Shown here one piece after another: positions 1-64,000 of a stretch of 64,000 nucleotides of DNA. The DNA lies in NCBI GenBank assembly GCA_051362555.1, contig CM120647.1, forward strand, positions 17,708,651 through 17,772,650, written 5' to 3'. The notes beneath the pieces were generated by a model that searched no databases, had not been told where the DNA came from, and worked only from the letters and a program-made list of their open reading frames with translations. This DNA comes from Lingula anatina (Eukaryota; Animalia; Brachiopoda). Position numbers and translations under genes: made by a program. Each line of letters starts with the position of its first letter. Position 1 is the stretch's first letter.

Positions 1-2403
1 AAATACGTTTTAACTCGACCAATTGTTTAACGACAAAGACCGTTACGTGAATTGCCCCTTCTTAACAGTTACTTAACATTACTTGCACAGCCACCGGAGT
101 CTCTTGATCTTAGAAATCACCTCTGGGCCGTCTAGATGTTCGAAATCGTCCTTCTCACCTTCACAGTACCAGTGTTTACCGTATTGCACCAAGACGCATT
201 GGTTGGCTGTGTAAAGACTGCTTTAGGCAGCACTCTCACAACCACATACAGACCAAGAGGACATATGAAACCATTGAGATCCTCCAAATGTCAACATGAG
301 GTGAGGAGAGAGAGGGGTGCGGCGGCACGCGACATGTTCATTCACGAGGAAAACGTGGACTGTACTACCGTGAAGTTGGATTAGTTTTATTGATATTTGC
401 TATTTATATTGCTGTTCGAACAGTATCACCATTTGTCTGATTTATTGGGTTTGTTTTTCTTTTATTGGCTGTAAAAATGCGGTCGATAAATTTTCACATT
501 ACTCCCGCAGTATTTCTGATCAGTATTAGGTTGAATAGGTAATACTTTTTTTCGATCGGGTGGCTTATTACTTATTTTCGATATCTGTACAGAAAAACTC
601 CTTTTTAGACTAAGATAACTTCACAGTGCCCCATACCCACGAGCTTGAATAAGAACTTTCAAGATCAGGGCAAAAACCAATAACATTATCGACTTCATCA
701 CAGGGGTATCTTTAAAAAATAAAAAATAAATCACCAAAGGATAAACATCGTGCCTGTAACCCCTACTGCTTGGGCCCCATATTAACCCACTCTTCGGCCC
801 TTCCCTACCACAACAAACTCCACCACTCACTAGTCAACAATAGACAAATGTCAGCCATTTTACCCCGCCGTGTATAGGTTTCTTATGAAAATCGATTTTC
901 ACGGGTCGTTATGCTTGGTTATTGTTCGCTATTGTACGTTTTCGTTTCCCCTTTAAGCTGACATGCATTCACGCGCGCACGTTCTATGGCAAGGGTGATG
1001 GAGGGGAAAGAGTTTGCCTTGTTGACGATTCGAGTTATAAAAGTTTTCCGCAACATTGAACAACATTTCCATGATCTCGTTCAGAGTCGGTAAATTACGT
1101 AAGAATTCGGAGTCCGTGATCGGAATTTTAAATGATTGAATCGATGGACTGATACTGAATTATTGTCATTGAACTCGCCTAATTTAACAGTTGGTAAAGA
1201 GATTATGTTTCACAACGGGGGTGGTTTATTAAGAAAAATAAATTGATTGTCCCAAGTCATCTTTGATTTTGATTTAAATAATTTCATGGCATGATCGTGG
1301 CCAGTAAAATATGTATGAGAGAACATTTTGGATCAAACAAAACACTGACCATTAAAATTAATTTTGGACACATTAAGAAGCCTTAAACTGGTGCAGTCAC
1401 ATGTCAAGATCAAAATGAACGCCCTTAATGAGTTCAAATGGATTCTGCCACAAGGTGCACGTTACAGGTGCGTTGCTTTGATTGCATGATACCCCACAAG
1501 ACGAAGGCGTTACAATATATACACTGAATACATTAATATCCAAGCTAAACAGTGAAGGAAGACAAACCGTTGCATAACTGTCGTATGATAAGGCTTAATT
1601 TGCTCTTCCGAAGCGTCTTAAGATGTCTAATAACTGGATGGGGATATTGACTTAGAGATAAAAGTACTTGAAGCGTATAACACGCAGGCAAACGCGCCAC
1701 CACTGAATTTAACATTTGGTTTGTGTATTTAGGGGGAAGGATTTTTTTTAAATGATGAGAGGTCATTCTGTCTGAATAGACCACCAAAATGTCTTTACAT
1801 TTTGATGTGTAGGTGAATGAAAGGAAATGCGCTGTAAGGAATTTGAGATAGAAGTCAAGTCGCTTTATTAAAGTAGGGTTTTGGCCAAAAAGAAACAAGC
1901 AAGTTATAACAATATAAAAATAGAAGAATATTAGAGTTTTTTAAAAATGGTGATAATCTGTGCTGGCTACAACCCCCCCCCCCCCCCCCCCCCCAATCGC
2001 TGGTTTAAGACGGTTATTACTATACAAGTTGCTATTTAAGAATTACACAGAGAAAAACTCTGTTAAATCACCGATGGTAATGCGTTATATGATCTGCAGT
2101 TTGAAATACGAATCAACGTCATTCCACCACAATGAACGTGTGAAATCCTTTCCAGATTGTTTTTATTATCTGAATTCACGTCGAAGTATTCACGTCCCAC
2201 GCCGAATCAATATATACAGCTTGTATATAGGTAAAGAAAATATTGACAAAACCGTTGGCTTAACTGTTGTTGAAAGGTTGTGATTCTTGTTTGCATTTTG
2301 TTAGAGAGATGTGATGTTAGTGAGTGTTAAGCGTCTTATTTTCTGTTCACACGATCTTCGGTTGGATCGCCGTTATCCCGACTACGGTCACGATCTAGAT
2401 TAA

Positions 2404-2740
2404 AGGGATAATAACTCTTTGTTTCGGCCAAAAAATTAATTTTCCTGGTGTAAACAACAATTTTCCCATACTTACCAATGGTAAATGAATCCATTTTTAC
2501 ATTCAAAGTTAGTCCCTGTTTTTTTTCTAAAAAGTTTGGTTTTTTGTTAAAATCTCTTAAGAGATTTTAACAGAGTATAGCCATCAGTGGAGGTCACGTG
2601 GTCTAAAGACAAGCTCAGATATCAGAATAATAGTTATAACTGCCGTTTTTGTGGTAAAACAGAATATATTACATTTCTACGAGTTATTCACAATGTTTTT
2701 ATTGTGAAATATAGATCTCATACGAAGAGTTATTATCCCT
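2404..2740. mobile_element. Non-autonomous DNA transposon with TTAA target-site duplication (Kolobok-like MITE)
   Basis: TTAA|AGGGATAATAACTCTT ... AAGAGTTATTATCCCT|TTAA: perfect 16-bp TIRs starting with a purine pair. Internal 26-bp palindrome GTTAAAATCTCTTAAGAGATTTTAAC. A related copy lies inverted at 23659-24260. Confidence 0.8.
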
Positions 2741-5282
2741 TTAAATGCTTGCGTACGCAGTCACGGAATCTTCTTCTTCTCATTATTATTATTTGCCTGC
2801 TCTTGCGTTGTCTTGGTGGTTAAGTCCCTATTACACAAATTATGACCCACAATATAAGAAATATGGAACAAAATAAATGCTGCAATATTTTATCCACACT
2901 AAGTTATACAGCTTATGTTGATTATGAAATATTGTGAAAACCCTTAATTTGGAGGGGTATGAGTGGGCAAAGATTCGTTCTCGAAGGGGAGGCAAGTGGC
3001 GGTGTAACTGTCTTGAAAAAAAAGTCAATCATTCATCGTTTTTTCTTTTCATCCCCGGCAAAGAAGTGTCAAAATATCAAACCACACCATATGTACGTTT
3101 AATCAAATCGACGGAATACAGTTTTTGAAATTGTGCCGTGTTTTCCAAGAGTATTGCCGTGTTTAATCTTGTAATGAATCCCGATTGCAATAAGTCGCGA
3201 CTTGATTGCATTTCCGCATTCTGTAGATCCTTTGGGAATCAGTTGAACTCGGTGTGAGTGGAATCGCGGCATGTGAACAGGGTTTCAAGTCATAAAGCAA
3301 AATTGTTGACTTGTTATTATTAGGGCAAACTTGTGTCAGAATCTGTAAAAGAGTTTTGATAGAAAGTACACATACTCACTAAGGCGAAAGGTTTTGACGT
3401 AACTGTGTGAACAAGACAGTGAGTAAAGTTAGTTAGATCACGTAACACCTCTTGAGGTTTAGAATTATATTGAGATTTACAATACCGCTCTCAGTTCCCA
3501 GGGAGGTGCAAGAATTTTGGGGAAAAATAACACCGACTGTGAGCGGTTCAGCAGGGGAGGTCTTTCTAAACATTTGAGTTGCACAAAATTGAACGTAGAG
3601 AAACGTCTTATGGTCCGGCACGAGATATTTTGGAGCGGTACCTGTCAAGTGCTGGATGCCACAAGTAGTGGTATTAATTAGGAGAGAAACAGAAAAAATA
3701 TTACGAGATCATTAAGCATATTTATTTTAAACAGGGCTCATCAGTGACCAATCAAGTTAGAAAGATTTTGTATAGGGCGTATAGCAATCCCATTCGTAAA
3801 TAAACTTTTACGGTTGCTAAGCACATAGATTGTTAAGGGTGACTTCTTCATTTCAGATTAAAGGTTCAATGTATGTAAAACGATACCTTAAATCAAACCT
3901 ATACCCCGCATATTAAAGTCGTAAAAATGTAGAGAAAACGCGTAGGCAAACGACAGAAGAAAAAACCACCACTGAAAATATTTACTAAAAGGTATAACCC
4001 TGCTTTGTTCTTCATTCACCCTACGGGTGTAACGTACCTTGGCTCCAATGAACCACAAAATTGTTTAAACCCCTTTTTTTGCCAAATATTATTACTATCC
4101 ACTTTATATCCGCAATCAGACGCTTTATGTCAATATCATACTTAACAAAAAGGAGTTTTAACCGGTGCAAAATAAGCGTTTTTTATTGCTGGTGTGTTTT
4201 CATATTAAATACAAGGTCAGAACAATTGGAGGACCTCTACCAGATGAAATTATATCCACACAAAGAAAGTGTACCTGATTAAGGCCACTTGCGTCAATCG
4301 GTGTAAGGCAGCTCTAAAAAATTTGAAAGTCTCATTTTTGTCATGTTTACCCTTTTGGGTCTCCGTTACTGGTGCATTATTTCTTAATTCGAGAGGCGGT
4401 TTTTTATGTTTATTTGTTTGAAAATTCTCGTGCTTAGTTACGTTTCGACTACAAAATCTAGCCGTCATCAAATCCTCCTCCCCCAATAAATAATGAAGTG
4501 ATTTAAACCAAACGAAGGTTTAAAAGTTAGGCCTGGGGGTTTACGTTTATCAGAAGTAAGCACAAATTAGAAGTTGTCCTTAATGAATAAAAAGTTAAAT
4601 TTTATCTCTCTCTCTCTCTCTTTCTTTAGGTATCTTGTCTTTGCAAGACGTGGTTTGTCATGGACCTCCACGATTCCCTTTCTTGAAATCTAGATGATCT
4701 CAGAACTGCTACACATGACACACCCAGAAAGAGATATCAATTATTGACAAAGCTGACACGTAGTCTTCCTCTGCCTATCTTTCCTTTGATTTTCCCTGAG
4801 ACCGCTAAACACTCCAACCCTCCTTTCCTCATCGCGTGTTCAAAAACACTAACTAACAAAAAACCTTTTAAATTTTCTGTATAAGAGAATCGATTGTTTT
4901 ATTTTATGGACTTCTATTAATTAATGTCAAATTAATGTCGAGAAAATTTTAGAACTATGGCAAATGTTGTAATTATAACATGATCAACCAAAGATTATCT
5001 CATTAAACGGAGTATGACACATCTATTATACATATAGGTGGAACCAGGCACGTTTTGCCTTGGTTCAGGAGTTTGTGGTGATTTGTGGTGTTTCAGTGAC
5101 TTGTGGCGATTCAGTTGTACTTCCTAGAAGTTGAAGCGGGGGATGTGATCTCGTTCTGTACGCTAGCCGTTTATTCATACTTAACACTTTTCACAGCGAT
5201 TAAAATGGCGATTGTGCTAGTTGGTCATTTTGAACAAAATCTGGTAAATTACGAGAGTTCGAAATGAAATCATTAATTATTT

Positions 5283-5340
5283 TAATTCATTATACCCAAT
5301 ATATAATGAGTATTCATTATATATTGGGTATAATGAATTA
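5283..5340. repeat. AT-rich perfect inverted repeat (27-bp arms, 4-nt spacer)
   Basis: TAATTCATTATACCCAATATATAATGA-gtat-TCATTATATATTGGGTATAATGAATTA. Confidence 0.9.
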
Positions 5341-6035
5341 TTTATTACACATTGGGTTTACAGAAATCTTGAGTGCGAGGCGTCTTTCAATATAATACGC
5401 CATTCAAGTGAACGAGCCAGACGAAGTCGATAATTGTTTAAATTCTGTCATTTGTCCATTGAGAACAAACTGGTATCGACACGGTATTGGATAGATTAAC
5501 ATTATATATACACAAAATATCAATATACATATATAATTACACACAAATTGAAATCAAATAATGTTCTCAGTGACCGCGTCGGCCATTTCAACAAAAGGGT
5601 CTAATATTATAGTGATATATGTATGATAATATATAAATATCTTATAAAATCTAAAAAATTTAATATGTATATATACACATTCACCGGACTTGAAAAAAAG
5701 GCACAAGACCAACTTAATTTTGAATATAGCCTTTAGTCAATAAGAAAATCAAACCTTACTAATTAAATAATTTAAAAAAACGGTAAACCAGTTCCTTTCG
5801 TCTTCAAAGGCCGGTTGTATTCATGTCTCGTATTCGAGGACATTTTTGGAATAATTATATTTAATGTTATACTCTAAAGATTTCTTTTTGATATTAACCA
5901 AAGTACTTAAAAGTCCCCAGTCGAACAAGACCAAAGTACTATGTTTAAATCAGAATAAGGTGTGTATTTACTTTGAATAGACAGCCATATCAGACTTTAT
6001 ATAAAACTGTCACGTGAAAAGTGACCAATACTCAC

Positions 6036-6101
6036 CACGACGCTCAAGGTGTCTTTCTCCTTTTCTTCCGGCACCGGTCTAGCAACGACACTCTCGGCCA
6101 T
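6036..6101 (-). CDS. Probable first coding exon of an unidentified gene running off the left edge (MAESVVARPVPEEKEKDTLSVV)
   Basis: ATG in good Kozak context (AACATGG), 22 codons, then a consensus donor GTG|GTGAGT. A pyrimidine-rich acceptor lies upstream (~6335) and a candidate 5'UTR-exon donor GAG|GTAAAG at ~7837. No downstream exon was identified. Confidence 0.5.
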
Positions 6102-9100
6102 GTTAGTAATTCCACAACGCCCTTGTTAATTTCCAGTTACTCTCTGACAAATAATCCCAATAATCCACTTGTTAAATACACATCTTCTCTAAAAGGCCAA
6201 GGCTGAAAGTGACGTAAAGATCCAAAAGGGTTTGCTGCTACAATGAATATGAAATCTCTAGTATCCTTAATCCTCAGTCAGTTTCTTGTTTTCATGGTTT
6301 CCCACTCACTTTAAATGTCATCTGAAGCAAAAATCTGAAACAAAAATCATTCACTGTTACGATTCCTTTCGTTTTTCACTTTTACACGTTTGAAAACTGT
6401 GAATTCCTACAAAATTTACGTATTTAAGGAAATCTTACATTTTAACCAACACTGACCGTAAAGTCAATGTAGAATTGCTGTCACTCCTCCTCCGCCCTAT
6501 AACAATCAATAGTAATAAACAGACGTTCACCCTGAACGACGTCCGAGAACTACATGCACGTACACCATAAAAACCCACAGCATATTGGGAAACTTGCGGC
6601 GCATTTCTAATCTGGTTGAAACGGTTCAACTTAGTACAGCCCGATCTCAGCAGACCGTTTGATTATATATTAAGTTGAACCGTAACAGGTGAACTGTAAA
6701 GACGACTTTTTATTCATACAGTGTAGTCTTGTCTTATTAATAAACTCTCTAGCGTGTAGAACACAGTCCACGTCATTAATACCTGCAAAATTCCTTACCT
6801 CTAAAGGTTTAATTTACGCGTCGACGAATATTTCCAGCGTGAAAACCGTCAAAAATGTCTTAAAGGCACATTCATCCCAACATCAGCGACTTCTTATCTT
6901 CAGGTATGATAACTTGAAGAGAACAGCTGTGCTATTGTAGCCTAATCTGCTTGTTGTCTTGTTACGTCGCGACCCATCGTCTAAGTAAACTCTCTAGCGC
7001 GTTCATATCGAGATTTGGTGCACAGAGCTTTAACTATACACCTTTTTCCTTAAAACAGACCCTTTCTGTTTGGCAGATTGCTATCTTTCAATAGCTTTTC
7101 TATCTTTTTTATACTATAAAACATTTTAAGGTTTTAATTTCTAAATTTAAGGCGATAAATTTCGACTGTTGAAACTGTAAACTATCCAACTTTTAACAAA
7201 TAACATCGCACATAATACAAGTTTTGTCCTCAGAAGATTTCGAGAACCCAATCCTCCAGATCCTAAAAGATGTCAGTTGGCACCAAACTTCTTGTAAAAC
7301 TGATCAAGCATTTTACATCAGTCTCTCAATATATCATTATTATTCACGCTTCACCATCTTTCATATGATTCACGGATGGTTTATTCAAAGGATCCAATAT
7401 TGCTGCGTTAATTCCATTTGTTAATAAAACGAATATAAAACAGCGCGCCAGTAACAAAAAATATCGCTTTCACGAAAACAAACATTAATCCTGGAATTAT
7501 TATTTTACGTGAAAGGGGTCTTGTCCACTGATTTCATTCAGTAATGTGATACATTCTTGGTTTAATATTCTGGAAGAGATGTATTTTTTGTGTCCTGTCA
7601 CCTACATCGTCACCATTCTATTTAGCTTATAAACTACCCAGTTATATCGTCAGTAACATCCTAAACTGGTGTCAGTAAAAGCCATGAACAAACTATGATT
7701 TTTAAGTCAAGCAAGACATTTCTGTTGAATTAAAATAATAATAATTTCAAAGACAAGCTGGTCACTTCTGACAATTATAAAACCCTTTCCTTTTTCGGAT
7801 GTCGCATTTTATCTCCAAAATGATAAACATACTTTACCTCTGGCGTACTAACACTCACACCACTTCACGCACATCCACTGATGTTTATCGTAATGACCTA
7901 TGACGTGTAGACGTCTTCGATCCCCAAACTACACATCAAAACAAACGACGTCTTTCTCGGCGAGATCTGTTTTGTCTGACACCTACCGTTTGTCTCTACA
8001 CCGACTCATTTCCTTCCCCACCTCGTCCACATAGAAACAGAAACCAACACCGCTCTCCCATCAGCACTCTGTTGACAAAGCTTAACGCGTCTTCTTTTTC
8101 TAAGATTATTGTGTCGGGCTTGTTTCTATACGTTCACATCCGATACGTTTACGGCATCAAATAAAAACTTTCGAGTCCAATAGAGGCTGTGTTCACACAG
8201 CTGATACTTCTGAATCGATCGACTCTAGGGTCAAGTGGGTTCGTTCACACTTGTTTATACCGGCGCACACTGCGAGGAGAGAGCTGAGCTACCTGTCTCT
8301 TGATATTTGAGTAGCCGTTCGAGAGATGAGTGTGAAATGACTTGAAATATGACCCCCACCCCACTGCCCCCATCAAAAAGGCTGCAACGAGTTCAGCTTC
8401 CAGCGCCTCCGTGGTAGTTTAGGATATCTACATTTCCAGGAATAAGCAAACGATTAACTGAATTTATTCGACATTTTTGACTGTCTCAGGGGATTTCATT
8501 TAAACTCACTTAGTAATTGACCCACCATGGGTAATACAGACCGTGCTGCATCCTCTGCTTTAACAATTAAAAAAGGCAAGTAATACAATTGAGCAAAATA
8601 ATTTTACCGATTCAGGACCTCCAAAGTTCGCCCCCTGTGAACGTGTCCTAATGTAGCTAATATACTCCTCATTGTATCAACTGTTTCCAAAGCGAGGACG
8701 AACAATTCAGATAGTTTGATGTTATTGAGTACCTTATGTCAACTTCACTGCTGTTGAGGACTTTGTATGGGTATTGCCACTTCCTATAGGTGCTTTTACG
8801 TATTGATCGCTGGATCCATGGGAGCAGACGACAGACCCGAAAGGGTTTACTTAAAAACCGGAATAAATTTCTAATACCGGGAAATGAAGTATTCGTTAAA
8901 CCTTTATCACGAACAGGCTAAATCAAATATTTTTTAATTTTTGCCAAAAGAACACAAATGTTTCATCCATGAATATTTTTTCTATGGCTTAGTCTTTATA
9001 TTCAGTGGGTGTTATAAGATGCCGGATTGATCTGGAGCGCTATGGTACGCGTAGTTAAGAAAAGCACTGCACCGCCCCTTGTGATTGGGTAAAATATATG

Positions 9101-9456
9101 TACTTTATATTTCAATAAGCTTAACGAGGTGTGAAATCATTTTAATCGATTTAATAATATCTGGATTTTTTTTTTTTTCTTTTGAATAAAAGTTTCATGT
9201 ATATTGCATTTCTCAAATATACATTAAGGGGATCGAAAAGCTAACTCAACAGATAAGAAAAGGTACATGTTATCTCTTAACTAAAATCATGCAGGTCGGT
9301 CGGCATTATTTTATAGGAGAGGGGTGGCTGAAAAAAGACTTTTTAACCGTGAAACCACGCATTTGTAGCTTAATTTGAATCAGTTATAAATCAGAGTGAA
9401 CGTTTTCCCGGTCAAAATGCCGGTTTATAAGAACTCTTCACCGTCCCCCTCTCTTT

Positions 9457-9460
<4 letters not shown>

Positions 9461-9522
<62 letters not shown>
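9461..9522. repeat. Compound microsatellite (CT)n(CA)n
   Basis: Direct reading of the sequence. Confidence 0.95.
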
Positions 9523-9525
<3 letters not shown>

Positions 9526-10168
9526 TAAGGACCTGTAGTGTGTGTGTGTGTGTATGTGGGACATGTTCTTTTAAAAACACGAAGTGTACTTTATCTCAGC
9601 CAAATCGGATTTGAATTAATTCCAGAGCTTGCGTTTAACAGACCCTTAATGACACTCATTGTCCTGATACGTGTTAATGTATTTGTTCTTGGAGATGGTA
9701 AATGTCGTGAGTTTTAATGTCTACTTGCAGTAGGTCTCATAATTGATCGTGACTGCGGTTTGTTTTCTTTGCGTCACTGCGTTCCTTTATAGAGAAATAA
9801 CATATCTATTGAACCGCACTGTTTAGTTAATTAAGCTTTAAAAATTAACCCGTTTTTCTTATAAATCCATCATACCGGTCTCACTTCGGCGTGAACTAAA
9901 ATGGAGAAATCCATTGCTTTAGTTGCGCGGGAGAGAAACACGTCATTGCGCTTGCTGAGAACCCCCGAGCTCCACCGTTAAACGGATTAAATCTCGACTC
10001 CGAGGTTTTTAAAAATTAAAATTTTAAGGCCCCTGCAGCGACGGTGCATGTGGAGGCGGCGAGACCATAACGAAATTAGCGGCATCGCTTTTGAAGTAGG
10101 GTCCGCCATATTTAGTCGGCGGATCAGTTAGTACTCGGATCATCTCTTCTGAATTGCACCAAATATAA

Positions 10169-10393
10169 GACCCCATTCCCATAGATTATAGATCGATCTA
10201 TCCCTGTGGGAAGTCTCACTAGATTACTGTCAGCTTAGCCGGCTTAAGCGTCTATCCCGCCTACTTAAAGCTTTAAGGGGGTAATTAACTATGGTGCGCG
10301 CTCGGCTGACTGCAATTTAGCGTGAACCCCCAGGGAGTTAGGTCGATCTAAATCTAGATTTCTGAATCGATCTGAATCTTTGGGAATGCACCC
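10169..10393. mobile_element. PIF/Harbinger (Tourist-like) MITE
   Basis: Imperfect TIRs GACCCCATTCCCATAGATT / AATCTTTGGGAATGCACCC flanked by TAA/TTA. Internal sequence (GGGAAGTCTCACTAGATTACTGTC...AGCGTGAACCCCCAGGGAGTTAGGTCGATCTA) is shared with 27111-27325 and, more diverged, 37604-37838. Confidence 0.75.
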
Positions 10394-10427
10394 TTAGGCA
10401 TATAGCAGACGGAAAGCAGGTGGTTGC

Positions 10428-10699
10428 AGTGGCGGATTGAGAGGGGGGGGGGTCTTGGGGGTCATGACCCCCCCCCCCCCCCCCCTTCGATATTTGAAAA
10501 AAAAACTTCTTGAAATTAAAAAATTTGACTACGTGAATCATGGTTCTGAACTCTACCAAATGGCACCGTTGGCCCTCTAAAATACCAAAATTTCCCCGAA
10601 CTCTTCAGCGGGCCCCCAAACACAAGTCAAGGAAGGGGGGTCAGCTTCGCATCCGCGGAATCCTTCACCCCTTCAAATAATCCTGGATACGGCCCACTG
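10428..10699. mobile_element. G/C-tract MITE with CAGTGGCGGAT...ATACGGCCCACTG ends
   Basis: Imperfect TIRs, poly-G/poly-C tracts, and a motif (GCTTCGCATCC) shared with the insert at ~23220-23400. No clear TSD. Confidence 0.5.
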
Positions 10700-11238
10700 A
10701 GAAGACTGCACTCTAAGATGGAAGGTCAGCATAACGTGCATGGCGCCATGCCGGTTTCGCTTTTGACTCAATTCAATTTTGAGCTGTTGCGTGGCTGTTA
10801 AAGGATAGAGATCTGCAAAAAGTTATTAAATCGATCACTTTTTATTTGCAAAATACGTTTAATTCAAAATTGCTTATTGCACCAGTTATTACACATTTGA
10901 ATGTTTTTTCCTCTCTTCTTAGGGTCTCGCTAAAACTAAAACACGTCTGTTGTGAACCGCCTTTGATCCCATTGCACTCTTTAATGTCATGGGTACAGCC
11001 AAATCAATCTTAGTATAAAACAAACTCCGAGCTCCGTGTTGCGTTCTCAAACACGCACGGCTTTCTGTACATCATGAATTTTACCGTTCATGATAAACGA
11101 TGGTCGGGGACTGGGGTTGCGTTGGATGATATGCAGCGCCCGGATTATCGATTGGGATAGCAGATATACACATGTACATCCAACCTGGCCCTCCCTGTCA
11201 AGGTTGAAAGATTCCATCGGATCCAAAGAATCAATGAA

Positions 11239-11332
11239 GCTGGAGTGGCTCCGTGGTAACTTTGCTGTCTCGTGTACAGCAAGACGCTGATACGCTGGTT
11301 CGAGACCCAACGAATGTAGTGCCTTTTTTTTT
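11239..11332 (+). ncRNA. Pol III-type small RNA candidate (tRNA-Thr(CGT)-like or vault-RNA-like), copy 1 of 9 in the array
   Basis: A box TGGCTCCGTGGT, hairpin TTGCTGT-ctcgtgt-ACAGCAA, B box GGTTCGAGACCC, oligo-T terminator. Other copies start at ~12614, 13987, 15380, 16774, 18164, 19553, 20786 and 22177. D and acceptor stems are poor, so it is not a canonical tRNA. Confidence 0.5.
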
Positions 11333-11377
11333 CAGAATTAAATTTTAAACCCTCCGTAACTACGGAGGGTGGGCGGG

Positions 11378-11481
11378 TCCGTCACGGTGCAGTCGGTAGC
11401 GTGCTTGGATGCAAATGAGACACCCAAAGAGCCACCAACCATGGCAACGCAAAGTCACGAGTTCGAATCCCGGATGAGGCA
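11378..11481 (+). pseudogene. tRNA-derived (Asn-like) element or SINE head with an insertion after the anticodon loop, copy 1 of 8 in the array
   Basis: A box CGGTGCAGTCGGT and B box GAGTTCGAATCC separated by ~30 extra nt. Homologous to the inverted copy at ~22684-22786, which reads GGCGCAATCGGTAGTGCGCACGGCTGTTAA like eukaryotic tRNA-Asn(GTT). Deleted in unit 7. Confidence 0.5.
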
Positions 11482-14400
11482 CGTCAGTCCATCACGACAA
11501 TGACCGGGCCCCTGAATCGAGACCCGGATGTCACGAGAACGAATATGGGCTCTACTGGGTCTTAGCAAATTACCTTTGCATAAAAATACGGTATACTTTT
11601 GAAAGTTTACATTAAATGATCGATTTAAAACGAACATATTGCTGGTCATTAGAATAAAGTCTGCGTCGTCAATAATATTTCCCTTCTCTTCAGTTAAAAG
11701 TCCCTAGATTGGTGCCACAGATCTTTTACTTAAATTGAGCTAGAGCTACCTCCGTATGATCTGCATTTCATCAAAATGTGCTATCTTCTTGGTGGAATTA
11801 TCAGAGAGAATTTTTTTTTTTTACAAAAGTCTCTATTGCTTTTAACAAGCACACAGTTTGTCGTTTCATGCCACTCCTTTCCTTTCTTGCACCCTTGCTT
11901 CTCAAGGCTGTTCATACAATCCCCGGGGCAAGTCCACATTTGAAAGAGTAAAGACTACTCATTACTAAAACCGCCCAAGTGTAAACAGCTGTGGACCTCA
12001 TCGCACTGTATATCATCAAAGGTGAAAGCAAACGTTATCTCAGTGCAAAACAAAATTGAAAATAAAGGTATCTGAAGTTATCTGCCTAGGAACGTTCTGA
12101 GCAGGCCTATCAATGAAAGCCAACGAACTTGAATTGATTCAGTAGCTTTCCCGGTATAACAGCACGTCATACCAACTGTTAACCGTGTTCAGCAGAAAAA
12201 TGATATATTTTTTATTTGCAAAATACGTTTAATTCAAAATTGCTTATTGCCCCAGTTATTACACATTTGAATGTTTTTTCCCTCTCTTCTTAGGGTCTCG
12301 GTAAAACTAAAACACGTCTGTTGTGAACCCCCTTTGATCCCATTGGACTCTTTAATGTCATGGGTAAAGCCAAAATCAATCTTAATATAAAACAAACTCC
12401 GAGCTCCGTGTTGGGTTCTCAAACACGCATGGCTTTCTGTACATCATGAATTTTACCGTTCATGATAAACGATGGTCGGGGACTGGGGTTGCGTGGGATG
12501 AAATGCGGCGCCCGGATTATCGATTGGGATAGCGGATATACACATGTACATCCAACCTGGCCCTCTCTGTGGCAAGGTTGAAAGTTTCCATTGGATCACA
12601 TCGTAATAACGAAGCTGGAGTGGCTCCGTGGTAACTTTGCTGTCTCGTGTACAGCAAGACGCTGATACGCTGGTTCGAGACCCAGCGAATGTAGTGCCTT
12701 TTTTTTTCAGAATTAAATTTTAAACCCTCCGTAACTACGGAGGGTGGGCGGGTCCGTCACGGTGCAGTCGGTAGCGTGCTTGGATGCAAATGAGACACCC
12801 AAAGAGCCACCAACCATGGCAACGCAAAGTCACGAGTTCGAATCCCGGATGAGGCACGTCAGTCCATCACGACAACGACCGGGCCCCTGAATCGGGACCC
12901 GGATGTCACGAGAACGAATATGGGCTCTACTGGGTCCTAGCAAATTACCTTTTGCATAAAAATACGGTATACTTTTGAAAGTTTACATTAAATGATCGAT
13001 TTAAAACGAACATATAGCTGGTCATTAGAATAAAGTCTGCGTCGTCAATAATATTTCCCTTCTCTTCAGTTAAAAGTCCCTAGATTGGTGCCACAGATCT
13101 TTTACTTAAATTGAGCTAGAGCTACCTCCGTATGATCTGCATTTCATCAAAATGTGCAATCTTCTCGGTGGAATTATCAGAGAGAATTTTTTTTTTTACA
13201 AAAGTTTCTATTGCTTTTAACAAGCACACAGTTTGTCGTTTCATGCCACTCCATTCCTTTCTTGCACCCTTGCCTCTCAAGGCTGTTCATACAATCCCCG
13301 GGGCAAGTCCACATTTGAAAGAGTAAAGACTACTCATTACTAAAACCGCCCAAGTGTGAACAACTGTGGACCTCATCGCACTGTATATCGTCAAAGGTGA
13401 AAGCAAACGTTATCTCAGTGCAAAACAAAATTGAAAATAAAGGTATCTGAAGTTATCTGCCTAGGAACGTTTTGAGCAGGCCTATCAATGAAAGCCAACG
13501 AACTTGAATTGATTCAGTAGCTTTCCCGGTATAACAGCACGTCATACCAACTGTTAACCGTGTTCAGCAGAAAAATGATATCTTTTTTATTTGCAAAAAA
13601 CGTTCAATTCAAAATTGCTTATTGCACCAGTTATTACACATTTGAATGTTTTTTTCCTCTCTTCTTAGGGTCTCGGTAAAACTAAAACACGTCTGTTGTG
13701 AACCCCATTTGATCCCATTGGACTCTTTAATGACATGGGTAAAGAAAAAATTAATCTTAGGATAAAACAAACTCCGAGCTCCGTGTTGGGTTCTCAAACA
13801 CGCATGGCTTTCTGTACATCATGAATTTTACCGTTCATGATAAACCATGGTCGGGGACTGGGTTTGCGTGGGATGATATGCAGCGCCCAGATTATCGATT
13901 GGGATAGCAGATATACACATGTACATCCAACCTGGCCCTCCCTGTCAAGGTTGAAAGATTCCATCGGATCACAATGAATCAACGAAGCTGGAGTGGCTCC
14001 GTGGTAACTTTGCTGTCTCGTATACAGCAAGACGCTGATACGCTGGTTCGAGACCCAGCAAATGTAGTGCTTTTTTTTCCAGAATTAAATTTTAAAAATT
14101 CCGATTGGTTACTATAAGAGGAAACTCGTAACTACGGAGGCTGGGCGGGTCCGTCACGGTGCAGTCGGTAGCGTGCTTGGATGCAAATGAGACACCCAAA
14201 GAGCCACCAACCATGGCAACGCAAAGTCACGAGTTCGAATCCCGGATGAGGCACGTCAGTCCATCACGACAACGACCGGGCCCCTGAATCGGGACCCGGA
14301 TGTCACGAGAACGAATATGGGCTCTACTGGGTCCTAGCAAATTACCTTTTGCATAAAAATACGGTATACTTTTGAAAGTTTACATTAAATGATCGATTTA

Positions 14401-17400
14401 AAACGAACATATTGCTGGTCATTAGAATAAAGTCTGCGTCGTCAATAATATTTCCCTTCTCTTCAGTTAAAAGTCCCTAGATTGGTGCCACAGATCTTTT
14501 ACTTAAATTGAGCTAGAGCTACCTCCGTATGATCTGCATTTCATCAAAATGTGCAATCTTCTCGGTGGAATTATGAGAGAGAATTTTTTTACAAAAGTCT
14601 CTATTGCTTTTAACAAGCACACGGTTTGTCGTTTCATGCCACTCCTTTCCTTTCTTGCACCCTTGCTTCTCAAGGCTGTTCATACAATCCCCGGGGCAAG
14701 TCCACATTTGAAAGAGTAAAGACTACTCATTACTAAAACCGCCCAAGTGTGAACAGCTGTGGACCTCATCGCACTGTATATCGTCAAAGGTGAAAGCAAA
14801 CGTTATCTCAGTGCAAAACAAAATTGAAAATAAAGGTATCTGAAGTTATCTGCCTAGGAACGTTTTGAGCAGGCCTATCAATGAAAGCCAACGAACTTGA
14901 ATTGATTCAGTAGCTTTCCCGGTATAACAGCACGTCATACCAACTGTTAACCGTGTTCAGCAGAAAAATGATATCTTTTTTATTTGCAAAAAACGTTCAA
15001 TTCAAAATTGCTTATTGCACCAGTTATTACACATTTGAATGTTTTTTTCCTCTCTTCTTAGGGTCTCGGTAAAACTAAAACACGTCTGTTGTGAACCCCA
15101 TTTGATCCCATTGGACTCTTTAATGACATGGGTAAAGAAAAAATTAATCTTAGGATAAAACAAACTCCGAGCTCCGTGTTGGGTTCTCAAACACGCATGG
15201 CTTTCTGTACATCATGAATTTTACCGTTCATGATAAACCATGGTCGGGGACTGGGTTTGCGTGGGATGATATGCAGCGCCCAGATTATCGATTGGGATAG
15301 CAGATATACACATGTACATCCAACCTGGCCCTCCCTGTCAAGGTTGAAAGATTCCATCGGATCACAATGAATCAACGAAGCTGGAGTGGCTCCGTGGTAA
15401 CTTTGCTGTCTCGTATACAGCAAGACGCTGATACGCTGGTTCGAGACCCAGCAAATGTAGTGCTTTTTTTTCCAGAATTAAATTTTAAAAATTCCGATTG
15501 GTTACTATAAGAGGAAACTCGTAACTACGGAGGCTGGGCGGGTCCGTCACGGTGCAGTCGGTAGCGTGCTTGGATGCAAATGAGACACCCAAAGAGCCAC
15601 CAACCATGGCAACGCAAAGTCACGAGTTCGAATCCCGGATGAGGCACGTCAGTCCATCACGACAACGACCGGGCCCCTGAATCGGGACCCGGATGTCACG
15701 AGAACGAATATGGGCTCTACTGGGTCCTAGCAAATTACCTTTTGCATAAAAATACGGTATACTTTTGAAAGTTTACATTAAATGATCGATTTAAAACGAA
15801 CATATAGCTGGTCATTAGAATAAAGTCTGCGTCGTCAATAATATTTCCCTTCTCTTCAGTTAAAAGTCCCTAGATTGGTGCCACAGATCTTTTACTTAAA
15901 TTGAGCTAGAGCTACCTCCGTATGATCTGCATTTCATCAAAATGTGCAATCTTCTCGGTGGAATTATCAGAGAGAATTTTTTTTACAAAAGTCTCTATTG
16001 CTTTTAACAAGCACACGGTTTGTCGTTTCATGCCACTCCTTTCCTTTCTTGCACCCTTGCTTCTCAAGGCTGTTCATACAATCCCCGGGGCAAGTCCACA
16101 TTTGAAAGAGTAAAGACTACTCATTACTAAAACCGCCCAGGTGTGAACAGCTGTAGACCTCATCGCACTGTATATCGTCAAAGGTGAAAGCAAACGTTAT
16201 CTCAGTGCAAAACAAAATGAAAATAAAGGTATCTGAAGTTATCTGCCTAGGAACGTTCTGAGCAGGCCTATCAATGAAAGCCAACGAACTTGAATTGATT
16301 CAGTAGCTTTCCCGGTATAACAGCACGTCATACCAACTGTTAACCGTGTTCAGCAGAAAAATGATATCTTTTTTATTTGCAAAATACGTTTAATTCAAAA
16401 TTGCTTATTGCACCAGTTATTACACATTTGAATGTTTTTTTCCTCTCTTCTTAGGGTCTCGGTAAAACTAAAACACGTCTGTTGTGAACCGCCTTTGATC
16501 CCATTGGACTCTTTAATGTCATAGGTAAAGCTAAAATCAATCTTAATATAAAACAAACTCCGAGCTCCGTGTTGGGTTCTCAAACACGCATGGCTTTCAG
16601 TACATCATGAATTTTACCGTTCATGATAAACGATGGTCGGGGACTGGGGTTGCGTGGGATGAAATGCGGCGCCCGGATTATCGATTGGGATAGCAGAATA
16701 CACATGTACATCCAACCTGGCCCTCTCTGTGGCAAGGTTGAAAGTTTCCATTGGATCACATCGCAATAACGAAGCTGGAGTGGCTCCGTGGTAACTTTGC
16801 TGTCTCGTATACGTAAGACACTGATACGCTGGTTCGAGACCCAGCAAATGTAGTGCTCTTTTTTCCAGAATTAAATTTTAAAAATTCCAATTGGTTACTT
16901 TAAGAGGAAACTCGTAACTACGGAGGGTGGGCGGGTCCGTCACGGTTCAGTCGGTAGCGTGCTTGGATGCAAATGAGACACCCAAAGAGCCACCAACCAT
17001 GGCAACGCTGTCACGAGTTCGAATCCCGGATGAGGCACGTCAGTCCATCACGACAACGACCAGGCCCCTGAATCGGGACCCGGATGTCACGAGAACGAAT
17101 ATGGGCTCTACTGGGTCCTAGCAAATTACCTTTTGCATAAAAATACGGTATACTTTTGAAAGTTTACATTAAATGATCGATTTAAAACGAACATATTGCT
17201 GGTCATTAGAATAAAGTCTGCGTCGTCAATAATATTTCCCTTCTCTTCAGTTAAAAGTCCCTAGATTGGTGCCCAGATCTTTTACTTAAATTGAGCTAGA
17301 GCTACCTCCGTATGATCTGCATTTCATCAAAATGTGCAATCTTCTCGGTGGAATTATCAGAGAGAATTTTTTTTACAAAAGTCTCTATTGCTTTTAACAA

Positions 17401-20400
17401 GCACACGGTTTGTCGTTTCATGCCACTCCTTTCCTTTCTTGCACCCTTGCTTCTCAAGGCTGTTCATACAATCCCCGGGGCAAGTCCACATTTGAAAGAG
17501 TAAAGACTACTCATTACTAAAACCGCCCAGGTGTGAACAGCTGTAGACCTCATCGCACTGTATATCGTCAAAGGTGAAAGCAAACGTTATCTCAGTGCAA
17601 AACAAAATGAAAATAAAGGTATCTGAAGTTATCTGCCTAGGAACGTTCTGAGCAGGCCTATCAATGAAAGCCAACGAACTTGAATTGATTCAGTAGCTTT
17701 CCCGGTATAACAGCACGTCATACCAACTGTTAACCGTGTTCAGCAGAAAAATGATATCTTTTTTATTTGCAAAATACGTTTAATTCAAAATTGCTTATTG
17801 CACCAGTTATTACACATTTGAATGTTTTTTTCCTCTCTTCTTAGGGTCTCGGTAAAACTAAAACACGTCTGTTGTGAACCGCCTTTGATCCCATTGGACT
17901 CTTTAATGTCATAGGTAAAGCTAAAATCAATCTTAATATAAAACAAACTCCGAGCTCCGTGTTGGGTTCTCAAACACGCATGGCTTTCAGTACATCATGA
18001 ATTTTACCGTTCATGATAAACGATGGTCGGGGACTGGGGTTGCGTGGGATGAAATGCGGCGCCCGGATTATCGATTGGGATAGCAGAATACACATGTACA
18101 TCCAACCTGGCCCTCTCTGTGGCAAGGTTGAAAGTTTCCATTGGATCACATCGCAATAACGAAGCTGGAGTGGCTCCGTGGTAACTTTGCTGTCTCGTAT
18201 ACGTAAGACACTGATACGCTGGTTCGAGACCCAGCAAATGTAGTGCTCTTTTTTCCAGAATTAAATTTTAAAAATTCCAATTGGTTACTTTAAGAGGAAA
18301 CTCGTAACTACGGAGGGTGGGCGGGTCCGTCACGGTTCAGTCGGTAGCGTGCTTGGATGCAAATGAGACACCCAAAGAGCCACCAACCATGGCAACGCTG
18401 TCACGAGTTCGAATCCCGGATGAGGCACGTCAGTCCATCACGACAACGACCAGGCCCCTGAATCGGGACCCGGATGTCACGAGAACGAATATGGGCTCTA
18501 CTGGGTCCTAGCAAATTACCTTTTGCATAAAAATACGGTATACTTTTGAAAGTTTACATTAAATGATCGATTTAAAACGAACATATTGCTGGTCATTAGA
18601 ATAAAGTCTGCGTCGTCAATAATATTTCCCTTCTCTTCAGTTAAAAGTCCCTAGATTGGTGCCCAGATCTTTTACTTAAATTGAGCTAGAGCTACCTCCG
18701 TATGATCTGCATTTCATCAAAATGTGCAATCTTCTCGGTGGAATTATGAGAGAGAATTTTTTTACAAAAGTCTCTATTGCTTTTAACAAGCACACGGTTT
18801 GTCGTTTCATGCCACTCCTTTCCTTTCTTGCACCCTTGCTTCTCAAGGCTGTTCATACAATCCCCGGGGCAAGTCCACATTTGAAAGAGTAAAGACTACT
18901 CATTACTAAAACCGCCCAAGTGTGAACAGCTGTGGACCTCATCGCACTGTATATCGTCAAAGGTGAAAGCAAACGTTATCTCAGTGCAAAACAAAATTGA
19001 AAATAAAGGTATCTGAAGTTATCTGCCTAGGAACGTTTTGAGCAGGCCTATCAATGAAAGCCAACGAACTTGAATTGATTCAGTAGCTTTCCCGGTATAA
19101 CAGCACGTCATACCAACTGTTAACCGTGTTCAGCAGAAAAATGATATCTTTTTTATTTGCAAAAAACGTTCAATTCAAAATTGCTTATTGCACCAGTTAT
19201 TACACATTTGAATGTTTTTTTCCTCTCTTCTTAGGGTCTCGGTAAAACTAAAACACGTCTGTTGTGAACCCCATTTGATCCCATTGGACTCTTTAATGCC
19301 ATGGGTAAAGAAAAAATTAATCTTAGGATAAAACAAACTCCGAGCTCCGTGTTGGGTTCTCAAACACGCATGGCTTTCTGTACATCATGAATTTTACCGT
19401 TCATGATAAACCATGGTCGGGGACTGGGTTTGCGTGGGATGATATGCAGCGCCCAGATTATCGATTGGGATAGCAGATATACACATGTACATCCAACCTG
19501 GCCCTCCCTGTCAAGGTTGAAAGATTCCATCGGATCACAACGAATCAACGAAGCTGGAGTGGCTCCGTGGTAACTTTGCTGTCTCGTATACAGCAAGACG
19601 CTGATACGCTGGTTCGAGACCCAGCAAATGTAGTGCTTTTTTTTCCAGAATTAAATTTTAAAAATTCCGATTGGTTACTATAAGAGGAAACTCGTATCGG
19701 GGCCCGGATGTCACGAGAACGAATATGGGCTCTACTGGGTCCTAGCAAATTACCTTTTGCATAAAAATACGGTATACTTTTGAAAGTTTACATTAAATGA
19801 TCGATTTAAAACGAACATATTGCTGGTCATTAGAATAAAGTCTGCGTCGTCAATAATATTTCCCTTCTCTTCAGTTAAAAGTCCCCAGATTGGTGCCACA
19901 GATCTTTTACTTAAATTGAGCTAGAGCTACCTCCGTATGATCTGCATTTCATCAAAATGTGCAATCTTCTCGGTGGAATTATGAGAGAGAATTTTTTTAC
20001 AAAAGTCTCTATTGCTTTTAACAAGCACACGGTTTGTCGTTTCATGCCACTCCTTTCCTTTCTTGCACCCTTGCTTCTCAAGGCTGTTCATACAATCCCC
20101 GGGGCAAGTCCACATTTGAAAGAGTAAAGACTACTCATTACTAAAACCGCCCAGGTGTGAACAGCTGTAGACCTCATCGCACTGTATATCGTCAAAGGTG
20201 AAAGCAAACGTTATCTCAGTGCAAAACAAAATGAAAATAAAGGTATCTGAAGTTATCTGCCTAGGAACGTTTTGAGCAGGCCTATCAATGAAAGCCAACG
20301 AACTTGAATTGATTAAGTAGCTTTCCCGGTATAACAGCACGTCATACCTCCTGTTTACCGTGTTCAGCAGAAAAATGATATCTTTCTTATTTGCAAAATA

Positions 20401-22683
20401 CGTTCAATTCAAAATTGCTTATTGCACCAGTTATTACACATTTGAATGTTTTTTTCCTCTCTTCTTAGGGTCTCTGTAAAATAAAAAACGTCTGTTGTGA
20501 ACCCCATTTGATCCCATTGGACTCTTTAATGTCATGGGTAAAGAAAAAATTAATCTTAGGATAAAACAAACTCCGAGCTCCGTGTTGGGTTCTCAAACAC
20601 GCATGGCTTTCTGTACATCATGAATTTTACCGTTCATGATAAACCATGGTCGGGGACTGGGTTTGCGTGGGATGATATGCAGCGCCCAGATTATCGATTG
20701 GGATAGCAGATATACACATGTACATCCAACCTGGCCCTCCCTGTCAAGGTTGAAAGATTCCATCGGATCACAACGAATCAACGAAGCTGGAGTGGCTCCG
20801 TGGTAACTTTGCTGTCTCGTATACAACAAGACGCTGATACGCTGGTTCGAGACCCAGCAAATGTAGTGCTTTTTTTCCAGAATTAAATTTTAAAAATTCC
20901 GATTGGTTACTATAAGAGGAAACTCGTAACTACGGAGGGTAGGCGGGTCCGTCACTGTGCAGTCGGTAGGGTGCTTGGATGCAAATGAGACACCCAAAGA
21001 GCCACCAACCATGGCATCGCAAAGTCACGAGTTCGAATCCCGGATGAGGCACGTCAGTCCATCACGACAACGACCGGGCCCCTGAATCGGGACCCGGATG
21101 TCACGAGAACGAATATGGGCTCTACTTGGTCCTAGCAAATTACCTTTTGCATAAAAATACGGTATACTTTTGAAAGTTTACATTAAATGATCGATTTAAA
21201 ACGAACATATTGCTGGTCATTAGAATAAAGTCTGCGTCGTCAATAATATTTCCCTTCTCTTCAGTTAAAAGTCCCTAGATTGGTGCCCAGATCTTTTACT
21301 TAAATTGAGCTAGAGCTACCTCCGTATGATCTGCATTTCATCAAAATGTGTAATCTTCTCGGTGGAATTATGAGAGAGAATTTTTTTACAAAAGTCTCTA
21401 TTGCTTTTAACAAGCACACGGTTTGTCGTTTCATGCCACTCCTTTCCTTTCTTGCACCCTTGCTTCTCAAGGCTGTTCATACAATCCCCGGGGCAAGTCC
21501 ACATTTGAAAGAGTAAAGACTACTCATTACTAAAACCGCCCAAGTGTGAACAGCTGTGGACCTCATCGCACTGTATATCGTCAAAGGTGAAAGCAAACGT
21601 TATCTCAGTGCAAAACAAAATTGAAAATAAAGGTATCTGAAGTTATCTGCCTAGGAACGTTTTGAGCAGGCCTATCAATGAAAGCCAACGAACTTGAATT
21701 GATTCAGTAGCTTTCCCGGTATAACAGCACGTCATACCAACTGTTAACCGTGTTCAGCAGAAAAATGATATCTTTTTTATTTGCAAAAAACGTTCAATTC
21801 AAAATTGCTTATTGCACCAGTTATTACACATTTGAATGTTTTTTTCCTCTCTTCTTAGGGTCTCGGTAAAACTAAAACACGTCTGTTGTGAACCCCATTT
21901 GATCCCATTGGACTCTTTAATGCCATGGGTAAAGAAAAAATTAATCTTAGGATAAAACAAACTCCGAGCTCCGTGTTGGGTTCTCAAACACGCATGGCTT
22001 TCTGTACATCATGAATTTTACCGTTCATGATAAACCATGGTCGGGGACTGGGTTTGCGTGGGATGATATGCAGCGCCCAGATTATCGATTGGGATAGCAG
22101 ATATACACATGTACATCCAACCTGGCCCTCCCTGTCAAGGTTGAAAGATTCCATCGGATCACAATGAATCAACGAAGCTGGAGTGGCTCCGTGGTAACTT
22201 TGCTGTCTCGTATACAGCAAGACGCTGATACGCTGGTTCGAGACCCAGCAAATGTAGTGCTTTTTTTTCCAGAATTAAATTTTAAAAATTCCGATTGGTT
22301 ACTATAAGAGGAAACTCGTAACTACGGAGGCTGGGCGGGTCCGTCACGGTGCAGTCGGTAGCGTGCTTGGATGCAAATGAGACACCCAAAGAGCCACCAA
22401 CCATGGCAACGCTAAGTCACGAGTTCGAATCCCGGATGAGGCACGTCAGTCCATCACGACAACGACCAGGCCCCTGAATCGAGAACCGGATGTCACGAGA
22501 ACGAATATGGGCTCTCCTGGGTCCTAGCAAATTACCTTTTTACATAAAAATACGGTATACTTTAGAAAGTTTACTTTAAATGATCGATTTAAAACGAACA
22601 TATTGCTAGTCATTAGAATAAAGTTGCGTGGCTGGTAAAGGATAGAGATCTGCAAAAAGATATCAAATCGATCACTTATGCTA

Positions 22684-23050
22684 AACTCTACCGGATTCGA
22701 ACTCGTGACTCTCCGTTACCATGGTAGATGATAGTTTTGGGGGCTTTTAACAGCCGTGCGCACTACCGATTGCGCCGTGAGGGATCCACCAAACCTTCGT
22801 GGGTACGAGTTTTTTTTATAGTAATTATATAAGCAAAATTTTTAGAAACGATTTCTTTCAACAATAATTGGATTGGACGATGTAGAATTCGAACCCGTGT
22901 AGGACCGTCTACCTGTGTCCAAGTCGGCAGAGTTACCTCGGAGCCGCCGAAGCTTCGTCGGCAAGTAGAGTTTAATTGTAAACTTTCTACCTTGTCACGG
23001 AGAGCGCCAGTTTGGATGCACGTGTTTATGTCTGCAATTACAATCGATAG
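22684..23050 (-). repeat. Diverged inverted copy of the array's two-tRNA-like cassette and its upstream flank
   Basis: The reverse complement aligns with the unit: ATCGATTG..GCAGA..CATCCAA.CTGGC..AAGGT.GAAAGTTT, ACGAAGCT..GGCTCCG.GGTAACT..GGTTCGA, AAACTCGTA..TCACGG..TCGGTAG..ACCATGG.AACG..AGTCACGAGTTCGAATCC. Confidence 0.8.
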
Positions 23051-23462
23051 CCCTCCACTGTGGAGTTGCCCCGGGCCCTGTAAGACCATATGGACAGTCT
23101 TGATAAGCAAGGCCAGAGAGGAGGGGAGGGTAATGAAAAACCACAACAAAGGGAAAGTTTGGGTAAAGCGATAGCAGTGACGTGATTCCTAGTCAGATGA
23201 CCTCAGATGCTACACCAAGATGACTACATTTTTTTCGGGGGGGGGGGGGGTCGATTTCTGAAAAAAAGCACACCAATGGGCCTTTCTTGAAATTAGAAAT
23301 GTGAGTCGCTGAAATATCAAAAATTTTCCTGGTCCAGCAGCGGATCCCGAACCCTACGCCAAGGGGGGGGGGGGGGGGGAGAGGTTCGGCTTCGCATCCA
23401 TTGGAATAAAGTTTGTCATCCTCGAGGTCTGAGACAATAATGAAATACTGCAAACAGTTTAG

Positions 23463-23596
23463 TTACAGTTTTGCTTTTAATTGCTTTGCTGCTCTCTTTC
23501 TGAGCTCCCGGCGGAGAATCTTTCCACTTGGAGACTTTGGTATTTCAGTGACGAATTCCACGCCGCCCCGTAGACGCTTGTGGGGCGCCAAGTGCT
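23463..23596 (-). CDS. 4CL/luciferase-like acyl-CoA synthetase, terminal exon 11b ([43 protein letters not shown])
   Basis: CAG acceptor; catalytic-Lys motif [11 protein letters not shown]; PTS1 AKL then TAA; same length (134 nt) as exon 11a. Confidence 0.88.
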
Positions 23597-23658
23597 CTGG
23601 AAGGAGTAGAAATGATGTAGGTAGATACGTCACAATTAATTTATCAAATCTCTTTTAA

Positions 23659-24260
23659 AGCAATAATAACTCTTCCTTTGAGATTCAAAATTCCGCATGA
23701 AATACATTGTAAACAACGCATGGAAATATATTCTATTGTATTTTACCACTAAAACGGCCGTTATTGTAGTAAAACTAAAATCTGTGCTTGTCAATAGGGC
23801 TTTCGATGCTTTCATCAAGGCATTCGTTGCTAATGACGTAATGGTGTCACGCGGATTCTCGCGTTCATTCGAGACCAAAATAACATATGCGGACGCAGAC
23901 GTAAGTTGCGAGTTTTTGTACAGTGCTTCGGATAATGAAAAGCCCAGGATGGCACACATTGTGGATATTAATGTATTTTTAACAAAAAGACGAATATATC
24001 TCATGAATCTTATATAGTGTTGTTGTTGTCTGCTTTTCCCGCGGTTTTAAGTAGGTCAACAGTGACTATGCGATGTCAGAGAGAGCTCCGTCAGTTAAAA
24101 TCTCTTAAGAGATTTTAACAAAAAACCGTACGTTTAGGAAAAAACCCTGGATTAACTTTGAATGCAGGAATGGGGTCGCTGACCATTGGTAAGTACGGGA
24201 AAATTGCCGTTTACTCCAGGAAAATCCAATTTTTGGCCAAAATGAAGAGTTATTATGACT
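23659..24260. mobile_element. Kolobok-like MITE in intron 10b
   Basis: TTAA|AGCAATAATAACTCTTC ... GAAGAGTTATTATGACT|TTAA. Same family as 2404-2740, including the 26-bp palindrome at 24094-24119. Absent from paralogous intron 10a. Confidence 0.8.
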
Positions 24261-24377
24261 TTAACAGGTACGGGAGAGAACTTCAAGGCGACTTCATTTT
24301 TATGTATAGTGTTTGTTCACTGATATGTAAGCGTTTTCTAATTGATATAATTTGAGCAAACTATCAAACATTCTCAC

Positions 24378-24543
24378 CTGCGACGAAATCGGATATATCT
24401 TGAACAGTAGCCGTGACGTCATGTTTTAATATGACGTAAGCTTTGGGCAGCTCGCCCGCTATCTCATCTGGGACTCCAATTACAGCTACGTCAGCAACAG
24501 CAGGGTGGGTGTGGATCAGGTTTTCAAGTTCTGCAGGAGCCAC
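24378..24543 (-). CDS. Acyl-CoA synthetase exon 10b (VAPAELENLIHTHPAVADVAVIGVPDEIAGELPKAYV...)
   Basis: TAG acceptor, GTGAG donor, 166 nt, canonical VAPAELE...GELPKA motifs. Confidence 0.88.
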
Positions 24544-24761
24544 CTAGCGATACATTTTCAGACTATTTACAAAAAGAGAAATGAGAACAAAGAAAATTCG
24601 GTTTGAAATCACAGGCGGCTGGACTATATATGTGTTAGCATTACTGTAAATGAAAGTTGCTAAAAGGAACGGGGGCTGAATCATAAGTTTTGTGTAAGAA
24701 TGCTCCATGAATCCACTTACAGCATAATTTTCATATACTGTGAAGTAATCTTCTGTCTTAC

Positions 24762-24844
24762 CTGAAATCCCTTGTATTTAATGAGTTCCTTTAGCCTGTC
24801 TACCACATAGAAATATCCTTCTTCGTCATAATGCCCAATGTCAC
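24762..24844 (-). CDS. Acyl-CoA synthetase exon 9b ([28 protein letters not shown])
   Basis: TAG acceptor, GTAAG donor, 83 nt, hinge motif [11 protein letters not shown]. Confidence 0.9.
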
Positions 24845-25051
24845 CTAAAAGAACATCGATCAACATCTTGTTAATATTTCCAACCGCATATAGAGCCAAT
24901 TAAATCTAGTACCATCTTAAGTCTGTGATAACAAGTCAATAATCTTATAATATTCTTGGTTTTGCAAATATCATCAAAAGTGAAAGTAAAGTGGCAACTT
25001 TATCCTAATCTGCTCGTTCAAAATCTAAATGCAACAAGAGATTGTAAAAAC

Positions 25052-25196
25052 CTGTGTGAAACCACTCGTCTTTGTCAATACACTCAGCAGTGGCTTGAGG
25101 AAGGTTGAAGTACCCTTTCATCACTTGGGGCCCACGGAACCAGAGTTCGCCATCTTGATTGGCACCAAGAACCTGTTTGGTTTCCGGGTCCACTAC
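25052..25196 (-). CDS. Acyl-CoA synthetase exon 8b ([48 protein letters not shown])
   Basis: CAG acceptor, GT donor, 145 nt, [14 protein letters not shown] motif. Confidence 0.88.
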
Positions 25197-25312
25197 CTGG
25201 GAACAGATTATTTCTTGTATTAAGTTGAAAAATCAGTTTGTGTCCTGTTATATAAACGATTTAAAGAATATCGATTCCTCAATGTTAGAGTTAACGCCTT
25301 CATTGGTAACTA

Positions 25313-26968
25313 CAGGGTTACCACTTAATATGGAATATTATTTTTTGGCGAGTAAATTTTCTACAAAATATTTAATTACTCTCTAACTACTTTATTTCCA
25401 AAGCTGAGGTGTCACTCCATGTGTAACCAGGTGTGTTAATTACCACACAATTCTCGAAACAATTGATGCATGCAGTTGCATGTTCTATGGTCAGAAATGT
25501 GAGGGGTGGTCTTTTCGGCAATTTCCGCCCTTGTATAAAAATGCATGGGTTTGGTCAATCTTTGGAGTGTGTTTAGAGAAGCAACAAAGGGATCGCTCTG
25601 AAACTTGACAGGTACCTTAGTGAAGATATGGTTCGACAGCTAAGCAACGCAGCTTACTATGGGATTCTTGCTCTCAGAGAAAATGGCCAGAAACGGACAG
25701 CCATTGCCAGGTAATTCAACATTTATCAGGAACCGTTTGTGAAGTCCTCCAAAGAAATGCTGCAACAGGGGCACCTACTCCAATACCTCGACCAGGGTGT
25801 CCGCGTATCACACCAAGAAGACAGGATCGCTTCTCCTTAGATGACGCCGTGCTGGTCGAACAAAGACAACCAGTGTCCTCAGAAAAGAGAGGCAGAATGT
25901 CATTCAAACCCCCGTTTCAAGGTCCCTCGTGAACAAGAGATTACTGCAAGCTGGTTATTTTGCACGAAGGCCAGTAGGGAAACCACTGTTAACAGCAGGT
26001 CATATACAGCGACGTCTGCAATGGGCTGGAGACCACGTACGTTTGCAGCCAAAACACTGGAATCACGTCGTTTTAAGTGATGAGGTCAGATATGGATTTT
26101 TTTAGGGTTGATGGTCGAATCCGTGTCCACCGACGTGTACGAGGGGCATAAAACGATGATTGTGTACTGCCTAGGGTGCAAGCAGGGGATGGTAACGTCT
26201 CTGTTTGGGGAGCATTTCATGTCGGTGCCCAGAACCAGTTGGTTTTTCTAGGAGGCATCCTCATCCAGGATTCCTACAGAGACATTCTACAGCAAACAAT
26301 GCTTCGATTGGTAAGAGTCATCTTCAGGAACAACTTTGTGTACCAAGACGACTGCGCAACCCCACATCGAGGCCGCAGAATCACTGTTTTTCTTCAAAAC
26401 CAATGGGTTCAGCAACTGTCCCGGCCTGCAAACTCTCCAGATATGAACCCAATTGAAAATCTGTGGGCGGAAATAACTCACAGAATTAATAGCTATGGCT
26501 CTCGGCCGGTAAATAGTGATGAACTGCGACAGGCAAACATCACTGCGTGGAATGATATCCCCACCCAAACTCTAAAATACGTGTCACAGGGTATGCCATG
26601 TAGGATGAGGGCGCTGCAAGCGGCTGCTGGAGGTCATACCCGCAATTACTGACTTTTCATGAATTACTGTAGTGAGTTCTTTGACAGTGTAACATATCAC
26701 TGTCCGGAGGCTATCCTTTTCTTTAATATCTTATCTCAAAGTTTATACTGACATCAAACTGTTGATATGGTTTTCTGGGGGTGTTCCTTTCTTTTGAATG
26801 GCATCTTATGTCAGATTTGATATTATTGACCAAAATATCTCACAACAGAAGACTGGATGTTATTATCACTCAGTGACATACTTTTTTAATGACTCAAGCC
26901 AAAAAAATTTTAATCAGCACTCATAAATAACAATGATAAAAAATATTCCATATTAAGTAGCAACCCTG
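25313..26968 (+). mobile_element. Tc1/mariner (DD34E) transposon, degenerate, in intron 7b
   Basis: 27-bp TIRs CAGGGTT(AC/GC)(C/T)ACTTAATATGGAATATT with TA on both sides. The paralogous intron 7a (~31840) shows the empty site TTGGTAGC-TA-CTTT. Confidence 0.92.
25628..26652 (+). pseudogene. Tc1-family transposase pseudogene
   Basis: MVRQLSNAAYYGILALRENG... with stops and frameshifts; RPGCPRIT linker; VVLSDE, YQDDCATPH and SPDMNPIENLW motifs, with 34 residues between the second D and the E; ends GGHTRNY*. Confidence 0.9.
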
Positions 26969-27110
26969 TACTATTATATTTATACATATTCCTTCCATGT
27001 ATAAATATATCCGCTTCTTCATATAATATAATTTATTCATCAAGTTTAAAATTAAACACGTCAGTCACCTGTGAGTTTTTAATTTTTTACTATTTTCTCT
27101 TAGGCATTTA

Positions 27111-27325
27111 GGGCGTATTCCCAGAGCTTTTAGATAGATCTATCCCCGCGGGAAGTCTCACTAGATTACTGTCCGATAATCCGGCTTAAATGTCCGTCCC
27201 GCCTACTACAAGCTGTAAGGGGGCAATTAACTTTCGTGCCCGCTCGGCTAACAGCTATTTAGCGTGAACCCCCAGGGAGTTAGGTCGATCTAGTTTGGAT
27301 CGATCTAATCTCTGGGAATGGGGTC
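27111..27325. mobile_element. PIF/Harbinger (Tourist-like) MITE in intron 7b
   Basis: TTA|GGGCGTATTCCCAGAG ... CTCTGGGAATGGGGTC|TTA; same family as 10169-10393. Confidence 0.8.
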
Positions 27326-27598
27326 TTAGAATGAGATAGCTGAAGCTTTGGGGATTCTGATGCCATCAATTAAGTTTACTCTCAATAATTAGATGTCAAA
27401 GGTATCCTGGAGATGGGCTTCTGTGGGGGAGTGCGGACATAGGGCTACCCATTTATATCACCTACTTTTTTTACGCCAAAACCAGGACAGCTCCTGATTT
27501 TAAAATAAATTCCAAATTTAGATTCCTCCTGTCCATTATCTTTAAATTGTTTGTCACAGCATTGCTAACAGCATGAGAATTTTTTTAATTTGGCCTAC

Positions 27599-27705
27599 TT
27601 TGCATTCCGTATCTGGCACCAGTATTCCACAGGATCCAGACTTTCTTGGAAAGCAATTGACTCTAGGGGGTGCCAGCAACGCGCTACTCTCAGTAAGGCC
27701 ATACC
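27599..27705 (-). CDS. Acyl-CoA synthetase exon 7b (GYGLTESSALLAPPRVNCFPRKSGSCGILVPDTECK)
   Basis: TAG acceptor, GTAGG donor, 107 nt (one codon shorter than 7a, in frame), GYGLTE motif. Confidence 0.88.
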
Positions 27706-27789
27706 CTAAAATACATATATTTTTCATAAGTGTATTTTTATGTTGTTTTAAATGTCCAAATTTCAAAGATATTTTGAAAGAGTTGATAA

Positions 27790-28008
27790 AGCCCCCTTTA
27801 CACTGGACGGCGTCCTTTCTGCATCACGTAGTACGGCCCCGTTTGAGAGTAAAAAAATAATACTTTGCATGCTGACAACTGGCCGATCATTGAGGATTCA
27901 TTTTGCAACCAGAGCGATGTTTGTGCCTCCTTTCTACGACCACAGCGATGCCAGATGCATGGTCTCACAAAGGACGCAGAAAGGACGCCGTCCAATGTAA
28001 AGGGGGTT
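27790..28008. mobile_element. PIF/Harbinger-like MITE in intron 6b
   Basis: TAA|AGCCCCCTTTACACTGGACGGCGTCCTTTCTGC ... GCAGAAAGGACGCCGTCCAATGTAAAGGGGGTT|TAA (~33-bp TIRs, 3-bp TSD). Absent from intron 6a. Confidence 0.85.
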
Positions 28009-28274
28009 TAACTATGCACTCGCTGAGATTAAATCAAGAAAACAATGCTGCTAAGGCAATGACAAATCTATTTTAGGCAATATTGCAGCCGTTTTGATTA
28101 GCTGTCAGTTTAGAATTCACAACATAATACTTATAGGTAGCAATAAGAAACACTTACAATGCGTCACAAGAACCTGAAAGAAATTAAAGAGAGTGTAGGC
28201 TATCTGAAATAATTTTTGGGGAAATGATAAGAACTATGTTATTTTATATCATTTTCAAAGGTTATTACAAGTAC

Positions 28275-28443
28275 CTTGTCCAATAGCTATTCCCAACCGT
28301 TTCTGTATGGCGATCTCAGTATTCTTGCCTAGTGGGGCAGCTCCGCTTAGAATGTCTCGCACACAAGAAAGGTCATACTTATCTACCAGCGGGTTCTTTG
28401 CCAGATGAATGACTGTAGGGGGCACACAGTGCAAGACGCTACC
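28275..28443 (-). CDS. Acyl-CoA synthetase exon 6b (GSVLHCVPPTVIHLAKNPLVDKYDLSCVRDILSGAAPLGKNTEIAIQKRLGIAIGQ)
   Basis: TAG acceptor, GT donor, 169 nt, YDLS and SGAAPL motifs. Confidence 0.88.
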
Positions 28444-29310
28444 CTAAGCGTAGAAAGTGAAAGTGAAACTGAAAGTACGTTTTTTTTTTCAATTCCATTG
28501 ATTGAAAAATGTTAGAATAGATAATGCTATATGTGAACTTATATCTGGGAGTCAAAGGTCGAAACATACTGTCCTCTGTTTATAAAGCTATAACATTAAA
28601 CTGAGATAGTATTAGTCTGTAGCTTCGCTGACCCACTTAATGCTAATATTTACGTAACTTTGTGCTCAGACCATATTAAATATATGTGCCTCTAATTTCT
28701 ATAAAATGGTATTGAACAAGGGACAACCACCAGTACCATATCAATACCAAAGTATAAACTAAGGTGTCATCTTGTTTTCCAGAGCAAAGATTCCATTTAA
28801 AGTCGCAGCGACCAAAAAAATACAAAATCAGTATTAAGAAAAAGCGTTAAGCAATCGCAGCAGGTTAAAGATGGGTGCCTATATTACAAGAGTAAATTTT
28901 GTTCATATTGTTACAAGCTATACGTTTCTTAAACTGCGAAGTTGTACGTTTGGGTTGTTAGGGGCGGAAAAATCTCTCGTGCACGTCAAAAGCGAATAAA
29001 AAAAGCGTGCAAAAGCCAGACATACACAGCTTTAAAGCCAAACTTCGTTAATTATATATGATGCGCGGACACACGCACATTAGACCAACATGGATTCATC
29101 AAAATTCTTTTCATTTTGCCATGGTTGCACTCAAAATTAGGGAGACCCACGTTGAGCAAAAGTGTACTCTACTAACAAACGACCTGCTCTTCTAACATAC
29201 TACATGTACATATATCCTTTGCCACAATTCCAAAGGGCACGGTAAGGTGAACCTCCTCGATTGTCACAATGGTGAGACGTCTGATCTGTTAATTCTAGAC
29301 GGCCACAGTT

Positions 29311-29650
29311 ATTACCTCCGCCAAGGAGGTTATGTTTTCACCCCTGTTTGTCTGTCTGTCTGTGTGTCTGTCATCAACATAACTCAAAAAGCTTTGGACC
29401 GATTTTGATGAAATAATCAATCAATAATCAATAATAAAAAAACTTATTTATGGACCGATTTTGATAAAATTTTCAGGAACTGTCAGAAGTAGGCCAATGA
29501 ACAGATGATTAGTTTTTTGGTGGTGATTCTGATCAATAATCAATCAGTAATCAATAATCAAAAACATCGAAAATTTAGGGGTGAAACGGCATTGGATGGA
29601 GACTTTGCTGCCTTGGCGGACGTCTGCACTCTCTGAGTGCTTTTCTAGTT
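29311..29650 (+). mobile_element. Helentron-associated (HINE/DINE-1/pearl-like) non-autonomous element
   Basis: Starts ATTACCTCCGCCAAGGAGG, followed by a (GTCT)n tract, duplicated core (TGGACCGATTTTGAT), inverted CCTTGGCGGA, and 3' hairpin GCACTCTCTGAGTGC then TTTTCTAGTT. It interrupts the exon-5.1 remnant. Confidence 0.7.
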
Positions 29651-29721
29651 CCAAAATGTGAACGAAGGTTACAGTGCATGACCCCAGTGAACGTGGTACC
29701 ACTGGTGAGACGAGAATGGCA

Positions 29722-30040
29722 GTCCTAGGAATGGAAGTCCGGGACCCCATATGCTAAGTACAGGTTGGGGTTAGTTGGGGTATTGGGGTTAGTATATGGA
29801 ACGAATGTCACCTAAACATATAATGAAGACCGGAATATGGTTCCCAGCGAACATCCATTCCTGTAATACCGGTGTCACGAAACTGAGGGTCCGTGTGACA
29901 GAAAGTCCGCCCTCCATATGGTTATAATGGTTAGGGTTAGTTTGACCTAAGTAGGTCAAAATCTAGGGCTGGGCTCACCTGTACAAATGAATGGGAAACG
30001 GACTCTCTGTCATGGGGGACTTTCTGGTACATGACATCGG
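29722..30040. mobile_element. Two adjacent short MITEs inside the exon-5.1 remnant
   Basis: Inverted ends GGAATGGAAGT/ACATCCATTCC (~29722-29868) and CCGGTGTCACG/CATGACATCGG (29869-30040), with GGGTTAG-type internal tracts. Confidence 0.55.
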
Positions 30041-30416
30041 GATAATATGTGCACCCAGAGCTGCGGAGGAGAAAGGAATGAGTGCCAAGTTTGAAGTGAC
30101 AACTACGACATGGGGTGATTGGAAAGGAATCCGTAGCAAGGCTGGGGGGGGGGGGGGGGGGTCGGGGTTCCAAAAGAACCGCCTTTTTGACTTGAAAAGG
30201 TCCGCTCTGAATCAAAAATTGATCTTGGCTCTATGATATGCGTTGGACTGGGTCAACGTAAGAAGTTAATTTTTTTTTCAGAAAAGATATCCCTTCCTTT
30301 GAAATTTCTGTTTACACAGATAGAGTTCAGTGGATCGCTGTTTCGTTACTTACCACTTTGTGTGCAATCTAAACCCAGTGTCCATTCATTCACAATAAGG
30401 ACAAATGGCAGTTCAA

Positions 30417-30422
30417 TTTATT
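30417..30422 (-). terminator. Candidate polyadenylation signal AATAAA for the exon-11a isoform
   Basis: TTTATT on the + strand, ~175 nt downstream of the 11a stop codon. Confidence 0.4.
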
Positions 30423-30595
30423 ATCTTTATATAGAATTTAAACATCTCGTTTAATATGCCGTCATGAAAAAATACAGTATCAATACATTGTATGCATCCC
30501 TTGGAATAAAGTTTGTTGTCTTCGAGGTCCGTACTATGACATTTTGATAGGTGACACATCTGGTGCCAATAATAATAATACCGCAAACAGTTTAG

Positions 30596-30729
30596 TTACA
30601 GTTTCGCTTTTAATTGCTTTGAGGCTCTCTTCCTGAGCTCCCGGCGGAGAATCTTTCCACTTGGAGACTTAGGGATTTCAGTGACGAATTCCACGCCGCC
30701 CCGCAGACGCTTGTGTGGCGCCAAGTGCT
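30596..30729 (-). CDS. Acyl-CoA synthetase terminal exon 11a (...[25 protein letters not shown])
   Basis: CAG acceptor, catalytic Lys motif, PTS1 AKL then TAA, 134 nt. Confidence 0.92.
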
Positions 30730-30905
30730 CTGGAAGGAATAGAAATGACGTGGATAGATACGTCACAAAAAATTATTTTTTTTATCATTTTTAGAGGTTA
30801 GGGTAGAACTTCAATACCAGTTCAATGTTATGTACAGTGTTTGTTCATTGATATGTAAGCATTGTCTTATTGGAATAATTTGAGCAAACTATCAGATGTT
30901 CTCAC

Positions 30906-31071
30906 CTGCTACGAAATCGGATATATCTTGAGCAGTAGCCGTGACGTCATGTTTAAATATGACGTAAGCTTTGGGCAGCTCGCCCGCTATCTCATCCGGG
31001 ACTCCAATTACAGCTACGTCAGCAACAGCAGGGTGGGTGTGGATCAGGTGCTCGAGTTCTGCTGGTGCCAC
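30906..31071 (-). CDS. Acyl-CoA synthetase exon 10a (VAPAELEHLIHTHPAVADVAVIGVPDEIAGELPKAYV...)
   Basis: TAG acceptor, GTGAG donor, 166 nt. Confidence 0.92.
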
Positions 31072-31289
31072 CTAGCGATACATTTTCAGATTATTAACTT
31101 ATAGAGAAATGAAAACAAAGTAAAGTCGGTTTGAAATCACGTGCGTCTGGACAATGTGTGTATGAGCATTGCTGTAAATGAAAGTTGGTAAAAGGAACGG
31201 GTACTGAATCATAAGTTTTGTATAAGAACACTCCATGAATCCACTTACAGCATAATTTTCATATACTGTGAAGTGATCTTCTGTGTTAC

Positions 31290-31372
31290 CTGAAATCCCT
31301 TGTATTTAATGAGTTCCTTAAGCCTGTCTACCACATAGAAATATCCTTCTTCGTCATAATGCCCGATATCAC
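31290..31372 (-). CDS. Acyl-CoA synthetase exon 9a ([28 protein letters not shown])
   Basis: TAG acceptor, GTAAC donor, 83 nt. Confidence 0.92.
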
Positions 31373-31572
31373 CTAAAAGAACAACCATCTTGTCAATAAT
31401 TCAAACCGCATATGGAGCCATTTAAAACTAGTACCATCTAAAGTCTGTGATAACAAGTCAATCTTATAATTTTCTTGGTTTTGATAACATCATCAAAAGT
31501 GAAATTGAATTGGCAATTTCGTCCTTAATAGCTGCCCGTTCTAAATCTAAATGCAGTAAGAAATTTAAAAAC

Positions 31573-31717
31573 CTGTGTGAAACCATCCGTCTTTGTCAAT
31601 ACATTCAGCAGTGGCTTGAGGAAGGTTGAAGTATCCTTTCATCACTTGGGGTCCACGGAACCAGAGTTCGCCATCTTGATTGGCACCAAGAACCTGTTTG
31701 GTATCCGGGTCCACTAC
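31573..31717 (-). CDS. Acyl-CoA synthetase exon 8a ([48 protein letters not shown])
   Basis: CAG acceptor, GT donor, 145 nt, DGWFHTGD motif completed by exon 9. Confidence 0.92.
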
Positions 31718-32052
31718 CTGGGGATATATTCTCTCATGTATTACATGTAACAGCTGACAAATAAAAAAAGTGCACCCTGTTATATTTGTGATTTAAAGAA
31801 TATGGATTTCTTCAATGTTAAAATTAACGTCTCCAGTTGGTAGCTACTTTAGAATTCTTTTATTTCACTCGCTAACTAGTAGTTTTCATTTATTCGCCAC
31901 TTTCTATTCATTTGTTTATGTCAGAACTATAGTATAAAATTTCTAAATTAAAAAATATTATAGGGCCTACGTGTTAAGATTTCCGTTTTCATAATTATGA
32001 AAAAATTACGAAAATGATAAAACCACGAAACATTACGTGTTCACGCCCTTAC

Positions 32053-32162
32053 TTTGCTTTCTGTATTTGGTACAAGTATTCCTGAGGATCCAGACTTTCT
32101 TGGAAAGCAATTGACCCTAGGGGGCGCTAGTACAACTGGGCTTGTCTCAGTAAGTCCATAAC
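32053..32162 (-). CDS. Acyl-CoA synthetase exon 7a (GYGLTETSPVVLAPPRVNCFPRKSGSSGILVPNTESK)
   Basis: GAG acceptor, GTAAGG donor, 110 nt, QGYGLTET motif. Confidence 0.9.
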
Positions 32163-32363
32163 CTCAAATATGTACGCATTTTGCATTACATGTACATATG
32201 TGTAAAATTTTATGTTACTCTTATGGTTCAAATTTTAAATAACTATAAGCACTCACTTTAAAATCAAATAACGCACTCGTATTTAGGCCTACTTGTCAGA
32301 CAATGGCATTTAAGAAAATAACTTTAACAGATTAAGTATCAAATTGGTAATAAGAAAAAAATA

Positions 32364-32467
32364 CCCAGCAAAAACCAAACATTTCACAACGTTACCTTAT
32401 GTTACCATAACGTTTTTTTTTTCATTATAAAAACGTTATGGTAACGTTATAATAGCATTTTTCTGGG
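32364..32467. mobile_element. Small TA-flanked MITE (CCCAGCAAA...TTTCTGGG) in intron 6a
   Basis: TIRs with TA on both sides and internal AACGTT repeats. Absent from intron 6b. A related copy lies at ~35078-35178. Confidence 0.65.
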
Positions 32468-32536
32468 TAGCAATGCGTCATTCAAAGTAGGTAAAAAAAT
32501 AGGAAGTTTATCTGAAATGTTTCAATTTACAAATAC

Positions 32537-32705
32537 CTTGTCCAATGGATATTCCCAGCCGTTTCTGTATGGCAATCTCAGTATTCTTGCCTAGTGGCGC
32601 CGCCCCGCTTAGAATGTCTCGAACACAAGAAAGGTCATACTTGTCTACCAGCGGGTTCTTTGCCAGATGAATAACTATAGGGGGCACACAGTGCAAGACG
32701 CTACC
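32537..32705 (-). CDS. Acyl-CoA synthetase exon 6a (GSVLHCVPPIVIHLAKNPLVDKYDLSCVRDILSGAAPLGKNTEIAIQKRLGISIGQ)
   Basis: AAG acceptor after a pyrimidine tract, GTATTT donor, 169 nt. Confidence 0.92.
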
Positions 32706-33239
32706 CTTGGAGAGGAAAGTGAAAGTGAAAGCAATTCCTTCGCAGATTGAATGATTATTTAAGTACACCTTCATAGTAATGTGTGTATTAATTCTTTGGG
32801 AGCTAAACAGTGTTACTTGGTGTACACCTTTTACAGAGCGAGAGTACAAAAATGAAAGTAATCTGTTTTTATGGTTCCAATGAGATGGTCAATATGTTTG
32901 AATATAGCCTATACCCGTCTGTAACTTTGCTTTTCAATTTGTGGAGCATTAATCATCTTAAATAATTGCGAATCAAATTTTTAAACAAGGCAGCAAAGCT
33001 GTCAAATGTACAGACAAAAAGCAGGAAATAACAAAAAAGGCTACTGTCAATTCTGATGCAAAAATACATTATGTTAAACTGCAAATTCAACATCAAATTT
33101 TAATTATGCTCAACAGGTAATACAAACGTAAGTTAAATGTGTAACAAGCATAAGGCTTCAGGCCCATGGGAGTTCAAGTTCACACTTTGAAAATGTATAA
33201 CTTCCAGAAAAAGAAGCCAATTAGACTGCTTTTCCAACT

Positions 33240-34775
33240 CAGGCTGCATGTCGATTTTTGAACTTGATCTGCGTTTTAGTAAGATCGATTACTAATGAGA
33301 GTTTCATGACAACAGGCCTATCGGTTTTCCTTGAAATGTGTTTACAGTGTTGCATATATGTTGAAAAGTGAAAAAAAAGCATAACTTCTACAATAATGGC
33401 CCGATCATCCTGATTTTCGAACTTGACCTGCATTTTATGAAAATTCATCAGCTCTATAAATACAAAGCCCAAAAGAAAAACTGCCTTCCACTTATCGTGT
33501 TTACAATGAAAGTGCAAGGCGCCGGCGTCGGCGATGATGGCGACGACAGACGCAGGGGATGGCAATATGTACAGACACATTTATATATATTAACTGTACT
33601 GTTTGAGAACAGTAATTGACATGGTTTTTCTTAAATGGTCACAATGGGAGCAGTGACCAAATTAGGTTTTTTACAAATTTTGATGCAATAACATAATTTT
33701 TAACAGCATAATAACCATCAATTTTTAATAATAAAATATTAGTATCATGGATATTCAGAAAATGTGACTAGCAAAGGTCTTCAGGCCCATGGAACTTCAA
33801 AGTTACAACTTGAAAATGCCAAAATGTAAACAAGACAGCACTGTTCTGAAATGGGTTATTTTTAACAATTTTTAACATAAAACAAAATTAACAGTTTACT
33901 GCCATTTTTATATGACCAACTAAAAAAATTGATGAGATGGGAAAAATATCAATAGAGCAGTGTTAAATGTCCAATTTCTTCCATTCTGAGATTCTGAACA
34001 TAGTGAATGATTCAGTCTGACAAACTGCAATGATATGAGTTTATTTCCATTTTTGAAACTTTATTACACAATATACAATAACAAGTTTAACATCATTTTT
34101 ACAAAATCAACTAACAATGTTGTAAAGATGCAGGAAATGTCAAAAAAACACTTTTACATATCTTATTAATTAAATAATGAAACTGTTAACATGCCTAAGA
34201 ATTGAATCTAAGGAAATGTAAAGAACAGCATAACTTCTAAAATAATGGCCCGATTATGCTGATTTTTGAACTTAACCTGCATTTTAGCAGGAATGACCAC
34301 TCCTGTGAGTTTAATGACAATTGGCCTATCTGTTTTTCTTATATCGTGTTTACAGTGTTGCATATATGCTGAAAAGTGAAAAAAAAAGCATAACTACTAA
34401 AATAGTGGCCCGATCATGCCGATTTTCGAACTTGACCTGCGTTTTAGTAAGATCAATTTTTCCTGTGAGTTTCATGACAACAGGCCTATCGGTTTTTGTT
34501 GAAATGTGTTTACAGTGTTGCATATATCCTGAAAAGTGAAAAAACAGCATAACTTCTACAATAATGGCCCGATCATGCTGATTTTCGAACTTGACCTGCA
34601 TTTTATGAATATTCATCAGCTCTGTAAATATAAAGCCAAAAAGTAAAACTGTCTTCCACTTATTGTGTTTACAAGGAAAGTGCACGGCGACGACGGCGAC
34701 GGCGACAGCGACGACGGCGACGGCGACGACAGACGCAGGTGATGGCAATATGTACAGACACATCTGTGTCTGTAC
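33240..34775. mobile_element. Two copies (~33240-33585, ~34220-34775) of a repeat with ~160-bp tandem core and (GACGGC)n tract, HINE/pearl-like
   Basis: Recurring core GCATAACTTCTACAATAATGGCCCGATCAT..GATTTTCGAACTTGACCTGC; shared end CGACGACAGACGCAGG..GATGGCAATATGTACAGACAC. Confidence 0.6.
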
Positions 34776-35239
34776 ATAAAAATAAAGGCTACTGAAAATC
34801 AAAAGCCATAATTGTATGTTTTAACATACAATTATGGATACGCTACTTAAAAGTAGCGTATCCATCGGCAATTAATCAACAATTGAGATACAATTTGGTT
34901 TTCAAGAGCAGAGGTTCTAACAAGGCCTTTGTGATCTTCTTACAGTTCTTACAAATAAGCTGACGGTAATTACAGCGGTTGAGGATGAGCATTTTGCAAG
35001 ATTAATTATTCTGCAATACGTTTCCATACTTTTCAAATCATTTTGGAAAATTGATAGAACTCGCCAAAAGAGACTAGACAGCAAACACAGAACGTTGTTA
35101 TAACGTTACCATAACGTTTATGTAAACAAAAAACGTAACGTCATGGAAACGTTATAAAACGTTATGTGTTTCCCAGGTACTTGTACGTGTATAACTTGGG
35201 TACAAAGCAATGAGGAAAGCACGTTGCCCATCGACTTAC

Positions 35240-35420
35240 TCTGAATCTACTAGTAAGTTCCACGTATTCAGCAAAATGATATCTCCTCATGGTAACGACC
35301 CTCGCCCCCTGCTCTATCCCCTTGAACACTATCTGCACCATGCCGTAGATGTGGTAGAAGGGAAGTGCGCCTATAAAGCTGTCCTTGCCAGGGGTGACGG
35401 AAGCATAGATCCCGGAGTCG
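35240..35420 (-). CDS. Acyl-CoA synthetase alternative exon 5.3 (DSGIYASVTPGKDSFIGALPFYHIYGMVQIVFKGIEQGARVVTMRRYHFAEYVELTSRFR)
   Basis: TTTTCTCCAG acceptor, GTAAGT donor, 181 nt, phase 2-0, no stops, LPxxH motif. Not in the ORF track. Confidence 0.85.
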
Positions 35421-36031
35421 CTGGAGAAAAAGAGGGCGCTAGATGTACCGCTCTGTTTAGTTGTAGTGGCTTTTGGTCAAGCGTCAATAGTCCAGAGAGT
35501 AAGTAAGAGTGCTCTAACCATCGAGTCACCGTATAAAACGATTGGCGAAAAAAGGGTTACCTTCTCCTTCGCCATTCTTTTTTTAAATTTATTTTGGGGG
35601 GAGGGGGGTTGCAGAGGTTGGAGGATGTAAATGACTTTGATCAACACTTGATTCAACGCAGGTAGCCAGCATCAACAACAAGCCGCCGGAGATGAAGCAG
35701 TAAAGAATCACAGCAAAGCACGGCCCCATTTAAGCAAGAAACGGCTCAACTTTTGCTTCTTCGAGGAGGAAGACCACAACTCAGTGGAACGTTGTGACGT
35801 ACTGATACCGTCCAGCAGAAAGCTTTAAATTTTACCAAAAACCAAACAAGCAGCCAAAAAATTCAGTGTACACATTTTTAAAAGGCGTAAGGATATACTC
35901 AAAATTTGCAGGGGTACAGAATGGATGCGTGACGCTGAAGAAATCACTACATTTACACTAGGACGAAACTGCACGAATAGCATCAAACAGCCGATTGTAA
36001 AAAGTGTTGGTACACGTAATAAAACACTTAC

Positions 36032-36212
36032 TTTATTTTCGGTAACAATCTTCAAATAGGACTCAAGATGGAATTTTCTCACGGTCACCACCTTGAGGCA
36101 AAGTCGCAGTCCTTTAAAGAGAACGCTGGTCAAGCCAAAGATATGGAATACCGGCAGCACGCACACGTAGCAATCCTCTCCAGGCGTCACGCGCGTCTGT
36201 ATGTACGGGTTG
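36032..36212 (-). CDS. Acyl-CoA synthetase alternative exon 5.2 (NPYIQTRVTPGEDCYVCVLPVFHIFGLTSVLFKGLRLCLKVVTVRKFHLESYLKIVTENK)
   Basis: CCACCTAG acceptor, GTAAGT donor, 181 nt, phase 2-0, no stops. Confidence 0.87.
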
Positions 36213-36467
36213 CTAGGTGGGTGAATGAAATTAAAGAGCGTGATGAACGTCGCTCGTTCTTGTCAGAAGCGAATCCAAAATAAAAAGCATGCTAAAAGCC
36301 AGACTTGCGCAGCTGAAAGGGTTGAATTTCTTGCAAGCGTGCACACCAGTAGGAAACAATCATGGCTTCAATTTTTGTTGCACTTTGCTATGCCTGCACT
36401 CAAAATTTGGGCGACTAGTTCAGCGTGGGCCAATGTCCACAGCAAACCCTTTGAACTGGACACTTAC

Positions 36468-36648
36468 TTTATACTTGGTCACAATTTCAAGGTACGCAGG
36501 TAAATGAAACGTCCTCATTGTCACAATGGTGAGATATCTGTAAAGCCCTGTGAGGAGGATCACGGTTAAACCAAAGCTGTGAAAGAAGGGTAGGACCCCT
36601 ATGAGCGTCGTACTCCCGGGAGCGACGGGAGAATATAAGCCGTCCGAA
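36468..36648 (-). CDS. Acyl-CoA synthetase alternative exon 5.1 (SDGLYSPVAPGSTTLIGVLPFFHSFGLTVILLTGLYRYLTIVTMRTFHLPAYLEIVTKYK)
   Basis: TTTCTTTCTCCTCCACAG acceptor, GTAAGT donor, 181 nt, phase 2-0, no stops, VLPFFHSFG motif. Not in the ORF track in this frame. Confidence 0.87.
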
Positions 36649-37603
36649 CTGTGGAGGAGAAAGAAACGAGGGCGTCATTTAACTCCGTCAAGTGTCACGT
36701 GACAACTGTTGGTCCATGTCATACTATAGGGGTGGTTGGAAAGGAAGCCGTAGGGGTATTGATGAGCGTGCATCATGATAGATTTAAAAAAGAAAAAAAA
36801 AACGACCCATTCTTAAAAATTTAATGCTGTAAATAATGTCATTTCATGTTACATTATTGCAACTAGCACTATTCATTTTTGTTTCATAGGCTTTTGCACA
36901 ATATAAAACTATGGTCGGTTTGGGTATCTTTTTGGTCAGACATTTTGAAATATTCGAAGAGTTCATTCCGATTTTATAATAAAGCGTGTCGCATTCTTCT
37001 TATGGTTATGTATTGGCCTGTTACCACAAAAAATATTAGGCTAGAAATCGTCATTAAACTAGATCAAGAATGTTGGAAAGATTTTTTCCTCTTTATCAGG
37101 AGATCAATTTTGACCTATATTTCATGCAGAAAATGGCCTGGGAAGGCCACAAAATCCGCAAAAAATGGTGACAAAATCCCAGCTGCACTCCCATTTCACA
37201 GTATGTTTGAGCTAACTAGCGCTGAAATTCTGGACAAAAAGTTACTTGAAGCACAATAAACCTATAGTTTATATAGCTAGAGTATCAGAACCTATGCAGA
37301 CCAACTTTTTTCAGTTTCAAATTTTCTTACGTGCGTCCGAACCACAAAGGTGCTAGATTGAAATTTACCTCGCAAAAATCAAATCTTTAACTACGTCACA
37401 TTCCCGTTCCGGATAACCTAAGACCCTATATACGTTAATCTTTATTGGGTCCTAAGGATAAGTAAGTTAACCCTATGACAAGGTAGACTTCAACCAAACT
37501 TGCAGCTGAATGTACATGTAGGATTTTTGTGAGCGTGCACAGAGAGGTTGGGAAAGGAAGAAACTGGCACGCGTCGAACTTGATTGAAGACTAGTATATT
37601 TAA

Positions 37604-37838
37604 GACTGGGTTCCCATGCCTAGATCGATCTAACAGGATCGATCCATCTCCAAGGGGTTTCTCATTAAATAAATTTCAGTTTAAGTGGTTAAGATGTCTG
37701 GCACGCCTACTGAAGCTGCTAAACGATAGTTAATTACCCCCTAGCAGCTTCAGTAGGCGTGACAGCAATTTAGCGAGAATCCCATCTGAGATAGATCGAT
37801 CCACAGTTTGTGCGATAGGGTCTGGGAATGGTCCCCAA
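37604..37838. mobile_element. Diverged member of the Harbinger-like MITE family of 10169/27111
   Basis: TTCCCATG..TAGATCGATCTA ... TAGATCGATCC..CTGGGAATGG ends; internal CGCCTACT..AAGCT motif. Confidence 0.5.
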
Positions 37839-38085
37839 GCCAATGGCAGAACCAGGCGTTAGCTTAATAGGCCATGTGTACCCTCCTCTCCTTAGGTAGA
37901 CACCCCCTTCTCCCCAATTTTTCGTCCCTTGATCCAACCCGTCACAGTGAAATTGAATTCCTCTACTGTTACATATCTGCCGAAAGAAGCAATGCTATTT
38001 TTCCTTGTTGCCCACCCATCTCCAGTTAAATTCTGGATCCGCTCTTCTATACCGCAGTTTCAAATACTAATGTCACAATACTCAC

Positions 38086-38291
38086 TCTATCTGCATCAGA
38101 TTAGCCACCAAATTGTAGTGCGTTAACATGACGGGTTTGGGCATCCCTGTTGTCCCGCTAGACGACGGTAGGATAGCCACGTCCTCACGGGTGTTAAACG
38201 GGACAAACGAGGGGAACGCTATGCCGTCGTCGTTGAGAAGAACGCTGAAGGGAAACGTGCCGACAGGAGCATCGCCAACTACATACACCAC
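38086..38291 (-). CDS. Acyl-CoA synthetase exon 4 with AMP-binding P-loop (…DVAILPSSSGTTGMPKPVMLTHYNLVANLMQI)
   Basis: AAG acceptor, GTGAGT donor, 206 nt ending in phase 2; SSGTTGxPK signature. Confidence 0.93.
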
Positions 38292-38594
38292 CTTGACAAA
38301 TAATGTGAATTTTCAGATTGATGATGACTGTCAGTTAGCTAAAACTATCATATTATCCATATCGCACATTAATTGAGTGTTTAATAATAAATTCAAATCA
38401 TAATCAAGTTTCCTTGTTAAATGAAGCACTATATTCGATATCTAGTACGAGTTTACAGGGACTCGTATGCGTTTTTAGGTCACTTGCAAGAAAGACATCG
38501 ACCATTATCAAGTTTTGGTGTGTAAGCAAATTAATTAATAACGTTTTGTTGTATTTTCACGCGCAGTGTGTCAGTCTTATTGCATTTCTCTCAC

Positions 38595-38701
38595 CTTCAA
38601 GTGTCCTATTTCTCGCGCCGCGTCCTTCACCTTGCTGACGTTCTCTGGCACTGTCATGACGAACGTCGCTTTGGTGCTGCGAAGCTGGTATTCTAATTCC
38701 T
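38595..38701 (-). CDS. Acyl-CoA synthetase exon 3 (EELEYQLRSTKATFVMTVPENVSKVKDAAREIGHLK)
   Basis: TTTTGCAG acceptor, GTGAGA donor, 107 nt; frame joins exons 2 and 4. Confidence 0.9.
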
Positions 38702-39057
38702 CTGCAAAACAGAACATAAATACATGATCTATCATTTTCTTAAATCATGCAGCGAGACGAGTCTCTCTCTCATTCTCTCAACTATTATTTTTGGAGGGTC
38801 CAAATCTTAGACATTTGCACAGCTAACTGATTCTGATCTTCTTATTAAGTATAATATCGTTCAATAATATCGTTCAATCATACTTATAGTAATGATGTAT
38901 TAGTTAGTAATAACTGTAGCCATGGGTCAACAGACAAAACCACGCTGTTGGTCTTCTCGAAGGAGAGTCGAATATTTAAAAGTTTTTTTATAAATTAATA
39001 AAAGTACTATGACGTATTTGACAGTGGCTAGACACAGATTTAAGGGGCGTCCTTTAC

Positions 39058-39265
39058 CCTCGGTGTAGAGTGGATTAACGGTAGTGACCACACCACCAAT
39101 GGCTAGAGCACCCAACAACCCGAAGGCGTACTCTGGCACATTGGGGCAGTAGACGCAGAACGCGTCGTTCTTGCGGAGACCTGCTTTGAAGAGCCCGCTG
39201 CCCACTCGACGGACGTTCTGCAGGAGTTCTCTATAGGTGAACTGTTGCCCCGTCTCTCCATTTAC
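39058..39265 (-). CDS. Acyl-CoA synthetase exon 2 (VNGETGQQFTYRELLQNVRRVGSGLFKAGLRKNDAFCVYCPNVPEYAFGLLGALAIGGVVTTVNPLYTE)
   Basis: TTTAG acceptor, GTAAAG donor, 208 nt; TYxEL and NPLYT motifs of the 4CL/luciferase family. Confidence 0.93.
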
Positions 39266-40059
39266 CTAAATGAAAGGCGTCGTTTAAATTTTAAAGAAAT
39301 TAGTAAGTTTACTGTCTTCAGTTATCTCAGGTTCTGTGTACATCCTGGTCCTTTATTTTTAACTCTATGGAACAACTAACGGGGGTTTGTTGTCGAAAGT
39401 CCCTTTGTTTTTTATATTTTAGTTAGCTTTAATAATCTGCATTGAAATGCAATAACTCAAAAGATTTTTGTTAGAGTGAAAATCAGCATGTGTTCCGAAA
39501 AATGCCCAGCTTAATACGAGATTTTTTAAAATAAGTTTTGAAATTGCGTTCTAGAAGACCCTAAAAACCGATTAAATTCACCTACTCCCCCACCCCTCCA
39601 ACCCACTCAATCCACTTTTCCCCCTCAAACAGGATGCCCAAAGCAGCAGAATGACATGAATGGCAGGACACCGAATCGCTGATAAGAAGGTGTGCACTTC
39701 TTGTGAAATCAGCTTTAGTTTTGTCAGTGACCTAAATAAACTAATATGCCATGTGGAAATGCAGTGGCACGCTTTGCAGGTCGTTTGAACTATGCACAGT
39801 ACACAGCTACACCCATCAAAAAGGCATGGTACGTGTAGAGAGAGGTATATGGGTGGAGGGGATGTTAAAACGCTGTTGCACTCGGAAAGTTTAACATTCC
39901 GGGGCATTGGGATTGGAATGGGAAATAAGAGGTACAATGAAATGCATATAAGCGCCGGGGTTGGGGGGTGGGGGGGATACAATGAAACACCTGTGGTTGG
40001 AGGGGAATGGGGGTGGGGAGTGGTGGGTGCATGGGGGTAACGTTGTTACCAGTTCTTAC

Positions 40060-40179
40060 CAGCGCCACTAAGTCTCCGTATTTCTCCGCATTCTGCAACA
40101 CAAACTCTGCCAGTGACACGTTCTCCGGTATCTCCACTGAGGGGAGCTTACTCCTAACTACTCCCTGAGCGTTCGCCAT
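40060..40179 (-). CDS. 4-coumarate-CoA ligase-like / luciferase-like acyl-CoA synthetase exon 1 (MANAQGVVRSKLPSVEIPENVSLAEFVLQNAEKYGDLVAL)
   Basis: ATG in GTCATGG context, 40 codons, GTAAGA donor. The joined CDS (exons 1-4, one exon 5, 6a-11a) is 1629 nt = 542 aa + stop. Confidence 0.92.
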
Positions 40180-41602
40180 GACTTCATTAATTTACACCTA
40201 CCGCAGGCGAGGCGAAAAAATGCCGATTCATTCCCAGAGAAGAGAGACCTGGTGGGATTAACCTACGAGCTGATATCCCGGTTGATTTAACCTTGCTTCA
40301 GCAAAGAGAGACTGACTTCCAAGGTCGCGCAGATTTAGGCCTACTATCAGAAAATAAACAAAACGATCACACATGGCGGGGAAATATCAAGAGGGTATAA
40401 TTAATGTAGGTTCGTGATGTGTTTGTGTGCGTTGGTTTCTACTGACTACTGCTTTATATCTTTTAATTGAGCACAAGGATGGAAAATTTGATCGGAATAA
40501 CCCTTGCAAGAAGCAACTTTTATTCGCCTCAACCCCTTCGCGCTGTTGATGCGTTTGCTGCACTGCACATAGTTTTCTAGACAAGTGATCCGCGGGTGCT
40601 TCGCAAACACATTTGCCTTCGATATCTCTTTTCGCGCAACTACAACAGTTATAGTATTTCTCTTTAAAACCCCAGTTACTTAGATATCTATTGTGAAAAA
40701 AAAATTTTTGAGGAATTAAAAACGCAACAAGAAACAATAATAAAGGAGGTTGACGCGACATTAAAATATTGTTTTAAATAAAACTGATGATACAAGTTTC
40801 AAAAATAAATGATTGAATAGCAAACTTGAATAAGAACTTCCAAGTTTAAAAATCCATTTATCTTTAATTATTTGTCCTTAATGAATAGACTACCGTCAAT
40901 TAATTAGATAGTTCTTCATGCCAGTTATTGAAAAAAATTGACAATGAATAGGTTTTTTCCCTTTCTTAGTTAACGTAACTTATGGCATGTGGGCTTGGTC
41001 TACACAATAAAAACAACGAAACACTTTTGAAATCATTATAATTACTTTTTTATTTGAAATAACAAACAAAACGTGTGATTTCATATCTCAAACTTCCCGA
41101 TTTCCTTTTCCTCTTAATAGTCACACTGAAAACACTTTCGTAAGGACTTGAAATTCGAGGCTTATTTTCAGATATCCAACTTTTCCCGGTTGCTGAGAGT
41201 GGCTATATCCAAACAATGTTTATAACGACGTCATCAACGGAAGTAACGCATCACTCGGCGCACCTGCGTTTTAACCATTCCGCCAAAGTAGTTCTTCAAT
41301 TCCTTTACACATTTCTCCATATTTTCGGATACGAATGATTAAAATAGATATATCTCATTGAAAAAAATGCTTTTTGACGTTCACTTTATACAAGTATAGC
41401 TCACGTTAGATAAAATACGAAGAGAATAGTCACCATTTTGTTGAAATGTCCATCCGCGTATGAATGCTAATACAAGTAGTTCGAGAGGAAGAGAGGCCAA
41501 ACCGACTTGACAGTGAACATAAATTACTGCTGAATTTTGATCAATTTTAAGCATCAACTGCGATCAGTTTGGGACTAGAAGAAGAGAGGAGAGCGAAGGA
41601 TA
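40180..41602. promoter_or_regulatory. Head-to-head intergenic/promoter region (~1.4 kb between ATGs)
   Basis: Divergent ATGs at 40179 (-) and 41603 (+). ETS-like CGGAAGT (~41238), CRE-like ACGTCA/TGACGT (~41228, ~41375), YY1-like ACATGGCG (~40371) and CCATTTT (~41433). Confidence 0.45.
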
Positions 41603-41671
41603 ATGTACCAATTTCGTGTTCGGTCCCTGGTGGCCGTTCTGCTCTTGATTGGATTATGTAGCTGCGGAAAG
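41603..41671 (+). CDS. Signal-peptide exon 1 of a secreted/membrane protein, probably syndecan (MYQFRVRSLVAVLLLIGLCSCGK)
   Basis: Basic n-region, hydrophobic h-region and small residues before AAG|GTACGT donor (phase 0). Confidence 0.7.
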
Positions 41672-44600
41672 GTACGTGAAATTGCAATGCTGACAAAAAA
41701 TGTGTACGAGGTCAAAACTTGGCCCCCTTCCATTTGTGACCTAGCCTTTAAAAAACCCTCAATTAACTACTTATCAGATAAAGATCAACCAATACCTTAA
41801 ACTTTGAGTAATGTTGATCTTTAAAGAACCTTGATATATATTTTAGAGGTGTCTTATTAATATGATAAGGGTTGATCAGGAAAGGGTCATGAAGGATGCG
41901 CTGTGGCATGTTTGAGAACTTGTGTGAGTGACTCAGAGCGAGAGAGAGGGGAAAGCGTGGGGGACCTTTGTACTTGGCCTATCTCACTCATGGTCTTTAA
42001 TTGTTGGTTGAAACACTTATGATAAGGGCTTGACTGTCTTGGTCAATATTGTAAAGAAACTGAGTAAATTTAAATATTATTCATGCTATTCAAATGTACG
42101 TAGTTTAACAACCTTCCATAAGTTTTACCTGAGTATATCTTTCAGTTGTAGCAAAGTATCCCTCCCATTATTATAAACCCCAAGTTACAAAAAATTAGTA
42201 TCTAAAATTTTAATTGTCTAGTTATTAGGTTGGAGGCCAAAACTTTAATGAGAAAGAGGATATGACTGATGAACTCCATAATGGAATCAATAATTACCTA
42301 GAAAGAGGATGAAATGACATCAGAATTGACTTCTTCACTGTCTTAGAATTTTTAAGCACATAAAAGGCAGTCAAATAAATGTAGACATCAAAGTTCACAT
42401 CCTTTTTATCGACATTGATTCATTTATATTACCTGCATAACATGCTTTCCCAGTTGACTTAATGCCTAACTGTATAATAGTAAGCCATTGTTTTTGTAAT
42501 TGACCCAGAAAAACCCAAAATTGAATTTCACTCGAGAGTTAATGAAATCAACATCCCTGAAGCTGGAGTGAACAGAAAGGCCTGTGACTCTGTACATTTC
42601 AAGGTAAATGGTTCAAAGCCGTGTCTTCCTGCCAACACAAACCAGACTCTTCGCAGTGGCATAGCAGGCTGTGCTATTGATTCTTACCTATGTAAAAACA
42701 TACAGTCTGGCTGACTGTTTTGCCGTGTTTCTACCTAAGTCAGGCCGGTCTTACTTTACACACCTAACCTCAGTAGACTGTGTTGGCACATTTAAGGGCA
42801 CCACAGTTGATAAATTTAACGGTTAGTTACTCACCTCCAATATAATTGGATTGGCAGTTGGATTTGTAGTCTCAAACTGTCTGTGAAGATATAATTTTAA
42901 AAAGACCACTGATTGTGTCGTGTGGTACTGAGCAGGTTTAACCTAGATGAAAACACACCAGGTACATTGGGCTTTTAAGCATCTGTGTAAATATGCTTTA
43001 CAATACAAGCCTTGTGTAGAAAGAGCATGTAGGAGGGAAATGTATTTTATTGCCTATTTTCAACATTTTTTTCTTCTCAAATGATGTACACTTTAGGTCA
43101 AGACATTTACGTGGGTTCCACAAGTTACTTATCTTCTAAATTCACTTGTATTAGATTCTATTCCACAAGCTAGATTTTGTTTGTACTGAATATCAACTAT
43201 TAAGAGTTGGGTCTCAGCAGGATAGTTACAAAAATATCTTCATTCTCCACCTTTGATTTTTATTTTCATGTTTTATATATAAGCAGGTCAAAATCAGCCA
43301 TTTCTAGCATTTAACGTTCCATTAACTTGGCATCCAAGGAATGTTTCACGAGTAGGTTTTAATACATTGATTGAGATGTGCAGAAAAAGATCTGAATTTA
43401 AAAAAAATTAGCTTCAGGAGGTTCATATGGGTACTTCAGGACAGGTAGATGGATTTATGAAGGACCTATTCAGCCACACCTCTAAGCGTAACTATTAATT
43501 CCTTGTCTCCCGTGGAGTGATATCAATATGTGCAATGCCCCTCTTGCTGTTCTTAAAATTAAACTCTACAGCATATTGAGGATATTCATGAATACTTCCC
43601 TGCAAGGATCTTCTTACTAAGGAGAACAAAGGAATTCCTGCTTGTTTTTGTGGAAAGTGGGAGACTCCAGTTCACATCAAGACAGACTTAGTTTGGAAAT
43701 TTGGATCTGATGTCCTTAATGCCTTAAAATTTAATTTTGAAGCAGCTTGGTGGACTAAGATTAATATGTTACAGACAGATAGCTGGGAAGATTAACAATT
43801 TTTGAATGAGGACTAACAAAAGTGTTCAATACTAATCATGGGAAAAAATACATCACAGGATCAGTTCTGTTAAAGAAGAGGATATAGAAAATTGTGGTGG
43901 AATTATGTCATATTTCTGGACCTGTTAAGAAGGAAGTATGTTGGTGTCGCAAAGTGATCAGTCTTTGTTCTGTGTTTATGTAATTTACAGGAGTTGGTTG
44001 CTGTCTTTGTACACACCCAGACTTGTTATACAGGATGGAAAATTAAGGAGAGACCTTGTTTCCTCTATATTGTTCTTTTTTTCTTCTCACAAAAGATAAG
44101 AAACTGAAGATAAGTCTTTGTTTGTGTTTTTAAATTTTTCCTGTCTTCATATAGTCTTAACATTGAATGGAGTTGAGAAGCATTTATTATTGACACTCTC
44201 AAAAGGGAGGGACAACCTTGAAGCAGGAGCCATTTGTTAAAATGAAATAAATCAAGGCGATGCAGCAGGAAACCTTAACAAGGAAGGAAAAACAGTTTTT
44301 TACTTTCAACATGACTACTGCCATTTGGAAAGTGTTTTCAGATTGCAATGTAGTCATCTGATGTGGGCTGAAAGAAAAAAAGAAAAGAATTCCTAACACT
44401 CTGGTAGGCCAGTCGTTTAGAAATTTATACAAATTCAGATGCAGTTGGACCTCTGCTACTCAGCTTTCAGTTTTATCCGCAGATCTGGCTTGAGCCAACA
44501 CTTGGCTGTAAATATTAGTAACTCCAGTTTTCATTTTGAAATACATACTAGTAAATATAAAATTTATAAAGCTATCCGTCTTCACCAGAGTGCAGTCTTG

Positions 44601-47600
44601 CACAGTATTCTTCCTTCTTTTCATAATGCATCCCCAGTTCTGTCATCGCCTTTGGGACCTTGTAATCCAGTAGAGGGAAAACTTACAGATAATTCCTATT
44701 CAGTGTATCAGCCTCCCAGAGGAGCTGTGCGTGCTTGGCTTATACCAGACTGGATTACATGCTTCAATGGGTTTCAGCCTGGGAGAAGTTGGCCCCATTT
44801 ATTCGGCTCCTTCTTTTTCATTCATAGTTCGATCGGGGTTGAATCGAGCTGGAAATTATGCTGCGTATGTTTCCTATTTGGAATCGTGGTACTTTAGTGT
44901 CAACGACATTGATTTAGATTATGGCTTACTATCTAGGTCCTCAGCATGAAGTTCAACTAGACATTTGATGTATAGCAATCAGCTTTGGCTATTTTCCCCA
45001 AACTGTATTTTTTTTTTCTTTATCTGGAGTGGTTGTCAGGTTTGTCAGAAATGGATATCGTCCAAGTCTCAAGGTGCACCACTTCACATTTCTCCTTGGG
45101 TTTGCCTCTCTATTGTGTTTGTTCACAGTAGGATTATAATGCGCTCACAACAGCAATGAATACCAAAGTGGAAAGTGGCTGGTGGCGGTTTGGAGAAAAA
45201 AAAATGAAAATCAAAAAAGCATTGTTAAGGGCTACTTAACACTATTTCTTTCTCCCACTGTCACAGTAATGTCCTTTTCTTCCCTAAAAACAACTTCTTG
45301 TTGTCTGTGTAATTAAAGTGGGCCATTTTTATTCAGATTTCATAAAAATTAAGGTCAAATTCTTAAAAACATTGTATTTTATAACCTTCGGTAAAACTAA
45401 AATGTGATGTATCAGGCCATTAGACAGTTCTTATCCTCTCTGCTCATATTAAAGGTACAGGTTCTCAGGGGAAAACGGCAAGTTATCTTAGGAGGGGAGC
45501 CCTCTTGGTTGTGATATATTTATATCTCACATGATTACAGTTAGTTGTGTGTGTCCTTGTAGGATAACTTAGACATGTAAATTGGCTCTGCCCATGTTAC
45601 GTATGCTTTATTGATGGTTTTAATTGAATTAGATGCACAAGGGAATGCCAAGTACTAAAGGAACAACAGTGGCGCTGGTATAGAGTTTTTCCTTGTCTTG
45701 AATTTTTTCCTCATTTTCTGATGTCATTGAATTTTATGATTAATCATGTTGATGATTTTTGAAGGGGTGTTTTTCATAAAATTGGTCCAACGGGAATAAA
45801 TTTTTGCTTCAGAAATTATTTTTGCCCTCAGAAGCACAAAGAGGGATGTCATGTATAGAGATTTCAATAAGAACCAGGCATCTACATATTAGAGGACAAA
45901 AACCTGTTTCCTTGTGCCATGGGGCTATTTGATTTTGCTTCAAAGAGTGAATGAATTTTATGAAATGGGAATGAAGTGTTCCCGAAGGTTGATAGACTTT
46001 AAAAACAGATGTTACAGAGAAAGGGGAGGAAAAAGTTTGCCTTTTGAAGCCATTAAAACATATGCAGGGTTGGAGAGATGTGCTTCAAGTGTAAACATTC
46101 AGATTTTTTTTTCTGATGGTGCCGCTCAGCCCAATTCTTTGTTATTCACAAGAATTGAGGTCAGTTTTCTCTTTTGAAAGGCAAAAGCTTGAAATGTCAG
46201 CGCTTACACAAACACGGGCAAACATGGAATTGTTAGAAGACAGGAAACTGTCAGATATTATCCACAGATGAAAGGGTCTAAGGGCGAAGAGATGTGTGGT
46301 TGAAAACAGGAACTGGTAAATCGTCCAATCCAACGTAGTTGTCATGACCCAAGAGAAAAGGTTAAAAAAACAGTGCATACTTCAGTGCTAAAATTGCCCA
46401 ATGTTGGTCGTAGTTTATGTCTGGTTATGAAGGATGGTTTACCAAGTACAGGATGGATGCGGCTAACCAAAGGTCTTAAATTGTTGGGTTTAGTGTCGCG
46501 TATGCTAACACCAGGATGCAGACTCACACATGCATTTTAAACACAGATTTTCTGGAGTCTATTTATGAACCAAAATTACTTTACTAAAATATATCATATA
46601 TATCATATCTTCGTTGGATGACTGATTGTCTAGATAAATGAAACTTTCATAAAATGTTCTGCAAGTGCTTTTATTTAAGATACCTACTTACTGGAAACTT
46701 AACCAGAAAAAAAAAATTCCTTCTTAAGGTAATGCTGCTGTACCAAGAAAATCTGACTCCCCTAAAGGGTGACTTCCCAGTCAGATTTTTTAATGAAAAT
46801 ATGACTCATATCTGTATATGGTTATTCTGTAAGTTTTCTGGATTTTGGACATTGTGTGCTGATGACGCTGCCACATCCACATTCTTATGTAATTTTAGTA
46901 ATTGGATAGCTCCTGTTTTCTTTAAAACTTATTTTTAAAGACTACTCCATTGTGACCCATATCTTGTTGTATGGAAAAAGATAAAGGAAAAAATCATTTA
47001 AGTTGGCAGGGAGCAATACCAGTGGAAAGGGGGTGATAAGAGACAATTCAAGGTGTTAAAACACAAAACCTCCTCTGTGTTTACTTTGCAGTATGATTAC
47101 AAATTGCCTGTGTTTTCTTCTTTTTTATGTATTTTTATTTTGGTTTTAAAAAAATCCCAACACATTGTTCTCGTTGCTGGTTTCGCGTTGGGATGTTATT
47201 CTAACACCCTCTACTTTAAAATTTGTCACGACAGCTTGGAGGCAAAAACAATTTTCCTTTCAATTTCATTGGAACGATTTAACTCCTACTGCGCACTGGC
47301 AATGATCTTAAAGAAACCAGGAGGAATTTGGGCACATTCTCAACCTTTGTACTTCTGTATTGGGTGTTGTTTAGAATGGCAATTCATTCAGCGAACCAGT
47401 GCAAGAAAGCAACCAGGCAAAAAGGGAACTTAACAGATCGGTTAACAGTTAGTGGCTTTCAGAAATGTGGGTGGATTTTTGTGTGTAAATGAAATGTGTA
47501 GATTTACCTATACAAGAAAACTTTCTTCCAAGTTCTATTTGATGATCTTATCTCAACCAGACACCCTGCCGAGACGAAGGAATTATATTAGGTTGGTCTG

Positions 47601-49728
47601 ACTTCACTAGACCACTACAATACAGTAGCCAGCCCTTAAATTAAAAACATGATAAAGAGTTATGTGGGATATTGCTTTATACTGGTGCCTCTGTTTCTAA
47701 TCACTATTTATGGTGCTTTAAAATACATTTCGTCATTAGTTATTTCATGATAACCATACAGAATTAATTGTTTTACTGTCTGAATAATTAATGCACAGCC
47801 AAGACTTCAATGTCCTTGGGGGAAATAACACCCATTTCTCTGTACTAGTAATAACACCTATTCTCTGCACTACAGAATGTAAGTAATAACACCCATTTCT
47901 CTGTACTAGTATGTACTATCATGGTCACATCTATTTGGGTCCCATTTTATTCTAAGTCTGGAATGTTAGCGTGGCCAATTATCTGATCTCCCTACCCTGT
48001 GATTAAGGGTGTCCTAGTGGACGAGATCACTCACCTGTACTGGTATGTTGTCACCTGAGATTGGCCAGACTACCTGCTGACCAGTGACTTGACAGGGGTC
48101 TGGGAGATGTCCAGAATGGACAGTTAGTGGATACTTAATGGTGGCCCTTAAAGATGCATACAAAGTCAATTTTTTGTCACAAAAACCAACCAAATGCCAG
48201 CATATAGTTTCAAGTAGCATAACTAAGAGAATTACCAAAAGGCATTGTTTAATTTTACCCGAAAATGATGTTTGAACAGATTTTTCTGCTGGCATTCTAA
48301 GCTGTATGTCAATGGGGCAGGAAAGTAGGTCACGGAAGTAGGTTAAATTTACAACCATAAATTTAAAGAAAGGAGCAGTCTAAAGGTCTTTTATGGCTGA
48401 TCGAGTGATCTATACTGTTTATCCCTTGGCATGTCAAATTTATTTGAGTCACATAAGAATCTAGTAGAAGTGGTTTACATGTGTTACTGGGAATCCACGA
48501 TCCACCGATGCTCGGTTCGTATGTACCTTTAATGCACTGCTGTTGTGTATTTCTTGGCTTGTTCTTTACAAAAGGCTGTGTTGAACTTTATTATACTCAA
48601 TGATTTAGTGTGTCTTAAAACTTAGTTGTAAAAAATTAATTGGGTTGTTTTTAGCAAATATTGAGCATTTGATTTATCAGTTTGCTTTTTATGTTGGACA
48701 GTCCTCATGCACTTTTACAGACTTCAAGAAAATGGGATGATCTTTCATTTGTCATTTAAACTGTTTACTTTCATATAACACATGCCCAAACCAATCCTAC
48801 GTCTGCACTTTTTCATTTGGTTGTAGTACAGTCTTTTAAAATCTTGTTACATTTTAAATTAAAGTCCAGCTGGTGTTTTGACTATGGTCTCTCTGAAAAC
48901 ATTTTCCAAACAAGAAGCACGTTTCTCGTAATTGTAAATGCTTTCTCCACATTGTGTGAGCTGGTTGGAAAGCTATGTTTTCTTCTCTCTAAACTTTCCA
49001 GAACTCAAAACTTCAACTAGGCAGATGATTTTGGAAAGGGGGGGGGGGGGGGGTCAGACAAGCTGACACATTAAAGAGAGCATTCCACCACAAATTTCTC
49101 CATTCTCTGCCAAACACACTTTGTTTACTAAGTCAGCTAGAAGGAATTCGCTGCTTTTATCCAAACCTGGGCTCCATACGCTGCCTGTGTTATAAAGCCT
49201 TAGGTAGTTATATTTAGTTAGCAGACTTTGCTTTAACAACAGTTTGTTGCGTTTCGGCTTGCCTCTTTCCAGGGCTACAATCAGTACTATTTTATTTATC
49301 CTTACCAAAAATAGAGCTGTACTTTTATTTAGTGAAATCAGACCTCGGTGCAGAACTGAAAGTCAAAAATTCCAAAAGAAATTCTAGTTTGATTTTACAT
49401 CACATGACCCAAAACATAAAAAAAAAATTAAATTAAAACAGAAAGAAAACATGACATTTGTGAAGTTCATTTTCAGTTTGGCTTCCACTTTCTTAGGAGT
49501 TATAATATTTAATATTACTTAAACATAGCACCCTGGGGGCAGAGGCTATGACATAGACCAGTGTCAGAATGGCTCTGTATTCTACAATATTCAAGAATGC
49601 AGTCCTCAGCATTCAGGGTGAAATAAGATGAGGCTGGGTCATGTGGAGCTCAGGAACCTGACACCCTGGTGATGGGGGCTTTGTTGGTACACTGAGCATA
49701 GTTTGTTATACTCTGCTTTGTAGTTGTA

Positions 49729-49730
<2 letters not shown>

Positions 49731-49765
<35 letters not shown>
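49731..49765. repeat. (GA)n microsatellite
   Basis: Direct reading. Confidence 0.95.
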
Positions 49766-49767
<2 letters not shown>

Positions 49768-52700
49768 CACTCTTTGACCTGTAACACTCAGGACTCCCAA
49801 TTCTCTCAAAAATATGCAGATAAAGTATCTTGTCTTGCTATATGAAAGGAGTTATTTAGAATTATTAAGAAGTAAGAGAAAATTACAGAAGAATTTGAGG
49901 TCATCATTACTACTGTAAATTAGCCTTAAAAATGGTGAAAAATGAAAAAAAATCCACAGCGATCAGTATGATTGCTTTAAGCCCTCTTGCCATCAAGATA
50001 CAAACGTTCATTCAATCTCATTAAATGTAACAATTACAACACGTTGAAAATGGGATTATTTTAATTTTTAAACCAACACATATTAAGCTCTTTGACATAA
50101 AGGTAACAGGTGCTTGTACAGGTAGGTGATAGGGGCACGGATTACAGAATGGGTGACGCAATCCACAAACCAACACCAGTGCAAACTCACATACCACCCT
50201 GTTTTCTATGGCATAGTTCATTATCAACCTCATCATTCAGAGTGCGTTAACAAGCTGTGATAATCAGGGCAAGATTGGATAATCGTTGATCTTACAAGAG
50301 GGCTATGTGCGCAACACGACTATGTCAATACACAGGATCCCTTGGTTTGGGCCATTAAAGGCTTTACCTCCATCAAAAATTCCCCCTGTACAAACATATC
50401 CCGCATAGATGAACTGTGCCATACCTGGCTTTAAAATAAGGGGCTCAAGGGGGGGGGGGGTTAAAGTCTTGTTGATGAGCTGCAATCTGATCATTTGCTT
50501 CTGTAAACCCAAAACAGTCCTTGAAAGAAGGGGTGGGTTATTGTCTCGCATTAGAATAGAGGGTCCTATATGGTGAATAATGTTGATTTAAATAAAATAA
50601 TAGGTCATGTTATCAGTGTTTGTCAGTGTCTTGTTTATAAGATGGATAGTTTCCTGTGAAATTACTTAGCTTCTAGTGAAGTGAAGTGTTGTTGAGAGGG
50701 GTAGACAGGTAGTTGAGTTAAAATCTAGAGTTTATTGTTTGAAATGAAATCTCATAAAATAGAGTAAAATAATCTGCTTTTGGTGCAGTGATTTTCATCG
50801 GAAGAGGTAAGGGGGAACGTTGTTGGTGCTGAGAGAGGAGAGGAGATGTCTTGTTCATGAGATGGAGAGGCCTATACAAATAAAACAGTCAAATCTTCAT
50901 TTGTGAGAATTGGAGTATTATAGAGAAGGACAAAAGATGGGATAAGAAATATCTTGTTTAAAAAGATAAAATGTATGACAGACAGATTGGGCTACTGTGC
51001 CCAGCATCGATTCCGAGATGTATTAACTTTTTGACAAAGCCAGCTGATCCTGTCATAATGTGAGCATTTATTGACTGACGCCTCGGTCCAATTTACATAA
51101 AATATGAGCTGCGATAGAAACTGTTCTCTCTCTCGGTCAATAGATAATGATTTTGTTGGGTAAGCTTGATCAGATTTAAGGGACCCGAGAGCGGTATTGA
51201 TTGCCAGAGAGTGATTAGTTTGTTTTTGTGACATTCTTATTTATTGATGCCAGATATTGCTAACATCAAAGGTAATGAGAAATTAACGGAAATGATTTCA
51301 GATTATGTCTCAGTTTTACACATATTAGGTACAAAATCTCTAGTTTGATATTGAGCTGGCAAATTAGGAGTCATATGAACAGCTGAGCAGCTGAGGTCAC
51401 ATTTCAGTGAAATAAGACACTAACATTGTCAGATGGGAAAAAAATGGTCAAAATTTTCCTTATCTGAAGTAAGCAATTTTCTCGTAAAAGGGAGGATGAC
51501 TTCCTTTCGCATTTAACCAACATTTTCTACGTTACAGTGAGAGCCTATCGAAGCACATGTACGCTAATGAGTACTTAGTTTGAGGTTGATGCCAAAGAAC
51601 TGGTATTTTCATTGTAAGACTTCCTTATGGAATTTCACTTCACTTTTAGTTCGGGTAATTTGTGGTATTTGGCTAAGCCAAAAAAACTTCAGTGATCAAA
51701 ATATTATGCACAGTGGAAAAGTATATATATATATACATATATATATATGTTCAAGTGCACCGAGTATCAGATATGGACCCCAAAGATCTCACATCTGGAT
51801 TATCTCAGGATTGTAATCCAATTTGTGTGGTGTATTGGTTATCAAGATTAGTGGAAGTAATTAACTTCTGAGTACTCAAATTGTGTTACGACACTTTGTG
51901 TGCCATGGTGTATGGTAAATGTTAACTCCTTCCAGAGTATACGTAGTAATGTGTTGCTTTTAAAAATAGAGAGGACACTCTGGATATTTGTGTGTTGTAT
52001 TCATGACCCCAGACCTCCCATATGGTATAGAGCTGGGTGCCTTTGGCTCTTGCATTTTCAGGATTCCTTTTCAAGGTTCACCACTTTTCTGTCAAAAAGT
52101 AAATCTCATCTACAGATTGAAATTTTTTTTTTCCCCTAATAGGCATTTTTTATCGTCCCTTCCTCTAAAGATCTTGATCACGACTAATTCATGGACATTT
52201 ACTTTGCAGAAAAGATTTACCTTTTTATCTTAACACAAGAGACATGAAAAACCATTTTACAATATGGTGATACTTATTGCACATGTTATATACAGTACAT
52301 GGGCATTCTTTGGCTTCTTTGATGCTGCATTCACTATCACAGTGACCCCTGCTTACAAGGGGTTTATCTGTTACCAAGATGGCTCTGGTGATTGGCGTGT
52401 TTCTTGCCAAGTTGTGGCAGCTTAACTTGGTTTGTACTGTTGTTTAAAATTTGCCAGGTTGTAGATTTTCACCTGAGGAAGCAAATCTTACGTGACTTGA
52501 CTAAGTTTACAGGAGGAGAGAAAAAACATGAGAGTAGGGAAAAAATAACTGCAGACATTTGAAATTATTATCAAACTCTACTAAGAAAGAAGGAGCTAAA
52601 TTAGGCATATTCAGCTTCATTGGATTTTCAATATTTTGTCATATTTTGTCATGGGCCATATCATTACCTAACTCCAATGAGAAGGAAGTCCTTAATTTAA

Positions 52701-53744
52701 GTTGACTCAGATTTACTGGAAACACGACCAGAGTTCAACATATTAAGTGTCATGCCTTTGTAACCCTTAATGGGTGCTTGATGCGTGGGGAGACATTGAA
52801 GAAGGCAGAGATGGCATACCTACATAGAAACCATACAATAGAACTGACCCCTTGGTAACTTCTAACTGGGAGGGTTTGTGAAGGTGAAGTGAACTGGAAT
52901 TTTTCTTTCTTTTTAATTTTTTTTAAAGTACTTGCAGGAAGAATAGTAGAAATGAGTAAATTTGAATAGGACATTATAAAATGCAGCAGCAAGTACAGAA
53001 GTACAGAATGTATTTTTAATTTGTTTGAAAATTAAAGATGTAAAATCAGGAAGTGAAATATTTCTTTAAATAATATATTTTCGGTTTAAAGCAAATTGTT
53101 ATTTTGAATAGCAGCAATCATTATTTTCCAATTATACTTAGTCAAGCACCACAAAGTCAGAATTGTCTTCTAAATTCCTGAAAAAAGGGGGGGGGGGGCT
53201 CTTGCAGTTGGCTGTTAACTGTGAACAACTAAATGAACCCCCAAAAACTGAAGACTTCAACTGTAACAGGTGCTCTAATATAAAAGACACAGTACCAGCT
53301 TTGTGTGTGTGTGTGCAGTTATCAGCCCAGATAAGACTTCACACAGCATCACAGAGATAGCTTTGAGTAATAGCATCTCTGTCTTCACTACACAGCCCAC
53401 CCTTACCTGGGGAAGTCTCTTTGATGTCCTGTGAAAACTGGTGAGTAAGTGTCTGGAATGTTCAACTAGCCTCCAGTCTACACAAGTGTCAGGAGTGGGA
53501 GACTTACCTTGAGTGTGTTAGAAAACAGATCGTTTTCTACACTGTTGTGGAGAGGGGATACCATACAGTAATGATAAAGAGGGAAATTTTTTAATTTCCA
53601 GAAAAATTTAATTATGTATTTTTGTCTGGTTATTTTACATGCACTGCATGGTGTGTGATTCCAATGAGTTGGACTGGTGAAGATATTTGTAATTTTTCCC
53701 AATTGCCAACAGCAATGTATTTTTGGAATAAGTATTGTAAAATG

Positions 53745-53780
<36 letters not shown>

Positions 53781-55005
53781 TTTTGCATACATGCCAGTGT
53801 GCATACATTTGGGCAGTTGTCCTGGGGTTGCTCAACAAACAAACCAAATTATATCCAGGGTTGTGTATCTATCATCTCTCTTGGGAAGATTCATAATTCC
53901 GGGTCATTTCTCTCTACTTAATAATATTATTTTTCAATATTCTCTTGTGATAAAAGATAGTGGTAGCAGATGTTCAGTTTTGGAGTCCAAAATATACTCT
54001 GTGAGATGTTTATTTCTTCTTTAAAAAATCTGTCATATGTCGACTATTTCACCAGATTGTACTTGATTGGCATAGACAAAATTAGAAATGATAGGTATAT
54101 TTTCTTTTCTATGGGGTAAATGCATTGGTTCTCCGAGTAGGAAAATAATTAGTTAAATGCATAGAATTAATAGGAAGTGATTTAATGCTTTTTGAAGAAA
54201 AAAAAAAGGAACTGATGAAGGGATCCCAGTAATTAAAAAGTATTTTTATCTGCCCATTCTCAGTATAATTGTTTCTATACATCAGTCAGTAAAGATTATC
54301 ATGGTTTACTTTAATATAACAGATTTTTTTGGCAGTGTGCACTGTAAAGCACTAGCCCATAGCGATATTGTCAGCCTAAAATATTAAAGAGGCATGGGGA
54401 CAAGTAAATAAAATTTTGTTAACTTTATCGCTAACCCACTTTTAGACCCAGATTGCACTTAGGGCTAGTAGCTTAAAATTTTTATGGAACAGACTGTAGC
54501 TTTGTTGCTTTTTGCAGTGAAGTACAAACCGGTTTTTGTCGATGATTAACCCAGAATGTGACTCTTTTTATTTACGTGTATATAAAAAGTTCCAGAAAAT
54601 TAAAGGTAGTGAGGACAGTTAACCTTGATTTGTTACAGAGGTTAAAGTGAGAGAGGTGCTGTAGTTGATAATAGGTTACGGAAGATTAACTAGTCCAGAA
54701 TTTTGTTAGAGGTGATGTTTTTGAGTTCAAACATCCGGTGACTCATCTCCTTTGTTAAACAGGTACAGGTAGTGGCATATTTTTTTTTTTTTTTGAGTGG
54801 ATGAGATTTTTCTGAGAGCTCAGTAGATTGTTGATCAAGCTGTTCAGATAAATTTAACCTCTCTCCCTCTCTCTCTTAACTTGTCTTTAATTTGTTCATT
54901 TATCATAATCAAGAATGAGATGTTTATATGTCTTTATTGCAGAAAAATTTGAATTCATGGGTTATTAGAAACATTATTACAGAACTGCAGGAGTGAATTC
55001 AATAC

Positions 55006-55302
55006 AAAACAGTGTGAAATTTTAGAGACATTACCATAACCTACAGAATGGAAGTCCATATTGTTGTTGTTGTAGAAAAGGGAGGCATTCTAGTAAAATC
55101 TGGTGTCATATTTACCCCAGTGTCACAAGCAGGTGTCCCCCTGTCAGGAAAAACAGTAAAATAAAACAGGAGTGTGGAATTTTAGAATGATTACCCTAAC
55201 CCACAGAATGAAGTCCATGTTGTTGTAGTGGTAGGAAAAAAGGGGGGCATTGTATTGATACCTGGTGTCATATATACCCCAGTGTCACAGGCAGGTGTCC
55301 CC
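55006..55302. repeat. Diverged direct duplication of ~140-157 bp
   Basis: 55006-55140 vs 55163-55302 share ACAGAATG..AAGTCCAT..TTGTTGT and CTGGTGTCATAT.TACCCCAGTGTCACA.GCAGGTGTCCCC. Confidence 0.8.
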
Positions 55303-55687
55303 CTCTCACTGCCACTGTCACATGCAAAGGGGACGTCATTCGCCAGGCTTCCTCCAGACAATGGCGCACAATGAACCAGTTTGGGACTATGGGGAGGTCT
55401 TTATAGCTAGTGCCCCCAAGTCAATATGTCTCCCGTGTCTGATGAATGGCCCATGTTACATGTCAAGACATTCAACTCTTAGGCACTTTCCCAGCCTTTA
55501 AATAATGAATTCAGTATTTGGTTGTAAAATATGGAACCTTCAAAATTTTCTTACTGGTGCTCAAGATTGTGTTAAGCAGGACAGAGTGATGTGTTATTGC
55601 TATCTCATGAATTCTTGTGTTTCAGGAACAGAAACGCAACTTTTTCAACTACTTCTCTTTCCCATACTGATATGGCATACTGACACT

Positions 55688-56378
55688 AACCCCATTCACA
55701 CGAGACACTTTCAATCGCGATTAGTGCCAAATCGCGATTCTATCGATGTAAAGCTTCTAGTGTGAACGCAGTAGAGACGCCAAATCGCGATTCAAATTAA
55801 TCCTACTCGAGAGGTGGATTCTATCGATGTAAACTTTAATCGCGATATAAAATTTCCTAGTGAGAACGGGATCGATGTTAACACCGGAAGTTGAGGACTT
55901 AAGGCGCGTGCATAGTTTCTATCGAAAGTACAATACAATACAATACAATAAATTTTATTTCATGTCGGGTATAAATTGAAACGAAACATTAGCTAAATAC
56001 AGCTATTCGCCGACTGGAAAGTGAAAGAAAACAAACTGTCCACGCAATTTCAAGTTTCTTCGCAGTCAGCAAAATGGCCAAGAGGAAGTATGGTCTGAAA
56101 ACTCAGTGGCAGCATAAACAAATATTTGGGCCGATGAGAATATTAAACAGAAAATAACACCGTACACACCGAAAGCATGGTCTTGAAGGCAGCTACTGCG
56201 CATGATCAACAGGATATACCGTGACTCCCCTAGCGAGCACAGTTGCAATTACCAGATCTAGCAAGGTAAATCGCGATTTCGTTTTTACATGTGTGAACGC
56301 AAAAAAGTGAATTTAGCTAAGCGCGTTAGAATCGCGATTCCCTAAATCTCGATTAACCATGTACGTGTGAATGGGGCT
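55688..56378. mobile_element. PIF/Harbinger-like non-autonomous element
   Basis: ACT|AACCCCATTCACACG ... CGTGTGAATGGGGCT|ACT (3-bp TSD); clustered palindromic AATCGCGATT subterminal motifs at both ends. Confidence 0.8.
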
Positions 56379-57705
56379 ACTGGCTGTTCTTCAGAGATGG
56401 GACTTTGACTTGTTGTTCAAAATGTGTTTTGACTGCAGTGATTTTTGTTTTCATGGGAGGGTCTTGAAAACAAAATAAACACTGGTTGGTTGTGAAGTAG
56501 AGTCAGCTGCTGTGATCTCCAGTCTTGTGTTATTTATTTCTTCTCATGTGCTGTTTATCTCGGGGAGAGATATCAGGTCTGTTTGGAAGAATCTTCTTGT
56601 GTGGTGGACCTCGAGTTAGTTAAAGATGGCTTCGTTTTACTGTTTTTGTATGTGTCTGTGATAGTTATTGAATGCATTCCTTATTACCTTGTACAGAAAA
56701 AAGTTATTGACAGCCAACTCAGTGAAGGTAGTGACTAACCAGTAATTTTTTTTGCATGCAGGTGCATGTGTGTGCATTCACGTGTGTGCGTGTGCTTGCA
56801 CGGACCCCCAAAAAATTAACATACGATAGACTGTTTCTTGTGTGTCTAAATTCTCTCCACGTTGCAAGTGATTTACTAGTGTATTTGTAGCACATACTAT
56901 TGATCCTGTGTCTCTCTCCTCTGATTGTGTTTCTATAATTATGGCAAGTGTACAGACACTATCATTGATTATTTCCTGGGCACATCTGTACATGTAGCAT
57001 TCACATGGGACAGTAGATATCAAGTCGGAAGCTGTCGGCTTATTACCCATTAAGCCCAAATGCCCCACTTAGTTGGTTTTATTTATGAGGATAAGTTACT
57101 CACCAAATCGACAAAAGCTCTCTCAGAGACTGGCTTTTTGTAGGAGAAATTTCTCTTAATTTCTGGGTAAATTGCTTTTTAGCATTGTTTAGGGAAATCA
57201 TGCCGGTTGTGTTCATAGTTAATGTAAACCCCCTTTTCTTCACTCCCTTCCGTTTGTGCTATGCTCAGCACTATCGATTGCAATCAAGGTGGTAGATGCA
57301 CAGCATGTAAACCACTCAATCAGTCAGAGTTGATTGTGGCTAATTGAGAATTTCTAGGGCATCATGCGTTGGCATTGACTATATACTGAGCAGTGGAAAC
57401 ATAGCCTCCATGATTGACCCAGAACAGAGATAAATCCACTTATTTACACAGACATGTAGATTATACATAGAGCTCAACAAGGAGAACATGGGTACTTGGG
57501 GTATGGGGGGGGGGTTGTACTGTGATCTCTCATTAGCCTCAGAATTCTAGGTTGCTGCTTAGAAATAGGAATAAGATGGGGTTTTGTCATCCCTTGGCTG
57601 TGTCAGTGAGAACTGAACCAGTCTTGGTTTCATCTGCGTGTTTAGAGGTAAACTGGAGTTGGCGTTGCTTTTACAACTTCATGCACACATGGAGACACAC
57701 CCCCC

Positions 57706-57731
57706 CACACACACATACACACACACACACA

Positions 57732-57762
<31 letters not shown>
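57706..57762. repeat. (CA)n microsatellite
   Basis: Direct reading. Confidence 0.95.
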
Positions 57763-57763
<1 letters not shown>

Positions 57764-60237
57764 TTCCATGCTTGTGCCTGGGTTGATACCTTGCACTCAC
57801 AGAAGCTGAACCAAGGCCAAGATGCCAGCTTATCTTGGAGAGCATTCTTCCCACTCTTCCTTCACTTAACCTTTAAAGAGAACAGTTAATTTGGGGGAGG
57901 TGCAGGAAGGGTCCTGCCTTCCTCTGAGTGGAGGGAGAAATATGGTGATAGATTGTTTCTGTGGCAGACCGCCGCCTGGTTTTAATATTTACTGCTTGTT
58001 ACTGAAATAGATGGTTATAAGTTTAAATATGATTGTTAGAAAAGATATAAAAACAATTAGAGCAATAAACAAAATATTAAGAGTTGAAGATGATGTTCAG
58101 TATTATAAGCTATACTGAAAAGATATTGGTATATTTATCATTTAATATTCCGTCACTGTTAGCCAGGGGGTTAACAAATACTGATAGTTATTACTGGTAA
58201 GTATACGAGTTACATTGAAACATTTAAAATTGAGGTGCATTATAACATTATGTAATAATATTAGTAAATTTTCTCAATTGAGAGCAGTGCATACCCACTC
58301 CCTAAATATAATTAAGTTTTATTAGTGGTTATCTTTGTTTGGGGAAACACCGACTTTTTGTTCCTTTTTACATGGATGTTTTATTTTTTTCCTACATAAT
58401 TTGATTATTATAAAGGTTGCAGGTTCATGGGAAAAAGAGAGGAAAGTTGTCAAACGGGTTTAAGTATTTCTGATATAATAAGTGCCCCCAAAAGCTTTGA
58501 TATTGAAGGCAATTTATAAGCGATTCCCAGCCAGCAACCTGTTGGGGATTGTTATATTTTTCATGTGCTCAGGGTTAAAAAAGGGAGTACGAATAGCTCT
58601 TTTTGCTTTCAGAAAGTTAAAGATATAAGTAGATTACCAACAAGTTTCATTCAGGTTGAATTAATCAAAATTAGAATCTTCTGCCAGTGTTATCGAATTC
58701 CTGGAACCCAGGCAGAAAGTCATGATGGGAAGATTCCTCCCGTGCCTTTGAACTCGACTTAAATGTTTTTCTTCGTGATGTGAGACACGAGTTACTTATT
58801 TGGATTGGCAAACTTGGGTAATTTTTTTTTTCTGCTTGATTCAGGTGGGAGTAGTATCCTCTGACTCTGAATTCACAGAGACTGGGATGTGGGCTATCTT
58901 GGTAATCTCTAACCCAGTAACTTTTGGATAATATTGAAAGTCCAATGCAGCCCTACATGTGCTGCTGATATGCTGCTTCAGTTGCGGCTGTGGTACTAGT
59001 TCGTAGTAGGAGCACTAAGAAGACAAACAGTAAAATTTCACAGCTACAGTTGGTCTTATTTGAGCAGTCTGTGCCACCTGTGGCAATAGTCCACCTAAGG
59101 AAGCACCAGGCTAGTAAATAAGTTAATATTGCATTAACCCACTTTTAACCTGAAGGGTTAGTAGCCTAAAGCATTTTTGGCACAAACTGGATGTATCCAT
59201 ATAGCAGCCTACCTGGCAAGCATCCTAAACTCCTGGAACTTTAAAAAATATCCCGAAGAAGGAAAAGATGTGTCTCATTTATGTTCTTGCCAGAACAGTA
59301 ATTTATTAGTGGTGGTTGAATAGTATGCTAGTACTTACCAGTCTTACCTATATAGAAAGCCTCCCAAGATGTGTGTACGCATTAATGTTGAAATGGGCAT
59401 TATAATGATGAGTTGGCCGTAGACTTAATGACAGTTTTATTACTACGTACGTGTCATAGTAGAATCGATACGGGAATGTGTTCACTCAGTTTTCATAAAA
59501 CTTGTTTTAAGTCATAACCTCAGGAGGAAGACGCCTTAATAGCATCCCCTCTCCCACTCCATCTCGCCTAATGCTGTATCCTCTAAAACTCCTTAATCGA
59601 GTAGCCTGAATACAAAGGAATTGCCGAGAATGTATTGCAATTGAGTTTCCGCCTCTGAGTATCAAGACTGAAAGAAATAGATGGTTAGATCTAACCTAGC
59701 CCGGCTGTAGTCCAAGGCTCAACACTGTCATTACATTGTTTCCTAGAAAACTACCGTCTCCATGGGAACTGCTGATAAAGCCCATTAAGATGTTACACCG
59801 AGAGATTTGATAACTGAATAAAGCATGAGAAATGTTCATCATATCTAAGCAATTACCAGGAGAAAAAAACTTGCTAGGGCTTATAAATAAGTCTACAAGA
59901 CAAGTGGTCTGCAGAGATAAGTGTCCTGGTGATGGCCCTTGAGTGTGAAACAGATACTGTTTGGTAATTGCTCTCTAAATTCAAACAAAACTGGGGAAAT
60001 TCGTGTGTTTGTGTGTGTGTGTGTGTGAGCGTGTAAGAGTGGGAGGATTGTGAAAGTGTGGACAAGAAAATATGTGAAGTTTTGTCAAATGAAAAATCTC
60101 GCATGATGACTGTTAAGAAAAAGATTTGTGATTTTATCGGCTGATTCTGTTCTCTGATATAATGTATGTTTTCTTTCTTGCTTTTATATAATTGCTTTAA
60201 TTTGATGTATTTATTTATTTATTTTTATTTTCAACAG

Positions 60238-60342
60238 AGTAAAGATGACACATGGAAGAGAACCAACACAATGTCCATGGAGAAGTCAGAGAAACACGAC
60301 CCGTACAAAGAGGAAGAGATTTACATTGACGGGATGCAGCAG
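60238..60342 (+). CDS. Probable exon 2 of the plus-strand gene (SKDDTWKRTNTMSMEKSEKHDPYKEEEIYIDGMQQ), syndecan-like
   Basis: Long T-rich tract + CAACAG acceptor, CAG|GTGGGT donor, 105 nt, phase 0-0 matching exon 1. EIYID resembles the N-terminal EIYIDD motif I recall from invertebrate syndecan (not database-checked). Confidence 0.6.
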
Positions 60343-63300
60343 GTGGGTTGGAGAGTATAGTCACATGGTTGGAGAGTGTTGTCATGTGATTGGAGAGTAA
60401 AGTCACATGTTCGGAGAGATAGGATAATATGTTTTGGGATTCTAACCTGCTTGAAAGTTGATGTTTGTTAGGTAGTAACATTATGTGGTACTCTGTAAAT
60501 TTTACTTTGTGCCAACTATATCTCAAGCAGTGGAGGTGCTCGTGCATCTACTGGCCTTCCTGTTTACTCTTGTACTGTCAGTTTTACACAAGTGCCAAAC
60601 ATTTCCAGATTTGGCTACAAAAATGCAGAATGCTGAAAGATTGTTTCGGTCAAATTTATCTTTGGTTTTATTTCACTTTACCGTTTGGTTAAATTCATCA
60701 AGCCATTCGATGGAATTATATGTCGTCAGACTTGTTGGTAGGAGGCCAGAGAGAGATTTCCCAAACTCTCGATTCAACAGAACAAATGCATTAAAATGTT
60801 GGCACACACTGCTGTGCCCCCTTTTTTCTTTCTTTTTTTTCCCCTTTTTTTCCTCATTTTTGGTAAATGAGCTCAGCCTCTAGTGTACAGCAGATGAAGC
60901 CCACACATAACAAGACTGATGACGTGTGACGTTCATCGTCATCATAACTCAATTGCAGTCTATGAGCTGAATACAAATGATATGACTCTAATGTTTTATT
61001 GGAGCTCAATTATTTGACACCAGCAGAAAAAAAAGAGTGATCATTCCGCCCAAGGAGTTAATCATTCCGCCCAAGGTGACTGACAGAAAGCTACAGTTTC
61101 TGTTCAGCATCCAGTCTGGTAAACCCAACAGCATTGAAAGAGAAATACCTGGTTTTCTAACAGGTAAAAAAAGTAAGTTCAGTCAATATAAAGCAGACCT
61201 ACTGAGCTACACAGGTACATGCGGTTCAAAGTGACAGCATTCTCTTGATTAAAAAAATACAAAAAGCAAAGAAAATGATGAATAGTATTTCACAAAATGT
61301 GATGGATTATTTTTTGGCAATGCATGAGTAAAGTAAAGCAGCTCAGAAATATGGTTCAGACCCAAAAATAGTCTTTTTTAGAAGCTGTTTTTTTTTTTTT
61401 TTTTTTCTTCTCCTGGGTGTTTGGAGGGTTCCATTTGCTATTATAAAGCTATAACTCTAATTTGCTGCTGATCGATGGGACATTTAAGGAAATGTTTGAA
61501 TGCCTGGGGTGACGCTGCAAGAGACTAGAGGATCATAAATGAAATTGAGCAGAGATGGGGCTGAATATTATGGCAGCCTTTTTTGTTATCAAAAAAAAAA
61601 AAAATGCCCTGAATAGAAAACTAGGCTTGCTGTCTTCGTGTGCTTGAATCAAAAGGCTTGGTGCAAGTTCTCAATATAAGAAATTCATATAAATGCTTGG
61701 ATATTTTTACATTTAAACAAAACTGCGACTTGTCAGAAACATGTTGGGAAATAGTTTCTTTAGATAAGACATTTTACCCTAAATGAAAAACTGACGCTGG
61801 TCTGTCTATAGGGGTTATAAAAACTGTTATACATTCAAGCAAAGTTTGATGACATTAATTATATATATATTTACATATATATAAATTTTTTTATCTCAGA
61901 ATTTATTGGGATTTTTAGGTTTTTGCTCTTTTACATATGTATATCAAAACTAGACTTTTATGTGTATTTGCTTTACTATTTTGCTGTTAAATAAATAAAG
62001 AATGCACATTGTATGTAAGAAGTAAAATTCAAGAAGAATAAGTTAATATATTTTGGCGAATAATTTTCCAAGGTGGGGCAATTAAACTGCAATAAATACC
62101 ATATTCTGTACAGTGTTTGACATCAAAAAAAAAAAAAAAAAACTTCCTTCTGTGAAAGCAAATGTTCTGTGGGTTAAGCTGTCAAAGTGTTATGGGAAGT
62201 ATAAACTTAGCTGCCAAGAACCTGCAGTTTTTTCAAGAACCATACAGCCTCATTAGCGGCTGATTTATGGCAGACTTTGCTGGCAACAGGACGTATGATT
62301 GGCAAGATATTAACCAATTAGGTGTTTGGAAAGCATAATCTGCTCCATCACTCTTCCTGACTGACCTTTTTTGTTAGGGATTTCTGGATGTTTCAGAATG
62401 AAGATTTTCTGTCAAAAGAGAGGGGGGGGGGGGAAGACTTCATTTTGATTGATGGATCAGGTGCGAGTGGGGGAGGGGCTGTAAGATGTTATCTCTCAGC
62501 TCCTAGGCAGGACATCAGACAGAAGACGGACTCCTTGGCCCTCAATTGCACTGATAAAATATAAAAAGCATAAAATTGCTCATTATAGAAACTGAAACAA
62601 CAGTCAAGTTTTTCTTTCCCTTATTCCTCATGAGCTATGTAATATTGCTTCAGGCAGCTGCCAAACGACAGTTAATTGCTCCTTTATATAGACCCATTTA
62701 ACATATACTTTTCCCCCCTGGCTGTCATATTAATATTAAGAAGTACAGTAACCAAGTGTCAACATTGAATGACATATGATATTCTACAGAGCTTTGGCTT
62801 TGACATATAGCTGGAGAGAGAGAGAGACCATAGCCAGTGGGTAGTGATAACTGATCACCTGTCATTGAACCTTGACTGCTCCATAAGGGAGCATTCCCAG
62901 TGAAACTGACAACCTAGTCAGATCGATCCAACTCCGTAGGGACTCTCACTAAACACAAAGAGATTTACTGAGTGACAATCCTCCTCTAGCAGCTAGGAGG
63001 TGATTATATCTCGTGTACTCTCGAGTCGGATCAATCTGTCTAATACAGAAGTTTCATCCTGAATACAGCCTAAGGCACGGCCATGTGACATGGTCAACTC
63101 CTGTTTTGACATATGGCTTGAGACATACAATGATAGCCAGTGGGCAGTTCTAACTGGGCACCTGTCTCTAGACATATCACTGCCCCCCAAGGCACAGTCA
63201 TATGAAGAGGAATAGTATGGGCAATACAAGTATCTATTTGTCTACTGTCATGATGAACTGGATTGGTGCAACTTACTGGGCTGAACTACTGCCTGTAATG

Positions 63301-63350
63301 GCTGATGTGAAGTTTGTGTGTAGAATATGGGTCTGAGACATGTTAATGTG

Positions 63351-63525
63351 ACTGGGGTAGCGCTAACACTCGCCAATTTAGCCAAATGCTAAAACTGACT
63401 TAAATTGGCTATAGAAAAAGGGCCTGATTTGACTTGTTTTAGTCAAATTATAACAATTTTGATAACAAATTGACAAAAAAGTGGTGATTTGGCTAAGCCA
63501 AAAAAATTGCTAGCACTACCCCAGT
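63351..63525. mobile_element. Short MITE-like element
   Basis: Inverted ends ACTGGGGTAGCGCTAACA / TGCTAGCACTACCCCAGT; internal TTTAGCCAA/TTGGCTA motifs; no clear TSD. Confidence 0.55.
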
Positions 63526-63795
63526 GTGATGTATGTGTCTCATTTGGAGAAAACTTGTTGATGATGATATGTGAATAAATAAAATGTGTTTGTCTCCTTT
63601 GGATAGTACTTACTGATGATGAACTGTAAATAGAAATAAGTGGTCAGTATGTTTGGTTAAAGCTGGTAAAAGGAAACTGGTTAAAAGAGAAATGCAGTAA
63701 GGAGGAGAAAATTTTATGGTAAATTCACTACTGAATGGTATCAGTATAATTTGGTTAAAACAATGTACATAAACACATAAAAGCATATGCACGTG

Positions 63796-63809
63796 CACAC
63801 ACACACACA

Positions 63810-63853
<44 letters not shown>
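63796..63853. repeat. (AC)n microsatellite
   Basis: Direct reading. Confidence 0.95.
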
Positions 63854-63858
<5 letters not shown>

Positions 63859-64000
63859 CGAGTTGTGTCTTAAAGCCATTTTTTTTAAATGAGACCAGAC
63901 GAGTTAAGTGTATACAGGGAGTAGTAGTAGTATATATAAATTGTACCTGGAGGGTCTACACCTGGTACAGTACACAACAGGCCACCTGGTGCTGCTGGGG

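Follow-up and report, generated by a model that had tools for sequence, protein, structure and literature searches.

The stretch of Lingula anatina DNA analysed here (the window, 64,000 nucleotides of contig CM120647.1 in assembly GCA_051362555.1) carries on its minus strand a gene of 11 exons, with its ATG at 40179 and its stop at 30596, whose predicted product is a 4CL/firefly-luciferase-like acyl-CoA synthetase with an -AKL end. Exon 5 is present in three copies. The parts of the gene are listed below, with the evidence for each in brackets.

40060 to 40179, minus strand: exon 1, coding part only, ATG at 40179 (spliced-frame translation)
39058 to 39265, minus strand: exon 2 (spliced-frame translation; AMP-binding look-alikes)
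38595 to 38701, minus strand: exon 3 (spliced-frame translation)
38086 to 38291, minus strand: exon 4, AMP-binding P-loop, phase 2 donor (PF00501, 40.6 bits)
36468 to 36648, minus strand: exon 5.1, 181 nt, S/F/V at the matches to Nt4CL2 238/239/243 (splice sites, frame, profile alignment)
36032 to 36212, minus strand: exon 5.2, 181 nt, I/F/S at the same matches (splice sites, frame, profile alignment)
35240 to 35420, minus strand: exon 5.3, 181 nt, I/Y/Q at the same matches (splice sites, frame, profile alignment)
32537 to 32705, minus strand: exon 6, phase 0 acceptor (spliced-frame translation)
32053 to 32162, minus strand: exon 7, GYGLTE motif and second pocket loop (translation, homologue comparison)
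31573 to 31717, minus strand: exon 8 (spliced-frame translation)
31290 to 31372, minus strand: exon 9 (spliced-frame translation)
30906 to 31071, minus strand: exon 10, AMP-binding C-terminal domain (PF13193, 49.5 bits)
30596 to 30729, minus strand: exon 11, coding part, -AKL-stop end (AATAAA at 30422)

The AMP-binding domain and its P-loop are identified by the score of exon 4, which lies above the PF00501 cut-off of 29.9, and the C-terminal domain by exon 10, which likewise passes its cut-off. Exon 11 encodes the catalytic-lysine motif SGKILRR, whose Lys we take to be the catalytic lysine of the C-terminal domain, and ends, as does the exon 11' described below, in -AKL, presumably a PTS1 variant. 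The enzyme is thus likely to be peroxisomal, and ATP-dependent formation of acyl-CoA is its predicted reaction. A C-terminal PTS1 is the defining trait of the beetle PACS enzymes (excerpt of PMC6191289). Protein search with exon 4 gave as top match a Lingula 4CL-like protein (67%), which when used as a query in turn retrieved animal and bacterial 4CL-like proteins; the solved structures closest to this homologue are plant 4CLs, followed by beetle luciferases and Drosophila CG6178. For comparison we chose 40 homologues (29 named animal proteins and 11 others) from about 300 listed. Two Lingula proteins (P0001 and P0015) share 60% and 57% identity with the constitutive part of the gene product, which groups with them in a quick tree (SH-aLRT 99). 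Such similarity does not fix the substrate, as several 4CL/luciferase-like enzymes activate fatty acids (excerpt of PMC3098103). No Rfam or tRNA matches were found.

The original prediction proposed that the three exon-5 copies are mutually exclusive alternatives, and the structural claims on which it was built were borne out. Each copy is 181 nt long, phase 2-0, preceded by AG and followed by GTAAGT, and is free of stops in one frame only, and the pairwise identities counted by hand (28/60, 21/60 and 20/60 residues) matched ours exactly; at the DNA level, the copies share 92/181, 95/181 and 92/181 nt. They are thus homologous neighbours within a single gene, alike in length and in phase. Because exons 1-4 sum to 641 nt (phase 2) and every copy finishes in phase 0, inclusion of exactly one copy restores the frame, as had been claimed: any single copy yields 542 aa without an internal stop, whereas the first stop falls at aa 224 if no copy is included, at aa 307 or 325 if two are and at aa 307 if all three are. 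These stops lie far upstream of the last junction, and the frame dependence therefore makes every product with the wrong number of copies a candidate for nonsense-mediated decay (NMD). All three copies keep the invariant L-P-x-x-H-x-x-G, in the forms LPFFH, LPVFH and LPFYH, and their splice sites, with pyrimidine fractions of 0.75-0.95 and GTAAGT donors, are at least as good as most constitutive ones. An HMM of the 40 homologous segments, from which the window's own sequences were excluded, scored the three copies at 57-61 bits (E <= 1.2e-16; six frames, 64 kb) and the next-best stretch at 8.4 bits; no fourth copy was found in the 64-kb window. When ORFs of at least 100 aa are listed from stop to stop, exons 5.2 and 5.3 are among them and exon 5.1 is not.

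Where did the copies come from? When the 60-residue segments are placed in a tree, the three group together to the exclusion of the 40 homologues with support of 95/82, on 59 columns, with an unsettled bootstrap and with the copies themselves on long branches, and they also have lineage-specific residues in common; their grouping therefore points to tandem exon duplication in this lineage. Long-term purifying selection, another part of the original prediction, is upheld by the substitution pattern, since synonymous differences are saturated (pS 0.815, 0.757 and 0.812) against pN values of 0.38-0.40, and 17-22/60 third codon positions are identical between copies vs 36-43/60 second positions. 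Neutral simulation with substitutions only, at a distance of 1.0, left the frame open 7-9% of the time and produced 49-50 residue differences on average; the real copies differ at 32-40 residues, at a greater synonymous distance than that simulated. Their identity to each other (0.33-0.47) is like that found over the same segment when animal homologues of separate phyla and paralogue groups are compared (mean 0.42, 29 proteins), and of the 15 columns in which at least 70% of homologues agree they keep 9, 11 and 8. Judged on these comparisons of sequence, the three copies are old lineage-specific exon duplicates under purifying selection.

Searches for relatives turned up no orthologue with the same exon cluster. 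Exon 5.1 alone found 0 matches among 62 candidates in a protein search, and a profile search of 1.84 billion representatives returned 914 matches at E <= 0.001, of which the top one was a repeat artefact and the best full-length ones generic family members, with no close orthologue among the 4 inspected of the 150 matches listed. Cluster look-ups covered 20 homologues; among the 21 same-cluster pairs compared, which came from the first set of clusters (amphioxus, sea star, urchins), none differed in this segment only. Two amphioxus paralogue pairs have 23/101 and 24/102 of their differences in the segment, which makes up 11% of the protein.

That the copies encode a segment of the substrate pocket, as had been proposed, was corroborated by their profile, which aligns without gaps to residues 226-274 of tobacco 4CL2 (Nt4CL2; E 6e-11). 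The match to luciferases is far weaker (E 0.03-1) and gives no pointer to luminescence. Pocket roles were taken from the plant 4CL numbering, in which positions 238 and 243 are pocket residues of the 4CL specificity code. At the matching positions, exons 5.1, 5.2 and 5.3 encode S/I/I (238), F/F/Y (239) and V/S/Q (243), and at position 247 one copy has T where the other two have K. Position 239 of Nt4CL2 sits where the acid and CoA pockets meet; the Km for coumarate rises about 5-fold with Y239F and about 150-fold with Y239A (excerpt of bioRxiv 10.1101/2021.07.06.451337, citing Li and Nair 2015). Given splicing of all three copies, it is reasonably probable that the isoforms would differ in substrate preference, and the substrates would be fatty or aromatic acyl groups in peroxisomes.

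How one copy would be chosen was approached through the introns between them, which are 255 and 611 nt long. Since all sites are GT-AG, with GTAAGT donors, and the introns have these lengths, exclusivity by steric hindrance or by U2/U12 incompatibility is unlikely. A check for docker and selector sequences in 10 region pairs found no intronic helix that clearly beat the null, the best being reached by 2/40 nulls. Two introns share a short motif:

36398 to 36409, minus strand: 12-nt intronic motif after exon 5.1 (14/1000 null pairs reach 12 nt)
35897 to 35908, minus strand: second copy of the 12-nt motif, after exon 5.2

Its 10-nt core is present at only three sites on that strand, one of them at 29138 in the decayed duplicate described below, and has no exact complement in the window; the motif might bind a protein or be a relic. 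A palindrome-rich element is found at 35091-35157, just after exon 5.3, and at 32401-32459 in intron 6. Its two occurrences could pair over 43 nt (84%) across exon 6, and they account for the longest inverted repeat, 32417-32459 with 35091-35133.

RNA reads from four of the nine runs under the species label were mapped on 23300-40400 (6-25% of each run read). Mapped reads were mostly intronic repeats, and the gene was almost uncovered. In 4/4 runs depth was zero in the bin over exon 5.2 and also in that over constitutive exons 3-4, at most 0.34 in the bin over most of exon 5.3 and up to 2.5 in that over exon 5.1, the last of which cannot be credited to mRNA because constitutive exons are uncovered. 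No exon junction was seen among the 15 joints listed (of 354), in runs in which constitutive exons are barely covered. Because exons 3-4 are equally empty, zero coverage of exon 5 is uninformative rather than negative. The intron after exon 5.3 contains a repeat with a 160-nt tandem unit (33247-34763) at which RNA depth is near 1000; these reads are mostly 90-95% alike and then diverge from the window, and are therefore transcribed from copies elsewhere.

Downstream of the gene lies a partial tandem duplicate that the original prediction did not mention, starting near 30141 with the homologue of the end of intron 4:

29210 to 30141, minus strand: start of the duplicate, end of intron 4 and a dead exon 5.1', broken into three, frameshifted and without its donor
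28930 to 29210, minus strand: remnant of the 5.1-5.2 intron and the exon 5.2' acceptor with its AG lost
28275 to 28443, minus strand: exon 6', intact (158/169 nt identical to exon 6)
27599 to 27705, minus strand: exon 7', 3 nt shorter, with a one-residue deletion and substitutions after GYGLTE
25052 to 25196, minus strand: exon 8' (spliced-frame translation)
24762 to 24844, minus strand: exon 9' (spliced-frame translation)
24378 to 24543, minus strand: exon 10' (PF13193, 52.6 bits)
23463 to 23596, minus strand: exon 11', coding part, -AKL-stop end (next AATAAA only at 21781)

The body of exon 5.2' and all of exon 5.3' are absent. Exon 5.1', ruined within a dS of about 0.26, serves as an internal control for neutral decay against which the intact state of exons 5.1-5.3 can be read. 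A search of the 64-kb window for exons 1'-4' and an intact exon 5' belonging to the duplicate found none, so that in the present layout a complete enzyme could be made from it only by splicing of exons 5.1-5.3 to exon 6'; joined in this way, each copy gives an open frame of 541 aa with exons 6'-11'. Six of the 14 substitutions that separate the two 3' halves, together with the deletion, fall in exon 7, including the loop after GYGLTE, which matches Nt4CL2 Gly339-Leu342. In Nt4CL2 this loop restricts bulky substrates (excerpt of PMC13341628), and plant 4CL accepts sinapate once a Val or Leu of the loop is deleted (excerpts of PMC7419483 and PMC13341628); of two plant structures in the PDB, 5bsw has one residue fewer than 5bsm in the loop that follows GYGxTE. 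As single queries against the PDB, exons 7 and 7' were too short and gave no matches. The duplicate may be an alternative 3' half, giving 3 x 2 predicted isoforms. We advance only tentatively the larger picture of a combinatorial pocket, in which the three exon-5 variants would form one wall and the two six-exon 3' halves, one of them with the kind of loop deletion that widens plant 4CL, the other, for up to six peroxisomal enzymes from a single promoter.

The enlarged intron 7' contains a fragment of a Tc1/IS630-like transposase (26152-26652, plus strand; PF13358 DDE_3, E 2.7e-6, just below cut-off). Further along the window, a tandem array with a unit of about 1.39 kb occupies 10828-22629, with eight near-full copies (94-98% identical to one unit) and two partial ones, and has no Rfam or tRNA match; directly after it, at 22693-23049, is an inverted relative of part of the array unit, about 360 nt long and 65-68% identical (against 12518-22432).

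The reading that we prefer is that a single coding exon of a synthetase gene was long ago duplicated in tandem to give three 181-nt copies, one of which would be spliced into each mRNA. This would yield three 542-aa enzymes with a common ATP-binding core and different predicted walls of the acyl pocket, each likely tuned to other carboxylic-acid substrates. Messengers with zero, two or three copies would be removed by NMD, and the choice of copy would be regulated by RNA-binding proteins rather than by steric, U2/U12 or docker-selector means. For the mutually exclusive cluster and the specificity reading taken jointly our confidence is high. One gene thus likely makes three enzymes, and possibly six.

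Other explanations of the exon-5 copies fit the data less well. An assembly artefact, in which haplotypes or pieces of paralogues were stitched together, is scarcely credible: at about 51% DNA identity, with unrelated flanks, the copies are far beyond allelic divergence, and the order 5.1-intron-5.2 recurs in the independent downstream duplicate. It is also improbable that one copy is used now and that the other two, once functional, are silent or barely used. The RNA data would agree with this, as junction reads are lacking for every copy and the 5.2 bin is empty in every run, but so are the constitutive exons 3-4, and two exons would have to have been silenced at once and very recently, since all three keep their length, frame, splice sites and core motif whereas the neutral exon 5.1' decayed fast. 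More serious, though still on the unlikely side, is the possibility that splicing is exclusive but that all copies act on the same substrates and adjust kinetics, stability or tissue-specific activity. Positions 238, 239 and 243 do account for only a minor part of the 32-40 differences between copies, the segment is variable throughout the family, and 4CL-like sequence is a poor predictor of substrate (excerpt of PMC3098103); against this stand the non-conservative changes at those three positions and the difference of K and T at 247.

For the second 3' half, we lean slightly towards exons 6'-11' not being joined to the exon-5 copies at all, and being instead a dying remnant of a partial duplication or a full paralogue that has recently lost its 5' part, by deletion or in assembly. 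Depth over exons 9'-10' is zero in the same RNA runs, 3' UTR homology stops about 100 nt past the stop codon with no AATAAA within 1.6 kb, and the duplicate is changed at P339, N363 and G411, residues that 37, 35 and 39 of the 40 homologues share, respectively. For its use, transcription would moreover have to run past the first poly(A) site and splicing to pass over six exons. Yet exons 6'-11' are open, with all 6 acceptors and 5 donors intact, an open frame that would have a chance of 0.027 under neutrality. Compared with exons 6-11, they show a dN of 0.025 and a dS of 0.26, with 14 substitutions and one codon deletion vs 67 expected if neutral (minimum 41 in 5000 runs). A stand-alone paralogue would need two separate recent losses, because neither exons 1'-4' nor an intact exon 5' could be traced, and gene conversion is disfavoured by a synonymous divergence of exons 6'-11' that exceeds the divergence of introns 8-9. 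If the duplicated half is used, a partial gene duplication would have been absorbed as a multi-exon alternative end, adding pocket variants without new genes.

The preferred arrangement of exclusive exon-5 copies has its closest parallel in human ACSL6 and ACSL1, in which two mutually exclusive exons of 26 residues cover D-x4-(F/Y)-LPLAH-x2-E (excerpt of PMC1543647); the activity of ACSL6 differs between isoforms that carry different gate exons (excerpt of PMC2868784). Both systems are acyl-CoA synthetases in which homologous exons, mutually exclusive in ACSL and predicted to be so in Lingula, contain an LP-x-x-H by the acyl pocket and have a Tyr/Phe difference, and the shared motif and superfamily suggest that the two LP-x-x-H motifs may be the same structural element. 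The ACSL genes, however, have two 26-residue exons, whereas the Lingula gene has three 60-residue exons that are 33-47% identical and whose predicted exclusivity would be enforced by the frame. LPFFH, LPVFH and LPFYH also depart from the ACSL gate consensus, so that the Lingula cluster would work alike without belonging to that class. Given its 4CL/luciferase-like subfamily and the clade of its own that the copies form, its origin is therefore independent of the ACSL pair.

Homologous mutually exclusive exons (MXEs) in general have a mean identity of 67% and a median length of 36 aa, with variable residues near functional sites (excerpt of Lam et al., PMC7954323), and in C. elegans NMD was invoked for 14/29 clusters and three-exon clusters such as that of gly-5 occur (excerpt of PMC4165533). 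The exon-5 copies resemble these as tandem duplicates of equal length near a functional site, with fidelity that NMD would aid, but are longer and more diverged and are accompanied by a duplicated multi-exon 3' half. With peroxisomal and 4CL-like synthetases (Lingula P0001 and P0015, beetle PACS, luciferases and Drosophila CG6178), the gene product shares domain layout, motifs and a PTS1-type end; whereas beetles (excerpt of PMC6191289) and amphioxus diversified such enzymes by tandem duplication of whole genes, the Lingula gene would do so inside one transcription unit. Exon 7', one residue short after GYGxTE, recalls the pocket-loop deletion of plant 4CL (Nt4CL2 Gly339-Leu342; 5bsw), but the placement of its gap is ambiguous and a conserved Pro in the loop is also altered.

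In the mostly open-access literature covered, we found no report of an MXE cluster in a 4CL/luciferase-like gene. Annotation pipelines would be likely to give one isoform and a pseudogene fragment here. The substrates of 4CL/luciferase-like enzymes are hard to deduce from sequence (excerpt of PMC3098103), and the predicted isoforms, as natural chimeras identical outside 60 residues, would offer a clean test of the residues that set acyl specificity. The exon-5 cluster is real, and it is new relative to known MXE and ACSL cases in its subfamily, copy number and divergence: the swap of acyl-gate exons found in mammalian ACSL1 and ACSL6 appears to have been reached independently, in the family behind firefly luciferase, with three far more diverged choices.
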